From positions 128,001 through 192,000 of the IMG/VR virus record IMGVR_UViG_3300009031_000368: a stretch of DNA of 64,000 nt. The stretch is one strand, 5' to 3'. The stretch comes from a virus. Taxonomy: Duplodnaviria > Caudoviricetes. A program made the position numbers and the translations under genes. Of the stretch, positions 1 to 64,000 are shown piece by piece. Every line of letters begins with the position of its first letter. Positions within the stretch are counted from its first letter, which is position 1. The notes under the pieces are model-generated. The model searched no databases and was not told the DNA's origin. It saw nothing but the letters and a program-made list of their open reading frames with translations.

Positions 1-89
1 TCAGCTTCAAGTGCAGACATCCACCGATAGCCATCAACAACATATGGAACGACTACGCTGGCTCTATGTATTGCTTCATTAACCGTCAT
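1..89 (-). CDS. hypothetical protein, partial (runs off left edge)
   Basis: ATG at 89 overlapping end of upstream ORF, GGAG RBS, open to window edge (MTVNEAIHRASVVVPYVVDG...). Confidence 0.5.
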   Translation of the reverse strand, partial: MTVNEAIHRASVVVPYVVDGYRWMSALEA

Positions 90-285
90 TCATCTCACTC
101 CATTGCCGCAAACGGCCTTTAGACTTATACCACCTAAGCATGTCGCCGGATCCTTTTCCAATCCAACCAGCGGCAATCGGTGGCGCTTTAACGATGATAT
201 ACGTTTCATCGACGACAACACCGCCGCACCAAGCATCGGTATCGATCCAGATTAATTTTGTTACCACGGGTGTAACGTTCACCAT
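79..285 (-). CDS. hypothetical protein
   Basis: 68-aa ORF coupled to neighbours. Confidence 0.6.
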   Translation of the reverse strand: MVNVTPVVTKLIWIDTDAWCGGVVVDETYIIVKAPPIAAGWIGKGSGDMLRWYKSKGRLRQWSEMNDG

Positions 286-587
286 CCGGTATTGTTTGGC
301 CGGTCATCGTAACAGTAATCACATGGATCATCCCAATAAGATGATTCACCGCTTCTTACACGTCCAGTGCCGTGACATGTCCGACACATTGAACGAGGAA
401 TTCTGATAACGCTCACGGGTGGTTCCTGGTAATCTGATTCAAGCAGAAGGATTCCCTGATTTGTTACCCATATAGATTTTACATCGACATGCTGTGTGCC
501 AACTTCAATTTGGACATCGCTATCCGGAAAAACTTCATCGTCTTTCTCCAATACTGCGATTGCTTCTTTCAATTCTGCCAGTGTCAC
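279..587 (-). CDS. small protein with C-terminal DnaJ-type CxxCxGxG zinc-binding motif (paralog of 597-869)
   Basis: CRTCHGTGR...CDYC; AGGAG RBS before GTG. Confidence 0.7.
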   Translation of the reverse strand: MTLAELKEAIAVLEKDDEVFPDSDVQIEVGTQHVDVKSIWVTNQGILLLESDYQEPPVSVIRIPRSMCRTCHGTGRVRSGESSYWDDPCDYCYDDRPNNTGW

Positions 588-596
588 GTCATACTC

Positions 597-869
597 CTAA
601 TCCGGATAACAGTTATCGCAATTGTCGCGCGAACCACATGTGTCACAGCCAGTTCTACCAGTGCCATGACATACCCGACAGTTTGATCTGGCAGTTCCTG
701 GTTGCGGGATGTAATCGGCATCAATAATTAATCCGTTGTTAAAGTCGGGATATGCGGCAGTTACGTCCACACGCTGCGTGCCTACTTCAATAAGGACATC
801 AGAATCATCATCGATATCTCGTTCGTTTTCCATACATGCAATCAATTGCTTAAGTTCAGAAAGTTTCAT
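597..869 (-). CDS. small protein with C-terminal CxxCxGxG zinc-binding motif (paralog of 279-587)
   Basis: MKLSELK...DSDVLIEVGTQRVDV...CRVCHGTGR; ATG 869 overlaps upstream TGA. Confidence 0.7.
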   Translation of the reverse strand: MKLSELKQLIACMENERDIDDDSDVLIEVGTQRVDVTAAYPDFNNGLIIDADYIPQPGTARSNCRVCHGTGRTGCDTCGSRDNCDNCYPD

Positions 870-1282
870 CGCTCTACTCCCCAATCATTTAGTCCGGCCG
901 ATCTATCATAACAGTCATCACATAGATAGATTCCACCACAACAGCTTTCATCTTTCGTCTCTTTGACAATCGTTTTAGGCTTTGCCGTCAAGGCATTCAG
1001 AGTTTTAGAAAGGTTATCGATATAATCAACGTATTTGACAACTTCAGCCTTCGCGCGCTGAATTTCACCGGTTATCGTTTGTTCCAAAGTATCGTTGAAT
1101 CTATTGGCGTATCGTAATGGTATTTGAGCATTCAATGCGCCTCTATTCGATTGAATGGGCCACTTAACCATCAATGCATCAATCGTCCATCGCAATTGAG
1201 TTTCCGGAAAGTAGGCTGAAAGCGCGTAGGCACATCTATTAATGCTAGTCATGTGTTTAAATCTGTCAGGAAGCCTCATCAT
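866..1282 (-). CDS. hypothetical protein, coiled coil plus Cys-rich C-terminus
   Basis: ORF with GGGAG RBS; CCGGIYLCDDC. Confidence 0.6.
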   Translation of the reverse strand: MMRLPDRFKHMTSINRCAYALSAYFPETQLRWTIDALMVKWPIQSNRGALNAQIPLRYANRFNDTLEQTITGEIQRAKAEVVKYVDYIDNLSKTLNALTAKPKTIVKETKDESCCGGIYLCDDCYDRSAGLNDWGVER

Positions 1283-1808
1283 CGCATCTCCCATCTTTTA
1301 GTTGAGCCGATCGTTTCATGGCACGTTCATAGATTTCTTGTCTGGTAGATTCCGGCAGCGATAAGCCGTCAGGCAAACTGTTACCTTTTACCATGATGGT
1401 TCCAGTATTGTTTGGAATAGTCACAGTGATTGTAAAATTTAATTCTACGTCGCCAGTATGCACAGACATATGTCTGTTGGTATGTAATACGTCAATGTTG
1501 ACATTATTGAAGTTTATGTCGTACAAATACGCAGCGTCAAATGTTGTTTTTATGTAGTGATTTATTGTGTCAAGTTCGTTTCTGACATTACTACATGTAA
1601 TGTATGTATTGTAATAAATGTCAAGATATAAGACCAACACTATACTGTTCTGTTTTGATACACATCGTGGAACGTAATAATCGAATCGACCACTGGCAAG
1701 AGTCTTTTTAAGGAAACCGTCCATCCATCCGCGTCTGGTTGCAGTAGAAAGCTTAACGCGACGGACTTCAAATGGTTTATCGGAGAGCGTATAACTGATG
1801 CCAGACAT
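1266..1808 (-). CDS. hypothetical protein
   Basis: 180-aa ORF, AGGAG RBS. Confidence 0.65.
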   Translation of the reverse strand: MSGISYTLSDKPFEVRRVKLSTATRRGWMDGFLKKTLASGRFDYYVPRCVSKQNSIVLVLYLDIYYNTYITCSNVRNELDTINHYIKTTFDAAYLYDINFNNVNIDVLHTNRHMSVHTGDVELNFTITVTIPNNTGTIMVKGNSLPDGLSLPESTRQEIYERAMKRSAQLKDGRCDDEAS

Positions 1809-1816
1809 AACGGCTC

Positions 1817-2236
1817 CTATTTGATTTGTTTTATTGCCTCATCTCTAACCTCCGACCAAAACAATATACTGGCATATTGGCCGGAGTGGATCTTTAATCC
1901 AAATGGGAATATATCACAAATCTGGCAAATTGTACCTGGCACAAAAGTTGCAACATCTAAATCTGACCTGGCCTCTATTGGAATTTCCAGACATACTGAC
2001 TTGTTTTTCATCCTGATGGGATCGGCCCACCATTCGATCAATGTGGTTTTGCCGTATGTGGAGATTCCATCCAGGATTGATTGTCTCATCGCCATAACGT
2101 GCATGGTGGCTTCAAATACGGCTTTAGATTCCCAGTCTCGAAGCGGCGGGACACCATCACGTTCAAGGGATTTTATGGTATGGTCGGCTTTATCAAATAG
2201 CTCTTTTGCTTTGGTAGGACTGACTACAATCTTCAT
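1817..2236 (-). CDS. hypothetical protein
   Basis: 139-aa ORF, ATGA-coupled. Confidence 0.65.
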   Translation of the reverse strand: MKIVVSPTKAKELFDKADHTIKSLERDGVPPLRDWESKAVFEATMHVMAMRQSILDGISTYGKTTLIEWWADPIRMKNKSVCLEIPIEARSDLDVATFVPGTICQICDIFPFGLKIHSGQYASILFWSEVRDEAIKQIK

Positions 2237-2865
2237 TCCAACAACAACTCTGGCTGTTTGATTTCTTGTTGCTTTTCTTTGGTGTTGAAAAGCTCAAGCT
2301 GATGAGATTTATCCGCGACATTCTGCGCTTCTTGAAGAATGAAATCCAATTCATCAATTGAAGCCTTAACGGCACGCTCCACCAACCCGGTATTGACGAT
2401 GGTGAATTTTCCGGTTGTCTTCTCTGTCTTTGTTGAACGGTAAAGTACCGATTCATATTCTGATTCAGAAATGAATCCACTATCAAGTAAAAGCTTGAGG
2501 CGATTCAGATCCACGGATTCCACGAACACCATTCGGTGTGAGATATCTTTCGCATCCAACAGCTGTTTAATGTTGTCTGAATCTGCACCATCGATTGTTT
2601 CGACAGATTCTGTCTTATCGGCATACTTTCGCGCGATCACATCTCCAACCTGACTTTCCCGCCAAGCCGTTGACTCATTGCAGCCTTCAATGCCTTTTTC
2701 GGCATCGCGGCGAAGCTCAGCCTCTAGTTGCTTGATTGATTTGTCGACCGACGAATGGATGGCTTTGAGAAGTGAAACCGTTTGATACCGTTTTTCTTTC
2801 GTGGATGTGTCGATTCGGGTTAGCAGCGAGCGGGCATCTCGTAGCAGTTTGATATAGTCTAACAT
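2233..2865 (-). CDS. hypothetical protein (coiled coil)
   Basis: GGAG RBS before ATG 2865, directly behind a promoter. Confidence 0.65.
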   Translation of the reverse strand: MLDYIKLLRDARSLLTRIDTSTKEKRYQTVSLLKAIHSSVDKSIKQLEAELRRDAEKGIEGCNESTAWRESQVGDVIARKYADKTESVETIDGADSDNIKQLLDAKDISHRMVFVESVDLNRLKLLLDSGFISESEYESVLYRSTKTEKTTGKFTIVNTGLVERAVKASIDELDFILQEAQNVADKSHQLELFNTKEKQQEIKQPELLLE

Positions 2866-2895
2866 ACAATACTCCATGGTTTATGTTTTAACCAT

Positions 2896-2924
2896 AGAAT
2901 ATCATATGCAATCAATCATGTCTA
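2896..2924 (-). promoter_or_regulatory. sigma70-type promoter
   Basis: TAGACA-N17-TATTCT in intergenic gap. Confidence 0.55.
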
Positions 2925-2942
2925 TACAATAGGCAGACATGT

Positions 2943-3215
2943 TTACTTGTCTTCAGTCAACATATCGTCAAGATAATTCATGAGCGTTTCAGCGTCAACG
3001 TGCCATAGGGCTTCATAATCAGCCGGAACACATTCCACGTTACCATCGTCTGATACCATAAACCGTGTGCCTGATTTAGCCGTCACGGCATAATTACTAT
3101 CGTCTTCATAAATCCGAAACTCGTCTCGGATCAAGTATTCTTTCTTGCCAGTTAACTTGGTGACAGTTGTTCCTAACGGAATATCGCCAACCGGCATAAT
3201 GACTTTTATCTTCAT
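2943..3215 (-). CDS. hypothetical protein
   Basis: 90-aa ORF. Confidence 0.65.
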   Translation of the reverse strand: MKIKVIMPVGDIPLGTTVTKLTGKKEYLIRDEFRIYEDDSNYAVTAKSGTRFMVSDDGNVECVPADYEALWHVDAETLMNYLDDMLTEDK

Positions 3216-3217
3216 GG

Positions 3218-4453
3218 TTACTTCCTTCCCATCGGTTTAACGGTTCCAGCCCGTGTGGTTTCAATAATCCAAGCATCCGATACATTGTATGTCTTGAATT
3301 CAATAATGTTGCCAGCCCGATAACCGTATTGACCTTCTTCATCAGTGAAATTTACATCGTAGCGCGAGTCCTTCTTGATGCGCTGTGTGTCGGTGCCATC
3401 GGCAGATAGTTGCGGCCAATCTTCATTATGTTCGTTTCCCGACAACGTTTTACTATCCCGAACATCCCAACGGTGGTAGTCCCATTCACAGTAATCCTTT
3501 TTGACAGGACACTTCTGATAACAGGTACGCCACCTGGTTTCGGTTCTATCGCACATGTCATACCGGGTTTCATAGTCATCGATCAATCGGCCATTTGAAT
3601 AGCAGGTATCCCAATCGGTAACGGTTCGTTCTTTGCACTTCGACGTTCCATTCTTTTGCGATTCACATCCGTACCGCTCAGTAGAAGTGCGCGGATTGCA
3701 CTTACTGGCAATCTTTTCGTAATGTGATCCGACCTTTACCTGTCGCGGGTTGCATTTCTCCTGCCATCGATACTGGTACGGCTCACATCGGTATGGATTA
3801 CAATCCTCATAGTGGTGAATTTTCATTTCACACGAGACATTGAACGCCCCGGCGTCCGGACTGCCAAAGTCTCGATTACGATGTAACGTGTTGCGCTGTT
3901 CCAGCGTCACGGTATGCTGCCATGCAATCGATTGCACTTTAACATCACGCTGTGTCGGCATGAGGAGCCAAACCATCAATACGCAGAACGCAATGATGCC
4001 AACAGCGTAAAGCAAGCTTGTGATACGAAATCGATCCGTAATTCCCGTTACCCATCGTTCAGCCGGTGCAATGTATGTGCCGGTCAATAGATTTTCATTC
4101 CCACCAGCTGGCTTTGAATCGACGCTTGTTCGTGTTTCATATAGTGATTGCATATCGGATAGAACCGAATTCGATTCGCGGCTTGCCCCACAATTGGAGC
4201 AGCTTGAGCCAACGTTGTGTTGCTGTCCTTCACAAAACCGACATACCCAATTTTCTCCACAACTAGCCAGTTTGAGCTTTTCCGGATCGGTGATGATAGG
4301 CGCAGTAACGTCCATTACATCGGCTTCGCGAACTTCCTTGGCCGAACCACACGTCACACACGATGTCTTCAGCCCTTCATTGACTGAATCACATTGATTA
4401 CATTTCCAAGTGTCTTCAATAAACACTTCACGATCTGGTCCATATTCACGCAT
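3218..4453 (-). CDS. membrane protein with two RanBP2-type zinc fingers, one TM helix and Cys-rich C-terminal domain
   Basis: WKCNQC..N...CVTCG and WVCRFC......CSNCG; hydrophobic LLYAVGIIAFCVLMVWLLM; CAGGAG RBS. Confidence 0.75.
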   Translation of the reverse strand: MREYGPDREVFIEDTWKCNQCDSVNEGLKTSCVTCGSAKEVREADVMDVTAPIITDPEKLKLASCGENWVCRFCEGQQHNVGSSCSNCGASRESNSVLSDMQSLYETRTSVDSKPAGGNENLLTGTYIAPAERWVTGITDRFRITSLLYAVGIIAFCVLMVWLLMPTQRDVKVQSIAWQHTVTLEQRNTLHRNRDFGSPDAGAFNVSCEMKIHHYEDCNPYRCEPYQYRWQEKCNPRQVKVGSHYEKIASKCNPRTSTERYGCESQKNGTSKCKERTVTDWDTCYSNGRLIDDYETRYDMCDRTETRWRTCYQKCPVKKDYCEWDYHRWDVRDSKTLSGNEHNEDWPQLSADGTDTQRIKKDSRYDVNFTDEEGQYGYRAGNIIEFKTYNVSDAWIIETTRAGTVKPMGRK

Positions 4454-4763
4454 TACGGTTTTCTCCTGAAAAAACATAAATCCATTCAAGGTCTCTAATC
4501 ATTCGTTCTGTCAGTTCACTTCTGCCAGACAACTCTTGTGTCAACATCGTTACAGCTTCGCGCATGTATTCTGCCGTATAAACACTTGCGAATTTATAGT
4601 TCTTATACGGAGTCAACCTTTTATCGTGTGGAACAACATGATTCCAAATCATTCTTAACGTATAAAACAAATGACTGGTTTTCATGTCGCGAGGTGCGAT
4701 AAATTCACCGCCATTCATGCGCCATTTGAAATCTTTAGCAGGAATGCAATCGTCAATCTTCAC
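4446..4763 (-). CDS. hypothetical phage protein
   Basis: GAGGAG RBS before GTG; motif MKTSHLFYTLRMIWNH. Confidence 0.65.
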   Translation of the reverse strand: MKIDDCIPAKDFKWRMNGGEFIAPRDMKTSHLFYTLRMIWNHVVPHDKRLTPYKNYKFASVYTAEYMREAVTMLTQELSGRSELTERMIRDLEWIYVFSGENRNA

Positions 4764-5094
4764 ACTGTAGCTCCTCAATTAGCCTATCACGCCACTTGAT
4801 TTCACCGTTTAGGTCTACCACCGTTTCAGTCAGCTCGGATACTTTAGCCTCAAGCTGTTCAACAGTCTTCATCGACTCAACCAATGCATCCCTGAGCGCG
4901 CGGTTATGCCGTCTGATGTCTTCCAAGGTATCGACGTAATCCAACTCGCTGATGATGGAACTGGCTTCATCGCATTCAGACAACTCGATATCGTGACAAG
5001 CTGTTTTTATGGCTTTAATGATACGGTCAATCAGCGGACATGTTTCAGCCGCTACATCACGTCGGATATCGGCATAGTACGCACGGTCTGACAT
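4753..5094 (-). CDS. hypothetical coiled-coil protein
   Basis: 113-aa ORF, AAGGA RBS. Confidence 0.65.
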   Translation of the reverse strand: MSDRAYYADIRRDVAAETCPLIDRIIKAIKTACHDIELSECDEASSIISELDYVDTLEDIRRHNRALRDALVESMKTVEQLEAKVSELTETVVDLNGEIKWRDRLIEELQCED

Positions 5095-5116
5095 TGCGAA
5101 TCCTTATCAGATCTGT

Positions 5117-5363
5117 TTATTCTTTCTTGTCGGCGTCATATTCTTCTAATTCGGCGTAGTGAAGATTCATTCTGGCCTGTCGTTCCTCAATAGGTACACC
5201 GATTAGCAACTCTTCAGTTACTACGATGGTACCATCTTTCCGTATCTCCGAATGCATCTCAGAATCGCCGTCTTTCGCAAGACGTTTATACATGCCATCT
5301 TTAATCTTTTGTGCCCAGTACCATGAAGCTTTGCTATCTTTGGGTTTGAATTTTATTGAACAT
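5117..5363 (-). pseudogene. small ORF interrupted by a +1 shift in an A-run near its start
   Basis: AGGA+ATG TTC AAT AAA A/TTC AAA...; skipping one A gives an 81-aa ORF (MFNKFKPKDSKASWYWAQ...DADKKE) filling the gap. Confidence 0.45.
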
Positions 5364-5431
5364 AATTCCTGTAAATATAAGGCCCCAATTCATATCTCCA
5401 TCATCCAGGCCAAGGAAGAGACAACGTAACG

Positions 5432-5620
5432 CTAACTGTCTATAAAATATTCACCACGGCATAGCGGCTCATCGTGTGCGGGAATATTGCACCCAAACAC
5501 GTCAGGATAGCCACCTTTCTCAATCAGGTCTGCCGCTTCCCGTAGCCGTCTGATGAGAATCGCCCGTGCTGATTTCCTGTCGACATCCTCCAAGGAATGC
5601 CATCTATCTTGATCATTCAT
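5432..5620 (-). CDS. hypothetical protein (frame stays open past the TAG to a TGA at 5390-5392)
   Basis: 62-aa ORF. Confidence 0.55.
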   Translation of the reverse strand: MNDQDRWHSLEDVDRKSARAILIRRLREAADLIEKGGYPDVFGCNIPAHDEPLCRGEYFIDS

Positions 5621-5623
5621 CGT

Positions 5624-6358
5624 TTAGTTTCCTAACTGTTTCTTATCTGACTCACCGCGAAGGCCGTTGACGATATTGATTTCCTCGCCGGCCCGAATAC
5701 CGGCCGCACTCCATTGCCACTTTGGCGCAACGGTTTTCTTATACTTTATGTTGTCATCGAACCACTGGTCTACCTGCTTGAGCCTTGAAACCACCAGTGC
5801 CATCGTTGTAACATCCGGTGACGCGGCAGCCTTCATACTTTCCAGCCGTCTAGCCAACGTAACGGTTGCCGACATACAGAAATTGGTACGCAACGACGAC
5901 TTGGCACGCGGCGGAAGCTCATTGATTTCTGTCGGTAATCCGCCGTATCGAACGACCATATTGGATGCCTTCGCGTCCTTCATAAAAGTTTCAGACCTGG
6001 AAACGATTTCGCGACGGAATACATCAAACAGGTATTCGGCGATATCGACATCAGATCGGTGACCATAGAAATGTGTGAGCGTAGTCGTTCGTCTGAACGT
6101 TGAACGACAATTACAGAATCGCGCCACATACGCGGCAAGATCCCGGACCCAGCTTTCGCGCTGGAAAAGATTGATCTCCTTCGTTACGATCGGATCAATG
6201 ACTTCCGCATCTTCGACGTCCGCCATACTTACAGCGTGTTTTGCCATAAGGTCGGCGGCAAACTTCGCGGCGAGGTCTCCTTCCGGCATACCGTCCTGGT
6301 TAACTGCGACAGCTAGCAGCTTCTTGATTTTACCCAAAATGTTCGGATCAACGGCCAT
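5624..6358 (-). CDS. DUF2786-domain protein
   Basis: N-terminal KIKKLLAVA...EGDLAAKFAADLMAKH signature. Confidence 0.8.
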   Translation of the reverse strand: MAVDPNILGKIKKLLAVAVNQDGMPEGDLAAKFAADLMAKHAVSMADVEDAEVIDPIVTKEINLFQRESWVRDLAAYVARFCNCRSTFRRTTTLTHFYGHRSDVDIAEYLFDVFRREIVSRSETFMKDAKASNMVVRYGGLPTEINELPPRAKSSLRTNFCMSATVTLARRLESMKAAASPDVTTMALVVSRLKQVDQWFDDNIKYKKTVAPKWQWSAAGIRAGEEINIVNGLRGESDKKQLGN

Positions 6359-6414
6359 GACAGGTACCTCTTTCGTACAGTGCAATCAATTACGCGAAAG
6401 TAATAATGAGTGAC

Positions 6415-6825
6415 TTATGGACAATCCGTCATAACATCCATGACATCCGATGCCAGCTTTTCAACGGCGCGGAGCCGGTCAAAGCTATTGAAGAAGTCAT
6501 CTTCTCCAACGACGACGTAGGTAGCAGCGTCCTTTCGGTATTCATATCCGTCATCGTCCGGATGGGGCTGCGCGTACTGTCTGAATTCGACGGTCGGCTT
6601 GGAAAGGTCAATCTTGCCTTCAATCAGGTACACGTAAGTGGCATGAAAACCACCGTATTCGTAATAGTCTTCATCGTCGGTATGCTGGTCACAGACCAAA
6701 TAGACGGCTCCGTCAATGAGGAACATATCGGCTGAATCAAAATGACCGACTGCGCTGTTGGCGTCATACATCACATTGTTGAGGAACTGAACGGTGTGGC
6801 CATCGATATTCGATACTGTACCCAT
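6415..6825 (-). CDS. acidic hypothetical protein
   Basis: GAGG RBS, ATG 6825; 27 D/E vs 8 K/R in 136 aa. Confidence 0.65.
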   Translation of the reverse strand: MGTVSNIDGHTVQFLNNVMYDANSAVGHFDSADMFLIDGAVYLVCDQHTDDEDYYEYGGFHATYVYLIEGKIDLSKPTVEFRQYAQPHPDDDGYEYRKDAATYVVVGEDDFFNSFDRLRAVEKLASDVMDVMTDCP

Positions 6826-6868
6826 AATTTCAAACCTCAAAGTTGAATATTTATCAGCTTACCGATAT

Positions 6869-6907
6869 AACATACTGCACAACGAATGACTTGTCAAGAG
6901 AAATTTT
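6869..6907 (-). promoter_or_regulatory. strong early-type promoter
   Basis: AAAATTTCTC-TTGACA-N17-TATGTT. Confidence 0.75.
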
Positions 6908-6910
6908 GAA

Positions 6911-7153
6911 TCACTTGACGATTTTCGCCGTAATTACGATTTGTGTGCCAGTTTCGGCCTTGAAATGTCTCTCCGCATACGCAAAGATATCTTCAATTGA
7001 ATGTTCGCGATATGGCGTTACGTGTGCGAAGATCAAAAGATCTGTCAATATGTTTTTCAATGACTCGTTATCACTGCTGGTTCCAACATCTTCTCGGTAC
7101 TTTGCAAGTATTGACTTGACGATGGAAACCTGTTCAGATATGTCTTTCTGCAT
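6911..7153 (-). CDS. hypothetical protein
   Basis: GGAGG RBS before ATG 7153. Confidence 0.65.
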   Translation of the reverse strand: MQKDISEQVSIVKSILAKYREDVGTSSDNESLKNILTDLLIFAHVTPYREHSIEDIFAYAERHFKAETGTQIVITAKIVK

Positions 7154-7196
7154 GGCACATTCCTCCATCTCATGATTGATTGAAACATGTAGCAGC

Positions 7197-7235
7197 ATGA
7201 TAGCATACGGCTGATATTTTGTCAAGAACTTTTTG
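7197..7235 (-). promoter_or_regulatory. strong early-type promoter
   Basis: AAAAAGTTC-TTGACA-N17-TATCAT. Confidence 0.75.
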
Positions 7236-7237
7236 GA

Positions 7238-7627
7238 TTATTTCTGGTGAGCCTTAAAGTACGTCAGGCAGGCATCGTCGATTATTTGATCTAGTGTTCT
7301 TATAACTGTTGGATTCTGCACGGCAATTATAGCCGCCAACATATAGTTGATAAGCGTTATGGCCGGCGAGTTTCTTTCAATCAGTCCATCGATGGTCGTA
7401 ACGTACATGTGGCCGGCAACATACACGTATACCGTCACGATGGATAATCGGCCAGATGTTTGTTTCTCAAGCAGGAATCCAACAGGACCATTCTTAAGCC
7501 TAATGATTCGCGTTGTTGTTTCACCCTTATCGATCAGGTAAACCAGTAAGCCATCGATGCCGGCCCGGATGGTGTCGAAGTTGATACACGATAACAAACT
7601 GTTTACATTTTGTCTAGTCATCAACAT
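7238..7627 (-). CDS. hypothetical protein
   Basis: 129-aa ORF. Confidence 0.6.
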   Translation of the reverse strand: MLMTRQNVNSLLSCINFDTIRAGIDGLLVYLIDKGETTTRIIRLKNGPVGFLLEKQTSGRLSIVTVYVYVAGHMYVTTIDGLIERNSPAITLINYMLAAIIAVQNPTVIRTLDQIIDDACLTYFKAHQK

Positions 7628-8004
7628 TTCCTTGAATTACTAAAATCAACAGCAATACGTGACTGACTCTGCTTTTGCTTAAGAGAATCTAGTGAATCTA
7701 TGATATCTGTCATGGCCGATTGTCTGTACACGGACAACATCTTCACGTCTGCTAATGATTCATAGCTGTAGTAAAAACACAAGAATTGTTCGGTAGCCAA
7801 TTTGGTTTCTAATGCAATTGGTGAATGATGTATATGAAATCGCCATGGACCATAAGTAACGATTCTGTACAAAGAATACGAACTGGGCATTCTACTCATT
7901 TTGCTAAAATTTACCGTTCCACCTACTGCATACGTTTTAAACCGTGATGAGGGCAAGTCGGCAGCCATTGTTGCGCCTACAAAATCATAGTCGGCATCTG
8001 TCAT
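7621..8004 (-). CDS. hypothetical protein (paralog of 8023-8433)
   Basis: shared TYGPWRF, LAT..FL.FYY.YE..ADV, SAM.DII.SL. Confidence 0.7.
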   Translation of the reverse strand: MTDADYDFVGATMAADLPSSRFKTYAVGGTVNFSKMSRMPSSYSLYRIVTYGPWRFHIHHSPIALETKLATEQFLCFYYSYESLADVKMLSVYRQSAMTDIIDSLDSLKQKQSQSRIAVDFSNSRKC

Positions 8005-8022
8005 GGTGAAGTACCTCCATTT

Positions 8023-8433
8023 TTAATCATGACGCACCGAATGGAACCAAACAGCATTTTGCTTCTGGCGCGACAAAACATCCTTGTTTGGCGTCAATGA
8101 CTCAATGATATCATCCATTGCAGACAATTTTAATATAGAAAATCCAGACTCCACATCTGCCACAGGTTCATAGTTATAGTAAAAGCCAAGGAACTTCCGT
8201 GTGGCAAGTTGTACGGTCATCGTCGATGTTGCGCTTTGTTTTACGTAGAAACGCCATGGCCCATACGTAATGGTTCTTGCCGCATAGTCGTTACTTGTTT
8301 GACCACTTTGCGGTGGCGGCGCCAGGTAGATATCGACTTTGCCAAAATGCACGGTGCCACATCTACCCGGTCGTTTAAACGCAACAATTGGATGTCCATT
8401 AAGTGTTGCCTCGATAAAATCTTCTTCAGTCAT
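8023..8433 (-). CDS. hypothetical protein (paralog of 7621-8004)
   Basis: same shared motifs. Confidence 0.7.
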   Translation of the reverse strand: MTEEDFIEATLNGHPIVAFKRPGRCGTVHFGKVDIYLAPPPQSGQTSNDYAARTITYGPWRFYVKQSATSTMTVQLATRKFLGFYYNYEPVADVESGFSILKLSAMDDIIESLTPNKDVLSRQKQNAVWFHSVRHD

Positions 8434-8436
8434 ATG

Positions 8437-8874
8437 TTACCATACCTTCATTGCTTTGATTATTCCCGCCAACATGGATTGTTCATCCTCGATGCTGCAT
8501 CTCCTTTTACCAAGGAGTTTTTGATAATGTTCATGTACGGTCGTCAATACTTTGCTGATTACCGCATAGGTGTCATCATCAAATGATTCAAGTTCCAATA
8601 ACCTGTATCGATACGGATATCCGAACAATTGCCTTGTTGCGACCCAAACTTCAATTGTAACATCCCACGCAATTTGATCATTTACAAGTGGCTTCCTTGT
8701 ATTCATATTGGCATATAGAACGATTTGAAGCTTATTGACACAAATTGTTGTACTGGTTACCAACTTTGAAGCAATGACATCAATATCGCCGATCCGGCAA
8801 TATTCGGTGCCGACTTCGTCAATCAACATATAGACGGCATGCGCCTTATCCAGGATAGATTTCATGTCAACCAT
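8437..8874 (-). CDS. hypothetical protein (possible distant paralog of the two downstream genes)
   Basis: VATRQLFGYPYRY vs LATRKFLGFYYNY. Confidence 0.6.
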   Translation of the reverse strand: MVDMKSILDKAHAVYMLIDEVGTEYCRIGDIDVIASKLVTSTTICVNKLQIVLYANMNTRKPLVNDQIAWDVTIEVWVATRQLFGYPYRYRLLELESFDDDTYAVISKVLTTVHEHYQKLLGKRRCSIEDEQSMLAGIIKAMKVW

Positions 8875-10229
8875 CAGCCTTCAGCCTCCTCAGTATCAAT
8901 ATAGTCATCCTTCTGCTTGATGATTCCTTCAAGCACGCGAAAAATATAGCTTTTTTCTTTGTAGAACGAAACGGTTCCGTCCGGTTGTTCGACTCTGATG
9001 ACGACTCCTTCGTGTGGATGCCTGGCGTCTAGACCAGATGGGATTGCATCGGTTCCAGATTCACCATTGACCAATCGTTCTACCTTTGCTCGAAGCGCCT
9101 CCTCGTTGCCATCATACATAAACGATTCAATATGACGCACCGTTTCAACACCAAGCTCGCCGGATCGGCCGACAACCTGATACCATGAAAGATCAACCTC
9201 ATTACCGTCTTCAGCAACACGGGTGATGCGGTAAACCGTTAGCCTGGTTTGTGGCCCATTGGTGCCATCTGAACTACAGCCATAACTGTACTCAAAACAT
9301 TTACCAAACCGCTTTTCAATCTTCTTATCCTTCAATCCAGTGGTGTCATGACGGCCCATAATCGGCGCACCGGTATCGGTGTAACCGCAAAGCTCATAGT
9401 AGATGGCTTCGCCGGGATGAAGCGTTATATCTTTTACCGCATTGAATCGGAAGTTCTCGGTGCCGTAATACGAATTACCGGTTCGCCGTTCCAACACGAC
9501 GCGACGGCTACCATTCAGATATCGCCACGGATTGCGCTCAACTGATAACCCAACACGCCGTAACAGCCAATCACAACAACCGGCCAGACGTTTACGCCAG
9601 CCTGAAAGTTGAACAAGATCACGAACTTGTGCGGTACGCCCAGAAGTACCATGAAGCTTCTCGGTAATATGGATGATTGAACCAACCGGAATCTTGCTGG
9701 CGAAATACCTGAACTGTTGTGTTTCAATGTGTTCATGAAACATGACATTCTTTTTACGTGCAACCGGAGTAGACGCTGACTTCTTTGCACGCACGGTTGC
9801 CGGTGTTTCATATTTGGTGCAAACCACATGACCGTTCACGGTATCGATTAGATCTCCTTCTTTGAAGGAAGAAATATCACAGCCAGTCCAATCAAGCATT
9901 TCGACCGGACACCAAAAGCCATCCGATTTTACACCTTTCAGCTTAATGGCACGCACACGGCGGTTTGGTTCAAACATGCCACCGGCCGGCTTTCCGGTTT
10001 CATCTTTCCGTTTAACCAGATCCTTATTGGATGCAAAGGTTTCAGACAGGACACCATCACTGGGGAAGAATACGCCCAGTGTGCCATCCTGTGTTTCCTT
10101 GCCGACAATCACTTGATTGCCAAGACAATTCCCGATGGCCAACCGCTCAATCTTTTCGACAGAGCCATCCGGTTTAACGATATCCGGGAATGGACGTACA
10201 TGGATACTTGTTACGATTGCTTGATACAT
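8874..10229 (-). CDS. ATP-dependent RNA ligase, DRB0094/Rnl family
   Basis: N-terminal OB-like module (..QVIVGK..GTLGVFFPSDG); motif I TEKLHGTS, III YYELCG, IV EGVVIR, V YKEKS. Confidence 0.85.
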   Translation of the reverse strand: MYQAIVTSIHVRPFPDIVKPDGSVEKIERLAIGNCLGNQVIVGKETQDGTLGVFFPSDGVLSETFASNKDLVKRKDETGKPAGGMFEPNRRVRAIKLKGVKSDGFWCPVEMLDWTGCDISSFKEGDLIDTVNGHVVCTKYETPATVRAKKSASTPVARKKNVMFHEHIETQQFRYFASKIPVGSIIHITEKLHGTSGRTAQVRDLVQLSGWRKRLAGCCDWLLRRVGLSVERNPWRYLNGSRRVVLERRTGNSYYGTENFRFNAVKDITLHPGEAIYYELCGYTDTGAPIMGRHDTTGLKDKKIEKRFGKCFEYSYGCSSDGTNGPQTRLTVYRITRVAEDGNEVDLSWYQVVGRSGELGVETVRHIESFMYDGNEEALRAKVERLVNGESGTDAIPSGLDARHPHEGVVIRVEQPDGTVSFYKEKSYIFRVLEGIIKQKDDYIDTEEAEG

Positions 10230-10243
10230 AACGGACTCCTTAA

Positions 10244-10492
10244 TTACCACCAATAATAGATACGGACATTATCCAATGATTCATTTGGAAAGAAACCGGC
10301 GAGCAATTGCCGCAACTGTTTATACTCTGTTCTGTCGGCGCCAGGCAAATATAGGTATTCACCATTATGAGGCTCACATGCCTCTACGTATTGTGTCAAT
10401 TGCCGCAACTCTTCTTGAGTTTTATCCGATTCATCCAAAAATCTGTCTAGTTCAATATAATCAATTTCTTTTATGGTTTTAACTTTAAACAT
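10244..10492 (-). CDS. hypothetical protein
   Basis: 82-aa ORF. Confidence 0.6.
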   Translation of the reverse strand: MFKVKTIKEIDYIELDRFLDESDKTQEELRQLTQYVEACEPHNGEYLYLPGADRTEYKQLRQLLAGFFPNESLDNVRIYYWW

Positions 10493-10500
10493 GAATCACC

Positions 10501-10899
10501 CTAATCGCACAGGTTGAAATGTTTGGGCGCGTTCTTGATAAATGACAGGATGTCGCTATAGATGTATCCATTACCATCTGGTCCAATTGCCTGAATTGTC
10601 ATTATGCGCTTGGTATCATACTGTTGATATTTGTTTTCAAAATGGCCAGCATGAAAAGATTCCAAACTTCTAAAGCCGGATGTTCTTTTGTTGTAGCCAT
10701 CTGAACCGTCAACATGTTTGTAATGCTCACGGACGTCAACATTCATATCTTGAAGCTTTTCCAGCAGACAGTTCGCAACTTCTACCACCTTCGTCTGTGT
10801 GGTGTGAAACAAGCGTGTTGCGTTAGTGTATTGTTCGTGCATCTGCTTTGAACAAGCTTGCGAGTCATTGAGCTGTTCCAATAATTGATTAACGTCCAT
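10501..10899 (-). CDS. hypothetical protein
   Basis: TAATG-coupled ORF. Confidence 0.6.
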   Translation of the reverse strand: MDVNQLLEQLNDSQACSKQMHEQYTNATRLFHTTQTKVVEVANCLLEKLQDMNVDVREHYKHVDGSDGYNKRTSGFRSLESFHAGHFENKYQQYDTKRIMTIQAIGPDGNGYIYSDILSFIKNAPKHFNLCD

Positions 10900-11675
10900 T
10901 ACCACTTTTCTCCATACACTGTTTCTTTTGCAAACTTCCTAAACTGTTTCACGCAATCAATTGCGCGGGTAACTGAATGTTTGATGCCAACCGTAAATCC
11001 ATTCATGGCACCAGTAACGGCACCGTAACCAAACGCGCCAATAGCTGAAAGCGGTACGGCCAACAAGATGCACAGTGGTAGCATAAAATAATTGATACAA
11101 AACCCAGCTACCGGCATATCATGAAATTCATTATTGATTGACTTGATGAACTTCGGCAATCCGCGAATACCATACTCCAGTGTTGTTTCAAAGAATGGAA
11201 TTGTGGAAACCGTAACGGCGGCCAGGCTTCCAATCAGTCCGCGTAGCGCTTCAATGATTTTGATGTCATACCGTGGCTCATCATCCTTGGCACGATATTG
11301 CTTCAGCATATTGATTTGATCCGACATGCAATCAGTAATCCATCGTCTGGCTCGATCAGCTAATTCAAATCCAAGTCGCCGTCTATACCCAGCCAATTCG
11401 CCAAATCCAACAACGGCACCATGACCGAACGATCCAATCACCACGATGGCCGGAATGGCAACCACGTTGAGCGCCGGAGATGTAATGAAGATCAGGCTCT
11501 TCAACACTGGTCCAACGTACCGGGTACGCCAAAGAGCACTATAACTATGATACAGTGCGGCAGGATACCTGGAAAGCATCGCTGCCGTATTGCCGACAGT
11601 TTCATAAATAGCGATAATTGGTGCGCCGATCAGGATACCGGCACCAGCTTCAATGATTGAAATATCGTTACTCAT
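10899..11675 (-). CDS. membrane protein with internal duplication
   Basis: two Gly-rich hydrophobic halves ending GSFGHGAVVG / GAFGYGAVTG. Confidence 0.7.
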   Translation of the reverse strand: MSNDISIIEAGAGILIGAPIIAIYETVGNTAAMLSRYPAALYHSYSALWRTRYVGPVLKSLIFITSPALNVVAIPAIVVIGSFGHGAVVGFGELAGYRRRLGFELADRARRWITDCMSDQINMLKQYRAKDDEPRYDIKIIEALRGLIGSLAAVTVSTIPFFETTLEYGIRGLPKFIKSINNEFHDMPVAGFCINYFMLPLCILLAVPLSAIGAFGYGAVTGAMNGFTVGIKHSVTRAIDCVKQFRKFAKETVYGEKW

Positions 11676-11901
11676 TTGATTCCTTTAAACTGTTATGCTT
11701 CCAATGTGTGGATTTTACGACAGAAAGTAATTGATCTATTTCTGAAATAACAGGCATGTCAGCCTCATCATAGTGAGATTCACGGCATGCATCACAATAC
11801 CCTATAATGTTTCGGGTAATCAGCAGACTTCGCCGATATGCCTTCAATCGCGCAGGATTCATCTTTTCGATTTGTTCTTTAGGTAATGACACGTAACCCA
11901 T
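11668..11901 (-). CDS. hypothetical protein
   Basis: 77-aa ORF, AGGAG RBS, CxxC. Confidence 0.6.
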   Translation of the reverse strand: MGYVSLPKEQIEKMNPARLKAYRRSLLITRNIIGYCDACRESHYDEADMPVISEIDQLLSVVKSTHWKHNSLKESNE

Positions 11902-11930
11902 ACCTGGCTCCTATTTTGAAAATTAAGCCA

Positions 11931-11958
11931 AATGTATCACACATTGAAATTTTGTCAG
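11931..11958 (-). promoter_or_regulatory. possible sigma70-type promoter
   Basis: CTGACA-N16-TACATT in intergenic gap. Confidence 0.4.
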
Positions 11959-11965
11959 GAAGTTT

Positions 11966-12211
11966 CTAGCAGTCAGATTCGCCGTATGGATCTTCGAGAA
12001 ATGCGTGGGGACCACTGACGTTATGGGTAGCTGATGAGATGTAAAGTCCTTCATCGCAGTACCGGCACCATTCACAATTAATGTGTGCCATGAACGAATA
12101 ATCGTCTTCTGGATTTAGCATGATATGTCGAATCGATAACATTGGGCTATACATGCCGTCCACTGCTTCAAGCGCTTGTTCAAACGTCTGGTATCTGGTT
12201 CGATTTTCCAT
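11966..12211 (-). CDS. hypothetical protein
   Basis: 81-aa ORF, TAATG-coupled. Confidence 0.6.
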   Translation of the reverse strand: MENRTRYQTFEQALEAVDGMYSPMLSIRHIMLNPEDDYSFMAHINCEWCRYCDEGLYISSATHNVSGPHAFLEDPYGESDC

Positions 12212-12522
12212 TAAGAGCCTACCGTTTCATTGGTGCCGTACCATTGAAATTCATTGAGTGGTTTGTGGGTTTTGCAATTGACGCAAAAAGTGCCGGTATA
12301 GAAGTCAGGTTGCCGTGCATACGTTTCAGCAATATGTCGAGACATACTGGTAACTGTTCCACAAACAGTGTGGATGTATGACATCCTAAGCGGTCTGACA
12401 AAACCCTTGGCACGCTCGTCATCCGACAGAACCAGATATGCAAGCTGTTGACCGTCATCCCTTAATTCTCGATGGCTACGGCCTTCCGGCACGTCACGGG
12501 TAAATGCTGTCTTATCACTCAT
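12211..12522 (-). CDS. conserved phage-type hypothetical protein, likely zinc-binding
   Basis: GFVRP.R.SY.H..CG..T.M...IAETYAR.P.FY...FC..C..H motif. Confidence 0.75.
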   Translation of the reverse strand: MSDKTAFTRDVPEGRSHRELRDDGQQLAYLVLSDDERAKGFVRPLRMSYIHTVCGTVTSMSRHIAETYARQPDFYTGTFCVNCKTHKPLNEFQWYGTNETVGS

Positions 12523-12536
12523 ATTGTTTTTACTCC

Positions 12537-13280
12537 TTACATGTAGTCATCATAATACCTGTCTCTTGGCCAAAGCCCATCGACCGTAGATGTAAATTCA
12601 AACCGGAATTCAATCTTGAATGGTGCAACCTTTTTCATAGTTACTTTGGATTGCAATTCCTTGATTTCTACCCGCATCTTAATATGGTATCCGGCCGAAT
12701 CGGCATCATTATCATCGATATGCTGGTAAACATAATGCTCAGCATCCCCGATCAGCTCACGATAATCATCAACACTGCCCGGATTCGCAGCAGCCACTTC
12801 ATCGGCCAGCATATCGTCAAGGATTGACCGGCATTCATGTGATTCCAGAATATTTTGAACATCATCAATCAAGTTGCGCGGCAGATCAGATTCATCAACA
12901 ACATGTTGAGACATCTGCTTAAATGTGTCTGGTTTTGCGAACATGTTAAGATTATAGACGGTATAAAATGTTTCAGGAAAGTTTACGTCATATCCGGATG
13001 TATCGCTATAGTCGTCACTAAGTTGTTTTTGATTCCAGGAGTGTCCACGTTTTGTGGTAATGAATTTAGTCGTTGTTGCCTTTGCCTTCATGGAATCAAT
13101 ACCTGCTTGAAGCCTATCAGCAACAAACCATGAAACGGCAGATTGGATCGACTGTAACACTGAGCCTACATCGGAACCGTCAACCATACCGGTTACCAGG
13201 TCGACGAACAGCAGCTGAAGCCTGGACGGTTTGCGTGCAATTGATTGCGCGGGAATGCGGCTTGATTTTGATTTCTTCAT
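12537..13280 (-). CDS. hypothetical protein, acidic C-terminal half
   Basis: GGAG RBS, ATG 13280. Confidence 0.65.
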   Translation of the reverse strand: MKKSKSSRIPAQSIARKPSRLQLLFVDLVTGMVDGSDVGSVLQSIQSAVSWFVADRLQAGIDSMKAKATTTKFITTKRGHSWNQKQLSDDYSDTSGYDVNFPETFYTVYNLNMFAKPDTFKQMSQHVVDESDLPRNLIDDVQNILESHECRSILDDMLADEVAAANPGSVDDYRELIGDAEHYVYQHIDDNDADSAGYHIKMRVEIKELQSKVTMKKVAPFKIEFRFEFTSTVDGLWPRDRYYDDYM

Positions 13281-13331
13281 CACGATACTCCACTCCACAA
13301 TTAAAACATTATGCTCAATTGTAGTAAAACA

Positions 13332-13544
13332 TCAGACCAGTGTCATATCGGCAGGTAATATGTCGGATTGCTCCACAAGATTTATATCGATAACCTTGTA
13401 TCCGATAACGGTATACTCGATGAAAGAATATGGGACCACTTGAATATCGGAATATCCTTCATCTAGAAGTGCCTGAATATATAATTCCAATACATGTTGG
13501 AATGTCGATATACGGGCAACCTTACAGATCTTTCGTGTAGCCAT
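13332..13544 (-). CDS. hypothetical protein
   Basis: 70-aa ORF, AAGGA RBS. Confidence 0.5.
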   Translation of the reverse strand: MATRKICKVARISTFQHVLELYIQALLDEGYSDIQVVPYSFIEYTVIGYKVIDINLVEQSDILPADMTLV

Positions 13545-13568
13545 ACAGTTGTTCCTTTTGTTTAAGGC

Positions 13569-14549
13569 TCAATGTGTGTAATGCGCTAGGATTGAATCGC
13601 TGTAGATTGATTCAACGTATTGCGTCCACCGTTCTAGATCGATTGAGCGCTGAAGCTTAGATGTCTGATGCGCGGCCAGAACACGATCCAATCGCTCTTC
13701 AATAAATACCTGAACTGTTTCATAACTGAAACAACCTGTTCTAATCTGTTTCAGCCATTCACAATTAGGCCGTGGCAGCGTGATGTGACCAGTAGTTAAC
13801 AGTTCTTCTGCTTCATCGGCAATCCGGACAGCATGCATCAACGCTTTGTAGTCGACACCATCATTGGTTAGAGTCTTTTTCGCCCGATCGCCGTATTGGT
13901 TCAACACTCTGTCATAGATCTTAAATGCTTCCTGCACGCTGAAATGAACCGGGCACTTCCTGCCGCAAACTTCAAGATGAATGATGGTATTGCCATGGTC
14001 CATCGTTATTGGAACAAGTTTGATGTCTTCATTCTGTGCCTCTAACACAAATCTTACAACCGGTGTCTCTTCAAGCTTAATGTGTTTATCTTGATCTCTA
14101 AGAAATTCAACAGTAAGCTGTGCGGCGGCAACCCGATTGCCCTTCACACAATACTTAGCGGCTTGAGTCTTACAGTAGCCTACAAATGCCGATGTGCCGG
14201 AATGAATCAAATCATTGCGATGTTCGGCGATAAATTCCCATTCCGGCGATGTAGTGGTCCAGGCATCTCGTGGAGCAAACAACATTTCAACCGCATTGGT
14301 TTGACCATCTTTCAACAGTACGGTCAAAAAGCTTTGTAGCGTAAACAGTTCAATGTCGGTATCGGTAGATGTATTTTTACCAGCCGATGATTTTGAACCG
14401 ACATTGATCGATGTCCGTGGCGCATTCTGCAACACCAAGTCTTTCGGCGATGGTACAAAAATGCCCTTGTAATCGGTATCTGATTCAGGAAGGTTGGTCC
14501 CGTAAAGCCGCGAACCAAAGATGGTTTGGAATAGGATCTTCATAATCAA
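13569..14549 (-). CDS. Pol-beta superfamily nucleotidyltransferase (RlaP / T4 NrdC.11-like)
   Basis: FGSRLYGTNLPESDTDYKGIF; D.KALMHAVRI C-terminal helix. Confidence 0.85.
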   Translation of the reverse strand: MIMKILFQTIFGSRLYGTNLPESDTDYKGIFVPSPKDLVLQNAPRTSINVGSKSSAGKNTSTDTDIELFTLQSFLTVLLKDGQTNAVEMLFAPRDAWTTTSPEWEFIAEHRNDLIHSGTSAFVGYCKTQAAKYCVKGNRVAAAQLTVEFLRDQDKHIKLEETPVVRFVLEAQNEDIKLVPITMDHGNTIIHLEVCGRKCPVHFSVQEAFKIYDRVLNQYGDRAKKTLTNDGVDYKALMHAVRIADEAEELLTTGHITLPRPNCEWLKQIRTGCFSYETVQVFIEERLDRVLAAHQTSKLQRSIDLERWTQYVESIYSDSILAHYTH

Positions 14550-14851
14550 ACTGGAACGATTGTTGTTCCATCCTTCAGTGCGCCAATGCCGTAAAGAAAA
14601 ACATCTAACTTGAAGTTGTTTTCATAACGTGGAGCACCTTTAGTGACAAGGTTGCCATCAGTGTCATAACGTAGTACCGTCTTGCCGATAACCTCAACAT
14701 GTTCATACCAAAAGTTTGAAGCACGGCGAAAAACACCAAGTTCAACATCCATAGATCGGCCTTCAGGGAAATTGATTCGATATCGGGCCAGTCCATTTGT
14801 TCCAGCCACCTTCTTTACATCTTCAACGGTCGGCACTTTTGATTTCTTCAC
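14546..14851 (-). CDS. hypothetical protein
   Basis: GAGG RBS before GTG 14851. Confidence 0.6.
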   Translation of the reverse strand: MKKSKVPTVEDVKKVAGTNGLARYRINFPEGRSMDVELGVFRRASNFWYEHVEVIGKTVLRYDTDGNLVTKGAPRYENNFKLDVFLYGIGALKDGTTIVPV

Positions 14852-14858
14852 GTTAACC

Positions 14859-16165
14859 TCACATGCTACAAATGATTTTTGAAAATAGGCGCTCAATTCG
14901 CCTCTCATGATCTACTGAACCGTCAACACCACTACCATGCGCAACTTCATGAACCAAAGTACCCAATAGCTGTTCACGGTCGGTGACGATTTTCCTAGCT
15001 AGATATATCACATCGTTGCAATATTGTCCTAATACATTTTTACCACAAAAATCAACCACGCTGACTTCAAATCGCCTCATGTCGACGGCCAAGCCAACTG
15101 TTTGGATTGCCCATAGGAAGTTATCGGTTTCATCGACAGTTAATTCATCGGCTGAATACATGCGTTCAACAGAATTGGCTTTCGTTTCCCTGATCGTTTC
15201 AATGTCGCCGATGACTTTGGAAACACTGTTCTGAATGGCGCGATTCACCACGATACCGCGCACGCCATAATGGCCAGATTCAATAGATTCAGATGTTGAA
15301 ACAACCGGAATCACGTTTTCGCCATGAATTGACTTAAAGTGTCGCGAGACGGCCTCATGCAGATTGTTTTTATCCGAATAGTCGTATTCAAACACCTTGC
15401 TTTCTCCAAGGCTGGTATTCAGGATATTGTAGATCTGTTCATCGGTGAATCGTCCAGCTTCAACGGCTTCAGATAATACAGCCTTAATTTGCGCCTTGAG
15501 CGACCACGGGTCGGCAAGTTTCCTGTCTCGATCCAGTCCAACATGCTTGAGATCGTATCCATACCGGTATGGTTCTGGAAGCTGGCGTACGAATAATCTC
15601 TTGACGAAAAGCTTATTGGTGTGCCTGGCATCGGTCAGAATACGTCCAGACGTGCATTCAATTGCATCAATCGGCGTATCGCTCAGAAATAACGTATTAG
15701 CTTTAAAATTTCAGTCCAGATTTCCTCTATGATTCCGGAGATCTCATACTCGATAAATGCCTCGCCGTCGCGAGAACAACAACGATGTGTATCAAAGAAT
15801 AGGATGTCGCTTTGGAAGTCGTCGCTCCATCTGATTTCCGGTGTCCAGTTTTCATTTCCATTCTTAATTACAACTTCATGCCCAAGCTTAAGAAGTCGAC
15901 AAACGGCGAGCTTGTAGCCTTCGCCGAAATGCCCCGCTGCCTCATCATCGCACCGCTTATCGGTGTTGCCCAGTACCAGAGATGATGGGGAAAGTATGGT
16001 ACCATCGGTACGAACCATCAATCTGTCAGTACGCGGAAAGTGCTTAACTGTCATCCGGTGTCCCTTGCGTTCCCCGTCCTGTGCATTCTGCAAGAATTCC
16101 CGGACGCATCCGGCAGGTGTCCAATCGATATAGTTAGGACTAATGGCAATCGGCAATGATGGCAT
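14859..16165 (-). CDS. GHKL-type ATPase fused to HExxH (zincin-like) domain, read via a -1 shift at about 15701-15707
   Basis: REFLQNAQD, LVLGNTDK, GHFGEGYKLA; -1 frame open from 15710 into the 14859-15395 ORF (LDRDR...TLVHEVAH); 435 aa if joined. Confidence 0.75.
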
Positions 16166-16246
16166 ATGACATTCTCCTTTTCAAAGTGTGCGGTATGATG
16201 TCACAACACGCTAAAACGTCAACCGTAATTTGTTGAAAAATTCCAA

Positions 16247-16274
16247 TTGACATTAAGCTATCTTGTGATAACAT
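16247..16274 (+). promoter_or_regulatory. sigma70-type promoter with extended -10
   Basis: TTGACA-N16-TAACAT preceded by TG. Confidence 0.6.
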
Positions 16275-16298
16275 GACGGGAAACGTTTGGAGGACGGT

Positions 16299-16715
16299 AT
16301 GCATAACGGCTCAATGAGTGTGGAATCAGTCGGCTGCGTGGCTGACGCGGTGTCGGACCTTTTGGCCAGTACTTCTGACATTGACTTCCATGTCGAAAAT
16401 GACGGCATTGGAAGTTACGAATGCCACGGGTATCGTGGATTTCACCACGGGACCAATTACGCTGTTGCTGATTCTGACTTAACGTTTAAAATAGATGCGC
16501 CACTGATTCGCAGGCATAAGTCAAGCTCGGCCGTTAAGAATGAAGTAGAAGTCATAAAGAGAATGTCGTTCCATGACTGGAGCGATGGATGTGATGGCGA
16601 GCATCGTGGTCCATGCCGGGCGGTTTGTGGTGAATATATGATTGAATTGAATGTCGTTGATGTCGAGATGGAAGTAATCGATGGACGGCTCGTATTTTGG
16701 GTAAGATTTCAGTAG
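16299..16715 (+). CDS. hypothetical phage protein
   Basis: GGAGG RBS; NDGIGSYE motif; own promoter. Confidence 0.7.
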   Translation: MHNGSMSVESVGCVADAVSDLLASTSDIDFHVENDGIGSYECHGYRGFHHGTNYAVADSDLTFKIDAPLIRRHKSSSAVKNEVEVIKRMSFHDWSDGCDGEHRGPCRAVCGEYMIELNVVDVEMEVIDGRLVFWVRFQ

Positions 16716-17899
16716 CCGAAAGCACGCTTCCATCTATTGGCTGCGCCGTTAGGATTTAGACCTAAAGCGATAAGGCATCTATCCGCTTGACGGTCCAGCA
16801 TTTCAAGTAATTTCTTTTTATCATTTCGGGTAATGCCGAAAGTAATCTTCACGCCAGTTTTTTCTTGGATTTCTCGTGAAAGATCCCATGTAGCAGTTGT
16901 TGGCATTGTAGGATCTTCCCCGGAATGAAATCGCACCATTCGCCAAACATATGCATACACGCCATTCTTTGGCTTGTTTGTTTTTAACTGCTTCCCATTA
17001 CCACGAACTGTTATTTCTCTCATGGCTGTGTCGTCATCGCTGGACATCTTTTTGATGTAAGTCATCACTTCTGGATCTACTTCTCCACTGACGCTCTTTG
17101 TAAGTTCATCATCCGACATCAGAGCTTCATGGATTTGGTCTACAATGGTGGCACTATCTATTGATTCATTCTCCATTGCATCCATTTCGGCCTGCGCTTT
17201 GTCGGCCAACCATTTTGAAATAACTCCAGACTGTACCAGATGTTTAAAATCCCACCGCTTCCAGGCTCGCTCTAACTCATTGATGGAATCAAGGCATTCA
17301 TCGGCCGACAGTAGGAATTCCTTTCGTATGCCGTTGCTGTCCATGTCGTAACCTTCTACCGCCCTTGCATCTTCAAGATATTCGCCGCGCAGGTACCGGA
17401 GTGAGCTAATTCTGTCCTGTATTGAATTCCCGACTGCCTCAAGCGCACCACCATTACTTTCATTGAAATATGCAACTGATTGCACGGATTCCATGAATTC
17501 ACCAATGGCCGATACCTGGAGGCTAAACGTCACTGACGGTGGGTTTATCGTAACGGTTGCTTCACTGTATGAAGATTCTGTGTTGAATTCTATCGGGCCG
17601 ACATACTTGAACCTTGTAGTGCCCAACTGTTCATCGCCGGCCAGTTTTATTGCTTTTGTGGCCTTTGGTTTGATCAGGTCTAGGATCTCTTTCTGCAGCT
17701 TACCGCCAAAGAGCGCATTGATGGCAGCTTTGCCAGTCAGCTTCTTTATCCGTTCTTCCAATACTCGCTCTTGCACTCCGAGCATACCGGATAATTCACG
17801 GCCAGATATGGTAAAATCAGCGTCTAGCTCAGTGGCGAATTCAAAACTATCCGGTTCTTGACCGGCAGAAATTTCTACACTATTGATAACAACAGGCAT
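16709..17899 (-). CDS. hypothetical protein
   Basis: GGAG RBS at ATG 17899; C-terminal AYVWRMVRFHSGED.TMP...AANRW. Confidence 0.7.
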   Translation of the reverse strand: MPVVINSVEISAGQEPDSFEFATELDADFTISGRELSGMLGVQERVLEERIKKLTGKAAINALFGGKLQKEILDLIKPKATKAIKLAGDEQLGTTRFKYVGPIEFNTESSYSEATVTINPPSVTFSLQVSAIGEFMESVQSVAYFNESNGGALEAVGNSIQDRISSLRYLRGEYLEDARAVEGYDMDSNGIRKEFLLSADECLDSINELERAWKRWDFKHLVQSGVISKWLADKAQAEMDAMENESIDSATIVDQIHEALMSDDELTKSVSGEVDPEVMTYIKKMSSDDDTAMREITVRGNGKQLKTNKPKNGVYAYVWRMVRFHSGEDPTMPTTATWDLSREIQEKTGVKITFGITRNDKKKLLEMLDRQADRCLIALGLNPNGAANRWKRAFGY

Positions 17900-17933
17900 A
17901 CGTACTCCGTTTAATGGTTGTTTAAACAGAATA

Positions 17934-18110
17934 CTATTCAAAAAGGCGCTTGATGTAATGGTAGTAATTGATGATGTAATCCTTAAAATACAGGATTACC
18001 AGCGGGCTGCTAAGGAGAACAATTTCAAAACCGTGAAAAGATAGCCCGTATGCCTCAAGTCGGTGCAATAAGGCAGCACTCGGGATGATTAACCAACCGC
18101 TGTATTTCAT
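17934..18110 (-). CDS. small hydrophobic protein
   Basis: 58-aa ORF, ATGA-coupled. Confidence 0.5.
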   Translation of the reverse strand: MKYSGWLIIPSAALLHRLEAYGLSFHGFEIVLLSSPLVILYFKDYIINYYHYIKRLFE

Positions 18111-18337
18111 ACAAATAGTCTCAAGACTTCGCCGACAACGTTTAGTGCTAGAGAAGCGCCGAATGCCAACGTGGTAGCAATCGCGATAACGGCGCTCTTC
18201 CAAAATGGAACATTGGTTTCAGTGCCTTGCACAAAGGAAACCCAGAAGTCAAGGTTTCGATCCGTCCAAATAGACAACGGGATGGTGAGTAAAACACACA
18301 TCAGAACATAACGAGACAAAAGTGATGATAGATTCAT
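18107..18337 (-). CDS. small membrane protein
   Basis: two hydrophobic segments around WTDRNLDFW; ATGA-coupled. Confidence 0.65.
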   Translation of the reverse strand: MNLSSLLSRYVLMCVLLTIPLSIWTDRNLDFWVSFVQGTETNVPFWKSAVIAIATTLAFGASLALNVVGEVLRLFV

Positions 18338-18627
18338 TGCAAATCGCATAGTGTCGGATTCTCCACTTTCCAATTAGCAGTTATACTGATTTGTTCAATC
18401 AGCTTTGAAGTTTCTGATTCAGAAATATCACAATCTAGCGTTTTTGTCAAGATATTTTTCAACTCTTGAGCGGAAAATCCCCAGTCGAGATTGAAGTAGA
18501 CGGTTTCCACACCATCATAACCGGTCATCCTGACTGATTGTTCAAATGCATTCTCAAATGCTTCAATGGTGTAGACGTTATCGTCAATCGTGATTCGCCA
18601 TCGACGGACCAATAGTATATCTGTCAT
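18334..18627 (-). CDS. hypothetical protein
   Basis: 97-aa ORF. Confidence 0.6.
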   Translation of the reverse strand: MTDILLVRRWRITIDDNVYTIEAFENAFEQSVRMTGYDGVETVYFNLDWGFSAQELKNILTKTLDCDISESETSKLIEQISITANWKVENPTLCDLQ

Positions 18628-20066
18628 ACATCACCATCATCAAATCCAACAACATTTGTCGCATTCAAGCAGCCTTGAGGCTTTTGCTTTTTGGCAGTTC
18701 CCTTTACCGTTGGTTTTGTCTTTTTCTTTTTATCTGGGTATGACGGCGCTGGATGTTTAAGTGAAAGCTTTTTCAATACCTTCATCATGTCATCGTTATC
18801 CATTCCAGCCTGCCTTGAAAGCTTTTTCAGGAAAGGAGACGCATCATCGTTATCAATCTCCTCATCGCTTGACATCGAAAGCGGTGCCGTTGCACGGATG
18901 ATTTCAATCAATCGTTGCCAACAAGATGTTCCACTTGTATCAAGCTTAAATGCCAACAGTTTCAAATATGCGCCAGAAAATCCGCCAGCCGCATCTGCAA
19001 TTTTTGTCAATACACCGTCTGCAATGTTGGTCGTCAGGTAATGACTTAAAATCCTTTTACGGCATCCAGCTGATAGTGGCTGCAAAATGATGATTTCATC
19101 AATTCGGCCAGGCCGCATGCCTGGGTAATAAAACTTTGATGGCGTAATGGTCATACTGCCATCATCCATGATGGTACCGATTACGGTAAAGTCTCGATTG
19201 AGAGATTCAAGTGTAGTCAATAGAAAATCGTAATCGTCCTGTCGCTCCAACACATACTGGATATCATCCAACAATAGCACCGATGGCTGAAGATAAAACA
19301 ACACCTTGCCGATATTGGTAAGGCTGAATGACTGAAACTCCCGGGATGGAATTTTAAGGATTCTACCACCAACCCGCTTTGCCAGCAGGTAACTCAATGT
19401 TGTCTTACCTGACCCGGTGTTACCTACGATGATGATGGAACGGGGTGAACCATCCGAATTCCTAACTTCAATTTCATTAACATCTGGTTCACCAATATAT
19501 GTGGCTGATGGATGAAATGCTTGCAGTTCAAGATTACTGGAGAAATCCTCGCCATCTTCATCATCGTTTGGCACAGTCATAGACCTGGTTAGAATCAATG
19601 AATCGCTGGTTCGCCAAATGATGTTCAACAGAAATTGCTTGAACAGATCAATGGATCTTACATAAAATACCGTATCGTTACGGTTACCATCATTGCCATG
19701 CAGACTGATAATGTCATTGGTCCACATCAACAACCTCCGATCTTTAATCAAACGGACGTCGCGGATCGGTTTGGTGCCACTTGCAATTATTGAATCATTA
19801 ATGACTTGGCTTAATGAAATTGGGAGATCTAGCCAGGTAAGACCTTCACCTTCTAGGAAGGTGGTCACCATGTCATCATCAAGATCAATGAAATGGTAGA
19901 TGATATCCTTAACTGATGCGGCAACCGCTATCGCGGCCGACAACTTTGATTGGCTTTGGATTTTAGAAAATCGTCCATAGATATTATCTACGATTGTTAA
20001 CTTTCGTACAAATGCGGAGACATAATTATAGATGGTGAGTTTTGCGTTTAGTGCATCGGTGTTCAT
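18624..20066 (-). CDS. AAA+ ATPase
   Basis: Walker A GNTGSGKTT, Walker B LLLDD, Arg finger MRPGRIDE; Lys-rich tail. Confidence 0.85.
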   Translation of the reverse strand: MNTDALNAKLTIYNYVSAFVRKLTIVDNIYGRFSKIQSQSKLSAAIAVAASVKDIIYHFIDLDDDMVTTFLEGEGLTWLDLPISLSQVINDSIIASGTKPIRDVRLIKDRRLLMWTNDIISLHGNDGNRNDTVFYVRSIDLFKQFLLNIIWRTSDSLILTRSMTVPNDDEDGEDFSSNLELQAFHPSATYIGEPDVNEIEVRNSDGSPRSIIIVGNTGSGKTTLSYLLAKRVGGRILKIPSREFQSFSLTNIGKVLFYLQPSVLLLDDIQYVLERQDDYDFLLTTLESLNRDFTVIGTIMDDGSMTITPSKFYYPGMRPGRIDEIIILQPLSAGCRKRILSHYLTTNIADGVLTKIADAAGGFSGAYLKLLAFKLDTSGTSCWQRLIEIIRATAPLSMSSDEEIDNDDASPFLKKLSRQAGMDNDDMMKVLKKLSLKHPAPSYPDKKKKTKPTVKGTAKKQKPQGCLNATNVVGFDDGDV

Positions 20067-20112
20067 TGATTCTCCAGTGGTTCAGATTTGTTTTATACAG
20101 ATTATCACAACA

Positions 20113-20691
20113 TCATGAAACGGTAAGGCTACTTAGCGGGATATGGGTTTTATGGCTAGTTTGTGCCAGATCCCACGTATGTTTCGTTCCACCGTCCTTC
20201 GGCACAGCACCATCGCCCCACGTATAGGCAATCACGGCATCTGAACCGCTTACCGGAATATTGCGCTGAAAGAATCCTGGAATGACATCAATAGTTGCAC
20301 CACGAGAAACAGCTTCCAGTATTCCAAGCCTAGTGTTCCGTCCACCGGGCATTTTTGCTGAGAACCTATCATGGTGATAATTGGAGACACGGCCAGGATC
20401 TTTTGAACCATTGCCTTGTTCAAATCGTCCCGTTGATGCAATCAATTGCGCGGGAAGGTAAAGATGAAGCGACTTAACAAAACCCATCAGGTATAGAGAA
20501 ACCGAGATGTGGTCGGAAAATGCCGCACCACCACTAACCAGGCATATGTCATCAATCGCGCATTCGAGAGTGGTACAAAATTCCGTTAGTCGGTTTTGTG
20601 CATCCCGCACCATGCTGACATATAGGCCATATGACATCTTGTCGTAATCTTCGCCACGGCCGGCTGTTCCGATGATGGAAATGGTTTTCAT
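20113..20691 (-). CDS. SLOG-superfamily (DprA/YspA-like Rossmann) protein
   Basis: ISIIGTAG, LVSGGA..SDH, FFQRN, GGTKHTW. Confidence 0.65.
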   Translation of the reverse strand: MKTISIIGTAGRGEDYDKMSYGLYVSMVRDAQNRLTEFCTTLECAIDDICLVSGGAAFSDHISVSLYLMGFVKSLHLYLPAQLIASTGRFEQGNGSKDPGRVSNYHHDRFSAKMPGGRNTRLGILEAVSRGATIDVIPGFFQRNIPVSGSDAVIAYTWGDGAVPKDGGTKHTWDLAQTSHKTHIPLSSLTVS

Positions 20692-21104
20692 TTAATGGTG
20701 TCAAGATCCCGCTGGATGTTTTTTAGCATTTCGCGGACAATCCTCTCAGCGTGAACACATGTTCCCATCTCTGCGCGTGTGGAAGTAACCGTTGTGCTAA
20801 ATCCCCAAACGAACACGCCAAATTCTTCATCGTAATAAAGTGTTATGTTTACAACACATCGATTATTGGCAGCGAGACCAACGATCTTTTCATTATCTTC
20901 TATATCCCAATCCATGTATGGATAATTCTTTGCAAGTTCATGCAATGAATCCTTCAATAGTTGGATCCGTCGTTGTTCAATGTTTATTGACGCGATATCA
21001 AACCCGTTATCCACCATCCATCGGTGAGCCGTGTCATCGGTTTCGGCTGATTTGCTGACAAGTTCAAACATTTGCTGAATTTGCTGCTCGGTGAAACTAT
21101 TCAT
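20688..21104 (-). CDS. hypothetical protein
   Basis: GGAG RBS, ATG 21104. Confidence 0.6.
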   Translation of the reverse strand: MNSFTEQQIQQMFELVSKSAETDDTAHRWMVDNGFDIASINIEQRRIQLLKDSLHELAKNYPYMDWDIEDNEKIVGLAANNRCVVNITLYYDEEFGVFVWGFSTTVTSTRAEMGTCVHAERIVREMLKNIQRDLDTIK

Positions 21105-21726
21105 CGTTTGCTTTCTCCACAATCATCCAGTCGCCATAGTCGACCGACATATCATCTGATAGAAATTCAATTCGGCCATCACATCGGGCACACTGCCCAC
21201 GATATCTTCGCCATCCATTAAAAATCATCAGCATTTCGTGTTGATGTCCGTTCCAGCCACATTTTTTACATGACACCTTCCTTGACTTCACATATGGGCA
21301 AGGTGTCCACACTTCATTCCATTCAAATTTCGGTTTGACGGTTTGCAGGTATGTGGTTAGACGAATCCTGGCAGCCGACCAACATTCCCGGCATACCGAG
21401 ACGCCGCTTCTAGTCCTGTACTTTTCAACCGGCATGGTTTCTTTAACCAACCCTTTGCGCGGGCCTGATTTAAATAGAACGTCCTTTGGCTGTACGCCGC
21501 ATTGCATACAACCAGTTTCTGATTTGAATGTTCTAACTTGATCCAGCTCACCTATCGTCAGAGCTTCATTGACCAATACCGATAAGAATACGCCAATATG
21601 GTCAGTGCCGAGCACCAATCGTAATTGTCTCTCTTCCTTGATCCGGGCTATCTTTGCCATGGCATCCGATGAATCAGTGATGCCATCTAGCTTCAATAGC
21701 TGGTCTTCGGTAAAGTCAACAAACAT
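21097..21726 (-). CDS. hypothetical protein with several CxxC pairs
   Basis: CMQC, CREC, CKKC, CARC. Confidence 0.65.
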   Translation of the reverse strand: MFVDFTEDQLLKLDGITDSSDAMAKIARIKEERQLRLVLGTDHIGVFLSVLVNEALTIGELDQVRTFKSETGCMQCGVQPKDVLFKSGPRKGLVKETMPVEKYRTRSGVSVCRECWSAARIRLTTYLQTVKPKFEWNEVWTPCPYVKSRKVSCKKCGWNGHQHEMLMIFNGWRRYRGQCARCDGRIEFLSDDMSVDYGDWMIVEKANDE

Positions 21727-21731
21727 AATAT

Positions 21732-21917
21732 TTACTCGGCGGCAAGAATGATGTTCAGATCAGGAGTCGGAGTCGAAGCGGTGGGAGTATCAAGAATCAG
21801 CTCAACGGTAGCTTCATCGGTAACTGATGGTCCGTCATCGGAATCAATCAGCTGATGGACGTAACTGCCAACCATGATAACGATAACGGCAACAACAAGC
21901 ATAACACGAAACAACAT
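21732..21917 (-). CDS. small membrane-anchored protein
   Basis: N-terminal hydrophobic helix; AGGAG RBS. Confidence 0.6.
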   Translation of the reverse strand: MLFRVMLVVAVIVIMVGSYVHQLIDSDDGPSVTDEATVELILDTPTASTPTPDLNIILAAE

Positions 21918-21928
21918 AACGTTTTCTC

Positions 21929-22174
21929 CTATAGGCCAATACCGGCCATGTAAATTTTATGACTATCGGAATCAATCTCCATGACTCCAACAGTCGCCAC
22001 ACAATCGATGGCTGATGCCACAATATATGGCAGAGTCTTTACGACAAAGTGCCGCTCAAATTCATTAGGCAATGTGATCGACACAATCGATCCAACTGGA
22101 GGAATCGCATCAATGGTTGGAGCGGAAATATCCCGCACACCAACACTATTCCAAGTCCGGAATTGAATCTTCAT
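21929..22174 (-). CDS. hypothetical protein
   Basis: 81-aa ORF; weakly like 52196-52399. Confidence 0.6.
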   Translation of the reverse strand: MKIQFRTWNSVGVRDISAPTIDAIPPVGSIVSITLPNEFERHFVVKTLPYIVASAIDCVATVGVMEIDSDSHKIYMAGIGL

Positions 22175-22416
22175 AGTCCATAACCCTTGATAAGATAACT
22201 GTACAATCCCGCGTTACTGGATGAAACGACAGTAACCGCATGACGGATTGCTGTGTCGTTATCCCAGTCGTCGCCGACAATCCGCGCAATTTCGTCATAC
22301 AGCCTGATCAACTCGACACGGGTAATCAGCATATCGCCTCCGCCATCGAAATCTAGCCATATGATATCACATTGAGTATTTTTGTCAATATCTTTTTCTG
22401 AATTGACTTCAATCAT
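22171..22416 (-). CDS. hypothetical protein
   Basis: 81-aa ORF. Confidence 0.6.
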   Translation of the reverse strand: MIEVNSEKDIDKNTQCDIIWLDFDGGGDMLITRVELIRLYDEIARIVGDDWDNDTAIRHAVTVVSSSNAGLYSYLIKGYGL

Positions 22417-24056
22417 ACTTGTAGGACGCCGTAACGGTACGCGGCTGAAACGATTTTTTGTCCAAGCGCCGACAGCCCCGACTGTAATTCTCCATATAGC
22501 GGATTATCGGCGATGATATCCCGTATTTGATACAGGCTGGCATTCCATGCACGATGATGACTTTTATCGGTTCGCAACGATGCGGTTGATACGACAAGAC
22601 GGGTAGCGATGTTCAACAGCCGTTCAGCGTCTGCGCCAAGCTGATAACGTTTTAGCATATGTGCCGCATGGCAATACATATGAGATTCTCGCGCAGTCAT
22701 GTTGATACAACATCTTGGCGTATTGTCAATGATATATTGTGGATCTAGCCAAAAGAAGTGATTGTAGTAGAATGGGCCTTCTGAAATAATTTGGTTATCT
22801 GGATGTAGCGCGGAAAACACGATGCAATCTGAAACAAATTGTTTCATTTTATGTGACGTATACTTTGTAACATTGATCCGTTGATTGAAATTTATGGCAG
22901 TAAGGCTTACCGATTTACCTACCGCAAAGCAAACGGCAGACTGTATGAAGTTAGCGGATGTAATGAGAAATGGCGATCCGCCACGATAGTCATCGCTCGA
23001 CGGGCCATTTATTGCGAAAGATTGGACGTTCCCAATGGTTGCTTCGACATTGGAGTTATGTGAAAATTTGGCAAGTGGCGGCCCACTACCACTCCAACCA
23101 TAAGGAATAGTCCTATCACTATAAAGTAATTCCTTACTCCTGAATCCTATCGTGTTACCTGAAGCTTCATCTATCACTGGAACCAATAGGCTTTTGCTTT
23201 TCTCAAAACTATAATCATGACAGGCAAACAATACATACTGCTCGCCTGATGGTGTAACGATAATCCGTTCAGGTGAACAGTAATTGGTTATCGTGAGATG
23301 TATAACAGGCAGCGGTGCCGCCAAAACGATACAACTATCGGCAATCCGTAGCCCGTAGTCTCTATACATATCGGACAATGACTTCATTGTGCCGACAGTA
23401 TAGCGTATCAACAATACAGTTGGCCTATTGGCCGATATGATCTGTGCCAAGTTTGAATCTGTTACCGTTCCATCTATAACAACTACTTCACGGTCATTGC
23501 TCCATCCAGGCATAACGCCATTCAGGTATTGCTCCATTACACGACTGGCACCATCGGTAACGCAATGCTCCGGATAACGGCCAGGCCGGTAGCCGACATT
23601 AAAACAGGAGGAAGATGCCATCTGGTTTATTGTCGTTACAGCATCACAGTAACTTAAAGGCGTGAATTCAAAATCAGATAAAGCGTCTATCAGGCTATGG
23701 TCAGGCGTAGAAGCAGCCTTCTTCCAGTCATAACGTTCAAACAGGTGATGTATGATGTCACCCGTATCTACCACATAGCAGGATTCTCGATCGGCCAACA
23801 GGATGACGTTAGGCGCATCGTAACCATTAAAGATGAGATTTCTGACATAGTGGACTGTTTGAGCCAATGCGCGGGGCCTTGATTGCCTGTTGCGGCGACT
23901 GAACTGAAGTTTAAATTCCATCAATAATCGCAAATCACCAACAACACCATAGCCATCGGTCCCAACCGGTGATGTAATGATGATACCTGGGAAGCTCTTC
24001 TGAAGTTCTGACTTATAAAAAGCTTCAACGTCTTTTTCATTTGTCGCAGTGAGCAT
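22413..24056 (-). CDS. PD-(D/E)xK nuclease-domain protein with type IIG R-M-like C-terminus, no intact MTase motifs
   Basis: N-terminal TDG...LLMEFK, LAQ..HY; C-terminal DCIVFS..H, NHFFW, WNASLYQIR, L.QKI...Y.YG.L. Confidence 0.5.
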   Translation of the reverse strand: MLTATNEKDVEAFYKSELQKSFPGIIITSPVGTDGYGVVGDLRLLMEFKLQFSRRNRQSRPRALAQTVHYVRNLIFNGYDAPNVILLADRESCYVVDTGDIIHHLFERYDWKKAASTPDHSLIDALSDFEFTPLSYCDAVTTINQMASSSCFNVGYRPGRYPEHCVTDGASRVMEQYLNGVMPGWSNDREVVVIDGTVTDSNLAQIISANRPTVLLIRYTVGTMKSLSDMYRDYGLRIADSCIVLAAPLPVIHLTITNYCSPERIIVTPSGEQYVLFACHDYSFEKSKSLLVPVIDEASGNTIGFRSKELLYSDRTIPYGWSGSGPPLAKFSHNSNVEATIGNVQSFAINGPSSDDYRGGSPFLITSANFIQSAVCFAVGKSVSLTAINFNQRINVTKYTSHKMKQFVSDCIVFSALHPDNQIISEGPFYYNHFFWLDPQYIIDNTPRCCINMTARESHMYCHAAHMLKRYQLGADAERLLNIATRLVVSTASLRTDKSHHRAWNASLYQIRDIIADNPLYGELQSGLSALGQKIVSAAYRYGVLQV

Positions 24057-26010
24057 AAATTAGATACCCAATTCTATCAATATCTAAATCAGAACTAATT
24101 TTACCCGTCGCCATCGTATTGTTCCCGCCGCTTTTAGCAGTTATAACCTTCAACAGTTGAATGGCCGGATATCGTTCTGACAGTTCGGCCGATACTGATA
24201 TAACTATTTGTTGGCCATATTTCAGCACAACAATACATGGTCCGAAACGATCACGGAGTCTATCGGTTTGAAGTCGCATTTCTTCAACAGTGTTAAGTAT
24301 TGTATCGGATGCAATTATCAGCACATCAGACGATAGATTATAGAAACTATGTGAATCAGATTCCATATTAAAATCTGCCGCGACTCTTTTATACTCAATC
24401 AGCTGTCGTTCAAGGCTCTGGCACTTCTCCTTCAAATCCTTAACAGCTGTAACGGGATCACTGCCAAGCTCTTTCCGCAGCAATGTCATGATACAACTAT
24501 ATTGTTGCATGATGTTAAACGCATCGTCGCCGGCCACATATTTGAACCATCTCGCATATGGGCCACTTGAACCATAATCCAAAACTTTTACATGATGGCT
24601 GGTTTCAAACTTACTGATGATATCATCATCCACAGGCTTGTAGTGTTGAAACGTAGTCGTATATACGTTCATACCATCTGTTGATTCAAAATCATCAGAG
24701 ATGATAATGGCATGATTGCCAAAACTGTCTAATAATGCTGGTCCGATTGGACACATGCTGGTATCAACACATTGAACAACCGTTACGTGTTGAGTCTTGT
24801 CGATATCGCTTCTATCGGTAAAACGTTCAATGTTAACATCGGGCGCAATCAATTGCATGTCTTCACGATATATGCCGTATCTGTTTTTCAATTCCTTGAC
24901 GAACGTTTCATTAACTGTTTGACCGCCATTCCGTTTAACATATTCCAGATAGACCTTACTGCCACGATTCAGATTGCTCCAATAGAGATCTGTTTCAATG
25001 CCGAGCACATCAAAGATTGTTGTTTTATTCTCTTTCAACTTCGGATACACGTCAGACATCGTATCGATAACCGATTTGACTGGTGCCACAATATCATTCA
25101 ATCCAAGCAAGCCAGCATGCCTGATGGCGCGACGAATGATTTTCTTTACCACATGACCACGATCCTTTTCCGATGGGAAGACATACTCGGACAACAGGAA
25201 GACAATCGCGCGGCTATGGTCGGCAATGACACGAATCGATACATCACGATTTGGATCTATGCCATAATTGGCCGGGATTGATTCAATGATGGGAACAAAT
25301 AGATCGGTATCATAGTTGGATGTTTTACCTTGAAGCACAGACGCGACACGCTCCAACCCCATACCGGTATCAATATGTAGTCGGCCGGTGTCCTTCATGG
25401 TTCCATCCGGATCCATTACCTGTTGCATGAATACAATGTTCCAAATTTCAAGGTATCTGTTTGGCTCAACGATAGGATTAGTTCGTGGCAGATCCGGTGT
25501 TAGATCATAAAACACTTCAGTGCATGGACCGCATGGTCCACTATTACCCATTGTCCAAAAGTTATCTGAACACGGTGTAATGTTGCTATACCACACCAGA
25601 TCACTCCATACCCGATAGGCGTCAACATCTTGTGGATGTACGGTGATATGCAGTCTGGTTTTATCCACGCCGAGCCATCCCATCAGATGGTCAGCTTCCT
25701 CGATTACAGATACTTTTTCGTCTGTTGAAAACCTGAAGTTGCCCAGCATTTCAAAGAATGTATGGTGTCGTGGCGACTTGCCCACTTCTTCAAAATCGTT
25801 ATGCTTGCCTGATACCCGTAGGCACTTTTGGCATGTCGTTGCATTCCAGGGCTTTTGATTTCTTAGAAAATCAGGCTTAAATTGAACCATGCCGGAATTG
25901 GTAAAGAATAGCGTGTCATCATCGGGGACAATCAACGATGACGGACGCTGCCAATAGCCTTGCTGCTTAAAGAAATGCAGGAAGTTATTTCTGATATCTA
26001 TTGACTTCAT
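24037..26010 (-). CDS. alaS: alanyl-tRNA synthetase, editing domain degenerate
   Basis: FTNSGMVQFK, QKCLRVSGKHND, HHTFFEMLGNF, GPCGPCTE, IDTGMGLER, VIADHSR, C-terminal KSGGN; 657 aa. Confidence 0.93.
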   Translation of the reverse strand: MKSIDIRNNFLHFFKQQGYWQRPSSLIVPDDDTLFFTNSGMVQFKPDFLRNQKPWNATTCQKCLRVSGKHNDFEEVGKSPRHHTFFEMLGNFRFSTDEKVSVIEEADHLMGWLGVDKTRLHITVHPQDVDAYRVWSDLVWYSNITPCSDNFWTMGNSGPCGPCTEVFYDLTPDLPRTNPIVEPNRYLEIWNIVFMQQVMDPDGTMKDTGRLHIDTGMGLERVASVLQGKTSNYDTDLFVPIIESIPANYGIDPNRDVSIRVIADHSRAIVFLLSEYVFPSEKDRGHVVKKIIRRAIRHAGLLGLNDIVAPVKSVIDTMSDVYPKLKENKTTIFDVLGIETDLYWSNLNRGSKVYLEYVKRNGGQTVNETFVKELKNRYGIYREDMQLIAPDVNIERFTDRSDIDKTQHVTVVQCVDTSMCPIGPALLDSFGNHAIIISDDFESTDGMNVYTTTFQHYKPVDDDIISKFETSHHVKVLDYGSSGPYARWFKYVAGDDAFNIMQQYSCIMTLLRKELGSDPVTAVKDLKEKCQSLERQLIEYKRVAADFNMESDSHSFYNLSSDVLIIASDTILNTVEEMRLQTDRLRDRFGPCIVVLKYGQQIVISVSAELSERYPAIQLLKVITAKSGGNNTMATGKISSDLDIDRIGYLIYAHCDK

Positions 26011-26210
26011 TTTACTCTCATCGAATAATCGCATGCCATATATTCAGCATCGTCTTTTGTCGTCAATGTGATGAACTAGCTAACCTCAGATGTCCAATAA
26101 TGATCGGTTGGTAAATCGTTATACCAAATCATCATCCCGCATCGTTCGCAACACCGACGCTCAGAGCCATAAGGTTGACCGTTTTGTGTCTTTAGATGTA
26201 AAATTAACAT
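26007..26210 (-). other. small Cys-containing ORF with an in-frame TAG (26076-26078); final TGA overlaps the alaS ATG
   Basis: MLILHLKTQNGQPYGSERRCCERCG...EVS*FITLTTKDDAEYMACDYSMRVK*. Confidence 0.5.
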
Positions 26211-26644
26211 ACCAGGTTCACAAGATCCGAGAATCCGTATTCTTTAATCAGATTCTCGGTACACGCCATCAGTGGTTTCGGCCAATCCTCTAGATCATAA
26301 ATCTTGAACCAGCCAAATTCAGTAAATTTATCTGGTTCCATGATTCGAGCCTTGGTTGGATTAGTTACTACGGCAGTCATCCACACCGTTACATAATGCT
26401 TGCCTTCCGGCATGATGTCATTAACGGCTGTAAGAAAACTCACCGGTCCTAACTCGATGTCAAACTCTTCTTTTGACTCACGCCGGACACACTGTTTAAA
26501 CGATTCCCCATATTCCAGGTGACCACCTGGGAATGCCCATGTGCCGGATTGATGACTGCCGGTACGTTTACCCAATAGAATATAGCAATCACCGTCAAAA
26601 TGACTCATGGCAATAACCGCTGTTCCAACAAGTGGGCGATTCAT
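26204..26644 (-). CDS. NUDIX hydrolase (MutT/NUDT15-like)
   Basis: Nudix box GGHLEYGESFKQCVRRESKEE; KHYVT, MEPDK. Confidence 0.9.
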   Translation of the reverse strand: MNRPLVGTAVIAMSHFDGDCYILLGKRTGSHQSGTWAFPGGHLEYGESFKQCVRRESKEEFDIELGPVSFLTAVNDIMPEGKHYVTVWMTAVVTNPTKARIMEPDKFTEFGWFKIYDLEDWPKPLMACTENLIKEYGFSDLVNLVC

Positions 26645-27024
26645 AGCCGTACTCCTTCCGTGATTTGATGCAATTGATTGCGCTGACTGATGAATGTATC
26701 GTTGAGATAACGGCAGAGCACAATTTCTGATTTAGCAGGATCAAAACGTTCATCCGTTACAACGGTAACCAGCACCGGCCGGTTGGTAATGATTGAATTG
26801 TCATTAACCTTAACTTCCGGCCGGATCCGAAACGTTACACCAGGTAACCAATCGATATAATAATCAATCGCTGAACCGGTGAGATCTGTAACAAAACAAG
26901 TATCGGCTTCCCATTGAAGCGAATTCAACAGTCGTTGACACTTTGCTGCGCTGAATGAAGGCGCGACACGCATCTGGAATCGCAAAACGGCATGCTCGGT
27001 AATATACCATCGGTTAATCATCAC
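26641..27024 (-). CDS. hypothetical protein
   Basis: 127-aa ORF; ITEHAVLRF start. Confidence 0.6.
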   Translation of the reverse strand: MMINRWYITEHAVLRFQMRVAPSFSAAKCQRLLNSLQWEADTCFVTDLTGSAIDYYIDWLPGVTFRIRPEVKVNDNSIITNRPVLVTVVTDERFDPAKSEIVLCRYLNDTFISQRNQLHQITEGVRL

Positions 27025-27302
27025 TCATTCCAATATCTAGGAGTATTCGATTCAACGTGGAGCGCAAAATCTAATGCGGCTTCATTCTCCTCATCAAACG
27101 TCACACCGACATCGTAATATGTTCCAAAGTCATGCGGACACGCCTTTATTTCAAAAACGACTCCTTCCGGAGGCGGAAATCGACGTTCCAACATCGCCCT
27201 AAATCGCTTACATTCACGCATGGCTTTCTGTTCATAATCGGGATTGCCGACCTGTGCGCAATACTCTTCACATGGCGCAGGACCAATACTCATATATCCC
27301 AT
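27021..27302 (-). CDS. conserved phage-type hypothetical protein
   Basis: AAGGAGG RBS; IGPAP.EE.CAQVG..DY...HDFG.YY. Confidence 0.75.
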   Translation of the reverse strand: MGYMSIGPAPCEEYCAQVGNPDYEQKAMRECKRFRAMLERRFPPPEGVVFEIKACPHDFGTYYDVGVTFDEENEAALDFALHVESNTPRYWNE

Positions 27303-27325
27303 GGATGTATCCTCCTTCATGGCAC

Positions 27326-27354
27326 ATGATATCACGAAAACATCAAATTGACAA
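27326..27354 (-). promoter_or_regulatory. sigma70-type promoter
   Basis: TTGTCA-N17-TATCAT. Confidence 0.65.
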
Positions 27355-27355
27355 A

Positions 27356-27889
27356 TTATAGGCTGGGAATCGTTTCTGACAGAAGATTGTAGACGTGGAG
27401 ATTTGGATCGAACCAACAAGAATGCCGGATTGTTTCAAACAGTTCATCATCTTGTTTAAAACGAGCGAATGCCATACCGACAGCCGACGATCTGCTAATA
27501 CCAGCAAAGCAATGAATTACAAGAAAATCATCACCGATCTGTTTGAAGAATTCGACGAGACGACCGGCTATTTCGCTTGTCATGGCCTTTCTGCTATAGC
27601 TATCGCGTTCAATATCGAAGAATTTAAATTCGCCGACGTGGTTATAGAACCCACCATGCAGTTCCGGTAACCGGTACCCCGGATCGCTGATACGTAGACA
27701 GCTAACTTGTTGACAGGTTGGTGGCTCCATCAGATTGACGGCATCTTCTTCACTGAGAATGAGAATACCATGATGGATTAATGTCTCATCCAGCTCAACT
27801 CGTGGCTTGTATCTTAACAACCCGCTCCCGGCATATTGGTCCATATAGGTGCAGTGATCTTTTCCACAAATTTTACAATCAATCATCAA
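27356..27889 (-). CDS. protein-tyrosine/dual-specificity phosphatase-like protein
   Basis: LVIHCFAGISRS (HCxxGxSRS), FDIE acid loop, PN..VY. Confidence 0.85.
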   Translation of the reverse strand: MMIDCKICGKDHCTYMDQYAGSGLLRYKPRVELDETLIHHGILILSEEDAVNLMEPPTCQQVSCLRISDPGYRLPELHGGFYNHVGEFKFFDIERDSYSRKAMTSEIAGRLVEFFKQIGDDFLVIHCFAGISRSSAVGMAFARFKQDDELFETIRHSCWFDPNLHVYNLLSETIPSL

Positions 27890-28538
27890 ACGACGATACT
27901 CCTAGAAATTTCAACAAATAAATCATGAAGTTCACCATATCGAGAAAGAGGTTGATGGCAAGCGTGGTTGCCTGTCCCCAGCCTGAAACTTGGGTATCGC
28001 GCACCATCATCATATCGACAAGAAAGAATGCAGCGAAGACAACCATTCCAACAATACTGAACAATAAATTGGCACCAGCCGAGAATGCCACGAAAAGATT
28101 GACACAGCTGACTAGGATCAGACCAAGCAATGCGATCAGTAACCAGTTTGAAACCTTCCTGTAATCGAAACTGACCAAACAGGCAATAAAGCCCATCGCA
28201 GCGAGCACAAATACTGTTGCCAGGTAGCTTGTCATCACGGTACCTGTTCCAAGCCTGTCGGCATAACTGGCAAATGAGGGACCAAGCAACAGCCCTTCCA
28301 GATATGCGAATACGCCAGATGTTGGAATACACCACATATTGTTTTCTGCAGCAAGCATATTGGTTAGAAATAATGTAGCAAACAGCATTACGACAAGCAT
28401 CACAATCCCGGCTGTTCCAATAATGGCAGCTGAACCGTATGTTGTCCAAACACCTAGCGCACAGATGGCATTCAGCATGGCCAGTACCGTCATGGTGCGA
28501 GAAAATGTCGTGCTAAAACTGTCATAGATAAAACTCAT
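27879..28538 (-). CDS. Bax inhibitor-1 / YccA family membrane protein
   Basis: about 7 TM segments; C-terminal ATTLAINLFLDMVNFMIYLL. Confidence 0.85.
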   Translation of the reverse strand: MSFIYDSFSTTFSRTMTVLAMLNAICALGVWTTYGSAAIIGTAGIVMLVVMLFATLFLTNMLAAENNMWCIPTSGVFAYLEGLLLGPSFASYADRLGTGTVMTSYLATVFVLAAMGFIACLVSFDYRKVSNWLLIALLGLILVSCVNLFVAFSAGANLLFSIVGMVVFAAFFLVDMMMVRDTQVSGWGQATTLAINLFLDMVNFMIYLLKFLGVSSFDD

Positions 28539-28548
28539 ATTTGTTTCC

Positions 28549-29292
28549 TTAAATTTCAATAGTTGCTTTAACGTTAAACTGCTTATTTTCTCCACGGTAC
28601 CCAAGCGGATTACGGACATGCCTGGTATTACCGATCACAACATCCATAGTGGAATGGCTGTGGCCGTGGATCCATACAGCCGGGCGCTTTCTAAAATCTT
28701 CGTGCAACATATCACACACGTAAAATCTGTTCAGTGGATTTCCACGAAAACAGTCATCTATCAATTGGTAGCCAGGCAAGTGATGAGTTACCATAACGTC
28801 AGCACCACAATGCCTGATGAAGTCAACAGACTTCTTGTTGGTTTCATATACCCATGGTACGAATCCTTGAATCAGTCTGAAGTCATTCATTTGAGACCGG
28901 TAACAAACGTTCAAGGGATCATCTCTGAACCACATCGTGGCACCGGCGATTGTGACGCCATCAATATCTATCGATGTGCAATCAAGTGCATGGTAGCCGG
29001 AGATTTCAGCCAATAGCACTGACATGTAATCAGCAACTACAGCTGGACTGGTTCCATAATAGGTGTGATTACCGGGTACTTCAATGACATGCTGGAATGT
29101 CTTACAAAGGATTTCGATATTCCGCCGATGAAATCCACCAACGGTGCCGTCTCGTTTAACAATTTCCGACATATCACCGGCAACAATCAATACATCGGCA
29201 GACTTGTTGCGGCAGATGGTGTTTACCCAGCTCAATCCCATGTCGGAATGAAAAAAGTCTAGGTGCAGATCACTTAGGTACTGAATTATCAC
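28549..29292 (-). CDS. calcineurin-like metallophosphoesterase
   Basis: SDLH, AGD, PGNH, VTHH, HGHSH. Confidence 0.9.
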   Translation of the reverse strand: MIIQYLSDLHLDFFHSDMGLSWVNTICRNKSADVLIVAGDMSEIVKRDGTVGGFHRRNIEILCKTFQHVIEVPGNHTYYGTSPAVVADYMSVLLAEISGYHALDCTSIDIDGVTIAGATMWFRDDPLNVCYRSQMNDFRLIQGFVPWVYETNKKSVDFIRHCGADVMVTHHLPGYQLIDDCFRGNPLNRFYVCDMLHEDFRKRPAVWIHGHSHSTMDVVIGNTRHVRNPLGYRGENKQFNVKATIEI

Positions 29293-29343
29293 GTTCTGTT
29301 TACCTGCTTCAGTATGAATCTAAAACATCTTGTCGGTTGGCCA

Positions 29344-29790
29344 TCATGCACGTCCTTTACTAAAGTCAACGAAGTAAACGTTGTCGATTATTTCGTCAAC
29401 AACCAGCTTAGTATCGGCTTTCATTTCTGGCGATTCTTTTGCCGGCCAGTTGATGATTCCTGGTTCACCGTTATTGCTATTACCATATGCGCAATTGATT
29501 GCAACAACTCGGTTCCATGGAATCCTAATTCCGTATAAAGCATCAAACGACAGCTGACACGACATTCCTTCATCATCGGCAGTAGGGCAAATGATGCTCA
29601 TAAATTGAGCCGGGAACTGCAATACCGTCAACGATTGACCATCTTCCGCCACATATGCCGGGAATCCCATTGATTTCTTTTCATCAGGTGTCCCGCCGAC
29701 AACGACATAAAAGTCAAGATCAAAGGCTACCATTATGTCAACCATCATTCGCAATGGATGCTGAAATTCATCTTTCTTGATGGCTGACAT
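29344..29790 (-). CDS. SspB-like (ClpXP adaptor) protein
   Basis: P.Y...LTVLQF, D.EG.SC.LSF, .IPW..V.AI, short C-terminal NVYFVDFSK tail. Confidence 0.55.
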   Translation of the reverse strand: MSAIKKDEFQHPLRMMVDIMVAFDLDFYVVVGGTPDEKKSMGFPAYVAEDGQSLTVLQFPAQFMSIICPTADDEGMSCQLSFDALYGIRIPWNRVVAINCAYGNSNNGEPGIINWPAKESPEMKADTKLVVDEIIDNVYFVDFSKGRA

Positions 29791-29791
29791 G

Positions 29792-29983
29792 TTATCCTCT
29801 ATCACACGTAAGAAGTTGAGCAATGAGTAAAAAGGGAGCAAACGGAATAGATACCACGATGGCAACAATGTCAAGTTTTGGACCAAATGTTGAACCATGT
29901 GACGTCATTGCCAGTTTTCCCAGAATCGCTGGGAATCCGATGATAAAAAACGGAATAGATACAATGTTACATAACAGCTTCAT
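29792..29983 (-). CDS. small two-TM protein with internal repeat
   Basis: IVSIPF / VVSIPF; 14-nt DNA repeat AACGGAATAGATAC twice. Confidence 0.55.
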   Translation of the reverse strand: MKLLCNIVSIPFFIIGFPAILGKLAMTSHGSTFGPKLDIVAIVVSIPFAPFLLIAQLLTCDRG

Positions 29984-29986
29984 CGT

Positions 29987-30487
29987 TCACCTCAACGGCA
30001 ATCCGGATGACGTATAACCTGACGACACATCGGTTACAATGTTTTTACCGCGCGCCTCACGCCGAAGTGATAGCAGCTCTGACAATTCGTCATCCGACAG
30101 ATTCCCAGCGGATCGGCCCGACAACAAGTCAAGACGATTCGACATTGCATTGGATGTGAATCTCGTCATATACTGGTCTGCCTCATGACAAGACAATACA
30201 GCCCTTGCGGGGAGAAAAACGACATCTGTACTGTCATTGCAAGATATCACGTTAACAGCAAATTCATCAAGCCTATCGATAAATTCATCATGGCCGTTCC
30301 ACTCTTTTTCATAATCTTCTCGATATCTGATGATATCGGCCAGCATTACAATATCGATTATATGACAGCTATTCCAGACACGCTTGGCGGTGTCGTCGTA
30401 TCCGGCCATCTCTTCAACAATATCATCAACCCTGGTTTCAATTTCCAGCAATGACTCTAAAAACGTTTTAAACGATGTTACGTCCAC
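29987..30487 (-). CDS. hypothetical acidic protein
   Basis: GGGAG RBS before GTG. Confidence 0.6.
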   Translation of the reverse strand: MDVTSFKTFLESLLEIETRVDDIVEEMAGYDDTAKRVWNSCHIIDIVMLADIIRYREDYEKEWNGHDEFIDRLDEFAVNVISCNDSTDVVFLPARAVLSCHEADQYMTRFTSNAMSNRLDLLSGRSAGNLSDDELSELLSLRREARGKNIVTDVSSGYTSSGLPLR

Positions 30488-30551
30488 GCTATGCTCCCTG
30501 AATCAATGTATGGCTATATTGTCACAAACGTCGAATTTGTCAACGACATTT

Positions 30552-30908
30552 TTAGATTGACGTGTTGTTCCCGCCCGTCATTGCTGCGACGTCGCGTTCC
30601 CGTTTACGCATTTCTACACTTTTACGCAGGATAGAATCCAGTATTCCCATGTGCTCATCAAGAAAGCCTTCCGGCCAATCCTTGACTGCACCATAGCGGT
30701 TGACGACCACCTGTTCGCCGTTAAATTCAAATCGGACATCATCGGCATCAAGTCGTCCTTCAACGATCATGAGCCGAAGCGCATCAAATGTCGCCGGTTC
30801 ATTAACGGATAAGCAGGTATTGTGACGCCCTACTCCTTCATAGAAGGCAAGTATCTTTTCAGCCTTTTCGCGAGCTGACTCCGGGTTATCGATGACAACA
30901 GTTAACAT
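30552..30908 (-). CDS. DUF3696-like stand-alone protein (paralog of 50743-51030)
   Basis: ALRLMIVEG...FEFNGE...G...WPEGFLD. Confidence 0.5.
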   Translation of the reverse strand: MLTVVIDNPESAREKAEKILAFYEGVGRHNTCLSVNEPATFDALRLMIVEGRLDADDVRFEFNGEQVVVNRYGAVKDWPEGFLDEHMGILDSILRKSVEMRKRERDVAAMTGGNNTSI

Positions 30909-30916
30909 GATGTTAC

Positions 30917-32305
30917 TTACTCCTTCTGTTCAATTAGGCTTCTGGCGAACATCAATGCGCCATCAAGGTCATCGAAACATCCATCCAGCTGCGCTTCAAA
31001 CGCGGCTCTGGTGATTTCTCCAATCGTTTTACCTGGCGTCAGTCCAAGTTCGAGCAGATGCCGGCCAAACAGAATTGGTTTTACGGATCCATTATCAGAC
31101 CTGGTTTCGCGCGACAATTCCAGCATCGTTTGTGCCGATTCCGGCAACCCTTTCGGCAACGGTGGACGTCCGCTGGCGTCAGCTTCAATCAACAGGCACA
31201 ATTCACGGATTGTTGCCTTCCCGAGCCTAACGGCAAGCCGACGAACCGCCTTAGCGGATTGACAGCTACCATGAGCCAGATGATTTGTTACAAGCGGGAT
31301 GATGCGATCCAACAATGCACCGTTATGTCGTTCATCGATGCCGATCCCTGATAAAAACTTTATCGCTGGAACTTTACCCGCCTTTTCATGACCGAGCGAT
31401 CGGATTCGTCCATCGATCACTTCGGTTGTAAACGGCTTCGCCATATCGTGGCACAACGCGGCCAACATCAATACCGCTCTATCGTCATCGACAATTGATT
31501 CCCTGTCGCAGATCTCTGACATGCAGTCTACAACGTGGTATGTGTGTTGGAAGCAATCGACCTCTGGATGCCATACCGGATCTTGTTCAACGCCATACAT
31601 GGCGAACAATTCAGGATACAATTCAATCCAACCGGTATCGCACAAGAACATCAATCCCATCGATGGAACGGTTGACTTCGTCGCCCACTTATACCACTCA
31701 CCAAAGATGCGTTCTTTTGATAACGTGCCGTATTCATCGCGCAATCGATTGCACAATGTTGCCGTGTGGACGTCCACCGTCATGTTAAAGCGTCCAGCGA
31801 ACTGCATCCCCCGCAATACGCGCAACGGGTCTTCGGCAAATCGCTCTGATGTATGCTTTAGAACGCCAAGCCTAAAATGTGAATCGCCACCAAATAGATC
31901 GATAAATTCCGATGATGCGAAACTATACATCTGTGCATTGCACGTATAATCGCGCAGGGAGCATGCTTGATTGATCGTCATATGCGGATCCGGCTCGGGA
32001 ATGAAGCCCTTATGGCCGGAACCATTTTTACTCTCACGGCTCGGAATGCTGAAGTCAAAATCATACCCGTCAACAGAAATCTTTATCACTCCAAAAGTCG
32101 CGCCAACAACGTCCGGAGATCCAAAGCCTGAAAGCACGTCAACAATCTGTTGTGCCGGTAGTCCATAGACTTCAACGTCCAGATCCTTTGGCGTGTTGCC
32201 GCTGCGCAAATCGCGGACACCGCCACCGACCAGATAGCAATTCCCGCCAACGTCGTGTAATGCGGCGACTATGCGTAGAAGCACGTTTGGAAATAGATCT
32301 AACAT
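30917..32305 (-). CDS. cca: CCA-adding enzyme / tRNA nucleotidyltransferase with HD domain
   Basis: YLVGGGVRD, DLDVEV, RDYTCNA, EDPLRVLR, ERIF.E, WHPE...HT, ALCHDMAK, GHE. Confidence 0.9.
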   Translation of the reverse strand: MLDLFPNVLLRIVAALHDVGGNCYLVGGGVRDLRSGNTPKDLDVEVYGLPAQQIVDVLSGFGSPDVVGATFGVIKISVDGYDFDFSIPSRESKNGSGHKGFIPEPDPHMTINQACSLRDYTCNAQMYSFASSEFIDLFGGDSHFRLGVLKHTSERFAEDPLRVLRGMQFAGRFNMTVDVHTATLCNRLRDEYGTLSKERIFGEWYKWATKSTVPSMGLMFLCDTGWIELYPELFAMYGVEQDPVWHPEVDCFQHTYHVVDCMSEICDRESIVDDDRAVLMLAALCHDMAKPFTTEVIDGRIRSLGHEKAGKVPAIKFLSGIGIDERHNGALLDRIIPLVTNHLAHGSCQSAKAVRRLAVRLGKATIRELCLLIEADASGRPPLPKGLPESAQTMLELSRETRSDNGSVKPILFGRHLLELGLTPGKTIGEITRAAFEAQLDGCFDDLDGALMFARSLIEQKE

Positions 32306-32321
32306 ACATCACCCGATCAAT

Positions 32322-32621
32322 TCAATGACGAAAAAGCTTGGAATCGTCGTACATGCGTGCCAGAAGTCGCAGATCGCCAAACAGCGCTACATCCACTTCT
32401 GTCCATCCGGCATCCAGCAGCGCTTCGCTGACGTCACGTTTAACACGGCCCGGTTCCGTGCGGCATGCATTGAACGGCAACGCTGAATGAAAGATAACCA
32501 GTTCTTGACGATCTTTTGACGTCTGAACCAGAAACGAACCACACGAGCGCGTCGACGTTCCAGACGCCATGACCTTAATGTTCTTATTTCTGGCCGAAGA
32601 ATGCTCGGAATATTCGTACAT
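32322..32621 (-). CDS. hypothetical protein
   Basis: GGAGG RBS, behind promoter. Confidence 0.6.
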   Translation of the reverse strand: MYEYSEHSSARNKNIKVMASGTSTRSCGSFLVQTSKDRQELVIFHSALPFNACRTEPGRVKRDVSEALLDAGWTEVDVALFGDLRLLARMYDDSKLFRH

Positions 32622-32651
32622 TGTTGCCTCCAAGGTTTGAATCATGATGGC

Positions 32652-32690
32652 AATATATCATATCGGCTAAAGATTGTCAAGAGAAATTTT
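32652..32690 (-). promoter_or_regulatory. strong early-type promoter
   Basis: AAAATTTCTC-TTGACA-N17-TATATT. Confidence 0.8.
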
Positions 32691-33110
32691 AGAAATTCCG
32701 CGTTCAGTCAATCTCTGCGAAAGAACGGTTTGAATCCAGTAAAGCTCATCTGAGCCATAATAGGACGTTGCGATGAATCGATCTTCAACACCGGCCTGAC
32801 GCAGAACCCCCATATCTGTCTCATTGCAACCATCCTCAACCCAATAGAAATCTGAGCCGGTATCAATCGCGGCAGCTTTTCCGTATGGATGATTCACGTA
32901 TTCAAAACGGTCCATCCACCGATTCATATATTGCGCCTTCAACACGCATTCCATATGTTCGGCAGAACATGCCGTTAGCCATTTTACCTGAAAATTACAA
33001 AGACAGAATAGTAGGAAGCTCCTAACGCCTGGCCGCATCTGACATCCGCCAGAGTCGTCATAACATCCATACGGCACGCCGTCAACATCAAGGTACAGGA
33101 CAGGCTTCAT
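32667..33110 (-). CDS. HAD-superfamily phosphatase (Swiss-army-knife RNA-repair-like HAD)
   Basis: VLYLDVDGV, KWLTA, FYWVEDG. Confidence 0.75.
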   Translation of the reverse strand: MKPVLYLDVDGVPYGCYDDSGGCQMRPGVRSFLLFCLCNFQVKWLTACSAEHMECVLKAQYMNRWMDRFEYVNHPYGKAAAIDTGSDFYWVEDGCNETDMGVLRQAGVEDRFIATSYYGSDELYWIQTVLSQRLTERGISKISLDNL

Positions 33111-33216
33111 TTCCGTGTCTCCATCTATGCCATGATGACATAATATGGGAAATGTCAATCGAATATTTGGAAATGTTTTCGACAGTGATTGCTTGAATGG
33201 CTATCTGGTACAATCC

Positions 33217-33594
33217 TCACATCAAGCATTTATTTCCTTTTTTGGCATTGCACGGACGACACATCGTTTGATAATTGGCTATATCGTCCTTTCCGCCCTT
33301 GGATTTTGGTACAATATGGTCGACGGTCATCAATACACCGTTACAGTCATACAGATTGAAATGCGCTTTAGTTGAATCGGCATTACACCAATCCTTTTGC
33401 AACCTCATCACGATGCCGGTTCTACCGCAAGCGACACATGTCCGATTCCTATCGAATAGATCGTATCTATGCGACGATGTGCCTACCTGGTGCCCTTCAA
33501 TGGTAATACATTCCAATCCGTTCTGTCTTGCGGCGTCAAGACAAGATAATGCTTCAACTGGGTCGCATTCGTAAATGGTAATGTACTTTGACAT
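33217..33594 (-). CDS. HNH endonuclease
   Basis: CVACG...TVDHIVPKSKGG...NYQTMCRPCNAKKG. Confidence 0.9.
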   Translation of the reverse strand: MSKYITIYECDPVEALSCLDAARQNGLECITIEGHQVGTSSHRYDLFDRNRTCVACGRTGIVMRLQKDWCNADSTKAHFNLYDCNGVLMTVDHIVPKSKGGKDDIANYQTMCRPCNAKKGNKCLM

Positions 33595-33597
33595 TGG

Positions 33598-34062
33598 TCA
33601 TCCATAAACCTTTTCAGCACAGATCGGCCCGATTCCGAGCTCAATAGATTCAGGCTCCGTCAACGTCCTGCCGCAAACCGAACAATGGCCATTGTGCATG
33701 ATACGGAAGGCAAACTTCTCGTTCTTGTTCCACATCTGGGCAAGAGCCCAATTGGCTACCGCGAACGGTCGAGACATCACACCGGCTTTTGACCGGTAAC
33801 TGGCTGGCGTTTTTACGGTTTCAACCACATTACCAGTTTTGACATCCAACCTGCCCATATAGGTATAGGACGATTCATTATCCGGGCCGGTCAACAGATA
33901 GACCAAAAACTGATCAAACTTGCGTTCCTTGACCAGCTGTTTCCGCGCGGCTTCATCCTTACTGAACACCACACCCTTGACTTTATACGTATAGTGTCCG
34001 CCATCTTGACGAACTACCGTAAAAACAGCCTTGCCGCCCATGACGTAATTACGATCCAGCAT
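33598..34062 (-). CDS. DUF6011-domain protein
   Basis: C-terminal CSVCGRTLTEPESIELGIGPICA. Confidence 0.8.
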   Translation of the reverse strand: MLDRNYVMGGKAVFTVVRQDGGHYTYKVKGVVFSKDEAARKQLVKERKFDQFLVYLLTGPDNESSYTYMGRLDVKTGNVVETVKTPASYRSKAGVMSRPFAVANWALAQMWNKNEKFAFRIMHNGHCSVCGRTLTEPESIELGIGPICAEKVYG

Positions 34063-34095
34063 GATGTGTGCCTCCTCAATGTTTAAACTAAATAC

Positions 34096-34134
34096 AGGAT
34101 AGCACGCTTGTTTGATTTTGTCAAGAGAAAATTT
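34096..34134 (-). promoter_or_regulatory. strong early-type promoter
   Basis: AAATTTTCTC-TTGACA-N17-TATCCT. Confidence 0.8.
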
Positions 34135-34219
34135 AGATTATTTCGGTGGGACAAGCTGGAACAGATCATAGCCGGATTTAGTGCCGACCGTGAGATTCCA
34201 TCGAATGGTGCGGACTCGA

Positions 34220-34516
34220 TTAATGGACATGGTCCATAATGATTACCTTTGGCTCCATGCCGAATTTAGACTTAAACCTGGCAGAAAGCGCCAATATGCG
34301 ATGTGCGACATCCACAATATCACATTCATCGTAACAATCGGTACTCTGCACCATATAACCTATGAAGTGTTCAGACTGTCCGGCCCAGCAGTTTTGAAAC
34401 ATTTCAATCATATCTTTGTCGTCGTAAAATAGCTCAGCAATATTGTCGATAATATCGCTCGAAAAACTCTTGACGTTTAAGCCTACAAGAACTGTTGCCG
34501 TATGATTAACGCTCAT
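34220..34516 (-). CDS. hypothetical protein
   Basis: 98-aa ORF, ATGA-coupled. Confidence 0.6.
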   Translation of the reverse strand: MSVNHTATVLVGLNVKSFSSDIIDNIAELFYDDKDMIEMFQNCWAGQSEHFIGYMVQSTDCYDECDIVDVAHRILALSARFKSKFGMEPKVIIMDHVH

Positions 34517-34722
34517 AGTCGGATTGGTTCTCCCACAATTGAGTTATCACGGGTATCTTTCACATATACGATTCCGTGACGATTCATTTTCTTTAACACT
34601 TCCGCTTGTCCGGCCGCCAATGTTTGCGCAAGCCGGACGTCGTTCCGTTGGCCAAGGAATTCATCATCCTTTCCAGCTGTCCGAAAGAATACCTGATACC
34701 TCAATGTGAGTAACTTTTTCAT
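34513..34722 (-). CDS. hypothetical protein
   Basis: 69-aa ORF, AGGAG RBS. Confidence 0.6.
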   Translation of the reverse strand: MKKLLTLRYQVFFRTAGKDDEFLGQRNDVRLAQTLAAGQAEVLKKMNRHGIVYVKDTRDNSIVGEPIRL

Positions 34723-34730
34723 AAACTCTC

Positions 34731-35012
34731 CTAAAACCCGAAATCAGGTTCCGTCTTTTTGACCGATTGCTGCTTTGCTGGAGGTTTAACGCCTGCAATT
34801 GATTGCACGGCTTTTTCTCGTGCGGCATGAAGTGAATCTATGGCGTCACTGTTTTTATTGCGCAATGCTTTCAACTTGCTACAAAATGGCAATGTCAGCG
34901 TACCGAACTGTTCATACAGCGCGTTACAGCGTAAGACGAACGTGCGATCAACATCCTTCAATTTTATGGATCGTAAATCCTTAAGCGTTTGATGAATTTC
35001 GATATTATCCAT
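34731..35012 (-). CDS. hypothetical protein
   Basis: 93-aa ORF. Confidence 0.6.
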   Translation of the reverse strand: MDNIEIHQTLKDLRSIKLKDVDRTFVLRCNALYEQFGTLTLPFCSKLKALRNKNSDAIDSLHAAREKAVQSIAGVKPPAKQQSVKKTEPDFGF

Positions 35013-35038
35013 TTAAGCCATGCCGGTAGATTTTGACT

Positions 35039-35067
35039 AGTATATCATCTGTTGGATAACATGTCAA
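35039..35067 (-). promoter_or_regulatory. sigma70-type promoter
   Basis: TTGACA-N17-TATACT. Confidence 0.7.
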
Positions 35068-35792
35068 GCGTAATCCGACAACCCGCTCAGCAGGTATGGC
35101 TTAAACTTGTTATCGATCTGATTTATCGTCTGGCGCTTTACGCCAAATGATCGTGCCAGCTCTGCCCCAGTCATTTTGTCTCGACCAACACCGTACAACC
35201 CGCAAATGATTGCGATATCACGATCACTAGCCCTTCTTCGTTCAAGAATTCGATGAATCCTATCTTCGATCTCGGAATAAATCAATAGTTGTTCTGGATT
35301 GTTTTGAGCCGTAACAGATGGCCCTGAAATGACGTCATGGTATGATGTGTCATCTTCACCGATCGGTGAATCCAAATGGACCGTATGCCCCGCTCGAGCC
35401 CGAAGAACACACTTAATATTTTCCTCTGAAGTTTTCAGTTTGTATCGCTGATCCAGATCTTGTTTGAAAAGAGCTACGTTTTCATCAGTAAGTTTGATAC
35501 CTAACCGACGTTCAGCCGTTTTGATCCGGTTGCTTACCGTATGGCCGGCTGAGCCGATCGGCTTTGTCTTTAAAGAACAATGTCGCTGCATCTTCCACCT
35601 GGCTGCATTTCCAACAAACGTGGAAACCTCAATGCCATCACATGGATTATACTTAGGCCATTGTTCGACGACACCCAGGCATCCTGCCTGAACAAGATCG
35701 TCAAGATCTTCTGCCTTTCGCGTGTACCCGGACGCAATCATCCGGATCAACTTGATATTCCTATCAATCGCTTCATCGACTGTGATGCTCAT
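35064..35792 (-). CDS. RNA polymerase sigma70-family sigma factor
   Basis: region 2 NIKLIRMIA...DLVQAG.LG...YNP...STF; HLDSPIG; region 4 T..ELA..FGV.RQ.I.QI. Confidence 0.88.
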   Translation of the reverse strand: MSITVDEAIDRNIKLIRMIASGYTRKAEDLDDLVQAGCLGVVEQWPKYNPCDGIEVSTFVGNAARWKMQRHCSLKTKPIGSAGHTVSNRIKTAERRLGIKLTDENVALFKQDLDQRYKLKTSEENIKCVLRARAGHTVHLDSPIGEDDTSYHDVISGPSVTAQNNPEQLLIYSEIEDRIHRILERRRASDRDIAIICGLYGVGRDKMTGAELARSFGVKRQTINQIDNKFKPYLLSGLSDYA

Positions 35793-35842
35793 AGGCTGTC
35801 ATCCTTATGCTTGGTAGGGTACAGTTACAATGGATGTCAGCC

Positions 35843-35871
35843 AAATTATCACAACGATTCAAATTAGTCAA
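35843..35871 (-). promoter_or_regulatory. sigma70-type promoter upstream of sigma gene
   Basis: TTGACT-N17-TAATTT. Confidence 0.55.
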
Positions 35872-35930
35872 CGAATGTTTTGAAGAAAATTTGTCGGCAC
35901 GTCTAGAATGTTGATTTTGCCGAAATATGC

Positions 35931-36032
35931 TTAAAAATTAAGTATATATATCAATGGGGCAGCACAGGAAAGCGCTATCAGCCAGCCGACGATGCTATCG
36001 ATTCTCATTACTTTTTGGTCAACTGTCATCAT
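35931..36032 (-). CDS. 33-aa hydrophobic peptide
   Basis: GGGAG RBS; MMTVDQKVMRIDSIVGWLIALSCAAPLIYILNF. Confidence 0.5.
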   Translation of the reverse strand: MMTVDQKVMRIDSIVGWLIALSCAAPLIYILNF

Positions 36033-36181
36033 GAAATTCTCCCTTTGTTTGAGTTACCGCTCATGACATGCAATATCTGTGCCACGCACAAATGTCAATA
36101 ACGTCTGCTTTGTGGCGGTGTGGTTGTTTAATTTTGAAACAGCTGTTTCATTTTGATTATCAAATTTTAACAATTACCTGA

Positions 36182-36210
36182 TTGCGTGGATGTGATTGTG
36201 GTGTTATAAT
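36182..36210 (+). promoter_or_regulatory. sigma70-type promoter for thyX
   Basis: TTGCGT-N17-TATAAT. Confidence 0.65.
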
Positions 36211-36240
36211 TCCATTTTAACTTCAGCAGAAGGAAACGGT

Positions 36241-37731
36241 ATGGATGTGTCACGATATGTATCGAACGTTGATGGAAATGTTTTTGTCATTAAGAATTTA
36301 CCGGAAGAGGTTATCGCCGTATTGTTTGCTAAATACAGCCGGTCAAAGTCAGGATTACGGGATAACATCGTTGAACTGTTGGGGGATGAACATGCTGAAT
36401 TCCATTCAGTTGAATCTGACTTGGCGCAAAACCGAGCCAGCAGGTTCCATGAAAAGTGGGTGATAGGTTACTCGCATGGGTCGGTTGCCGAACACGCGGT
36501 AGTTCATATCGCGCTAGAGAATCTTTCAATCCTTGCCAGTAAAGCGGTTGAGGATTGTCGGCTTGCCAGCTATACGGAGAAATCAACACGGTATGTCCAA
36601 TTCGGACGTGATAGCTTTTATGTGCCGGAGTTTTCTGATGGTGCCGTGAAACAAAGATATGTCGACATGTGCCGGAAGTTGTTTGATACATATCTGCGGT
36701 TATTCCCTATCTGTTTAGATTCCGTGAAGCGACTCTTTCCAAATGACAATGGTGCCAGTAGAACAGCCTATGAATCGGCGTGTCGTTCAAAAGTATTTGA
36801 TTGTTTGCGATACATGTTACCTACATCTACGCTTACCAATGTAGGCATTACGATAAATGCAAGATCATTGGAAGGAATGCTGACAAAGCTTTACAGCAAT
36901 CAATTGCGCGAATGTCAGATGTTGGCAGATGAAATAAAACGTGAAGCCTTAAACGTTGTCCCAACATTAATTCGGTACGCGGCACCAAACACATATCGTC
37001 AAAATGAATCAAACACACTAGAAAGTGTCATCGATCATGTGCCGACATGGGTAAGAGAATTTTGTAACGATGTAAAGCTGATTGCTTCAGGTACAGAAGA
37101 TGATTTATTGTTATATGCACCATATGGCGCACTAAATACCGATATCGATTGTCTAAAACAAGCAATCAACGCTATGCCGGATGATGAAAAACGGATGGCT
37201 GTAGACTGTATGTTTGCAGATCGCGGCCAACATGATGTTGTTCCACGCGGATGTGAACATATCAATTACATGTTTGAAGTCATCATGGATTATGGTGCAT
37301 ATCGGGACATTCAGCGACATAGAATGTCGACACAATCCACACAGCAGTTGACTCCACAGCTTGGTTTTGAAATTCCAGAAGAGATTGTGGCGTTTGGGTT
37401 GGCGGATGAATATAATAGATTAATGTGGGATTCTGAAGATTGTTATTTCAATATTTGTAAAACAGATCCGGAGCTTGCCGCGTATTGTCTTCCGCTTGCA
37501 TTCAGAGTAAGGACACTTGTTTCAATGAATCTACGAGAAGCATTCCATTTTATTGAGCTTAGAAGTTCGGAACAGGGACACATCAGCTATCGTAGGATTG
37601 CACAACTGATGTATCGTTGCATTGCATCAGTTCATCCTAACATCGCAACCCATATAAGAGTCAACAACTCACAATCACCAATATTGGAACGTCTTAATGC
37701 TGAAATACGCAACGATAAAAAAGGAGTGTAG
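36241..37731 (+). CDS. thyX: FAD-dependent thymidylate synthase, tandem two-domain type
   Basis: HGSVAEHA, RLASYTEKSTRY, RDIQRHR, FIELRS..GH. Confidence 0.88.
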   Translation: MDVSRYVSNVDGNVFVIKNLPEEVIAVLFAKYSRSKSGLRDNIVELLGDEHAEFHSVESDLAQNRASRFHEKWVIGYSHGSVAEHAVVHIALENLSILASKAVEDCRLASYTEKSTRYVQFGRDSFYVPEFSDGAVKQRYVDMCRKLFDTYLRLFPICLDSVKRLFPNDNGASRTAYESACRSKVFDCLRYMLPTSTLTNVGITINARSLEGMLTKLYSNQLRECQMLADEIKREALNVVPTLIRYAAPNTYRQNESNTLESVIDHVPTWVREFCNDVKLIASGTEDDLLLYAPYGALNTDIDCLKQAINAMPDDEKRMAVDCMFADRGQHDVVPRGCEHINYMFEVIMDYGAYRDIQRHRMSTQSTQQLTPQLGFEIPEEIVAFGLADEYNRLMWDSEDCYFNICKTDPELAAYCLPLAFRVRTLVSMNLREAFHFIELRSSEQGHISYRRIAQLMYRCIASVHPNIATHIRVNNSQSPILERLNAEIRNDKKGV

Positions 37732-37733
37732 TT

Positions 37734-38144
37734 ATGGCAACAGCCATTGAGCCATGCCGGGCCGGCAAATCATATCTTGATAACAAATTAGGTGCAGCTG
37801 ATGGTGTGGCGACTCTAGGACCAGATGCAAAACTGTCTCAAGGAGAAATTCCGGACAATGTATTGGTAGAAGGTTCTGAAGCAACCTTACTTGCCGATGG
37901 TGCAGTCCACCCTGCCGGATACGTATTGGCGACAGATGGTGCTGGTGGCTTTGTGCTTATCCCGATGTCTTCAGCTATTGGAAGTGCTGAGGATGCCATT
38001 TCGGCAATTGACGTAAATGATGCATCAAGTAATGCAACAACTGATGCTTTTATTTGTGATTCAATTTACATTTTAACAGACAGTGCCGAATCGATTTCAA
38101 GTATCGATTATGCACTTGAGCCAATAATACAGGCTTGGTCATAG
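37734..38144 (+). CDS. probable virion/tail-associated protein
   Basis: GAADGVATLGPDAKLSQGEIP tail-fibre-type motif, VLATDGAGG. Confidence 0.55.
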   Translation: MATAIEPCRAGKSYLDNKLGAADGVATLGPDAKLSQGEIPDNVLVEGSEATLLADGAVHPAGYVLATDGAGGFVLIPMSSAIGSAEDAISAIDVNDASSNATTDAFICDSIYILTDSAESISSIDYALEPIIQAWS

Positions 38145-38153
38145 GAAAACATT

Positions 38154-39059
38154 ATGGCATTTACAGGTCAATACCTTTCAGTTGGTGGAACAGGCAGTTT
38201 TTACGATTTAACGGATTCAGCCTATACGCTGTTTTCAACAATGACAACAAAGTGGACGCTGAGTGATTCCACGGGATCTTCTGGTGCAAGAACATGTCTT
38301 GAAATAAGCGGTCCACCACTTGTTGCCGGCATGGGAGATACAAGAATATTGCTCGCCGGTACGCCGGCCGGTGCTTCTCCGGTTATGGAATCACCCGATA
38401 CATTTCTAACCGGAGGATTACATTGTCTATTGTCACCTGAAGGTGGAACGGAAGTACTTGGCGCATGGGATTCAGGCTCCAACCCATATGGAACATTGCG
38501 GAAAATTGGATTCACACGATGTAGTGCGGCAGCAACAGATTTTAATGAAATTCTGGTATGTGAATCAGACTACTCACTGTTTTTAGGCATTAGGACTGCG
38601 GCGAATTCATATTATGGTTGTTATGCTGGTGCGATATTTAAAAGTCCGGCTACAAACGACAACGAGACCACGGCAGGGCGCAATTTCGGAATCATAACAT
38701 CAAGTTCAACAGCCATTTCAACGACATTTGGCGCAAATTCAGGTGCATTTACCGACCATGTCGCCAGTATAGGAACATCGCATGCATACATGCTGGCTCC
38801 GGATGTTGCTACCGTATGGGCCATCATACGTCGATCCCTTATGAGAGTAGAAGCTTCCACCGATAACACGCAACACAATAATCGACAGTATGAACCATTG
38901 ACATTCCAACGGTCAGCTTCGCCATATTGGCCTGTCGGTGAATTGGAAAACGTAAAACTTGGCAAGATGCAGTGGCGAACTGAGGCAAAAGATCAATGGC
39001 TTGCCTTCGGCGCATCAGTTACTACAAACGTTGATGCACTAATGTTTAAGATGACGTGA
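38154..39059 (+). CDS. possible virion structural protein
   Basis: Ser/Thr/Gly/Ala-rich 301-aa ORF following tail-like gene. Confidence 0.5.
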   Translation: MAFTGQYLSVGGTGSFYDLTDSAYTLFSTMTTKWTLSDSTGSSGARTCLEISGPPLVAGMGDTRILLAGTPAGASPVMESPDTFLTGGLHCLLSPEGGTEVLGAWDSGSNPYGTLRKIGFTRCSAAATDFNEILVCESDYSLFLGIRTAANSYYGCYAGAIFKSPATNDNETTAGRNFGIITSSSTAISTTFGANSGAFTDHVASIGTSHAYMLAPDVATVWAIIRRSLMRVEASTDNTQHNNRQYEPLTFQRSASPYWPVGELENVKLGKMQWRTEAKDQWLAFGASVTTNVDALMFKMT

Positions 39060-39314
39060 TGTAGATACATGATCATTTAGTTGTTGATTTAAATCCACTA
39101 TCCTATCCCGCGAATCTAAAGAAAAAAACACCAACGATACAACGGCTACCAGTAGCAACATGATGACGATACCCATAACGGTCATATAGCTCACGACACG
39201 AACCGACATCGTTTGATACTTTGAATTAAATCTATCTGTAAGGTTGACCATATAATGATTAACAAAATCTATATGGTCAACAACGATTTGTTCCATCGTT
39301 TTATCTTCTTGCAT
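39039..39314 (-). CDS. single-TM membrane protein
   Basis: VVSYMTVMGIVIMLLLVAVVSLVFF. Confidence 0.55.
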   Translation of the reverse strand: MQEDKTMEQIVVDHIDFVNHYMVNLTDRFNSKYQTMSVRVVSYMTVMGIVIMLLLVAVVSLVFFSLDSRDRIVDLNQQLNDHVSTSRHLKH

Positions 39315-39382
39315 ACGTCGGCCCTACATGTTGTTACATAGTAAGAATATGCATCAAATAGTTCATCACTAAGTAGTCGCCA

Positions 39383-39871
39383 CTACTGATTGTATTTTCT
39401 CCACGCTGAAGTTATTGCGGCTTCCAATGTGAGTTCCCGTAAACATTCGAGGCCATTTCCTAGAATCCACCAACAATAACTTTTACCATCAATCGGCGGC
39501 GCCCACCATACGGTTCCTAGTCGCATTTGATCATCATCATTATTGACCAGATACCATTTCCATCCAGCCATAACTTCAACAACATCGAAAGACTCAACCC
39601 TTGGCCGATATTGCTTTTCCTCTATTTGATGTTTTCCCACTATTTGACACAACGACACACCTTCATACCTTAAACGAATAACCACATAATCGCCCCAGTT
39701 GTTAATGTAATCAAATTGTCTTACAATTGCTTTGCGTAAATCATCATCACATATATCATCTCGTGTTATTGTTTCGCATTCGGTGCCGACCGGGATAACT
39801 AATCCCGCGAAGTTCACATAATGCTCTCCGATACTTTTAACGATAATACGATCAGTCGTCACATTAATCAT
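39383..39871 (-). CDS. hypothetical protein
   Basis: 162-aa ORF. Confidence 0.6.
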   Translation of the reverse strand: MINVTTDRIIVKSIGEHYVNFAGLVIPVGTECETITRDDICDDDLRKAIVRQFDYINNWGDYVVIRLRYEGVSLCQIVGKHQIEEKQYRPRVESFDVVEVMAGWKWYLVNNDDDQMRLGTVWWAPPIDGKSYCWWILGNGLECLRELTLEAAITSAWRKYNQ

Positions 39872-39933
39872 AATGTCTCACATAGTTTACATATACTATT
39901 GTTGTATGCTTTTATATTTTAAAATTGGAGAAC

Positions 39934-40404
39934 ATGATGTCAGCAATAGATTCCATTAAATCAACAAACCCTACCAATCCGGGCATGATGATTGACAGTG
40001 AAACCAGGCTCGCACTTTTAGAAAAATCAGTCAATAGTCAAACCGGCACCATCCGTGAAGGTTTGAACGCACAGGTAAAGCACCTAGATCGCGTATCGCA
40101 AAGCCTTGAAAAAATCCGCGATAGAATGGAGCAGAGCTTTGACATGATGTCAAAAAACATGTCAGAACTTAACAGCACCATGTATCAACAGGGATTGATG
40201 ATGATAAATTACCTCCGATGGTATAACATCATGGGTATTGTCACCGTTGTTGCCGTCTGTATCCTGGCTGGATCCAATTTTTACTTCAAGTGGAAGGAAA
40301 TTGAGCTTCGTTCAGGCAGTCAAGCAACACACGTTATCACAGAATCAGCTCAAGCCGCAGGGAATCGGGAAACATCTGAAGTTCCGGTTGTCCCGCGCAA
40401 TTGA
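39934..40404 (+). CDS. coiled-coil protein with C-terminal TM helix
   Basis: GGAG RBS; heptad region then IMGIVTVVAVCILAGS. Confidence 0.65.
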   Translation: MMSAIDSIKSTNPTNPGMMIDSETRLALLEKSVNSQTGTIREGLNAQVKHLDRVSQSLEKIRDRMEQSFDMMSKNMSELNSTMYQQGLMMINYLRWYNIMGIVTVVAVCILAGSNFYFKWKEIELRSGSQATHVITESAQAAGNRETSEVPVVPRN

Positions 40405-40415
40405 TTGCATCCAGC

Positions 40416-40826
40416 TTAATTCTGCCTATGCCATTGCTTCTTACCAGGCACGACTTCATAGCCGAGCCGCCGCATCAGATCCGATAATCCCTGCCTGGAC
40501 AGCTTAATGTTCATATCATCCAATACCGCAACAACGTCACAGGCAACAACGGTCGGTCGGTCTGACATCCACTCCACGATCTTAAGTTCCTGCTCATTGG
40601 TCATCTTCCTGCATATGATGCCTGACTTCTTGTTATACGTCCGACCGATGACCTTGGGATTAATGCCGTGCTCGGCAAGGATCTTCCCAACATCGTAATA
40701 GGTAAGCGCCACACCGACCTTCTCAGCTTCCACAAAAATATCTTTCCTGGTGATATTCTTTTGGGCTAGAATCTTTTCGATCTGTTGTTCCGTCAGCTTT
40801 TGTTTTTTTACTCTTGTTGTATCCAT
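40416..40826 (-). CDS. tandem helix-turn-helix (winged/homeodomain-like) DNA-binding protein
   Basis: two similar units LT.EQ..KI...GV.L...DVGKIL..HG / MT.EQ..KI...IKLSRQGLSDLM..LG. Confidence 0.55.
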   Translation of the reverse strand: MDTTRVKKQKLTEQQIEKILAQKNITRKDIFVEAEKVGVALTYYDVGKILAEHGINPKVIGRTYNKKSGIICRKMTNEQELKIVEWMSDRPTVVACDVVAVLDDMNIKLSRQGLSDLMRRLGYEVVPGKKQWHRQN

Positions 40827-40842
40827 AACATATCCATCATGC

Positions 40843-40874
40843 AAAAGACAAAGGCCGGAGGCTTTCCCCCGGCC
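40843..40874 (-). terminator. intrinsic terminator
   Basis: GGCCGGGGG-AAAG-CCTCCGGCC stem (one G.U) followed by TTTGTCTTTT. Confidence 0.8.
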
Positions 40875-40888
40875 CGTCATCAACGTTG

Positions 40889-41146
40889 TTATACTTCCGA
40901 CAGGTAAAGTACCCTGTCTCGCCACTCCACACGTACCCTGTCACGAGTCATCGACAGAAGGAGCATCGCAGTAACGATCGGGCTCTGCTTCGATGCCGAC
41001 ATTCCACCACTCTTAAGCTTTCGTCGTTTGACGGCTCCACTTCCCATCCCAATATCCCGCTTGGCTCGAGCCAGTAACCGAGATGGGAAAACGAGACTCT
41101 TGGTTGCCGTATCCAACAGAACTCCACGCTTAAGACTAATCAGCAT
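40889..41146 (-). CDS. small basic hypothetical protein
   Basis: GGAGG RBS; ends just before terminator. Confidence 0.55.
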   Translation of the reverse strand: MLISLKRGVLLDTATKSLVFPSRLLARAKRDIGMGSGAVKRRKLKSGGMSASKQSPIVTAMLLLSMTRDRVRVEWRDRVLYLSEV

Positions 41147-41840
41147 GACATACCTCCAAACGTACAGGTTCATTGACTGAGATGAATCCATTGATGGGGA
41201 TTCCCCATCTGGAATTGAGAAGCTTGTAACCGATCCTACCGTCCTTCAAACCTTCCGACAGCTGAATACGTCGTCCAGATTTTGTCAATACGACCTTACC
41301 CATATGCTTGCCGGCCTTCTCGAAACCGTCTGGCAACACTCGATCCATCCTGTCGAAACAGCTGTACAGATCAACAGTTTGTCCTACCGGACGTCCTGTC
41401 GCCATGTTTAACTGTCGGCAGATCCACTCCCACGTAGAAGTGAACCCAACCCTGTCAGCCTTACTGGAATCATAGCCAAGAGCCGCCTTCAACCCATCTT
41501 CATCAAGACTGACCAGTTGAGCTGTCGTTGAGATGCCAGCAGCCAACAGTCGCTTCACGGCTCTGGCCGGAACATCTTTCTCGAATTCTGCATGCTCATC
41601 TGCCGACGCCGATTCATCGGACGAATCAGCGTCATTCTCAATAACCGCCACCGGCTCTCGGTACAGCTCAAGCGCCTTCAACACGCTGGCATACCCTGAC
41701 CGATCGACGATGTCTGGATTAAACCCGACGATTTCCTTGATTTCATCGTGGCTCAATGCCTTCAGCTGTTGCATATCGGTAACGCCGTAACTGGCAAGTT
41801 TCGCGGCAGCACGCGAGCTCATCATGAATCCGTCAAACAT
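41136..41840 (-). CDS. protein with two alphaCTD/NusA-AR-like HhH repeats
   Basis: SSRAAAKLASYGVTDMQQLKALSHDEI / PARAVKRLLAAGISTTAQLVSLDEDGL, acidic linker. Confidence 0.6.
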   Translation of the reverse strand: MFDGFMMSSRAAAKLASYGVTDMQQLKALSHDEIKEIVGFNPDIVDRSGYASVLKALELYREPVAVIENDADSSDESASADEHAEFEKDVPARAVKRLLAAGISTTAQLVSLDEDGLKAALGYDSSKADRVGFTSTWEWICRQLNMATGRPVGQTVDLYSCFDRMDRVLPDGFEKAGKHMGKVVLTKSGRRIQLSEGLKDGRIGYKLLNSRWGIPINGFISVNEPVRLEVCHAD

Positions 41841-41882
41841 CGTCGCAATCTCCCAGCCGTTGAATCATCAAAATCTGATTAC

Positions 41883-41921
41883 AATATAGCATGCCGGTCT
41901 GTTTTTGTCAAGAGAAAATTA
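41883..41921 (-). promoter_or_regulatory. strong early-type promoter
   Basis: AATTTTCTC-TTGACA-N17-TATATT. Confidence 0.8.
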
Positions 41922-42128
41922 ACACCGCGCCACGATATCGCGTTCCAGCACTTCGACGAACCTATCGGTAATCAGGTCATCAACCAGCCACTTGCCGTTG
42001 GGCAGCGATTTAACCAGCATACCGGCCGATACGCCGTCATGGATGTGACCATAGACCGACCTAGCCTTACGCTTCGAGTAGACTTTGAAGTAGTAATTCC
42101 TACCTCTACGAATATTCTTGCCATTCAT
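41919..42128 (-). CDS. hypothetical protein
   Basis: 69-aa ORF, GAGG RBS. Confidence 0.6.
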   Translation of the reverse strand: MNGKNIRRGRNYYFKVYSKRKARSVYGHIHDGVSAGMLVKSLPNGKWLVDDLITDRFVEVLERDIVARC

Positions 42129-42149
42129 TGCTGTTCCTCAAAGTCTCGA

Positions 42150-42495
42150 TTAATCTACCAACAGCTCGGCCAAATCCTGAAGTTCGGAATAAACTTCAGA
42201 ATATCCGGCAGAATGCCCACGATCCCATGCCATATTGAAAGCCTTTTCAGCCTTTGGATGGCCAAATAGACCAACATCATCCAGCGCATCACGCTTGAAG
42301 AGATCCTCCAACCGCCGCGATTCCGCGTTATATGCGTCAATGGCAGCCTGGCGCGATTCCCGTTCATTCTCGTACTTATCAAGCTCAGAAGCATGCCGCC
42401 TGAAATCATCCGGCGTTTTAAGATTCAACATCGACGGCTTACTTACTTGGGCGATCAGGATACGCCATATTGTTCTTGTACGCATCGAAATTCAT
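42150..42495 (-). pseudogene. phage-type hypothetical gene disrupted by a 4-bp duplication (TAAG)
   Basis: AAGGA RBS + MNFDAYKNNMAYPDRPSK*; removing one TAAG at 42438-42448 gives a 113-aa ORF continuing PSMLNLKTP...HPKAEKAF.MAW..GHS.G..EV. Confidence 0.75.
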
Positions 42496-42516
42496 AACAC
42501 TTCCTTTCTTGCAATT

Positions 42517-42738
42517 TTACTCGTAGAAATATCGCCAGTATCCATTGCATTTCCAGTGAATTGCCATATCGGGATGTTCCGTCAATGACGTTGTATACAA
42601 CCTGAAATTCTCGATATTACAGCCTTCAAGCTGTGCCTTATTCCGAAAGGCGTTTTCGGCAAACACAGCGTTTTCTGCTTCAATATAGAGAACAGCAAGA
42701 AGACCCATGAAGGAACCAGTCACGATAAAGCGCGTCAT
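42517..42738 (-). CDS. hypothetical protein
   Basis: 73-aa ORF. Confidence 0.55.
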   Translation of the reverse strand: MTRFIVTGSFMGLLAVLYIEAENAVFAENAFRNKAQLEGCNIENFRLYTTSLTEHPDMAIHWKCNGYWRYFYE

Positions 42739-42785
42739 AGCCGTTCCATTCGTTCATCAACGGTTTCAAATCATCAACTAAGGAC

Positions 42786-42824
42786 AATATACGACACGAC
42801 GGCACAGAAGTCAAGAGGAATTTT
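42786..42824 (-). promoter_or_regulatory. strong early-type promoter
   Basis: AAAATTCCTC-TTGACT-N17-TATATT. Confidence 0.75.
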
Positions 42825-43150
42825 CAATTATTTTGCAACAAGGGTTGTAGCGCTTCGATCCACTCGCTGCAATCGGTCCCCATTCGTAAAGTCACATCAA
42901 CGTACTGACTATTCTCAAATGATGCCGTATAGAGAATCAGCTTTTTGTCCGGGTATTCGGTACGGATTGTTCTGATGTAATCGCCAGGCTCTCCAAATGT
43001 CGCCCCGACACCGTTCCAGTCGCAAATCACGATATCGTAATCTTCTACGTCTCCAACATGTATATCATAACTGACGTCTACCAGATAACCCCGCAATCCC
43101 AACAATTCAGCAAGCGGGAATCCGTTGTCGTTGATGGCAAGGATCTTCAT
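42824..43150 (-). CDS. stand-alone CheY-like receiver domain protein (atypical)
   Basis: MKILAIND, YDIVICD, LILYTA; conserved Lys not evident. Confidence 0.7.
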   Translation of the reverse strand: MKILAINDNGFPLAELLGLRGYLVDVSYDIHVGDVEDYDIVICDWNGVGATFGEPGDYIRTIRTEYPDKKLILYTASFENSQYVDVTLRMGTDCSEWIEALQPLLQNN

Positions 43151-43220
43151 CGTTGGCTCCAAGTTCAAAGTACGAAGACATAATGACATGACTACGGGGA
43201 ATTGTCAAGCAGAATTTATA

Positions 43221-43532
43221 TCAGGCCAGCACAATGGTTTGTGATACCGTGAACATCGATTCGACACGTTCGCGGAGCATCTTAACAAGATGCGTTCGTG
43301 AGTCTTTTGTCAGTTTAGCTTGAAAATTAGCAAGGTGCTCTTCCGCCTTATCGGCGTAAAGTTTAGCGGCATAAAGCGGGAAATCAGAACTCCCATCGCT
43401 CAACAGTACCAGCTGAAAAGTAGCGTCCCTGCTAATGGTGAATGTGGCCGGTACGCCTTCAAATCCGACGATGAAACGTTCACCATCGCCCATAACACTG
43501 ATCCGTATATCTGATTCATTGATATGTTTCAT
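43221..43532 (-). CDS. hypothetical protein
   Basis: 103-aa ORF, GGAAGGA RBS. Confidence 0.6.
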   Translation of the reverse strand: MKHINESDIRISVMGDGERFIVGFEGVPATFTISRDATFQLVLLSDGSSDFPLYAAKLYADKAEEHLANFQAKLTKDSRTHLVKMLRERVESMFTVSQTIVLA

Positions 43533-43807
43533 GTTTCCTTCCTGTTGTGTTCACAAATCGGACAATCTGTCTTATCAACTTGCTGAAATACTACATCTGT
43601 TTCTTCGACGTCTGGAATAAATTCCGTGCATCCGATCGGTTCAAGGTTTAATGATGGTGCAAGTATGATATGATGCTTTTGCCATGGCACAAACATTGGA
43701 ACATCGATGCCCGATACCTGGTAGTATGTTGTACCGTTGTCGCTAACGTTCATGACTTGATTGATAATGAGATCTCCAACAACCGTTCGATAATTTATAG
43801 CATACAT
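43529..43807 (-). CDS. hypothetical protein
   Basis: 92-aa ORF. Confidence 0.6.
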   Translation of the reverse strand: MYAINYRTVVGDLIINQVMNVSDNGTTYYQVSGIDVPMFVPWQKHHIILAPSLNLEPIGCTEFIPDVEETDVVFQQVDKTDCPICEHNRKET

Positions 43808-43831
43808 GGTATTACTTCCTACATAGGTCGT

Positions 43832-44059
43832 TCATTCCGTGAAACAATCCACCAGCCAATCGAATACATCGGCAACATCTGTACTTTTTACATCTACACT
43901 CACATTCCAATCGGTTCCGACTGTGAAATATCGATGACAATGATACTGTCCAGCAAACCCAGATAGCACCACCAATACTTCCGATTCATCACGCTGGAAA
44001 TACCTGATTATCGTTAATCCATTTTCCCATACGTGGCGTAGCCGTTCAAGCGTATCCAT
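43832..44059 (-). CDS. hypothetical protein
   Basis: 75-aa ORF. Confidence 0.6.
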   Translation of the reverse strand: MDTLERLRHVWENGLTIIRYFQRDESEVLVVLSGFAGQYHCHRYFTVGTDWNVSVDVKSTDVADVFDWLVDCFTE

Positions 44060-44061
44060 TC

Positions 44062-44673
44062 TTACTCCACCACAACGATATCTACGTCACAGATACCGAT
44101 TTCTAGCCTGTTGTAGACGATGTTCCCAGAATTTCGGACAAGCTTGTCCCCATCCTGAAATGCATGACTGTATGGCATTGGGGTCCATGTCGTCCATTCC
44201 AGCCAGCTCTTTTCGCTTGATGTATACGTTACGCCATCAATAACGACTTGCTTTGGCTCTTTATCTTGAACTCTGTATCGCCAGTCGTATTCCCATACCA
44301 CCACGAGTCCAAGCTTATCGGTATCGATTCCGCTTTCATGTAGAGCTAGCATCGAACTATGAACAATACGTTCCCTGACTGAAGCCTTAACGACCTTATA
44401 GGTGAGGCGGTTTGGCCTATACTCAATTTCCACACAATCCTTATTAAGCGAACCGACAATGGCTGTCTTTAAACGTTCGATCTCCCGCAAAATGCTATCA
44501 GCGAAGCATTCCATTACACGTTCGGCATTGTGGGTAAACACACCGGCCATGTCTGATACTAAACGCTCCGGATCCACGTAATGGTATGATGTCCGGATCT
44601 TTCGCCATTCGTCACACAATGCGTCCAATCTAGAGATGTCGGAATCGAAACAGTTTACTTTGAAATAAATCAT
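44062..44673 (-). CDS. hypothetical protein
   Basis: 203-aa ORF. Confidence 0.65.
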   Translation of the reverse strand: MIYFKVNCFDSDISRLDALCDEWRKIRTSYHYVDPERLVSDMAGVFTHNAERVMECFADSILREIERLKTAIVGSLNKDCVEIEYRPNRLTYKVVKASVRERIVHSSMLALHESGIDTDKLGLVVVWEYDWRYRVQDKEPKQVVIDGVTYTSSEKSWLEWTTWTPMPYSHAFQDGDKLVRNSGNIVYNRLEIGICDVDIVVVE

Positions 44674-44708
44674 ACATTGCCCTTACGCTATCAACTGCTT
44701 CAACGTTG

Positions 44709-45497
44709 TTAATCGATGTGTGCGACAGCGACATTTAAATCATGATCAGCATCTTTGTCGCAAGAATCTAAATACTCACAAATCGAATACAGCATGGTTC
44801 TGCGCAATTGATTGCACGCCTGGTTGTCGCAAACAAAGTAATCCTCACAGTATGTATCTTCACAGTCACCGCGCGACACATACATGAACGCGGCACGGCC
44901 ATCATACCAGAACGAATCGATGGTAACGAAACTGTTGTCACAGTCCAAAACGTGTTGATGTCGGCGAACCTCACAACCTCGTACTACAATTTCAGAATAT
45001 CGGTCACCGTTAAGACCATCCACCAAATAATCTAGATGACGCCAAACCTCATCACATTCAATCACGGTGTATGGGAAGTTTAGCGCGTCAGCGACCGTAG
45101 GTCGATACAATGCCTTTATACGAACAATTTCGCTTTGCTCTAATGCTACAAATTTAGAATCTTGCTCGAGCCAGTCGATCCAATCTCCAACGTCGCTGGA
45201 CTGTATCAGCTCTTCCCTTGTGTCGAGAGGCTTCCAGTGCTCCAGCACTTCAATTAAATCTTCATCCGTAGCCAAACAGTTTGTAACTCTATCGCCAGAA
45301 CCTGTCACGTCTTCAGGAAATTTCATGCATTCGGCCCATTCCCCATCACCGGCATGGAATGTGCCATCACCGTTACTTACAGCGACTTCCCTGAACCATC
45401 GTGGTTCTCCGTTAAGCAGCTTCCCGGTGAAGAACCGAAGGATGGTTTCGTTTCGGATCCTTCTCATATAAAGCTTACCTGTAACGATGTTTTCCAT
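44709..45497 (-). CDS. hypothetical acidic protein
   Basis: long ORF, start at MENIV. Confidence 0.65.
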   Translation of the reverse strand: MENIVTGKLYMRRIRNETILRFFTGKLLNGEPRWFREVAVSNGDGTFHAGDGEWAECMKFPEDVTGSGDRVTNCLATDEDLIEVLEHWKPLDTREELIQSSDVGDWIDWLEQDSKFVALEQSEIVRIKALYRPTVADALNFPYTVIECDEVWRHLDYLVDGLNGDRYSEIVVRGCEVRRHQHVLDCDNSFVTIDSFWYDGRAAFMYVSRGDCEDTYCEDYFVCDNQACNQLRRTMLYSICEYLDSCDKDADHDLNVAVAHID

Positions 45498-45504
45498 GAT
45501 GGTC

Positions 45505-45810
45505 TCACTTCGCGGTTGAATCGGCAACAATCTTCCATGTCGTTCCGTATATCACAGCATGATCGATATGTCGGGAACTTTTGTGCTCAGCAACAATCAT
45601 CGCTTCCAGGATACGGATCGCACGACGGACAGCCTTCCTCGCATTCCTGGACGTTCTGTAACAACAGGTATTGATTGCAGCTAAACGAAACAATCCGTTG
45701 ATAACGGCATATTCAATAGTTGTTGTCCCGCCAGACAGATAAAACGTAGCTGTTTCAACGCTGAACGTTTTGTGACGTTTGGTTATTTTCCGAGAAACTG
45801 ATTCTGGCAT
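45505..45810 (-). CDS. hypothetical basic protein
   Basis: GGAG RBS, behind promoter. Confidence 0.6.
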   Translation of the reverse strand: MPESVSRKITKRHKTFSVETATFYLSGGTTTIEYAVINGLFRLAAINTCCYRTSRNARKAVRRAIRILEAMIVAEHKSSRHIDHAVIYGTTWKIVADSTAK

Positions 45811-45840
45811 ATATTGCTCCAACGTTTAGTCATCGGTGGC

Positions 45841-45879
45841 AATATAGCATAACGGGCGGATTTTGTCAAGCAGTATTTT
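45841..45879 (-). promoter_or_regulatory. strong early-type promoter
   Basis: AAAATACTGC-TTGACA-N17-TATATT. Confidence 0.8.
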
Positions 45880-45902
45880 TGATTTTGCACTCGTCTGGCG
45901 TG

Positions 45903-46449
45903 TTATCGACGATTGTTTTGCGAACGTCGGTAGATTTTCGCAATCGTTTCATCGTCAACCGGTACTGTTATTTTGGCTAGGATTAACCGATAATTATCGC
46001 CTGGTATTTTTATGTCTGAAGTATTTTACAATGTATTCATCTCCGACAGTAATTTTCATTACAGCAGATGAAGTTAGATTTACTTTTAAAGATGGTTCCT
46101 GTTGTTCTCTGCCAAGCATCCTCAATGTCATATTCCAAACACTTTCGCATGCTGGCTGTAGGTTCCTTGGCAGAACGCTAAGATTTTTCACAACAGCTTC
46201 TACATTGCTGGTAGAAAAAACAATGTCGGATGATTCAATGTGGGTAGGAGATTCATTCACATGAATATATTCATTCCTTAAGTTATTCTGTATTGCTTCC
46301 TCAAAAAAATTCCTAGCATCTTCAAGTTCATCATTGTCATAGCCATATCCATCGGCCCAATCTTCATCACTAACCGTTTTCTCGATTAGCTGTCGCCGTC
46401 TAGATATCAACTTACTGTTTTCTAATTGTTTTGTTCTGTATTGCCTCAT
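45903..46449 (-). CDS. hypothetical protein; stop at 45994 or, after a +1 shift in an A5 run, at 45903
   Basis: GAGG RBS; +1 frame open for 34 codons up to the next promoter. Confidence 0.55.
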
Positions 46450-46462
46450 CTTTTTACCTCAT

Positions 46463-48403
46463 TTACCGGATCGGGCAACTTCCGCCCGCACATTCTTCAG
46501 TTTCAATCCATCCTTCTGTTGTCAATGGATGATTATAGTTAATTGCTCGATTCATGTCAACGAACGTATGTTCATCGATTGATTCATATGGTGGTTGCTG
46601 ATATCCGTGGTCGCTTGGCAGGCAACTGGTAGACTTGAGCAATGGCACATACCGGCGCAGACAGTCGGCCAGTTCATCGATGTTGTTTTTATCAAACGTA
46701 ATGGTTTGACTTACCGCATTATCTGCCCAACTGGTTTGAACAGCTAGTTGGCGTGCGAACTGGTTTTCGACAGAATCATTCTTAACCGTGACTCGTGCAA
46801 CCGATTGCATGGGGAAACTGAATACTAGCGTGTGGCCAGTTTTATCATACACACATGGCTCATATGTTAATCCGGCTTCCTTAAATGCACCAACCATTGG
46901 ATCATTGTCGGCCAACCTGACGCGACGAATGTAATACCGGTCGAATGCCGCATGGTTGCCAGGCGACGACCCGCAAAGCAAACTTATGGTGCCACTTGGC
47001 TTCACCGTAGTCTTTGTAATCGGCCGGTTAACACCAAGCTCATCGGCATAATGGTCTGCGCAATCAATTACATGATCTCGCCATGACACTAGCTGTTCGT
47101 TCGTCCAGCTAAAATCACACAACCCACCAAGAGCAACGCCAATCCTCATATTCTGTTTACCGACCAAATCTGAAACAGGATCTATTAATGCCGGCAACCG
47201 CTGACGCATCGCATACCTGGTAGCAAGTGTCAGTCGCCGTGTGGCCGATATGGCGCCAACCCTAAGTGCTTGAAAAACCTCAGCTAAATTGCACGCCTCG
47301 CCATCCCATAGCGATTGTTCGCCGCACGGATTAAATCCCGTTGCGAATGGATCAGTCTTCCATACATTGACCATGTTTACGATACCAGGTTCTCCAAACA
47401 GTGCCATATCGTTTGCAACACTATACCAATCAAATGATTGAATCTGTTCTTCACTTGTAAACATTAAGCTGTTATTGGATGTATGTCTGTGAGATAATAC
47501 TTTTGCCAGGTCTTTTTTTGCATTTCTAAAGTCCATATCGTACGGATGCCCCAATATCAGCAAAGAACTCCTGCGCACGTTACCTGATTTGATACAGAAA
47601 CCAATGTGGTTCGTGATATCCAGGCACTCAACAGAATTAAGTTTTCTGCCATGCGCACCATCCACAATCTGCCAAATCTCCATCAACATTCTAACAAGTG
47701 GTCCCGGGCCGCATGCCACGCCTCCAAACGTTTTAATGACAGACCCGCGTTTGCGAATTCTACTGACATCGATCTCAATATGTTCACGTCGATATGCAGC
47801 ATGCAATACCATTTGCAATGCTTCCACCCATCCTTCACGAGAGTCCGGCACGATGAATCTATGCTTTTGCATATACCCAATAGACTTGCGCTCCTTTTCA
47901 ATCTCATAAACTGTATCTATGACTTCTTTATAGTCTGCATGTCTCTCATCACATACGATATCAAGAAATGCAAACGGCTTATCACGTTTGCTGGAGACTA
48001 CAGGCATTGTGTCAATCTTCGCAAGACTAACTCCAACACCACCGCCGAGCATCAGTCTATCTGCAACCCAGCACCAATCATCAGGCTTAGAAATTTGTAT
48101 ATTCCAGCAGTTGAACGCCGCATCCGGAACCATTCCCTTAACGCCTCCTGTCCATAATCCACGACCCGGTGGTAATGCCTGCATGGTCCAAAAACAGTCA
48201 AACAGTTGTTTGGCTTCATCGATGGTGCAACGTGGATCTAGATTACAGTTTCCTTCAACCACTCGCCTGATGGTATCGGTCCATGTTTCTCCATCACGAC
48301 AATATTTGGTCAAATATGTGGCGCGGGCCAACAGGTTCGGAAAGCAATCTCCTTTAATGTAGTATGGTGCAAGGAAGTCATAATCTAGTTCGATTCTCTT
48401 CAT
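46463..48403 (-). CDS. nrdJ: class II (adenosylcobalamin-dependent) ribonucleotide reductase, monomeric RTPR type
   Basis: ETW..TI.RVV.G, LPPGRGLW, FNC, DSREGW, GGVACGPGPL, NVRRS, NPCGEQ..CNL, TTVKPSGT, C-terminal CAGGSCPIR. Confidence 0.93.
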   Translation of the reverse strand: MKRIELDYDFLAPYYIKGDCFPNLLARATYLTKYCRDGETWTDTIRRVVEGNCNLDPRCTIDEAKQLFDCFWTMQALPPGRGLWTGGVKGMVPDAAFNCWNIQISKPDDWCWVADRLMLGGGVGVSLAKIDTMPVVSSKRDKPFAFLDIVCDERHADYKEVIDTVYEIEKERKSIGYMQKHRFIVPDSREGWVEALQMVLHAAYRREHIEIDVSRIRKRGSVIKTFGGVACGPGPLVRMLMEIWQIVDGAHGRKLNSVECLDITNHIGFCIKSGNVRRSSLLILGHPYDMDFRNAKKDLAKVLSHRHTSNNSLMFTSEEQIQSFDWYSVANDMALFGEPGIVNMVNVWKTDPFATGFNPCGEQSLWDGEACNLAEVFQALRVGAISATRRLTLATRYAMRQRLPALIDPVSDLVGKQNMRIGVALGGLCDFSWTNEQLVSWRDHVIDCADHYADELGVNRPITKTTVKPSGTISLLCGSSPGNHAAFDRYYIRRVRLADNDPMVGAFKEAGLTYEPCVYDKTGHTLVFSFPMQSVARVTVKNDSVENQFARQLAVQTSWADNAVSQTITFDKNNIDELADCLRRYVPLLKSTSCLPSDHGYQQPPYESIDEHTFVDMNRAINYNHPLTTEGWIETEECAGGSCPIR

Positions 48404-48546
48404 AAAATCCTCAAGAGGTAAAACGATTATACTACCTGTTGTATAGTTTGCTTGACATTACCACAACGGATAGTATGTGTTGTTGTTTGGTGGTAAGATG
48501 AAGTATATCTAGCTGATTGGAATCAGTCAATGGAGAAGAAGGCAGA

Positions 48547-48831
48547 TTAGCGGATTCCTGAAAGGTACCTGTCTAGCTGGTTTTCATCCATACTGGCAAT
48601 ACTCCAAACGCCCGCGCGCCGATCATGGTCGATAAAAACCACAGCGTCATCGCTTTTTACTACTCGCTTAACGTCGGCCGCATAATCGTTGCCAAACATC
48701 TTGTCTGGCGCTGGATCATCAATGGCAACCTCACGCCTATCGCTACGAGTCAACGCCTGGCTTTTGTTAACCGCATAGTGGAGATTATAGTTGTCTGGAA
48801 CATCTTTCAATAGCCGATATTCATACTTCAC
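48547..48831 (-). CDS. hypothetical protein
   Basis: 94-aa ORF, GGAGG RBS. Confidence 0.6.
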   Translation of the reverse strand: MKYEYRLLKDVPDNYNLHYAVNKSQALTRSDRREVAIDDPAPDKMFGNDYAADVKRVVKSDDAVVFIDHDRRAGVWSIASMDENQLDRYLSGIR

Positions 48832-48852
48832 TGCTTACCTCCTTATGGTTTA

Positions 48853-49122
48853 TCACGAGTTACTGACGTTGTCTGCAAGCCAATCAAAGATCCTGGCACG
48901 TAATGCGGTATCTCTAACGCGGTCTCGCTCATACGATTGCTGATATGCAACGAACAAGTCATAGTCTTTTTCGTATCCACGAAAGCCATACTGCTCAACC
49001 ACATACCATTTGCCTTCAAACTCGAAGTCCAAGCGTTCTCCGTCACTGATATGGAGTCTACACAGGTTCAAGATATACTGTTCATTGCCTTGGCCATAAA
49101 TCAGTTCAAATAATCTGATCAT
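48853..49122 (-). CDS. hypothetical protein
   Basis: GAGG RBS at MIRLFELI. Confidence 0.6.
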   Translation of the reverse strand: MIRLFELIYGQGNEQYILNLCRLHISDGERLDFEFEGKWYVVEQYGFRGYEKDYDLFVAYQQSYERDRVRDTALRARIFDWLADNVSNS

Positions 49123-49321
49123 CGGTAACCTCACATCGTCGACATTCCACGTAACTGTCATCTTCGATAAACGTATAGGCTGGAATGTTCAAAATAGGAT
49201 GATCTATGATACCTGTAATCGTATTGACTTTCAATCCTGATTTGAACGGCTTCGGTTCACGACCATGACGGTTGGCCGTTTTACTGCACCGTTTCCCGAT
49301 ATCGTCCATATAGCTTATCAT
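49106..49321 (-). CDS. conserved phage-type hypothetical protein
   Basis: PKPFKSG.K.NT..G...HP....AYTF.ED.S.VEC. Confidence 0.7.
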   Translation of the reverse strand: MISYMDDIGKRCSKTANRHGREPKPFKSGLKVNTITGIIDHPILNIPAYTFIEDDSYVECRRCEVTDDQII

Positions 49322-49605
49322 GTGACCGGCTCTCCCTTCAGCAGGCTGAACATAATTCGCAAAGATTGCCTGGCATCATTGAGCGGATTGTGCCGTGGCA
49401 GTTCACTTTCAAGGCGTTCAAAAGATGCTGTCGGATCATATCCATGTGCGAACAGCATAGATGCCACATCGATAAGCGGATAAACGGGACATTGTTCCCA
49501 TTCGTACGGATTATTCCTGATTGATGCCATGATGAAATTCGATTCAACTGGGAATGGTACATCGGTTACCATAACGGCACCACGGGCCGCCCATGCGCTC
49601 CAATT
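49318..49605 (-). pseudogene. C-terminal half of a DEDDh 3'-5' exonuclease (Rv2179c-like), N-terminal D-x-E motif missing
   Basis: W..W.ARGAVMVTD.PFPVE.NF, YPLIDV.S.L, RHNPLNDAR; no upstream ExoI motif in any frame. Confidence 0.55.
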
Positions 49606-49981
49606 TAGGGGTAAGAACATTGTAAGCCAACATTGCCTCTTGCGGAGTCTCTTGCGGCTCACCGGTATTTACCCAAGTGCCATCAGCAAGTTGCACATGA
49701 TATACGTCAAATTGTTCATGGCATTGTTCCACTGTTCCGGTTAGGACGTATGTCGTTTCATCCCGTTCAAACAGCACTCGCGGATTATCATTGGGCACGC
49801 ATACAAACTTTCGATGCCATGCCGCTACCACGCAGCTATCGATCTGTGATAGCTTTCCGGCCACAAAGCCTGGCTTGCCGTGCTGCTTCTTTGCCAACGT
49901 AAGACGTGCAAGATCAACCTTAGCCTGAGCGACAACACGTTGAAGCGCAGCTATCTTCATGTCAATGAAGTACTGATCCAT
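49544..49981 (-). CDS. hypothetical protein with AP2-like C-terminal motif, running into the exonuclease remnant
   Basis: GGAG RBS; ...ETPQEAMLAYN. Confidence 0.55.
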   Translation of the reverse strand: MDQYFIDMKIAALQRVVAQAKVDLARLTLAKKQHGKPGFVAGKLSQIDSCVVAAWHRKFVCVPNDNPRVLFERDETTYVLTGTVEQCHEQFDVYHVQLADGTWVNTGEPQETPQEAMLAYNVLTPKLERMGGPWCRYGNRCTIPS

Positions 49982-50009
49982 TCAAAGTTCTCCAGCGCAT
50001 ATTGTTTTA

Positions 50010-50438
50010 TCAATCGTAATGGAAACCGTCATCTTCAGGCTGATAATTGGCCCACATTTCTTCTGCGTCCCGTTCAGACTGAATGAACTGTTCAAACCGT
50101 GCCGCTTCCTGTGACTCCAATTCTTCTACACAATGTTCTGAGCAACAATCAGAACGCTCGCCAAATTCATTGACAAACACAAAGGTATTTGTGCGCATCG
50201 GCACATCCATCGTTGCCCCACACCTGGCACATAGATCCGCCATCTTGTCACCGTACTCACCGCAAAGCGATGGGCATTTCTCCTCATCCCATTCCGCTTC
50301 GTCGCACTTATAGGCCGTATCATCGGACAAGTCGGCCGTACATGCCGTATAAGATGATTCTCCCTGATCCCACCTGGTATCCGGCGTACCTTTAACAAAA
50401 TGACCGAAGATACAAAAACTGCACGTCTTTTCACACAT
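50010..50438 (-). CDS. Cys-rich acidic hypothetical protein
   Basis: GGAGG RBS; multiple Cys motifs. Confidence 0.6.
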   Translation of the reverse strand: MCEKTCSFCIFGHFVKGTPDTRWDQGESSYTACTADLSDDTAYKCDEAEWDEEKCPSLCGEYGDKMADLCARCGATMDVPMRTNTFVFVNEFGERSDCCSEHCVEELESQEAARFEQFIQSERDAEEMWANYQPEDDGFHYD

Positions 50439-50730
50439 CGTTGCCTCCACACATCGTTGTGCCGGCCAGTATATGCCGGAACATCATGTCAAACATCATT
50501 TGTCTGTCAGCGCCAGCAACTTCATCGGCCGATTTCAGCGGATAGCTACATGTTCCCATAACAGGATGGCTGTTGATACAGTAGATGGATCCATCGGCGA
50601 AAATGAGACGTTCAACGGTAACATGTCCAGACTTGAACTTCATTGTTGCGCGGATACATGGGTAACTGTCGCCAGATACCAGTTGCTGCTCTACGGGCGA
50701 TAAATTGTCAAAGACTTCCGCGTGAGTCAT
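50431..50730 (-). CDS. hypothetical protein
   Basis: 99-aa ORF. Confidence 0.6.
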   Translation of the reverse strand: MTHAEVFDNLSPVEQQLVSGDSYPCIRATMKFKSGHVTVERLIFADGSIYCINSHPVMGTCSYPLKSADEVAGADRQMMFDMMFRHILAGTTMCGGNDV

Positions 50731-50742
50731 GGTCTTGCCTTT

Positions 50743-51030
50743 CTATCCGAATAGACTTGCAAGGAAGCCTTCAACGGTGTCGCAAAATCCAGCCGGCCAG
50801 TTGTCAATCCTACCATCCTGATCGATCTTGCCAATCAGTTCGCCGTTGAATTCAACAACTACGTCGGACAATCTGTTTTCTTTGACCAACACGCGAACCG
50901 CATATACGACGTTTTCTGTCGACGTATCGATGCGTTCTACCGTGTCGATCAGCTGATAGGCTGCAAACATTGATGCAAGATCTGAATACGCCTTACCGGT
51001 TCCATCGTTGCAGTAATTGATAACCTTCAC
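50743..51030 (-). CDS. DUF3696-like stand-alone protein (paralog of 30552-30908)
   Basis: STEN...AVRVLVKE...VEFNGE..KIDQDGRIDNWPAGFCD. Confidence 0.55.
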   Translation of the reverse strand: MKVINYCNDGTGKAYSDLASMFAAYQLIDTVERIDTSTENVVYAVRVLVKENRLSDVVVEFNGELIGKIDQDGRIDNWPAGFCDTVEGFLASLFG

Positions 51031-51033
51031 ACA

Positions 51034-51291
51034 TTACTCCGCGCGGCTTGCCGTGAAAGCCAGCATTGATTTCTTAAATTCCAAATCCATCAAGGGATTG
51101 TCAGCGGGTATGTATTCGCCACTCCCTTCGTCGCCATCCTGGTATACATACATAAGGACAGATTCGTCGCGGAACACATAGTACAACTTATTGTATCCAT
51201 TTCTGACGATGGAGGTACTGAAGCATGCAAATTGCATGGCGTATCGTTCAGACTCCGTTGCCTCAGAATAGATAATGGCTTGAGTTTTCAT
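51034..51291 (-). CDS. hypothetical protein
   Basis: 85-aa ORF behind promoter. Confidence 0.6.
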   Translation of the reverse strand: MKTQAIIYSEATESERYAMQFACFSTSIVRNGYNKLYYVFRDESVLMYVYQDGDEGSGEYIPADNPLMDLEFKKSMLAFTASRAE

Positions 51292-51336
51292 GAATCATTT
51301 CCTTGTTTGATGTTTTGTAATTTAAAAACTACAAAC

Positions 51337-51375
51337 AAGATATCATGGGCAGGCAGGTTTGTCAAGAGGAAATTT
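51337..51375 (-). promoter_or_regulatory. strong early-type promoter
   Basis: AAATTTCCTC-TTGACA-N17-TATCTT. Confidence 0.8.
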
Positions 51376-51390
51376 TAAGGATGGATCGAT

Positions 51391-51606
51391 TTATCTGGTT
51401 AGCGCCAGAGCTCCACGCCACCAGGCACGTCCGGCCATATAGGAAAGGTCGGCGATCAGGAAGTAACCGGCATATGCCAACGCCAGATAACCATATGTCA
51501 CATTTTCAGACAGCTGCGCAATTGATTGCATGCCGGTTATCGACAGCGCGAGCGCGATAAAGCCGGCAATAATCCAAAACATGAAGGCAATCAGTCTTCC
51601 ATACAT
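51391..51606 (-). CDS. small two-TM membrane protein
   Basis: two hydrophobic helices; AAGGA RBS. Confidence 0.6.
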   Translation of the reverse strand: MYGRLIAFMFWIIAGFIALALSITGMQSIAQLSENVTYGYLALAYAGYFLIADLSYMAGRAWWRGALALTR

Positions 51607-51618
51607 GGTGTCTGTCCT

Positions 51619-52014
51619 TTATTGAGTGAGTCTGATTCTAATCGAACCATCTGGTTCAACCGTCCTAGCCTTTTCCTTCCACCCCTTGGTCACCTTGCCA
51701 ACATAGCGCTCCGTGTATTTCATGGTTAGCTGCTTCTGAACATCTGGCGCGAACTTCCTGTCACGGTCAAAATCGCTGATATGGGCATAACAGGTTCCGT
51801 TAAAAAACTGCCATCCGGCATCATTGGATGCTTTTTCGATATACTGACGGCGCACAATCACATGTGCTTTTTGTGGCCTTACCTTCCCGTGGTAATCAAA
51901 AAGATGCTGCGCGTCCTTATGCACTTCCACGTTGGTAAATCCAATATCGCGGAGCGCGTCAGCCAAACATTCAGCGTCACTGTAATTTACCTCAAATACC
52001 TCGTATGCGCTCAT
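51619..52014 (-). CDS. DUF1257 (Ycf35-like) protein
   Basis: D.ECL..AL..IG...VEVH...L.DY.G..R.Q.A.V.VRR..I..ASND.G. Confidence 0.8.
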   Translation of the reverse strand: MSAYEVFEVNYSDAECLADALRDIGFTNVEVHKDAQHLFDYHGKVRPQKAHVIVRRQYIEKASNDAGWQFFNGTCYAHISDFDRDRKFAPDVQKQLTMKYTERYVGKVTKGWKEKARTVEPDGSIRIRLTQ

Positions 52015-52196
52015 ACCTTCACCTTTTCAGACTTATCTTTATCAAAGAATTCCGGTTTTCTATATATTTTCTTTGACGGGCCTATCCGGGAAAACATTGC
52101 TTCAATTTCGGCCAAACAAGTAGTTCCTGAACCGTTTAGCATTTCTACCTTGATGGTGCCATCTGGCTGAATGATGATGTCTAGCTCTTTTTTCAT
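52011..52196 (-). CDS. DUF2997 protein
   Basis: I.I.PDG.IKVE..NG.G..C.......KPEF. Confidence 0.8.
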   Translation of the reverse strand: MKKELDIIIQPDGTIKVEMLNGSGTTCLAEIEAMFSRIGPSKKIYRKPEFFDKDKSEKVKV

Positions 52197-52399
52197 CACA
52201 ATTCCCTGACCACAATACCGATCCAATCCTGATCGTTATCGATATTCCAATCATGTGTCATCGGCGCATCCGCAACCATGTAGCTAGTGGTTTCGCCATC
52301 AATCGTAAGCTTTAGCGTGTCGCCCGGTTGTGGCAATAAATCAACATCTGCGTGACGGTAAAGTTCAGAACCGTCTCCTGTAAGAAGTACAACGTTCAT
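52196..52399 (-). CDS. hypothetical protein
   Basis: 67-aa ORF, TGATG-coupled to DUF2997 gene. Confidence 0.6.
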   Translation of the reverse strand: MNVVLLTGDGSELYRHADVDLLPQPGDTLKLTIDGETTSYMVADAPMTHDWNIDNDQDWIGIVVREL

Positions 52400-52429
52400 C
52401 CTATTTTCTCCAATTGAATTTCAAACATA

Positions 52430-53020
52430 TCATATGTCAAAATTTCCGTCGCGAAATCTAGACAATATTTCTTCCGAAGGGAAACCCATCAGCAACACTT
52501 CACCGCCGCGCACAATGACTTCGGTGTCATGGTGTTGCATATCGGAAAGTATGTGGCGTTCTGTTAGGAATATAAACTGCTGGTTCGTCGACCCGCGCAT
52601 CCAAGAATTTTCAGGGAGGCGCTTGACATAACGACCGTCCACCACTATATCGACAAGCTGAGCCGTTTCAAGCAAATTCCACACGCCACCAGTATTTTTC
52701 CTAAGCCACTCAATCCTGCGTCCCGTATACAGAATTATGCTGTCAATTCCGGCAAGCCGCAAAACCTGTAAAAATACCGCAAGTTCTTCTATTTGGTCGG
52801 TGGGTTCTCCACCAGAAACAGTTACTCCGTCAATTTCCAATGTGGCTATATGGTTGGCCAATTGTTCAGGCTGGACATCGGTTACATTAGGACCAATTGT
52901 CGCGTGAGTGTGCTGTGAAAAACACCCATCGCATCCAAGCGAACAACCAGCTAGATGTATGACGGCACGTCGTCCAGGTCCATCGACGGTAGATGTTTCA
53001 ATATTGCCATAGATTTTCAT
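52430..53020 (-). CDS. radical SAM protein, NrdG/4Fe-4S single-cluster activase-like
   Basis: VDGPGRR, GCSLGCDGC (CxxxCxxC), SGGEP, YTG, DGRY, RGS.NQ. Confidence 0.9.
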   Translation of the reverse strand: MKIYGNIETSTVDGPGRRAVIHLAGCSLGCDGCFSQHTHATIGPNVTDVQPEQLANHIATLEIDGVTVSGGEPTDQIEELAVFLQVLRLAGIDSIILYTGRRIEWLRKNTGGVWNLLETAQLVDIVVDGRYVKRLPENSWMRGSTNQQFIFLTERHILSDMQHHDTEVIVRGGEVLLMGFPSEEILSRFRDGNFDI

Positions 53021-53041
53021 AGCGATTATCTATCACAACGG

Positions 53042-53731
53042 TTAACTAATGTAAGCAATGATTTCGTAATCGCCGCTGACTTGCATTTTATGCCATGTCA
53101 TCACCAGCATATGCTCAAGCGGCGTTATATTGTAGTAATCTTCTGTCGGCTGACGTTCCAGCTCAATTGTGATACGTCCATCATCAGGCTTGAATCGATA
53201 GCTGTCTGGTGACGATACAAAATTAATGCCATACTGTCGTAAAATATCCTCAGCCTGGTTGACGGCATCAATGACTCTTCCGAAGTATCTGTTCCCATCC
53301 ATGCCGGCCCGTACAAGTTTTGCCGTTAACATCTGTCGCTGATTTGGCTTAAGCTTTGTCGATGGATTGTTTCGTCTGACATTCTTTTCGTTATCCCAAT
53401 AGGCTTCTTTTAGAAAATCGACGGCGGTTTCAAGATAATTGACTGCTGATTCTTTCATACTGTTCCAAAGTCCAGATTGCTTTAAATAAGATGAATCGGT
53501 GTAAACCATATGGCCTTTCCATCGATGTGTTGCCAACACATCAGCCAGTTGCTGCTTTGTAAGTTCTATAACGTCGCCACCATTCGTTGCCGATTCACCG
53601 TTTCTTAACAGTTCTCCATTGTGCCATTCATACGATCTGTCTGGCAATACGGCAACATTGTATTGTTGCTTTTGTCCTGAACCTGTCTGTATGAAATCAA
53701 TAACGATAAATGCACGTTTAATTTTATCCAT
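53042..53731 (-). CDS. hypothetical protein
   Basis: GGAGG RBS at MDKIKR. Confidence 0.65.
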   Translation of the reverse strand: MDKIKRAFIVIDFIQTGSGQKQQYNVAVLPDRSYEWHNGELLRNGESATNGGDVIELTKQQLADVLATHRWKGHMVYTDSSYLKQSGLWNSMKESAVNYLETAVDFLKEAYWDNEKNVRRNNPSTKLKPNQRQMLTAKLVRAGMDGNRYFGRVIDAVNQAEDILRQYGINFVSSPDSYRFKPDDGRITIELERQPTEDYYNITPLEHMLVMTWHKMQVSGDYEIIAYIS

Positions 53732-53759
53732 AGATTGTCTATACCTCCATGGACCAATT

Positions 53760-55322
53760 CTATGCATCATAGATATTAAATGTATCAGGAGTCTCGCGTT
53801 CAACTATCGGTTGTTTGATTTCTCGATTAGCCATCACGGCTCTACCGGATTTTGCCCATCGGCGCAACATGTCAATCTCTTCTTTCATGGTTTTTGAAAG
53901 TGGAACCGTGCAATTGATTGCATCAATGACGTCCTGCTCAATCAGATCCCTGCCATGAAAATACGCTTCATACATGGCCGACTCGATAGCTTGTTCAATT
54001 TCTGCACCATTAAATCCATCAGTAAGCCGTGCCAAAATGTTTACATTAAATTGACTAACATCTCGGTTGCGCTTTTTGATGTGTATTCTAAATATCGATT
54101 CTCGTTCGTCATGTATAGGAAGGTCAACAAAGAATATTTCATCAAACCTGCCCTTGCGAAGCAATTCGGGCGGAAGTGCTGAAATATTATTGACGGTTCC
54201 AACAACAAATACGTGGCTGGTTCGTTCCTGTAGCCATGTAAGCAACTTACCTCTAATCCGCGTTGTGGTGCCATGACTTTCTTGACCGGATCCGCCACCA
54301 GCTAGCGCCTTCTCCATTTCATCAATAAACAAAACGGCCGGCGAGGCAGCTTCAACGACACGGATTGCCGCCGATACGTTGGCTTCCGATTGACCGACAT
54401 ACTGATTCATCAATGAACCAATATCTAGTCGCAATAACGGTAGCTCAAGCATATTGGCAATTGCCTTTGCCGTTAACGATTTGCCACATCCGGAAATTCC
54501 TGCCAGGATTACACCTTTGGGAGTCGATAAACCGAAATCAATGGCCTGTTGGCTGAAAGCACGTTGTCGACGTTCAAGCCAATGCTTCAGGTTGTCAAGA
54601 CCACCGACATCGCTTATTGAAACCATCGTATCGACATATTCCAATAGGCCGCTTTTCTTAACAATCTCTCGCTTTTGCTTTGCCACTTCGGTAGCTGCTC
54701 TGCCGTCTATGGTGCTAAATTCAACACGGCACATCGCAAGCGCGGTATCGAATTCATCTCTGGTTAGTCCAAGTCCCGATCTAACGATCTTATCGATATC
54801 ATCATCTGAAAGTTTATTCTTTGCGTTAAGTCTTTTGGCAATCGTCGTTATCCTGTCAGTCAAGACTTCGCGTGTCGGCATCGGCAATTCAATGACCTGC
54901 ATATCCTTTTCAAGTTCAACCGGCACGCTTTTTACTGGTTGTATGAGAATGATGGTTTTTAGATTTTTTGAATTCCGGAGCGCAAATGTTGCTTCACGAA
55001 GCGCGCGTATTGTTTCTTTTTCATCATGCATAAAAGGGTGAAAATCAAAGCCAACAAACAGTGCATCACCGACATGTTTTATCGCTTCAAAAACAAAACC
55101 AATGGCATCAACCTGTTCAACCTTGTCTTCGTTGACACCATACAACCCCTTTGATACAGACCATAACTTGATTCCTACCATACGAGGTTCGGCCTCAGCA
55201 GTCTTAGGTAGCGATAATCGTCTGGCCACTTCCCTTACATATTCGATGGCCCGGCGCTCTTCATGAGTCACGATTTGGATCAACGGACATTTGGCCATAA
55301 TTAGCTTTTCGAGGATTTCCAT
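53760..55322 (-). CDS. Ycf46-family AAA ATPase
   Basis: N-terminal T.EE.R, DFHPF; VGGLDNLK.WL; GISGCGKS; LFIDEMEK; LPPELLRKGRFDEIFFVDLP. Confidence 0.9.
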   Translation of the reverse strand: MEILEKLIMAKCPLIQIVTHEERRAIEYVREVARRLSLPKTAEAEPRMVGIKLWSVSKGLYGVNEDKVEQVDAIGFVFEAIKHVGDALFVGFDFHPFMHDEKETIRALREATFALRNSKNLKTIILIQPVKSVPVELEKDMQVIELPMPTREVLTDRITTIAKRLNAKNKLSDDDIDKIVRSGLGLTRDEFDTALAMCRVEFSTIDGRAATEVAKQKREIVKKSGLLEYVDTMVSISDVGGLDNLKHWLERRQRAFSQQAIDFGLSTPKGVILAGISGCGKSLTAKAIANMLELPLLRLDIGSLMNQYVGQSEANVSAAIRVVEAASPAVLFIDEMEKALAGGGSGQESHGTTTRIRGKLLTWLQERTSHVFVVGTVNNISALPPELLRKGRFDEIFFVDLPIHDERESIFRIHIKKRNRDVSQFNVNILARLTDGFNGAEIEQAIESAMYEAYFHGRDLIEQDVIDAINCTVPLSKTMKEEIDMLRRWAKSGRAVMANREIKQPIVERETPDTFNIYDA

Positions 55323-55522
55323 ATTTCTCTCCACTTTTGCGGCAACGGATTCTTAACAAAGCCATGATCCCATGTGTACCAACAGCCATCAATTACTTCC
55401 AATTCTTTGCCACAATGAAAGCAATTACAAACACTAAAACCATCGACCGGGCTGACTGGTGCTTCACATCTGCCGCCAATGTCACAACACGGTCGATCGG
55501 CATCACAACATACGTCACACAT
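55301..55522 (-). CDS. small Cys-rich protein
   Basis: GGAGG RBS; 8 Cys in 73 aa. Confidence 0.6.
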   Translation of the reverse strand: MCDVCCDADRPCCDIGGRCEAPVSPVDGFSVCNCFHCGKELEVIDGCWYTWDHGFVKNPLPQKWREIWKSSKS

Positions 55523-55919
55523 TTAATGCCTCCAAGGAATGTCTCATCCATACCAGTTGTGAAATCGATTTCGGCTCGCCGGGATATATGGCGTTATATC
55601 GATCGCGCACCATTACCCACTCTGTTGCGAAACTAGGTGGTATGATTAACGACATGTATTTCATATTGGCCCAATTGTATCCATGACGTCTGACTAAAAA
55701 TCTGTAACGTCGGATGTATTGTGATGCCGTCTGGCAACAACATTCTACATCGGTTGACACCATTAAATAGATATCTTTCCAATAACGTCTATCTCGTTTT
55801 AGCCAATCGATCGATTGCCTGTTGTTCAATAACCATTGCTGTAACCGCCGTTCCCGGTCATCGTAACTTGCCTGGCATTCCAAAACAAGACATCTAATGG
55901 TCCATTGGTTGGTAGTCAT
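55515..55919 (-). CDS. hypothetical protein
   Basis: 134-aa ORF. Confidence 0.55.
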   Translation of the reverse strand: MTTNQWTIRCLVLECQASYDDRERRLQQWLLNNRQSIDWLKRDRRYWKDIYLMVSTDVECCCQTASQYIRRYRFLVRRHGYNWANMKYMSLIIPPSFATEWVMVRDRYNAIYPGEPKSISQLVWMRHSLEALNV

Positions 55920-55924
55920 TTCAT

Positions 55925-56200
55925 CTACTCATCAAACATTTCAACGTTTTTTATCCACTCGATTCCAGCTTCATAAATGTCAAAATATGTTTCAACATAT
56001 GGCTCCCTTGTCCGCAATGTCGATCTCATAACATGTTTTGTTGATATCTCTGGTTGAACATCAACAAGTATTGTATGAAAACATCCCTTGCTAAAATTAG
56101 GACATACCCAATAGTAACGACCGTCACGCTGATTTAACTTTTGCGTCATACAGGCACGGCACTTGAAGCATATATGATCTCGATTTGTAGTTTTACTCAC
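55925..56200 (-). CDS. zinc-ribbon protein (topoisomerase C4/GRF-like)
   Basis: CFKC...M..K....G..YW.C.NF..GC; GTG start behind promoter. Confidence 0.55.
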   Translation of the reverse strand: MSKTTNRDHICFKCRACMTQKLNQRDGRYYWVCPNFSKGCFHTILVDVQPEISTKHVMRSTLRTREPYVETYFDIYEAGIEWIKNVEMFDE

Positions 56201-56243
56201 ATTTTCCGTCACTGCTGGAATTGTTACAATACAATTAAACGGT

Positions 56244-56272
56244 ATTATATCACAGACAACCTGAATTGACAA
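56244..56272 (-). promoter_or_regulatory. sigma70-type promoter heading the Ycf46 unit
   Basis: TTGTCA-N17-TATAAT with extended TG. Confidence 0.8.
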
Positions 56273-56292
56273 ACACTCACGGGAGTATGTTT

Positions 56293-56496
56293 ATGCTGAA
56301 AACCAGAAAAGAATTGTTAAATGCAATGGATCGAGTCCAGAAAGAGTATGACGTACCATTAATGATGTCACACATCTGGCTTTTGGTCGTATGCCTGATT
56401 GTTTCGTGTGGATTGATTTTTCTTGTGCTGGGTGGTAAAACAACCACTTCAAATCACGATTATGCCCCAAAACCCGACTATTGTGCAACCAATTAA
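56293..56496 (+). CDS. small single-TM protein
   Basis: GGGAG RBS; IWLLVVCLIVSCGLIFLVLGG. Confidence 0.6.
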   Translation: MLKTRKELLNAMDRVQKEYDVPLMMSHIWLLVVCLIVSCGLIFLVLGGKTTTSNHDYAPKPDYCATN

Positions 56497-59400
56497 TGTT
56501 TTCGTTTAGTAGATAGGAAACTCAAACAAAGCTGTAGGTTACTGTTGGTCTTAGCCGGCCTTCTTTTAACAAGTTGTTGTTCCAACGGATGGCAAGCTTC
56601 TATTGTCTTTTCTACTCCCGGCTCTAACTCGATAACTGTTGCCGGTTCATCGATTTGATAAAACACATTATCCTGAAGAGTATTGATCGTTGCATCGTCC
56701 GGATAATTTTCCACATCATCTTCAGTAAATTCAAATCCGTCAATATCTTCTACACCGCTAAGTTCTCCATTGATTGCCGCCAGTTCTCTCTTAACTTTGC
56801 GGTATTTGGCCATATGGTCCCACGGTTTACCAAGTTCTACCTTGATTGATTGTAACCGTACCGTTGACCGCGTGATGGAATCCGCAATTGATTGCATGTT
56901 CCCATCTAGAGATCTCAATTGATAATCGACACTCTGAATCGTTCCAATATCCGAATCCATTACTCCAGCTTTAAGTTGCGGACATCCATCACCGGTTATG
57001 ATGATTGAAGGCGGACTTAACGTATAGGTATGGCTAACATTATATCTTACATGCAGGTTGAATCCACGATACATTCCTATCTGGTAATCAAACATTCCCA
57101 CCTGTTTCTGGCTGACGATTTTTGACTTAGCAAGATTAACAAGTGTATTGATTCTTATGCATGCATCTTTTCTTTCGACGAACGGATCATATTCAACACT
57201 ACCTGTAGGCTTTAACAATTTGATTGAAAATTTATCCGTCGTGTTCTTATCGCGCACCGAGACAGCATGCTTTATTTCAGACAATTCCGTCTGGCATGAT
57301 TCAATAAAGCCAGGTAATGTCTTTTCCTCCCGCAACATCGAATATCTGGAATTGCGCCATGCGGTATACAGCTTATCAAGCTTTACCGATTCAACATCCA
57401 GCGCAACCTTTTTCATAATCCTTGGATCGCCGCTCGCAATCGCCTTAACCTGCGCGGCATTTAGAATCATATCGCCGACATCTTCAGCAGCCCTGATAGT
57501 TACGCTGCCTTGCATAATTTGTGAAATGAAGCGAGCCTTTGCTTCCAACAACTGCCACATGAACGCGCATGCTTTTGTCACGTATACGAATTTTAAAACC
57601 TCATTCAAGCCCCTATCCGATATGACTTCATTACCCTGTCGCAGCGCTCTTCCATCACACTGTTCAATATCGGTAGGCCGCCAAGGTGGAGTCAAATAAT
57701 GCAATGCGATAAGTCTTTTTTGCACATTCATTCCAACACCTTTTGATGTCGGAAGAATCATAATCCTAACGTCTCCTTCATTGAATTGACGGAACAATGC
57801 TTCCTTTCTGGCCGGAGTATTGTAGTCGTGGATAAATACAACGTGTTCCGATGGGATGCCGGCTCGAATCAGCTTTCGCTTAATGTCATAATACACGCCA
57901 TCCCTTATGAATAACTCTTCTTCCGTCAACACCTCACCGGATGGCTCTTCATCCAGGTTTATTTTTGATTTCGGAGTAGACAGGTCACAGAAGACAAGCT
58001 GCGTATAGCGCTTTTCGTCATATCGCCTATATACCTTAACGATTTGTTCAACCGCTTTGTTGATTTTATTGCCAGGATTTTCGCCAAGCGAAGGCTTTAC
58101 CAGCCTGACATCAAGTGCGGCCTTTCTTAGGTCGGTAGTGATCTTCAGGAAGTTGTCTTGTGTCGGATCTACCAGTTTATCCTTAATGTCATCGGCTCGT
58201 TGTGCAAACCATGACAGCAGTTCATTCAATTCGCCAGTATCTTCAACCTTTATAACGATGGGTTTATCACCATAAACGGTTGGTTCATTAAGCTTGAGTT
58301 GTTCCTTTGTTTTAACGTTCCATACTTGCCTGAGAATATGAACCAACTCTGGCAGGTTAAAGAATTTAGCCAAACGTTGCACCACTTCCCACTTTCCAGT
58401 AACCTTCATTTCGATGCTGGATACAACACTGGCGAAACATTTTACCCATGAATCAAATGTCTCTAGTCCGAGCTTCTTCAATAGATCAAATTGAAGATAC
58501 TTCATGACGGTGTAGATTTCGGCCATCGTATTTGCAATCGGCGTCGCGGTGGCAAAGAATACCCGCCCACCTGTTTTAAGCAGATATTGTGTCTTGATAA
58601 ACATATCAAAGGCACGATCCGATTCTGTCATCGATAGGCCGGCGATATTGCTCATATTGGATTCAAATCCCAAGTTTTTATGCTCATGGGATTCATCATT
58701 TACAATGACATCAATACCAAGGTCTTCAAAACACGGCATCATGTTGGCATTATCACGCTTAATGTCTGACTGCTTGTTCTTTAGCTTTACCTCTAATCGC
58801 TTAATCTTTTTTTCAATGCGCTTGGATGTGATTTTATCGATTTCACTGGTGCGGCTCCGGCTACGGTATCCAGACTTTGATTGCTCCTGTACCTCCGTCA
58901 ATTGTTTACGTAATGCATCGATCCGCTCATCAACATATCCGATAAATGTTTCATCCTTTAGTGGAATCATTTTCCATGCGGTGTGCGTAAAAATAGCTAT
59001 CACATTTTTACTGGTCGCGATACGGCTCAAGAATTCCGCCCGTTTATCCGGACTGAAGTTTACCTTGTCGGCAACCATCACGGGAATACCGGGATAAAGC
59101 TGCCGTACATACTCGCCCCACTGTTCCACAATATTGTTAGGAACCGTAATCGCACACTTCCTGGCCAACCCTAATCGAAGTAATTCGGCGCAAGTTATTG
59201 ATATTGAAGCGGTTTTGCCACTTCCAACTGAGTGCGCCAACATCATCGTTTTACTTTGCAAGCCTTGCCAAGCGGCATCTAGTTGATGAGGATATGGCGC
59301 AAGTTCAACGGTGTTGTTGGTAAATGGCAGGTATCGGCTAATTCCTGGAAGCGTTAGGTGACTTCCATCATATTCGCGCTCTCTGAACACATTATATGTT

Positions 59401-61631
59401 TCGTTGTAAATACTGACCAGCAATTCACTTCTACCGGCATCCTGCCAAATCCATTCAGTAAACTTGTCATGAATGTCTTGCAGCTTAGACTGCGCCAGCA
59501 GTGTCTCTTCTGAATTTGGAACGGACCTTCTATTGCCGTATTCATCTTCAACAACATCATAGACGGTCGGATTCCTAACGTTTAGCGCGTCTTCGATTAA
59601 ATCTAGTGCAGTCTTTCTGGATGTTCCCCACGTTTTGGTATTTTCAATCGAATAGTAGGATTGTTCCTGTGTGACGATCCATTCTGGTATCGACGGAATA
59701 AATCTGACATTGCCACAATACGATGGAATCAGCTCCTTTACGAAATCAGATATGTATTGTTCTGGAATCCAATTGGCTCCAAGTCTAACATGGATTTCGC
59801 CAGGGCCAACCGGTTCTGGCATAACTGAGGCCAGTGATTCAACGTTATAATTGAAACATTCATCCAGAACAGCTGCCGCTCTCGCCGCATTAAGCTTTTC
59901 AAGAATATTGCCAGACAGGTATTCATCGGCGGTAACATATTGTCGCTGCGGAGTAACGTATACGATGCCTTTCAGTGCTGACAATACATCGTCTATTGGT
60001 TTACACGTTGTTTCACATATCCAATCCATGTCAAGCCGGCCAAATCGATCCAGACAAGTCAACATTGCATGACGTGGTTCCGTTATCTGCTGAACTGATT
60101 CAACTTTTCTGACCGTATCCTCGTAAAAGATTGCCGCCTTGCTGCCGTCGTTATTTTCCAACGACTTGAGAAAAGGAGCCAGGCAGGTAACATCGATATC
60201 GCCACATCCTTTTAACTCAGATTGATTCTTTTTTGTTGAAATAAGACCATAACGGATGACAAATTCATCATAGAGACCGGACAATTCTGTTCTTAATCTG
60301 GCCGATTCCTCAGCTTCTCTTGTCCCTATAAGCGCTCTTGCCGTTTTGCTGATGTCGATCAATCTTTCAACACAATCATTAAACTGCTTTTTCTCTACAT
60401 TGGATTCACATTCAATAATGTGGCCTACAATCTCTTGACGCTCAACGATAATAACATCATGTGGTAATGTTTTTTTGATAGCATCCATCAATTGCTGTTC
60501 AAGAACAGCTCCTTGAATTGGTGTTACCGTATATTCGTTACTGCTATACATGCCTCGCGCGGTGGTGTGATTGCCTAATACGTTTTGCGGATTGTCACGA
60601 TAGTATTCGTTTACATACTGTGGGGTTTGGTATTGCCATCTGTCGTATGTATTGTTGTATTGTAATCCCTTGTTTAGGTTTATTTCAGGCGTATCGATCC
60701 AAACATGTCCTTCAACGATGCCAGGGAACCGCTTTTGCAGAAACAATATATCGGTTACCACACTGGTACCGGCATTCTTTTCAAATGCGTCATTGGGTAG
60801 CCTGAATGCGCCATGAAGCACACACTGTTCTGAAATATATTGCCTAGTTCGTTTATCGGTCGCGTCCATCGTATAATGCGATGTAATGACGACAATAAAT
60901 CCGCCAGGTGCCGTAAGGTTGATACTGTTGACGATATAGTAATTGTGTAGGTTCTTTTTAAGATGTTTGTCCTTAATGGTAGGATCATGGACATTTACAT
61001 CAGCAAACGGCACATTGGTAATGACGAGATCAAAGTAATTACTGTATGTATTGGTCTTTGTGTGATCGGTTCCATACTTACCGAATGTCTCAAATGCTTG
61101 ATTGAATACTTTGACATCACCATACAGATATTGAGTGATACCTGCCGCTATTGGTTCAAGATCAATGGCCGCTTTTATTCCACCGGTGTAAAGAGATTCC
61201 GGCATTGTGCCAAAAAAGTGACCGACGCCACATGCTGGTTCAAGATACCTTGCGCAATTGATTGCACCGATTCCAAGCTGTTCAGCACCAGCCCACATTG
61301 CCTTAATGACACCAATCGCCGTATAATGGGCATTGATGGAACTTCCGCGAAGCAGATTTATTTCTTCATCGGTGAGAAGTTCTTTAACTTCATCTATCGG
61401 CTGGCCCCATGTCGCGTATCCGCCATAGGTTGATTTGGGATACATTCTGTTGAATACCTGGGTATCGCCCCAACCGCAATACTTCAACAACGTTTGACGT
61501 TCCGATTCCGAAATATCGCCAAACGGACGACCTGTTTGCTGAAGCGTTTTGAGTAGTTTTGTTGCTTCCAGGTTGTTGATAAATTTTGTTGCGGCACCGC
61601 CAAGCTCAAGTTCTGTTTCAATCATCATCAA
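56493..61631 (-). CDS. DarB-like N6-adenine methyltransferase-SNF2 helicase fusion
   Basis: NAHYT, LEPACGVGHF, VITNVPF, AFRLPN.AF; LAHSVGSGKT, DESH, FATATPI.N, PWRP.DIEQ..GR..RQGN. Confidence 0.9.
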   Translation of the reverse strand: MMMIETELELGGAATKFINNLEATKLLKTLQQTGRPFGDISESERQTLLKYCGWGDTQVFNRMYPKSTYGGYATWGQPIDEVKELLTDEEINLLRGSSINAHYTAIGVIKAMWAGAEQLGIGAINCARYLEPACGVGHFFGTMPESLYTGGIKAAIDLEPIAAGITQYLYGDVKVFNQAFETFGKYGTDHTKTNTYSNYFDLVITNVPFADVNVHDPTIKDKHLKKNLHNYYIVNSINLTAPGGFIVVITSHYTMDATDKRTRQYISEQCVLHGAFRLPNDAFEKNAGTSVVTDILFLQKRFPGIVEGHVWIDTPEINLNKGLQYNNTYDRWQYQTPQYVNEYYRDNPQNVLGNHTTARGMYSSNEYTVTPIQGAVLEQQLMDAIKKTLPHDVIIVERQEIVGHIIECESNVEKKQFNDCVERLIDISKTARALIGTREAEESARLRTELSGLYDEFVIRYGLISTKKNQSELKGCGDIDVTCLAPFLKSLENNDGSKAAIFYEDTVRKVESVQQITEPRHAMLTCLDRFGRLDMDWICETTCKPIDDVLSALKGIVYVTPQRQYVTADEYLSGNILEKLNAARAAAVLDECFNYNVESLASVMPEPVGPGEIHVRLGANWIPEQYISDFVKELIPSYCGNVRFIPSIPEWIVTQEQSYYSIENTKTWGTSRKTALDLIEDALNVRNPTVYDVVEDEYGNRRSVPNSEETLLAQSKLQDIHDKFTEWIWQDAGRSELLVSIYNETYNVFREREYDGSHLTLPGISRYLPFTNNTVELAPYPHQLDAAWQGLQSKTMMLAHSVGSGKTASISITCAELLRLGLARKCAITVPNNIVEQWGEYVRQLYPGIPVMVADKVNFSPDKRAEFLSRIATSKNVIAIFTHTAWKMIPLKDETFIGYVDERIDALRKQLTEVQEQSKSGYRSRSRTSEIDKITSKRIEKKIKRLEVKLKNKQSDIKRDNANMMPCFEDLGIDVIVNDESHEHKNLGFESNMSNIAGLSMTESDRAFDMFIKTQYLLKTGGRVFFATATPIANTMAEIYTVMKYLQFDLLKKLGLETFDSWVKCFASVVSSIEMKVTGKWEVVQRLAKFFNLPELVHILRQVWNVKTKEQLKLNEPTVYGDKPIVIKVEDTGELNELLSWFAQRADDIKDKLVDPTQDNFLKITTDLRKAALDVRLVKPSLGENPGNKINKAVEQIVKVYRRYDEKRYTQLVFCDLSTPKSKINLDEEPSGEVLTEEELFIRDGVYYDIKRKLIRAGIPSEHVVFIHDYNTPARKEALFRQFNEGDVRIMILPTSKGVGMNVQKRLIALHYLTPPWRPTDIEQCDGRALRQGNEVISDRGLNEVLKFVYVTKACAFMWQLLEAKARFISQIMQGSVTIRAAEDVGDMILNAAQVKAIASGDPRIMKKVALDVESVKLDKLYTAWRNSRYSMLREEKTLPGFIESCQTELSEIKHAVSVRDKNTTDKFSIKLLKPTGSVEYDPFVERKDACIRINTLVNLAKSKIVSQKQVGMFDYQIGMYRGFNLHVRYNVSHTYTLSPPSIIITGDGCPQLKAGVMDSDIGTIQSVDYQLRSLDGNMQSIADSITRSTVRLQSIKVELGKPWDHMAKYRKVKRELAAINGELSGVEDIDGFEFTEDDVENYPDDATINTLQDNVFYQIDEPATVIELEPGVEKTIEACHPLEQQLVKRRPAKTNSNLQLCLSFLSTKRKH

Positions 61632-61876
61632 TATCCATTATCAGCTAAAAACTGAATCGCTTCCCGTGGAGACCTGCAATCTGCCGCAAGGTTGTTTTGA
61701 AGAAACAAGTAGCCACCAACAGATGTCAAATATACATCAAACCACATGTTGTTGTCAACCACATAATGTATCACACTGATGGTTTGAAACACATTAAATG
61801 GAGAAACCCGTTCAATATGACCGACTGAAAGCCGGGTGTCGCCAAAATAATCCCAAATGGCATCAACGAGAGTCAT
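61628..61876 (-). CDS. hypothetical protein
   Basis: 82-aa ORF coupled to the helicase gene. Confidence 0.55.
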   Translation of the reverse strand: MTLVDAIWDYFGDTRLSVGHIERVSPFNVFQTISVIHYVVDNNMWFDVYLTSVGGYLFLQNNLAADCRSPREAIQFLADNGY

Positions 61877-62090
61877 CTTATCACCACTGCAAAATTCCAG
61901 TATGGCTGGAAATCAATTACAAGAAAAATTAAAATTCTTAGTCGCGAAATGATATCACGATTCACAGGATTTGCATATCATATTTATTGACATGATACAT
62001 CTTATATCACATTGAGTGATTTGTATCAATAGATGGATTGGGCACCAACTATTGATTCGGTTTTGCCCAAATAATTGAAAGGTAATTGTT

Positions 62091-62510
62091 ATGGCTAAAA
62101 CTTCTTTTAGCGCTTCTGGACACCTTGCTCAGAGTGCTGACGCTGATCCGAAGGGATCAGGGACTGCTGGTGAAACACTGGCTGTTGGCAATGTCGTGTA
62201 TCTCAAGGCTGCTGACAGCAAGCTTTGGAAGTACGCGGCTTCTGCTGAAGCCACTTGTGCCGGCATCGTTGGCGTGATTACCACTGGCGGTGACGCTGAT
62301 GCTTCTGTCGAGTTCGCACAGAGCGGTGACTCTGCAACCGGTCTTTCCGGCCTAACTGCTGGTACCGAGTACTGGGCAAAGTCGGATGGTAGCCTTGCTG
62401 CCTTCTCCGGCGTGGTGGCGGCAGAGTATACTCGTCCTATCGGCGTGGCTACCAGCACCACTGCACTTCAGTGCCAGATCGGTGATGTGATCCAAAAGCC
62501 GGCCGCGTAA
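62091..62510 (+). CDS. probable capsid cement/decoration protein (DUF2190-like fold)
   Basis: AGETLAVG.VVY, G.VG.....G, GL.AG..YW....G.L, IGVA.S; GCT/GGT-rich codons suggesting high expression. Confidence 0.6.
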   Translation: MAKTSFSASGHLAQSADADPKGSGTAGETLAVGNVVYLKAADSKLWKYAASAEATCAGIVGVITTGGDADASVEFAQSGDSATGLSGLTAGTEYWAKSDGSLAAFSGVVAAEYTRPIGVATSTTALQCQIGDVIQKPAA

Positions 62511-62517
62511 TCTACTT

Positions 62518-62547
62518 CTGATGGAGATATTGATTTATCACCATCAG
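62518..62547 (+). other. intergenic RNA stem-loop
   Basis: CTGATGG-A-GATA-N6-TATC-A-CCATCAG; no U-tract. Confidence 0.55.
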
Positions 62548-62588
62548 ACCATTTCCACTTAAGATAAAACATATCATCATGGTAGCAT

Positions 62589-63005
62589 ATGCCAATTCCA
62601 AAGAAATTCGATAGATTGTCCAATCGCGTATCGGTTAATACCATTGTTGAAACGGAATATATAGCTGGGGAATCTATTTCGGACAGATCTATTGTATCCA
62701 TATCGACTGATGGCACACTGATGGTCTCTGATTCAACAAGTGAGCAATCAATTGCACGTATCATTGGCATGTCGGATGGACAATATGTTGCCGGTGAATA
62801 CGTTAATTTGATCATGCCGGGACAAATCGTGATCGTTGATAACGATGAAGTAAGCCCCGGCGACGAATTATGGTGTTTAAATGGCATAATGACGGCATAC
62901 GATTCCATTGATGATGAATTGTGGACACGTATCGTCGGAGTGGTCGTTAAGTCTGGAAAAATGTTTTTTCAGCTTGGTCCAGTGCAACGAAAAGGAACTG
63001 ATTGA
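62589..63005 (+). CDS. second cement/decoration-like protein (paralog of 62091-62510)
   Basis: AGESIS...IV.I...G, IIG, PG..LW...G, IVGVV. Confidence 0.55.
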   Translation: MPIPKKFDRLSNRVSVNTIVETEYIAGESISDRSIVSISTDGTLMVSDSTSEQSIARIIGMSDGQYVAGEYVNLIMPGQIVIVDNDEVSPGDELWCLNGIMTAYDSIDDELWTRIVGVVVKSGKMFFQLGPVQRKGTD

Positions 63006-63331
63006 TGAGAGAAGTTAAGATTATTACCTATGGTGCAACAACATCGGTTCCAACATCCAGTATTGACGGTTGGGGCATTGCCAATTCAAAGTATCTGATG
63101 ATCGGCGTCACTGCTACGGACAGCGTAAGCTATCGGGTCTGGCTTAAGATCAACGATACCTGGTTTCCCGATAACGACAATACGCCAAACGGTATATCGA
63201 CAGTAACGGTTGAGAATACTGAAACTGGCAAAGAAATAGATGTAAGAGAAGTTAATGGATTTGAAACCATGACGATCGAAATTACCGAAATAACTGGAAC
63301 CGCCACTTTTGATATAGCCACTTCAAAATAA
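63002..63331 (+). CDS. possible virion protein
   Basis: 109-aa Thr-rich, beta-strand-like ORF. Confidence 0.5.
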   Translation: MMREVKIITYGATTSVPTSSIDGWGIANSKYLMIGVTATDSVSYRVWLKINDTWFPDNDNTPNGISTVTVENTETGKEIDVREVNGFETMTIEITEITGTATFDIATSK

Positions 63332-63350
63332 ACGCTTACATGGATTTAAC

Positions 63351-64000
63351 ATGAAAATATATCAATCATTATTAATGTCTGTTATGACTATGTGTATGAT
63401 ACCATCATGCACGACTGGTAAAGGATTGTTAAATGTCAGCTCATCTGGACATACCATGTCTGCAAGTTTCGCAACTGAAACAGAACAAACATCCGGGGCA
63501 AGCACAGACCTTATTGTGATAGAAACATCAGGAGGACTGAAACGTAAAGTTAAACTTGGTAACGTTGCAACCATGATTGGTTCAAGCCCAAGTTCTTCCG
63601 GAGCCGGTGTAGTGACATGGTCAAGTGCTCAGACACTTATTGCAAACGCCACATATGAATTGACACATCCTCCTGTTACATCAGGAAGACACCATCCTAT
63701 AGCCATTCTTCCGCAGCCGACATTACAGGCCAGCTTATTGCATTTTAATAGCGATATAACAGACAGTTCACCATCAGCAAGAACGTGGACACTTAGAGGA
63801 GATGCGCTGACACATCCGCCACAACAATTTGGTAACGGTGCCACATTTAATGGTTCGAATACTATAGATACTCCATCATTCTCTATCGTTGGGGGCGATT
63901 TTACCATTGAAGGATGGGTCGTTGTGACATCAATGCCAGATGCAAACGGAACCATATATGGGCTTGTATGTCAAGATGAAGGGGCAGGCGTAACAAACAA
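63351..64000 (+). CDS. LamG/concanavalin-A-like domain protein (tail fibre/adhesin-like), partial
   Basis: open from ATG 63351 to edge; SLLHFN..DSS, FG.G..FNG, GDFTIEGWV. Confidence 0.7.
   Translation, partial: MKIYQSLLMSVMTMCMIPSCTTGKGLLNVSSSGHTMSASFATETEQTSGASTDLIVIETSGGLKRKVKLGNVATMIGSSPSSSGAGVVTWSSAQTLIANATYELTHPPVTSGRHHPIAILPQPTLQASLLHFNSDITDSSPSARTWTLRGDALTHPPQQFGNGATFNGSNTIDTPSFSIVGGDFTIEGWVVVTSMPDANGTIYGLVCQDEGAGVTN

Follow-up and report, generated by a model that had tools for sequence, protein, structure and literature searches.

A probable segregating frameshift allele, bearing a slippery heptamer, of a GHKL ATPase-zincin gene in a jumbo phage

Programmed -1 frameshift sites such as A AAA AAG in dnaX, the site of IS911 and G GGA AAG in lambda G/GT are heptamers of the X XXA AAG type, placed in the 0 frame within a short overlap of two frames. 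They are conserved across homologs and usually come with a hairpin or pseudoknot and/or a well-spaced SD-like element, the known stimulatory SD-like elements lying about 10-14 nt upstream. On the protein side, T4 rIIA (about 725 aa) and Hsp90/HtpG combine a GHKL ATPase domain with a middle domain, and to our knowledge neither rIIA nor Hsp90 has a C-terminal HExxH zincin domain; Wss1, SPRTN and SprT are minimal zincin proteases, and a GHKL ATPase fusion is foreign to the Wss1/SPRTN architecture. A further class is that of leaky frameshift mutations or 'savior' indels, for example the G-run mutants of herpes simplex thymidine kinase (Atkins et al. 2016, PMC5009743), in which a viral gene is disrupted by an indel of plus or minus 1 in a long homopolymer run and ribosomes that do not shift make a truncated fragment, the same runs being slippery for the ribosome and a trace of full-length protein possible.

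The locus considered here resembles each of these in part. It lies on the minus strand of the window, by which we mean the whole stretch of 64,000 nucleotides that was analysed (bases 128001-192000 of a 231.7-kb IMG/VR virus record with a completeness estimate of 76%), and it is an open gene split over two frames (Table 1). It shares with the dnaX, IS911 and lambda sites the type of heptamer, its 0-frame phase and the short overlap; unlike them, its motif is limited to some alleles of one strain cluster and has no predicted stimulator. As in the savior-indel class, an indel in homopolymer runs breaks a viral gene and leaves a truncated fragment, but the change here would be +2 in TT/AAA, and both frameshifting and any benefit of the indel are putative. 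The protein of the intact gene, a GHKL ATPase with a middle domain, matches Hsp90/TRAP1 chains and phage rIIA-like proteins by Foldseek, and differs from T4 rIIA and Hsp90/HtpG in having 434 aa and in ending in an HExxH zincin domain; this last domain, a predicted protease, is like the Wss1/SPRTN/SprT enzymes in its fold and its HExxH motif, with an identity of 14-18% to Wss1/SPRTN.

Table 1. Features of the split gene and its neighbours (positions in the window)
Feature	Coordinates	Strand	Remarks
ORF1	15683..16165	-	160 aa; complete GHKL (Bergerat-fold) N-terminal domain plus out-of-frame tail
-1 frame, 283 codons open	14859..15710	-	middle region like that of Hsp90, then the zincin domain at the C-terminus
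TGA closing the -1 frame upstream	15711..15713	-	5' limit for any shift
T TTA AAG heptamer	15701..15707	-	0 frame; X XXY YYZ phase (codons GAA ATT TTA AAG)
TTTT run, the putative lesion	15705..15708	-	two T's beyond the intact alleles, from protein comparison
GAGG	15724..15727	-	16 nt ahead of the heptamer; forms GAG GAA codons in the conserved protein
Wss1/SprT-like minimal zincin domain	14862..15161	-	VIA-align Z 11.2 to 5xbn_A, 100 residues
Nucleotidyltransferase	8874-10253	-	PHROG match
RNA ligase	13569-14549	-	PHROG match

ORF1 starts at an ATG (16165-16163) preceded by AGGAG at 16178-16174 and stops at a TGA (15685-15683) after a 6-residue out-of-frame tail (LKLIRYF), while the -1 frame contains HEVAH at 14951-14937 (-), inside the zincin domain, and has its 3' end at the TGA 14861-14859. 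In a preliminary description of this DNA the two frames had been read as one GHKL ATPase-zincin gene, split at a heptamer in an overlap of about 27 nt, and every coordinate given there for the ORFs, the overlap and the in-frame heptamer at 15707-15701 checks out on the minus strand, as does the GAGG at 15727-15724. The -1 frame is likewise free of stops from 15710 to 14859, into the HExxH ORF, and a -1 slip at the heptamer would give the 435-aa product already described, reading EILKANTLFLSD. Immediately 5' of the 0-frame TGA, T_TTC (15683-15688) is a second, weaker candidate for a -1 slip in the P site, at which the conserved ANTLF block would become LIRYF.

The surroundings of the gene show two further features. 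A palindrome that occurs genome-wide, GCAATYRATTGC, has a one-mismatch copy within the split gene, GCATTCAATTGC (+ strand), at 15654-15665, 36 nt past the heptamer in the 3' direction of the mRNA; this copy fits the array of palindromes, spaced by 2-4 kb (13237, 15654, 17472, 20438), and the window holds 25 matches with at most one mismatch against 1.3 expected. Downstream of the gene on the same strand, one ORF matches the nucleotidyltransferase phrog_388 (E 4e-75) and another the RNA ligase phrog_968 (E 7e-44), in what may be an RNA-repair region; six other neighbouring ORFs, tested against PHROG, gave zero matches.

The preliminary assignment of the two domains is borne out by conserved motifs, by Pfam matches in members of the family and by structure. 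The GHKL motifs are conserved in the family, namely the N-box ExxxNAxD (REFLQNAQD) and GxFGEG (GHFGEGYK), and Pfam finds HATPase_c in three members and HATPase_c_3 in two, the pieces of the window alone giving sub-threshold matches only (ORF1 scores 13.6 bits against HATPase_c, under the cut-off). The AlphaFold model of the intact allele (pLDDT 90) matches full-length Hsp90, TRAP1 and HtpG over the whole model, with Foldseek E-values of about 1e-10 to 1e-7 (best 2e-10), so that motifs and fold together are those of a GHKL (Bergerat-fold) ATPase. Among viral models, uncharacterised phage proteins come first (E 1e-25 to 1e-19), followed by rIIA-like proteins (E about 1e-8). Some homologs from cultured phages are annotated as RIIA lysis inhibitor or as histidine kinase-like ATPase; the protein nevertheless falls outside T4 rIIA membership, for which about 700-800 aa and the rIIA family profile are expected, its likeness to rIIA being structural only (TM about 0.38). 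Its best PHROGs, 6077 and 8203, are both unannotated, and in PADLOC ORF1 has a marginal match to TmtA (E 8e-4).

The C-terminal 100 residues, modelled separately (pLDDT 89), superpose on yeast Wss1 (5xbn_A) with an rmsd of 2.6 A, and also on S. pombe Wss1 (Z 9.6), abylysin (Z 8.5) and SPRTN (Z 7.5), with YbeY within the range of Z 9.6-7.5; Foldseek alone gives E 0.02-0.3 for this domain, and two homologs have weak Pfam SprT-like matches. The HExxH motif stands on the active-site helix of a zincin fold. In the family alignment H405, E406, H409, D414, G415 and H419 are near-invariant, and D414 and H419 are conserved candidates for the third zinc ligand. Our analysis thus supports a gene encoding a GHKL/Hsp90-like domain and a predicted Wss1/SprT-like zincin. 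The break falls in helix 147-155, after the ATPase domain, and ORF1 therefore consists of the whole GHKL domain and a short nonsense tail.

Using profile searches, we then placed the two pieces on their family. On phrog_6077, ORF1 covers positions 3-153 and the -1 piece covers 154-326; on the family profile their matches span positions 1-158 and 150-436. The two pieces therefore map head to tail on a single profile, and the frames join within one to two residues of the heptamer. A search with the -1 piece returned 14 proteins, 12 of which are full-length (431-470 aa) with no indel across the junction, and the other two, both of 320 aa, lack the N-terminus and contain the junction. One of these two has V as its first residue and was probably cut short by the end of its 1,360-nt contig. 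The second, P0012, comes from a 10,980-nt JGI contig of a lineage about 30% identical, begins at an internal Met some 35 residues ahead of the junction and is missing roughly the first 115 residues of the ATPase domain; in this other phage the family may have been truncated independently.

Wider searches gave the same picture. In cultured phages, tblastn found 110 records, each with a single-piece match from near residue 1 to beyond residue 280, and among 80 IMG/VR loci, collected with a 6-row family alignment (the 16-row alignment being too divergent), the match was stop-free in the 38 checked, with open frames of 351-441 codons. An exhaustive search with the family profile recovered 1,741 clusters at E<=1e-30, and in the best 150 of these the match was one stretch covering profile positions from about 1 to 436. 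Neither short N-terminal forms nor a split form of the gene were found when sought in other lineages. Megablast of the locus against cultured phages and the search of viral contigs with the window protein for related loci gave no match, and a scan of viral contigs and genome contigs for patterns of the junction sequence found nothing. In metagenome contigs, the search with the window protein had a sole match (Ga0209518_1068534, 1-1406; L002), which ends at residue 94, 5' of the site. This contig comprises the upstream region and the first 94 codons, with one synonymous difference (GAT to GAC) seen by eye in 1000-1406, and this near-identity means that a very close relative of the phage was present in that JGI metagenome sample.

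Outside the 90%-identity strain cluster, then, every full-length relative that we found is one continuous ORF, and neither the overlap nor the heptamer is conserved among homologs as would be expected of a programmed -1 site. The preliminary description had proposed programmed -1 frameshifting and had named homologs continuous at this point as the observation that would speak against it; the homologs were compared and are continuous, and so are alleles 98-99% identical, which lack the heptamer. Since the relatives are continuous at the junction, the programmed reading fails.

The broken form occurs within the strain cluster, which at 90% identity has 11 members. Three are intact proteins of 434 aa (P0003, P0021 and P0024, one contig each) with the junction EEIWTEIKANTLFLSD, reading TEIKANTLF, where the window reads TEILK/ANTLF; the heptamer is absent from these alleles, as judged from the protein. 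Three others are broken at 160 aa and all end in EILKLIRYF before the stop: P0001 (4 contigs, this record among them), P0017 (2) and P0019 (1). The remaining members are downstream ORFs that were called separately, either of 244 aa (P0018, P0020 and P0022) or of 178 aa (P0023 and P0025), and these five lie on contigs of the same lengths as contigs with the broken forms. The broken allele is thus the commoner one (7/10 contigs), and in none of its variants does the downstream frame carry a second lesion.

Removing two of the four T's from ACT GAA ATT TTA AAG CT of the window restores T-E-I-K-A, and the protein of P0024 differs from the hypothetical read-through product of the window only by I146T and the extra L154. 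The simplest difference at the DNA level would be a change from TT to TTTT, that is from ATT AAA to ATT TTA AAG, a 2-nt difference taken from the proteins and not read from the DNA. Because the more distant homologs equal the intact alleles in length here, the insertion is the derived state. The preliminary description had offered, as an equal alternative to programming, the loss of a base in the T/A runs by mutation or assembly error: an indel in these runs is supported, with a gain of two T's rather than a lost base as the simplest change, and the mutation stands as a real variant whereas the assembly error does not, given the several assemblies and several protein variants in which it recurs.

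A sequencing or assembly artefact hiding an intact gene in the true genome would suit a record assembled from a metagenome and an indel within short homopolymer runs. Read errors do not typically add two bases to a two-base run, however, matching downstream ORFs were called separately, and the identical break is found on seven contigs (JGI/IMG, ENA and Logan) that between them encode three different 160-aa proteins; as the same break recurs in three N-terminal variants from three data sources, we regard an artefact as very improbable indeed. Transcriptional slippage was also considered and rejected, runs of four T and three A being too short for it.

The same insertion explains the heptamer. 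When two T's are placed directly before an in-frame AAA, the A's fall at codon positions 3-1-2 and the X XXY YYZ phase follows automatically. In-frame heptamers of this form make up 0.23% of codons in 236 long ORFs of the 231.7-kb genome, and about 0.02 would be expected by chance in an overlap of nine codons, but this rarity is not independent evidence of programming, since one insertion both breaks the frame and makes the heptamer.

A selected form of -1 frameshifting, programmed or nascent, in which the TTTT allele is kept because it supplies much of the ATPase-only fragment together with a little full-length ATPase-protease, has nevertheless to be weighed. The heptamer is canonical, in phase and within the 27-nt overlap, the break coincides with a domain boundary, in the helix that directly follows the GHKL domain, and the allele is frequent, present in several backgrounds and followed by an intact downstream frame. 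A second candidate -1 site in this phage, G GGT TTT immediately 5' of a TAA, is at genome positions 81715-81908 (-), 46 kb before the window. Yet nothing is conserved beyond about 98% identity, all other relatives being continuous; the motif is missing from near-identical intact alleles; the extra residue of the product is found in no homolog; and the GAGG, at 16 nt, is farther from the heptamer than known stimulatory SD-like elements. Folding of the 113 nt from the heptamer onward gives -20.2 kcal/mol against -21.0 +/- 3.3 for shuffles (z +0.25), with no hairpin at the usual distance, in agreement with the preliminary remark that no strong downstream hairpin is evident. Sharma et al. (PMC4066793) count U_UU.A_AA.G as one of the motifs that work efficiently in E. 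coli and put shifting there at about 0.3% for the best heptamers when no stimulator is present, and some proven sites have no known stimulator (PMC4066793); these E. coli figures make a trace of read-through plausible here. On balance we consider selection for frameshifting unlikely. The broken allele being commoner and free of a second lesion leaves a small probability for a nascent case, in which the TTTT allele would be a programmed frameshift at its birth, a recent 2-nt insertion spread by a useful ratio of ATPase fragment to full-length protein; this we hold to be decidedly unlikely.

The fragments could also be two working genes, an ATPase fragment and a separately initiated C-terminal protein. 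ORF1 holds the whole GHKL domain, and the first start codon of the -1 frame in the window, GTG 15395, preceded at 8 nt by GGAG, could serve to initiate a 178-aa piece containing the zincin domain; gene callers did call such ORFs (P0023 and P0025, and the 244-aa P0018, P0020 and P0022). There is, however, no start codon near the ORF1 stop, about 100 codons of the conserved middle domain, including the LDRDRKLADPW block, would be untranslated in the window, the start varies by haplotype (TTG at residue 192 or GTG at 258), and other lineages have no split form. We therefore find such a split improbable.

The reading that we favour, and think probable, is that of a natural +2 frameshift allele segregating in a non-essential accessory gene of a jumbo phage and at most leaky by unselected -1 slippage. 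The intact gene would encode one 434-aa protein in which a GHKL ATPase domain resembling those of Hsp90 and rIIA is followed by a middle domain and then by a zinc-protease domain of the Wss1/SprT kind. In the broken allele, TT would have expanded to TTTT in the helix immediately after the ATPase domain, a position at which ribosomes would make the 160-aa ATPase-domain fragment and then stop, and -1 slippage by a small minority of ribosomes, itself unselected, may yield the 435-aa protein with one extra leucine. The heptamer would be a by-product of the insertion and not something built by selection for frameshifting. The presence of broken and intact alleles in near-identical phages suggests that the phage can do without the gene, or at times gains from losing it. 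Against this, the commoner broken allele and the downstream frame without a second lesion fit a maintained, still-expressed gene as well, and U_UU.A_AA.G is an efficient motif in E. coli, which is not necessarily the host of this phage; an intact downstream frame is also what a recent mutation would show at about 1% divergence. Rescue by a paralog within the record was rejected, as the family profile finds no other copy in its 231.7 kb (76% complete).

The haplotypes of the cluster bear on the origin of the broken allele. Three variants of the N-terminal protein and four of the C-terminal one accompany it, and these mirror the intact alleles; the N-terminal variants differ at residues 72 and 78 (C/G versus G/E) and 146 (I versus T). 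Each broken haplotype has an intact twin, that of the window resembling P0024, P0019 with P0020 resembling P0003, and P0017 with P0022 resembling P0021, a pattern that recombination, chimeric assembly of mixed strains or recurrent mutation could produce. The change T146I (codon ATA, 15728-15730) is private to the broken P0001 and P0017, being absent from P0019 and from all intact alleles, and sits 24 nt 5' of the TT insertion; as two broken haplotypes have it in common so close to the insertion, a single origin followed by exchange is favoured. Recurrent mutation or phase variation was considered and not adopted, since a gain of two in a 2-base run is not hypermutable, T146I is common to two broken haplotypes, and the pattern is accounted for just as well by recombination or by chimeric assembly of mixed strains.

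The main value of these observations is a correction: the gene should be annotated as frameshifted, with intact alleles elsewhere, and not as a recoding site. An indel in adjacent homopolymer runs can by itself create a textbook slippery heptamer, so that finding one where a frame breaks adds no independent support for programming; any trace of read-through here would plausibly belong to the 'leaky' or 'savior indel' class (PMC5009743). The family concerned, an Hsp90/rIIA-like ATPase joined to a Wss1-like zincin, comprises more than 1,700 clusters at 50% identity and is uncharacterised, and the co-circulation of both alleles in near-identical jumbo phages would mark it as dispensable or conditionally costly, a pattern typical of phage genes for host interaction.

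Follow-up and report, generated by a model that had tools for sequence, protein, structure and literature searches.

A jumbo-phage alanyl-tRNA synthetase that keeps its substrate-binding residues but lacks the zinc editing site and both canonical G3:U70 readers

Alanyl-tRNA synthetase (AlaRS) is the textbook example of a fixed four-domain architecture and of an identity rule that consists of a single base pair. Can an AlaRS that has lost both its proofreading site and the two residues that read this pair still charge tRNA, and what would a phage do with it? The gene that raises this question lies on the minus strand of a 64,000-nucleotide stretch (the window; positions 128,001 to 192,000 of IMG/VR record IMGVR_UViG_3300009031_000368). 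The record belongs to a groundwater jumbo phage, has 231,714 bp (231.7 kb) and is judged 76% complete. The frame spans 24037..26034 (665 aa), or 24037-26010 (657 aa) if read from the ATG at 26010. The latter start follows a purine run (GAGAG) 4 nt upstream, gives an N-terminus that agrees with other AlaRS, and is used in the ENA and Logan gene calls; our residue numbers refer to the 665-aa frame (Table 1). The metagenomic copies are all clonal: in five contigs from other samples the gene differs by 0 nt. Scanning viral_contigs with this one protein recovered no close relative.

Table 1. Position of the AlaRS gene, its domains and key codons, and neighboring genes in the window.
Feature	Coordinates	Strand	Basis
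alaS-like CDS, 657 aa + stop (alternative upstream ATG 26034, 665 aa)	24037..26010	-	ORF, Pfam, alignments, ENA/Logan calls
Class II catalytic (aminoacylation) domain, residues 9-245, alanine/ATP-site residues all kept	25300..26010	-	alignments, AF2, fold match
Thr216 codon at E. coli Leu230 (Methylomonas Leu219) position	25387..25389	-	alignment; PMC12143591
Helical tRNA-recognition domain, residues 246-402	24829..25299	-	alignments; pLDDT 84-95
Glu289 codon (GAA) at E. coli Asn303 position	25168..25170	-	alignments; PMC6055181
Asn384 codon (AAC) at E. coli Asp400 position	24883..24885	-	alignments; PMC6055181
Low-confidence linker, residues 403-424, expected place of beta-barrel subdomain and HxxxH	24763..24828	-	pLDDT <50 in both models; MAFFT gaps
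Putative vestigial editing-core skeleton, residues 425-503, alpha-beta-beta-alpha-beta-beta	24526..24762	-	AF2 pLDDT 81-92; VIA-align
Long helical (coiled-coil) linker of C-Ala, residues 504-558	24361..24525	-	hhalign, AF2; 2zvf_A Z 13.4
Globular C-Ala (DHHA1-like) domain, residues 562-665	24040..24351	-	VIA-align, hhalign
NUDIX hydrolase gene, directly upstream of AlaRS, same strand	26204..26644	-	PF00293, E 2.6e-18
CCA-adding tRNA nucleotidyltransferase with HD domain	30917..32305	-	context gene
RNA ligase	8874..10253	-	context gene
RlaP-type (RNA repair pathway) nucleotidyltransferase	13569..14549	-	context gene

The catalytic half of the protein is readily assigned to the AlaRS family. Pfam PF01411 covers residues 13-402 (E 8e-109, 365 bits), and catalytic fragments of bacterial AlaRS in the PDB match with E 1e-87 and about 40% identity; the TIGR00344 score, 363.4 bits, is below the curated equivalog cut-off of 457 bits. 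All alanine- and ATP-site residues that we checked are identical to the consensus of 118 bacterial sequences (R70, GKHND 73-77, R86-N96, F170/W171, GPCGPC-E184, W212/N213/V215, D236-T-G238 and G240-R243 in E. coli numbering). The AF2 model of this domain has a pLDDT of mostly 80-95 and resembles the E. coli structure 3hxu with a TMt of 0.79 (0.79-0.84 over the E. coli and human catalytic fragments, 3hxu and 4xem). By sequence and predicted fold, the core is that of a class IIc AlaRS.

In other respects the protein departs from the canonical bacterial enzyme (E. coli AlaS, TIGR00344): the zinc editing site is lost, as are N303 and D400, and the protein is about 210 residues shorter than the ~875-aa enzymes. 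Neither of the zinc editing motifs, HxxxH and CGGTH (CxxxH), is present in the MAFFT alignment. Pfam detected neither tRNA_SAD nor DHHA1 in the protein, and C-terminal pieces searched alone gave noise only. Neither the protein nor the rest of the 231.7-kb record gave a hit to a tRNA_SAD or AlaX-type domain, and a tblastn search for an editing or C-Ala gene split off elsewhere in the phage genome was negative. A downstream 547-aa ORF that overlaps the AlaRS gene was considered as a trans-editing factor and rejected, since this ORFan gives no more than weak PD-(D/E)xK or Eco57I-like (nuclease/methylase-like) leads.

In the predicted structure, the segment that follows the low-confidence linker has the fold of an editing core that carries no zinc ligands and no CxxxH loop. 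VIA-align matches it to the editing domain of Archaeoglobus fulgidus AlaRS (2zze_A; Z 8.7, rmsd 1.7, 75 aa), to AlaX-M (9iuw_A; Z 8.3) and to AlaX (1v7o_A; Z 7.6), and finds a collinear match to 3wqy_A 600-903 (Z 12.9). The homology of this skeleton is based on structure and collinearity only: with residues 400-505 alone, hhalign did find the collinear FSHxxP segment, but at a probability of 1.5%, which is not significant. An internal deletion has taken out the zinc editing site and left a skeleton of about 75 residues of the editing core. At the C-terminal end, residues 493-644 align with the C-terminus of AlaRS in hhalign (97.4% probability), and the AF2 model of residues 562-665 matches C-Ala of Aquifex aeolicus (3g98_B) with Z 16.4 and an rmsd of 1.9 A over 103 of 111 residues; phmmer with residues 400-665 retrieved only the protein itself among 1.84 billion representatives. 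The initial annotation had described an AlaRS of only 657 aa with a complete aminoacylation domain, lost editing motifs, and a retained C-Ala coiled coil and DHHA1 tail; each of these statements agrees with our results, the first through a real ORF with PF01411 and PDB matches, the last through hhalign and 3g98_B.

The same annotation had aligned the two G3:U70-reading motifs by eye. When the phage protein is aligned by HMMER and MAFFT to E. coli AlaRS and to 117 homologs from bacteria, the same correspondence results: PSEKDRGHVVKKIIRRA of the phage protein aligns with PSNENRGYVLRRIIRRA, and LKNRYG with LYDTYG. Therefore, E. coli N303 corresponds to phage E289 and D400 to phage N384, and both readers are replaced. 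Of the 118 bacterial AlaRS, 111 have Asn at position 303 and 116 have Asp at position 400. In E. coli, Asn303 reads O4 of U70 and Asp400 the 2-amino group of G3 (PMC6055181); the pair is conserved in >95% of >2,500 AlaRS (PMC6055181), and kcat/Km falls 83-fold in N303D (0.012 of wild type) and 25-fold in D400N (0.04 of wild type) (PMC6055181). These mutant kinetics and the conservation are in line with the background given in the initial annotation. The surrounding acceptor-stem surface has changed as well (G298Y, N303E, Y308H, L310V, R311K, R312K, D400N, T401R and P405Y in E. coli numbering). Nevertheless, positive charge in the tRNA-recognition domain is retained or raised: its net charge is +1 compared to a bacterial mean of -4.3, and the helix 296-320 carries +4, as in bacteria.

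Enzymes without the Asn/Asp pair are known. The mini-AlaRS of Tupanvirus (TuAlaRS) has Pro/Thr at the reader positions and neither an editing nor a C-Ala domain (PMC10036535), but has remained specific for G3:U70 and rescues yeast ala1 by complementation (PMC10036535). The mitochondrial AlaRS of Caenorhabditis elegans lacks Asn/Asp and has kept G3:U70 specificity (PMC10036535), whereas the human mitochondrial enzyme, with Met/Gly, is G3:U70-independent (PMC6451123). The mitochondrial enzymes are thus natural Asn/Asp-less AlaRS like the phage protein, with recognition kept in one and re-invented in the other; they differ in being organellar, in having co-evolved with bizarre mitochondrial tRNAs, and in retaining editing. 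Since TuAlaRS and the C. elegans enzyme remain G3:U70-specific, the loss of Asn/Asp alone does not predict a new tRNA specificity.

Sequence, structural model and analogy to characterized enzymes suggest that the phage protein is active and charges the host's tRNA-Ala without proofreading, a reading to which we give about even chances. The same even estimate covers its presumed history as well, in which a groundwater jumbo phage took up a bacterial-type AlaRS that selection then maintained. The enzyme would form Ala-AMP and transfer the alanine to full-length tRNA-Ala of the host, with C-Ala gripping the tRNA elbow; the remodeled, still positively charged acceptor-stem surface may stand in for the Asn/Asp readers, in parallel to TuAlaRS. 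Errors such as Ser- and Gly-tRNA-Ala might be tolerated in a short infection, or removed in trans by host AlaRS, AlaX or DTD. The role of the enzyme could be to sustain or restore the supply of Ala-tRNA during infection, perhaps as the recharging step beside RNA ligase, RlaP nucleotidyltransferase, phosphoesterases and the CCA-adding enzyme. Several observations argue against charging: N303D and D400N, the nearest single changes, are strongly damaging in E. coli, the phage protein differs from bacterial AlaRS at many near-invariant positions (30/118; see below) and has low PF01411 and TIGR00344 scores, and there is no evident reason for a phage to carry an enzyme for alanine alone.

An error-prone enzyme is plausible because editing is absent; in the editing-defective E. 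coli C666A AlaRS, a full-length point mutant unlike the phage protein, loss of editing leads to mischarging of Ser and Gly. Fidelity may also depend on the catalytic pocket. All 118 of the 118 bacterial AlaRS have Leu at the E. coli Leu230 position, where the phage enzyme has Thr216, and the bacterial LPxPS segment reads TGRLH in the phage protein. In Methylomonas AlaRS, the corresponding Leu219 controls serine misactivation, and the 1-429 fragment is active without editing (PMC12143591). The L219M variant, likewise a point mutant of a full-length enzyme, illustrates that this pocket can suppress Ser activation without editing (PMC12143591), and the phage enzyme is altered exactly there. However, L219A did not improve fidelity, and the phage residue is Thr; a compensating effect is therefore only putative.

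An alternative explanation is that the identity rule itself has changed. An enzyme with Glu303/Asn400 would then no longer read G3:U70, and would alanylate G3:C70-type tRNAs, repaired tRNAs or a phage tRNA-like RNA, recoding translation or, with editing lost, deliberately blurring it. The replacement of both readers together with the remodeling of the whole surrounding surface (G298Y, Y308H, RR to KK, T401R, P405Y) fits this explanation, as do the human mitochondrial enzyme and the E. coli N303A mutant, which gains activity on G3:C70 tRNA (PMC6055181). We also noted by hand a tRNA-like element at 207691-207767 (-) of the genome, with an acceptor stem, a T-arm, G3:C70 and A73. However, Infernal matched this element to no Rfam family at thresholds up to E 10, and its MFE structure lacks the cloverleaf shape, so that we rejected it as a tRNA; ARAGORN and Infernal found no canonical tRNA in the 231.7-kb record, and the hundreds to thousands of ARAGORN calls at relaxed thresholds are noise. 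A carboxylate at position 303 would repel O4 of U70, but we see no obvious positive reader for another pair, and TuAlaRS and the C. elegans enzyme speak against a changed rule as well. We regard a changed identity rule as unlikely. The more specific proposal of an orthogonal or recoding synthetase, whose Glu/Asn pair and helix surface alanylate another acceptor stem without proofreading (e.g., the G3:C70/A73 tRNA-like RNA, or tRNAs rebuilt by the ligase and CCA enzyme), appears quite improbable. The non-canonical phage tRNA substrate proposed in the initial annotation has thus been reduced to one unrecognized candidate. Of the earlier interpretation, the structural part stands (catalysis complete, editing dead, readers replaced, C-Ala kept); the functional inferences found no support in our analysis, and that of a changed tRNA specificity is weakened.

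The divergence of the protein raises the possibility that it is a relic. It has the longest branch in the AlaRS tree, with 4.65 changes per column on the terminal branch compared to a median of 0.27. Of 118 near-invariant bacterial positions, 30 are changed, whereas no bacterial homolog has more than 10 such changes; behind motif 2, for example, STDEK takes the place of GDYFK, a replacement that includes hydrophobic-to-acidic changes. The protein might be a degenerating or weak enzyme, or a folded tRNA-binding pseudo-enzyme that sequesters, for example, tRNA-Ala or tmRNA without charging; the large loss of activity predicted by the E. coli single mutants and the 266 C-terminal aa without a phmmer relative are consistent with this. 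However, every substrate-binding residue examined was spared, and a protein that only binds tRNA could dispense with an intact adenylation site. When substitutions were simulated without constraint, a load of 0.1 substitutions per nucleotide left only 0.1% of the copies with an open frame; that all 657 codons are uninterrupted after a branch of 4.65 implies selection, and the confident fold points in the same direction. We consider a relic distinctly unlikely.

The AlaRS gene is located within a block of RNA-repair genes that encode an RNA ligase, RlaP, a CCA enzyme and also phosphoesterases. An anti-defense role, which the initial annotation had entertained, is not supported; it rests only on these neighbors. 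Another explanation is a role outside translation, in which Ala-AMP, Ala-tRNA or Ser/Gly-tRNA-Ala made by the enzyme would feed a different phage process, such as Mom-like aminoacyl-tRNA-dependent modification (Gly-tRNA), protein acylation (lactyltransferase), or Ap4A-type signaling via NUDIX. One phage enzyme for DNA hypermodification has been proven to use aminoacyl-tRNA as co-substrate (PMC13219725), a NUDIX gene is the direct upstream neighbor, and AlaRS is the only aaRS family in the record among the Pfam families searched (class Ib/Ic/Id/Ie, PheRS, GlyQS and MetRS were outside this search). The reported lactyltransferase activity of AlaRS needs the Leu219 pocket, which is altered in the phage enzyme (PMC12143591). 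However, no aminoacyl-tRNA-using transferase was identified nearby (the genome search left out Fem, MprF and Mom-like families), and the overlapping ORF offers no clear partner. We find a non-translational role, to which all of these observations point only indirectly, very improbable. If the protein is inactive or re-targeted, it bears on the question why a tRNA-less phage keeps only this synthetase among its RNA-repair genes.

Returning to the reading as a captured, charging enzyme, its origin is suggested by the tree, which places the protein among bacterial AlaRS of the Desulfobacterota/Myxococcota type, a placement that is uncertain given the long branch. The giant-virus-type sequences L037 and L038 form a separate group (100/99 support), and common descent with the eukaryote-type mini-AlaRS of giant viruses was not recovered; L037 has Ala/Thr at the two G3:U70-reading positions. 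Two giant-virus AlaRS in BFVD are also short (464 and 513 aa). With the reservation about its long branch, the phage enzyme probably arose independently of TuAlaRS (Antika et al. 2023, Commun Biol, PMC10036535). Both are virus-encoded and editing-less with intact class II motifs, and both have replaced the readers (Pro/Thr in TuAlaRS, Glu/Asn here). However, TuAlaRS is eukaryote-type with 461 aa and no C-Ala, whereas the phage enzyme is bacterial-type with a vestigial editing skeleton, a coiled coil and C-Ala. Tupanvirus also encodes four tRNA-Ala with G3:U70, whereas the phage record has no tRNA genes. The phage protein has lost its editing site but does not fit the mini-AlaRS architecture, which consists of the aminoacylation domain only, in that C-Ala is kept.

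An editing-less viral AlaRS had been described once, in Tupanvirus, and was there called unique. A working editing-less enzyme from a giant virus is thus already known; what is new is a phage version that has kept C-Ala, a natural intermediate in which the editing site is deleted. Both reader positions carry substitutions whose closest single counterparts severely impair E. coli AlaRS, and the residue that governs serine misactivation is altered too. The protein is thus a natural test case for ways of rebuilding G3:U70 recognition and fidelity, and it might seed compact or orthogonal AlaRS variants.

Huge-phage contigs in IMG/VR encode mini-AlaRS of 434-469 aa (L025, 434 aa; L026-L028, 464 aa; L034, 469 aa), for which we found no description in the literature searched. 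Together with the enzyme studied here, they show that the loss of proofreading is recurrent and independent when viruses capture alaS. They resemble the present enzyme in being phage-borne, bacterial-type and without an editing domain, but they stop right after the tRNA-recognition domain and lack C-Ala, have kept Asn303, Asp400 and Leu230, and score 528-612 bits with PF01411 compared to 365 here. No editing or C-Ala piece was detected by tblastn downstream of their genes. INPHARED tblastn matches were rejected as phage mini-AlaRS, being bacterial contamination, prophage flanks, or full-length or 600-aa AlaRS in unverified fecal contigs. In a 411-kb phage with 53 tRNAs, the AlaRS gene adjoins four G3:U70 tRNA-Ala genes.

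The alanyl-tRNA synthetase (AlaRS) of this phage is encoded in a single open frame, within which an ATG at position 26010 gives a protein of 657 aa. This ATG is the likelier start, because a purine run (GAGAG) precedes it and the N-termini of other AlaRS coincide with it; residue numbers given here refer to the 665-aa frame. The virus record that carries the gene (IMG/VR) comprises 231,714 bp, of which the window covers 128001-192000, and is estimated to be 76% complete. Identical copies of the gene are held by groundwater metagenome contigs, and the absence of any nucleotide difference across five such contigs indicates that the population is clonal. In simulations of unconstrained substitution only 0.1% of the copies were still open at 0.1 changes per nucleotide; selection is therefore needed to hold the 657-codon frame open. 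In a maximum-likelihood tree the phage protein sits on a terminal branch of 4.65 changes per column (median 0.27), among AlaRS of the Desulfobacterota/Myxococcota type and apart from other viral AlaRS.

In the aminoacylation half, residues 13-402 match Pfam PF01411 (E 8e-109), the closest solved structures are catalytic fragments of bacterial AlaRS (~40% identity, E 1e-87), and the AF2 model resembles these fragments with TMt 0.79-0.84. We aligned the phage protein with E. coli alaS and 117 bacterial homologs obtained from a search of 5.8 billion proteins. E. coli numbering counts Met1, which places N303 on PSN, D400 on LYD and C666 on CGGTH, and makes the catalytic Asp, D235 in the literature, D236. 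In this alignment the two residues that read the G3:U70 pair of tRNA-Ala are both replaced: N303 corresponds to Glu289 and D400 to Asn384, exactly as the initial annotation had aligned them by eye. Among the 118 bacterial sequences, 111 have Asn at 303 and 116 have Asp at 400. All alanine- and ATP-site residues that we checked agree with the bacterial consensus. Within E. coli 1-441, 118 positions are conserved at ≥97%; the phage protein deviates at 30 of them, the most deviant bacterial homolog at 10, and the deviations are concentrated in five regions (see table). The positive charge of the tRNA-recognition domain is kept.

Features of the phage AlaRS, its surroundings and related viral loci
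Feature	Location	Strand	Remarks
Phage AlaRS open frame	window 24037-26034	(-)	single frame of 665 codons
547-aa ORF	window 22413-24056	(-)	overlaps alaS stop by 20 nt
Same-strand block around phage AlaRS	window 8874-33158	(-)	
tRNA-like element, intergenic	genome G000:C1:207691-207767 = L051:292-368	(-)	
Deviation region 1	after motif 2		GDYFK to STDEK
Deviation region 2	before catalytic Asp		LPxPS to TGRLH
Deviation region 3	N303 helix		G298Y, N303E, Y308H, L310V, RR to KK
Deviation region 4	364-370		
Deviation region 5	D400 loop		D400N, T401R, P405Y, D407E
Phage mini-AlaRS	L025:1998-3299		
Phage mini-AlaRS	L026:1941-3332		L027, L028 likewise
Phage mini-AlaRS	L034:397-1803		

The alignment also bears out the reported loss of the editing motifs: HxxxH and CGGTH are missing, and ~210 residues are absent between the tRNA-recognition domain and the C-terminus. 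A Pfam search of the protein matched neither tRNA_SAD nor DHHA1, and a phmmer search with residues 400-665 against 1.84 billion representatives returned only the phage protein itself. The coiled coil and C-terminal domain (C-Ala) described in the initial annotation are nevertheless present, although Pfam does not match DHHA1. In profile comparison, residues 493-644 align to bacterial AlaRS from the last editing strand through the coiled coil to C-Ala (97.4% probability, E 1e-11). When residues 384-665 were modelled separately with AF2 (pLDDT 83.7), the globular end (562-665) superimposed on the A. aeolicus C-Ala (3g98_B) with Z 16.4 and rmsd 1.9 Å over 103 of 111 residues, and the globule together with the helices matched the dimerisation domain of A. 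fulgidus with Z 13.4. Between the two halves, the expected site of the beta-barrel and HxxxH (residues 403-424) is disordered, and residues 425-503 form a compact alpha-beta-beta-alpha-beta-beta unit (pLDDT 81-92). Against a tool background of Z ~8, this unit scores Z 8.7 with the editing core of A. fulgidus AlaRS (rmsd 1.7, 75 aa across a 140-residue span), and Z 8.3, 7.6 and 6.4 with those of AlaX-M, AlaX and ThrRS, respectively. Because these scores are near background and hhalign of the piece by itself gave no significant match, its homology rests on the collinear match to whole AlaRS (3wqy_A 600-903, Z 12.9). Overall, the editing active site was lost through an internal deletion that left its skeleton as a spacer and retained C-Ala.

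In E. coli AlaRS, relative kcat/Km is 0.04 for D400N, 0.012 for N303D and 1.9 for N303A, the last having lost rejection of G3:C70; Asn plus Asp are conserved in >95% of >2,500 AlaRS (Chong et al., PMC6055181). Taken alone, these findings predict a crippled or a re-targeted phage enzyme. A changed identity rule, as the initial annotation had suggested, is a rival reading that we consider unlikely; the features noted there (editing site lost, both readers replaced, C-Ala kept) were all confirmed, and its interpretation is partly supported. A second rival, that the protein is a relic or a binder with little or no activity, is quite unlikely. The prediction of a crippled or re-targeted enzyme is contradicted by a natural case, the Tupanvirus mini-AlaRS, which has Pro/Thr at the two reader positions and lacks both editing and C-Ala, but is functional in yeast and specific for G3:U70 (Antika et al., PMC10036535). 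The C. elegans mitochondrial AlaRS lacks Asn/Asp yet is G3:U70-specific, and the human mitochondrial enzyme (Met/Gly) is G3:U70-independent; C-Ala is the main tRNA-binding module of E. coli AlaRS (PMC10036535). With the Tupanvirus precedent, the main objection to an active phage enzyme falls away. Four features argue for a tRNA substrate: the adenylation site is intact, the open frame is under selection, the RNA-binding charge persists and C-Ala has been retained. In the best-supported reading, to which we give about an even chance, the enzyme would be active without proofreading and would still load alanine onto the full-length tRNA-Ala of the host. Phage Mom was recently found to use Gly-tRNA, which suggests another alternative, a use of Ala-AMP or Ala-tRNA outside translation; we regard it as very unlikely. 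The protein does not attest a new coding rule unless biochemical work shows one; it serves as a natural experiment on how G3:U70 is recognized and on fidelity. As to the latter, Thr216 replaces a Leu (E. coli L230, Methylomonas L219) that is invariant across the 118 bacterial sequences and shared by all the other viral AlaRS examined. In Methylomonas AlaRS, L219M or L219F, but not L219A, abolishes serine misactivation independently of editing (PMC12143591, 2025).

The rest of the genome was searched for tRNAs, as the initial annotation had proposed, and no tRNA or tmRNA was found in the 231.7-kb record (ARAGORN; Infernal RF00005, E up to 1), nor did the record contain a class IIa/IIb or class Ia synthetase domain or a free-standing tRNA_SAD (AlaX) domain. 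One tRNA-like element, located between genes, combines a canonical T-arm (TTCGAGC loop) and A73 with an acceptor stem of 7 bp that contains G3:C70; it lacks a D-arm and an encoded CCA. It has no Rfam tRNA match and its fold (z = -2.5) is not a cloverleaf, the MFE structure retaining the acceptor stem alone. The same-strand block around the AlaRS gene includes an RNA ligase, the RNA repair nucleotidyltransferase RlaP, a NUDIX hydrolase (the immediate upstream neighbour), a weak DSP-like phosphatase, a metallophosphoesterase, a Bax1-I membrane protein and an HD-fused CCA-adding enzyme. The block resembles a gene set for the healing and repair of RNA/tRNA ends, in a record devoid of tRNA genes. 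During infection the AlaRS may boost or restore the supply of Ala-tRNA, and could perhaps provide the recharging step after neighbouring enzymes repair tRNA 3' ends or anticodons. The overlapping 547-aa ORF is an ORFan with sequence relatives only in its own phage population; the motif D...EFK occurs at its N-terminus, and weak leads (language model plus structure) point to PD-(D/E)xK (BpuSI_N, DUF7149) and phage Eco57I-like methylase proteins.

A profile-guided scan of IMG/VR yielded 43 AlaRS loci, the majority full-length, bacterial-type and near contig ends. On several phage contigs (25 to 411 kb) the genes specify mini-AlaRS of only 434-469 aa, which end straight after the tRNA-recognition domain; those at the tabulated loci keep Asn303, Asp400 and Leu230, and no editing or C-Ala piece lies downstream of them. 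Both readers are changed in two eukaryote-type mini-AlaRS (L037 and the giant-virus MAG L038), and the only AlaRS in BFVD come from giant viruses (464 and 513 aa). Together these cases show that editing loss in viral AlaRS is recurrent and independent. Viral AlaRS without editing are a known kind, of which the present protein is a new, bacterial-type form with C-Ala: it alone among the editing-less viral AlaRS found keeps C-Ala, and it alone among the bacterial-type ones has both readers replaced. Phage aminoacyl-tRNA synthetases in general are already known (PMC7162821), and the Tupanvirus enzyme has been called the only natural mini-AlaRS; the literature searched contained no description of a truncated or editing-less phage AlaRS.

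The 411-kb phage record encodes 53 tRNAs, and the array beside its mini-AlaRS (L075:1336-2200) includes four tRNA-Ala genes, all G3:U70 by reading of the sequences; in two of them an additional U appears to bulge out of the 3' acceptor strand, between positions 68 and 69. Proteins of ~305-315 aa on phage contigs of 207 and 194 kb (L047:1875-2816 and L048:1914-2825) resemble a tiny AlaRS core: their match to the catalytic-domain profile is confined to its first ~140 positions (73 bits), and the GKHND segment is missing, as is most of the domain past motif 2. Five full-length bacterial AlaRS (P0003, P0012, P0016, P0031 and P0094) have Lys at 303 and keep Asp400 and the editing motifs; a member of the P0031 cluster is named Syntrophorhabdaceae, and P0003 is the best match to the phage AlaRS.

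Follow-up and report, generated by a model that had tools for sequence, protein, structure and literature searches.

What is the role of a radical SAM enzyme that resembles an anaerobic ribonucleotide reductase activase, when it is encoded in a jumbo phage next to a Ycf46-type AAA+ ATPase and two small proteins of unknown function, and when no reductase to be activated is found? The question arises from a co-oriented gene run on the minus strand of the 64,000-nucleotide stretch of phage DNA analysed here (referred to as the window). In the initial annotation this run was interpreted as an uncharacterised ATP-driven remodelling or protein-modification system with an orphan radical SAM enzyme. 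The core of this interpretation is supported by our analysis, although remodelling or protein modification remains an inference. The features of the locus are listed in Table 1.

Table 1. Features of the phage gene run and its surroundings (positions are those of the window).
Feature	Coordinates	Strand	Length and sequence characteristics
Sigma-70-like promoter pattern	56244-56272	-	TTGTCA, 17 nt, TATAAT, with TG; 11 of 12 matches
Small Cys-rich ORF	55925-56272	-	CxxC...CPNFSKGC and an internal YFDIYEA; true start probably downstream of the promoter
ORF of unknown function	55515-55919	-	134 aa
Cys-rich ORF	55301-55522	-	73 aa; overlaps the start of the AAA gene
Ycf46-type AAA+ ATPase	53760-55334	-	Family-specific N-domain (about 1-235), classic-clade AAA module and lid; Walker A GISGCGKS, pore loop YVG, Walker B IDE
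Orphan protein	53042-53731	-	229 aa from the ATG at 53731; 253 aa from the upstream TTG (ORF 53042-53803)
NrdG-like radical SAM enzyme	52430-53020	-	CxxxCxxC at C26/C30/C33, GGEP, GSxNQ; C-terminal extension of about 45 aa
Orphan protein	52196-52399	-	67 aa; GGAG ribosome-binding site; stop overlaps the DUF2997 start (TGATG)
DUF2997 protein	52011-52196	-	61 aa from the ATG at 52196; G..G..C motif with Gly13 and Cys27
Divergent DUF1257 (Ycf35-like) protein	51619-52014	-	131 aa; start overlaps the DUF2997 stop (ATGA)
Small membrane protein	51391-51606	-	71 aa; one strong and one weaker TM segment
Next promoter-like site	51337-51365	-	TTGACA, 17 nt, TATCTT, with TG; 10 of 12 matches
Class II RNR	46463-48403		

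In order to verify the gene content, the translated ORFs were first compared with profile libraries. The AAA+ protein matched Pfam AAA (9e-29 at residues 275-404) and AAA_lid_3, as well as phrog_8638 (2.5e-129), and showed 42-43% identity over residues 6-497 to cyanobacterial AAA genes that sit next to DUF1257. Its AAA module (residues 237-470) aligned to the D2 domains of p97 and Cdc48, the best solved relatives, at E 1e-56 to 1e-58. The N-domain has no Pfam family; its nearest Atlas clusters are cyanobacterial and phage hypothetical proteins, and a 'ycf46' cluster appeared only as a weaker lead at 0.84. The radical SAM enzyme matched Fer4_12 at 6e-25, and the DUF2997 protein scored 26.7 bits with PF11211 against a gathering score of 24.1. 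Gly13 and Cys27 of the latter were invariant in an alignment of 123 sequences, and 136 of 145 small homologues carried the G..G..C motif. When modelled alone by AF2, DUF2997 gave a low-confidence fold (pLDDT 62.5) with predicted strands 4-9 and 15-20 and a predicted helix 25-38.

The initial annotation named the 131-aa protein as DUF1257, but it gave no Pfam DUF1257 hit (PF06868) even at E 10; it belongs to this family only by transitivity. A profile of phage proteins, seeded from three members with Pfam matches to PF06868 (two above the cut-off and one just below it) and built without the window protein, scored it 23.8 bits over its full length. Additionally, it has 41% and 38% identity to the corresponding members of the phage loci L071 and L073 (L numbers denote the loci compared here; L071 is a related 305-kb phage locus), and the L071 protein carries PF06868 in precomputed annotation. 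The N-terminal M-S start, the G-aromatic motif and the position next to DUF2997 are shared, S2, Y100 and G111 are nearly invariant, and the AF2 model had a pLDDT of 93.2.

Two further points of the initial annotation had to be amended. Three small ORFs between the promoter-like site and the AAA gene had not been mentioned, and translational coupling, which had been noticed only between the 67-aa gene and DUF2997, extends to the junction of DUF2997 and DUF1257; the last four genes of the run are translationally coupled or tightly packed. The two promoter-like sites of Table 1 are the best and joint second-best in the region 50800-56700, nevertheless the total number of such sites equals the shuffled expectation, so the transcription unit is plausible and not shown.

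The 229-aa, 67-aa and membrane-protein genes are not part of the conserved set. No Pfam, PHROG, NCBIfam or PADLOC family was found for the 229-aa protein, and its Atlas model had low confidence and gave no usable hit; its only homologue is a 151-aa protein at the same position in L071 (E 5e-16). The 67-aa protein matched no family and had no relative in any locus searched. In the place of the 71-aa membrane protein, L071 has an 82-aa two-TM protein without detectable sequence similarity. None of the three small upstream ORFs matched a family; the first has a homologue in L071 (2895-3260, E 3e-8), whereas the 134-aa ORF had no relatives in the loci searched.

Is the enzyme then an RNR activase? 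It shares GPGxR, CxxxCxxC, GGEP and GSxNQ with true NrdG, and C26/C30/C33, G70-G71-E72-P73 and S144/N146 are invariant or nearly so in the sub-family and shared with NrdD-linked NrdG. However, its score of 93.6 bits with the NrdG model TIGR02491 is below the curated cut-off of 126.1, and its C-terminal extension is absent from NrdD-linked NrdG. In a quick IQ-TREE analysis it was placed in a clade with the module-linked phage enzymes of L056, L071 and L073 (99% SH-aLRT), outside the NrdD-linked NrdG group (94%), although the module-linked enzymes were not cleanly monophyletic against NrdG; the long branches L004 and L052 grouped weakly with it and the deeper branching was unresolved. The PFL-type activases, which have the same chemistry class and N-terminal cluster motif, formed a separate clade at 100% support; these enzymes are longer and sit beside PFL-like glycyl-radical enzymes (46 loci, checked by Pfam).

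The initial annotation had stated that the only RNR in the window is class II and that no glycyl-radical partner is visible; the class II RNR was confirmed, and no NRDD (PF13597), Gly_radical (PF01228) or PFL-like (PF02901) match was found on the 231,714-base phage record, which is estimated to be 76% complete. NRDD was also absent from seven other viral records that carry the module, one of them 99% complete, and from five module-bearing bacterial genomes, including the 7.9-Mb genome of Actinomadura sediminis. Gly_radical was absent from the 99%-complete record and from the four of these bacterial genomes in which it was sought.

The linkage of the genes was examined next. Among 58 distinct viral AAA loci the radical SAM gene occurred in 6, and all 6 were among the 19 loci that have DUF1257 or DUF2997, while none of the other 39 had it (Fisher test, p about 7e-4). 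The four-gene set recurs in at least 8 phage loci; gene order differs in most of the phage loci (L001, L004, L024, L031, L052, L056, L071, L073 and the window), with 4-base overlaps between the radical SAM gene and DUF1257 or DUF2997. It was also found in about 10 bacterial loci, and occurs as tight operons in Chloroflexota, Actinomycetota, Verrucomicrobiota, Bacillota, a deltaproteobacterial MAG and unassigned metagenome contigs. In the bacterial locus L075 the order is DUF1257-DUF2997-rSAM-AAA, where the first two genes share a base and the other junctions overlap by 4 bases; L076 and L080 have AAA-Hsp70-like-DUF1257-DUF2997-rSAM, L074 and L092 have DUF1257-DUF2997-rSAM, and L081 to L084 and L091 also carry the set. 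DUF2997 is the commonest immediate neighbour of the radical SAM gene (about 12 of the loci listed). The bacterial sets are often joined by an Hsp70-like ATPase and HEAT-WD40 proteins; none was seen among the window's ORFs in 51391-56272, although an Hsp70-like gene is present in phage L031, and the window copy is a reduced form.

The neighbourhood of Ycf46 and DUF1257 in cyanobacteria, which the initial annotation cited as established, held in 4 of 4 cyanobacterial genomes tested, and DUF2997-DUF1257 adjacency was seen in the same number. The function of these clusters is likewise unknown (PMC7496141, PMC13683863, PMC4284462). In cyanobacteria, however, the AAA-DUF1257 pair and the DUF2997-DUF1257(-fed7) pair are usually separate loci without an attached radical SAM gene, whereas here all are in one run with the radical SAM enzyme, on a phage. 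We found no description of this four-component module.

The mechanism is not shown, and the following model is held with only moderate confidence. The AAA+ is proposed to be a hexameric, pore-loop-driven protein unfoldase or remodeller, and DUF1257 and DUF2997 to form an obligate heterodimer. The radical SAM enzyme, rather than activating a ribonucleotide reductase, might use the chemistry of glycyl-radical activases (reductive SAM cleavage, then H-atom abstraction from a residue in a protein loop) on a protein of the module itself. The most likely target is DUF2997, whose Gly-rich loop and invariant Cys sit at the start of its helix, and the AAA+ would present, reset or remove the modified pair. 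Besides the Cdc48-D2-like character of the ATPase, a translocase role is suggested by a C-terminal FtsH-type M41 protease domain in the same AAA family in L083 (by Pfam), and by length also in its close relative L084. The phage copy, in contrast to the Cdc48/p97/VAT and FtsH unfoldases, has a single AAA module behind its family-specific N-domain, no transmembrane anchor and no protease domain. The pairing of DUF1257 and DUF2997 is supported by their coupling, by the low-confidence fold of DUF2997 modelled alone and by natural fusions in L063 and L091.

It should be emphasized that no physical or biochemical evidence exists for any contact between these proteins. Most phage and cyanobacterial copies of the AAA, DUF1257 and DUF2997 genes lack the radical SAM gene; the enzyme is therefore an accessory to the core and not essential to it, and the conserved Gly and Cys of DUF2997 cannot exist only to serve it. 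Furthermore, no residue was found that is conserved only in the DUF2997 or DUF1257 proteins linked to a radical SAM gene. Since the phage record is incomplete and in L071 the module lies directly beside a class II RNR gene, a role in nucleotide metabolism is not excluded. A more far-reaching possibility, which we consider unlikely but which is not excluded, is that DUF2997, alone or with DUF1257, is a minimal protein substrate of a glycyl-radical-type activase: a roughly 60-residue carrier of a protein radical, or of a radical-installed modification on its G..G..C loop, which is loaded, reset or extracted by a dedicated Ycf46 AAA+. That would be a new class of radical SAM/protein-radical system.

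Among the alternatives, the one that survives best, though with low confidence, is that the radical SAM enzyme and, in cyanobacteria, the ferredoxin Fed7 are clients and not modifiers. In this case the AAA+, DUF1257 and DUF2997 would form a chaperone or repair set for oxygen-sensitive [4Fe-4S] proteins, with the reactive Cys of DUF2997 handling sulfur, metal or electrons, and the substrate of the enzyme would lie outside the module. Cyanobacteria keep a DUF2997-ycf35(DUF1257)-fed7 cluster (PMC4284462; the pairs were seen here), so the small pair is linked to two different [4Fe-4S] proteins, and the ycf46 operon is induced by oxidative, iron and light stress (PMC7496141, PMC13683863). The invariant Cys lies near the N-terminal end of the predicted helix, after a Gly-rich loop, which may be typical of reactive cysteines, and the core occurs widely without the enzyme. 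Nevertheless, this model explains neither why this particular NrdG-like sub-family, with its own C-terminal extension, is tied to the module, nor what the enzyme would do in genomes that lack any glycyl-radical enzyme, within the searches described above. No Fe-S assembly genes were seen in the neighbourhoods examined.

It is less likely that the module is part of a conflict system, either host immunity or phage counter-defence, in which HEAT-WD40 or STAND-TPR proteins of bacteria would sense, the Hsp70-like and AAA+ ATPases would switch and the radical SAM enzyme would be the effector, the phage copy being a decoy or an anti-defence derivative. Bacterial modules do sit in operons with HEAT-WD40 proteins (L075, L076, L080), and sister enzyme sub-families sit beside Hsp70-like plus NB-ARC-TPR proteins, WD40 proteins or ClpB-like AAA proteins, or are fused to FHA. 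This is the grammar of the NTPase-centred conflict systems (PMC7159879), and the carriers include filamentous or multicellular taxa (Actinomadura, Bellilinea and cyanobacteria). The FtsH-type ternary systems of Kaur, Burroughs, Iyer and Aravind (2020, PMC7159879) also combine an FtsH/Cdc48-type AAA+ bearing an extra N-terminal domain with a 'distinctive radical SAM' enzyme, proposed by those authors to modify a small protein encoded alongside, and with beta-propeller partners. However, those systems are defined by a MoxR AAA+ and a vWA protein, neither of which was found among the module proteins or the neighbours scanned, and the sections of that paper consulted do not mention DUF1257, DUF2997 or Ycf46. 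No PADLOC defence model matched except a generic AAA similarity to IetA, and ycf46 and ycf35 are housekeeping genes of cyanobacteria and plastids.

It is doubtful that the enzyme is an ordinary class III activase, with its NrdD on the missing quarter of the phage genome or in the host and its place beside the AAA/DUF genes incidental. The best named family is indeed NrdG (TIGR02491 1e-26; phrog_626 'anaerobic RNR small subunit' 1.9e-26), the enzyme falls in the same major branch of the tree as NrdG, and a class II RNR gene lies 4 kb away. On the other hand, besides the sub-threshold score, the extension, the recurrent linkage in many gene orders and the absence of NrdD from the module carriers searched, NrdD-linked phage NrdGs have NrdD immediately upstream, which is not the case here. 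Finally, although jumbo phage genomes pack many unrelated genes on one strand and promoter-like sites are at chance level, the view that these are merely unrelated neighbours is contradicted by the conserved co-occurrence across phages and several bacterial phyla, the overlapping stop and start codons and the natural fusions.

The ycf46 and ycf35 genes are conserved in cyanobacteria and in many algal plastids and have no known mechanism; papers up to 2026 still call the ycf46 operon a stress 'checkpoint' of unknown function (PMC13683863). The module described here joins these genes to an enzyme whose chemistry is well understood and can be assayed, in a compact phage form without the Hsp70 and WD40 extras, which makes a small, tractable set for reconstitution. 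If the radical SAM enzyme really acts on DUF2997 or DUF1257, that would define a new kind of activase-substrate pair outside the glycyl-radical enzymes, and a radical-carrying DUF2997 would give the first biochemical handle on ycf35 and ycf46. Such action on DUF2997 or DUF1257 would also explain the 'orphan NrdG' annotations in phages and bacteria that have no NrdD. In any case, the usual annotation of such genes as 'anaerobic ribonucleotide reductase activating protein' is probably wrong for this sub-family.

The gene run which the initial annotation had placed between two promoters was confirmed, and its proposal of an uncharacterised remodelling or protein-modification system with an orphan radical SAM enzyme was supported in its core. 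The sequence belongs to a 231,714-base IMG/VR virus record estimated 76% complete, which makes it a jumbo phage, and almost all genes in the window lie on the minus strand. Three small ORFs between the first promoter-like site and the AAA gene had not been mentioned in the initial annotation. The stop of the 67-aa gene overlaps the DUF2997 start (TGATG), and the DUF2997 stop overlaps the start of the 131-aa gene (ATGA). The number of promoter-like sites in the region equals the shuffled expectation, so the single transcription unit is plausible but it was not demonstrated. A nucleotide search of the region against GenBank phages gave no match. The giant protein directly upstream of the run has the same neighbour position in a 305-kb relative of this phage (L071), where it precedes the module, so the synteny extends beyond the module.

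Positions of the features in the window and of related features in other loci
Source	Position	Strand	Size	Feature
Window	56493-61631		1712 aa	SNF2-helicase/methylase-type giant protein directly upstream of the run
Window	56272-56244	minus		sigma-70-like site (11 of 12 matches, with TG)
Window	55925-56272	minus		Cys-rich small ORF with a homologue in a related phage
Window	55515-55919	minus		small ORF
Window	55301-55522	minus		Cys-rich small ORF
Window	53760-55334	minus	524 aa	Ycf46-type AAA+ ATPase
Window	53760-53790	minus		C-terminus of the AAA+ ATPase
Window	53042-53731	minus	229 aa	orphan protein
Window	52430-53020	minus	196 aa	radical SAM enzyme
Window	52430-52570	minus		C-terminal extension of the radical SAM enzyme
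Window	52430-52450	minus		C-terminus of the radical SAM enzyme
Window	52196-52399	minus	67 aa	orphan protein
Window	52011-52196	minus		DUF2997 protein
Window	51619-52014	minus	131 aa	divergent DUF1257 protein
Window	51619-51630	minus		region listed for the DUF1257 N-terminus
Window	51391-51606	minus	71 aa	hydrophobic protein
Window	51365-51337	minus		second promoter-like site
Window	50743-51030		95 aa	ORF just downstream of the run, matching the short C-terminal DUF3696 motif (E 6e-6)
Phage genome, G000:C1	39797-40528 and 67718-68611			two ORFs without a family listed with the C-terminal tails
L071, 305-kb related phage	1-2803		1750 aa	giant protein preceding the module
L071, 305-kb related phage	3272-5375		307 aa and 375 aa	AAA+ gene split into two ORFs (N-part and AAA part)
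L063, phage	7236-7751			DUF1257-DUF2997 fusion
L091, Brevibacillus panacihumi	10201-10833			DUF1257-DUF2997 fusion
L083, deltaproteobacterial module locus	5075-7216		about 710 aa	Ycf46-like AAA+ with C-terminal FtsH-type Peptidase_M41 domain
L084, close relative of L083	5117-7252		about 710 aa	Ycf46-like AAA+

The AAA+ protein has Pfam AAA and lid domains and matches phrog_8638 along its whole length. Its ATPase module is closest to the D2 domains of Cdc48/p97 among solved structures, and Walker A, the YVG pore loop and Walker B are intact as read from the sequence. It is 42-43% identical over residues 6-497 to cyanobacterial AAA genes that sit beside DUF1257, so the label Ycf46-type is justified. 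DUF2997 passes the threshold of Pfam. The 131-aa protein, labelled DUF1257 in the initial annotation, does not match Pfam DUF1257 even at E 10; nevertheless a profile grown from phage proteins with Pfam matches to PF06868, and built without the window protein, scores it 23.8 bits end to end, and it is also 41% identical to the equivalent protein of a related phage that carries PF06868. It is therefore a divergent DUF1257. The 229-aa and 67-aa proteins match no family, and the Atlas gave no usable hit for the former. The possibility that the 67-aa protein is a DUF2997 paralogue was rejected, since it has no profile match and lacks G..G..C.

The radical SAM enzyme has the Fer4_12 fold family, CxxxCxxC, GGEP and GSxNQ, and its best named relative is NrdG, at 93.6 bits against a cut-off of 126.1. 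In a quick tree of 97 related enzymes, in which the deeper order is unresolved, the PFL-type activases split off at 100% support, and the window enzyme sits in a 99% clade with three other phage enzymes (from the loci L056, L071 and L073), each beside the same AAA/DUF genes. Four phage NrdGs form their own group; three of them were checked to have nrdD immediately upstream, while the fourth (L162) lies beside a class Ia RNR instead. Furthermore, an alignment shows that the module-linked enzymes and their cousins share a C-terminal extension of about 45 residues that true NrdG lacks. This extension, the N-terminus of DUF2997 and the C-terminus of DUF1257 all contain an h-x-h-x-x-DG-x-h-x-h hairpin motif, which could be a shared strand-pairing element or merely a common hairpin. 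Sister sub-families of the NrdG-like enzyme (L087, L088, L090, L098; proteins P0177, P0179, P0173) have other partners: they sit beside an Hsp70-like protein plus NB-ARC-TPR (Rivularia, Tolypothrix), a WD40 protein or a ClpB-like AAA_2 protein, and others are fused to FHA, to an Hsp70 fragment or to a 350-aa helical region. These may be further undescribed systems.

No reductase to activate was found. NRDD, Gly_radical and PFL-like profiles find nothing on the phage record, as far as its estimated 76% completeness allows. NRDD is also absent from five bacterial genomes that carry the module (Actinomadura sediminis, Brevibacillus panacihumi, and Bellilinea, Pedosphaera and deltaproteobacterial MAGs), and likewise from seven other viral records, one of them 99% complete. 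Gly_radical was sought in four of those bacterial genomes and in the 99%-complete viral record, and it was found in none. The positive controls for each profile search gave hits.

The co-occurrence of these genes is conserved. Seventy viral loci encode a relative of the AAA+, and 58 of them are distinct. Within 6 kb, 19 have DUF1257 and/or DUF2997; six have the radical SAM gene, and all six are among those 19. The gene orders differ: rSAM-AAA-x-DUF2997, AAA-x-x-DUF2997-rSAM, rSAM-DUF1257-x-AAA-DUF2997, DUF1257-rSAM-Hsp70-like-AAA-DUF2997, AAA-DUF2997-rSAM-DUF1257 and AAA-rSAM-DUF1257. In about half of the viral loci (L003 and about 32 others) the Ycf46-like AAA+ lies inside a replication gene cluster (DnaC/IstB-like, DnaB, primase, Pol III alpha, SbcCD-like) with no DUF1257, DUF2997 or radical SAM gene nearby.

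A search of viral contigs with the single radical SAM protein gave no match. However, its nearest homologues in the protein collection lie in the 305-kb relative L071, with the order AAA (split)-151-aa homologue of the orphan-rSAM-DUF2997-DUF1257-two-TM protein-class II RNR, in another phage-like contig (L073), and in bacterial contigs with DUF1257-DUF2997-rSAM(-AAA) as overlapping genes. A scan of one genome per species found the same set in Bellilinea, Actinomadura, Spirillospora, two deltaproteobacterial MAGs, Brevibacillus and Pedosphaera. In bacteria an Hsp70/MreB-like ATPase and HEAT-WD40 proteins are often in the operon, and in the deltaproteobacterial locus L083 the protease domain makes the AAA+ a soluble AAA protease. 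DUF1257 and DUF2997 are naturally fused into a single chain in a phage and in Brevibacillus. Four of four cyanobacterial genomes have an AAA-DUF1257 pair and a separate DUF2997-DUF1257 pair, the latter being the published DUF2997-ycf35-fed7 cluster (PMC4284462).

DUF2997 is a large family, with 6,339 representative clusters at E 0.001 or better. It has an invariant Gly in a hairpin turn and an invariant Cys, which usually lies in a G..G..C motif (136 of 145 homologues). The model of DUF2997 alone puts the Cys near the N-terminal end of the single helix, but its confidence was low (pLDDT 62.5), too low to search with. DUF1257 models with high confidence as an alpha/beta domain (pLDDT 93), although it has no convincing structural relative: Foldseek found nothing at E 0.001 or better, and the VIA-align wide search gave a best Z of 5.7, inside the stated noise range, so no fold assignment was made. 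Profile searches of PDB sequences with DUF1257 and DUF2997 gave nothing meaningful, and a word-based search with the DUF1257 alignment found only 6 proteins. DUF1257 proteins start almost invariably with M-S-H, while the window protein and its phage clade (L071, L073 and the phage loci L056 and L052) start with M-S-A; a conserved extreme N-terminus suggests a functional terminus, for example metal binding or processing. Prediction of a complex of DUF1257, DUF2997 and the radical SAM enzyme, each with its own alignment, gave no verdict (score 0.00), which is not evidence either way.

The Ycf46-like AAA proteins end in conserved acidic-hydrophobic tails (...EDDL, ...xLD[I/L/F]) across most viral loci. 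The window AAA ends in FNIYDA and the window radical SAM enzyme in NFDI, and the latter is one of only three non-AAA ORFs out of 376 in the phage genome with such an ending; neither of the other two has a family. Bacterial HEAT-WD40 partners end in YDILL, FDIEG or FDIEIEG. This may be a docking peptide, but the radical SAM enzymes of the other module loci whose tails were read do not share the ending of the window enzyme, so it is left here as a lead.

The evidence shows a conserved module in which the radical SAM enzyme is an accessory that plugs into an AAA+/DUF1257/DUF2997 core, and is probably not a stray NrdG. Because the enzyme keeps the motifs of protein-directed activases, and no glycyl-radical enzyme was found in the records and genomes searched, the simplest reading is that its substrate is a module protein. 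We favour DUF2997, since it is the commonest immediate neighbour of the enzyme and since it carries conserved Gly and Cys residues in a loop. The AAA+ is most likely an unfoldase or remodeller acting on the pair or on its products. It should be emphasized that these last steps, the substrate and the role of the AAA+, are inference. The main rival is that the enzyme and, in cyanobacteria, ferredoxin Fed7 are [4Fe-4S] clients of a stress-induced chaperone set. A conflict-system role is suggested by the WD40, TPR-STAND and Hsp70 partners, but no PADLOC defence family matches apart from a generic AAA similarity to IetA.

None of the papers returned by full-text searches for DUF2997 or DUF1257 links them to a radical SAM enzyme, and Ycf46 papers up to October 2026 give no mechanism. 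The nearest described design is that of the FtsH-type ternary systems with a radical SAM effector, which requires MoxR and vWA, and these are absent here. The run is a reduced phage copy of a widespread module that we found described nowhere and whose function is unknown, and the annotation 'anaerobic RNR activase' is probably wrong for this sub-family.
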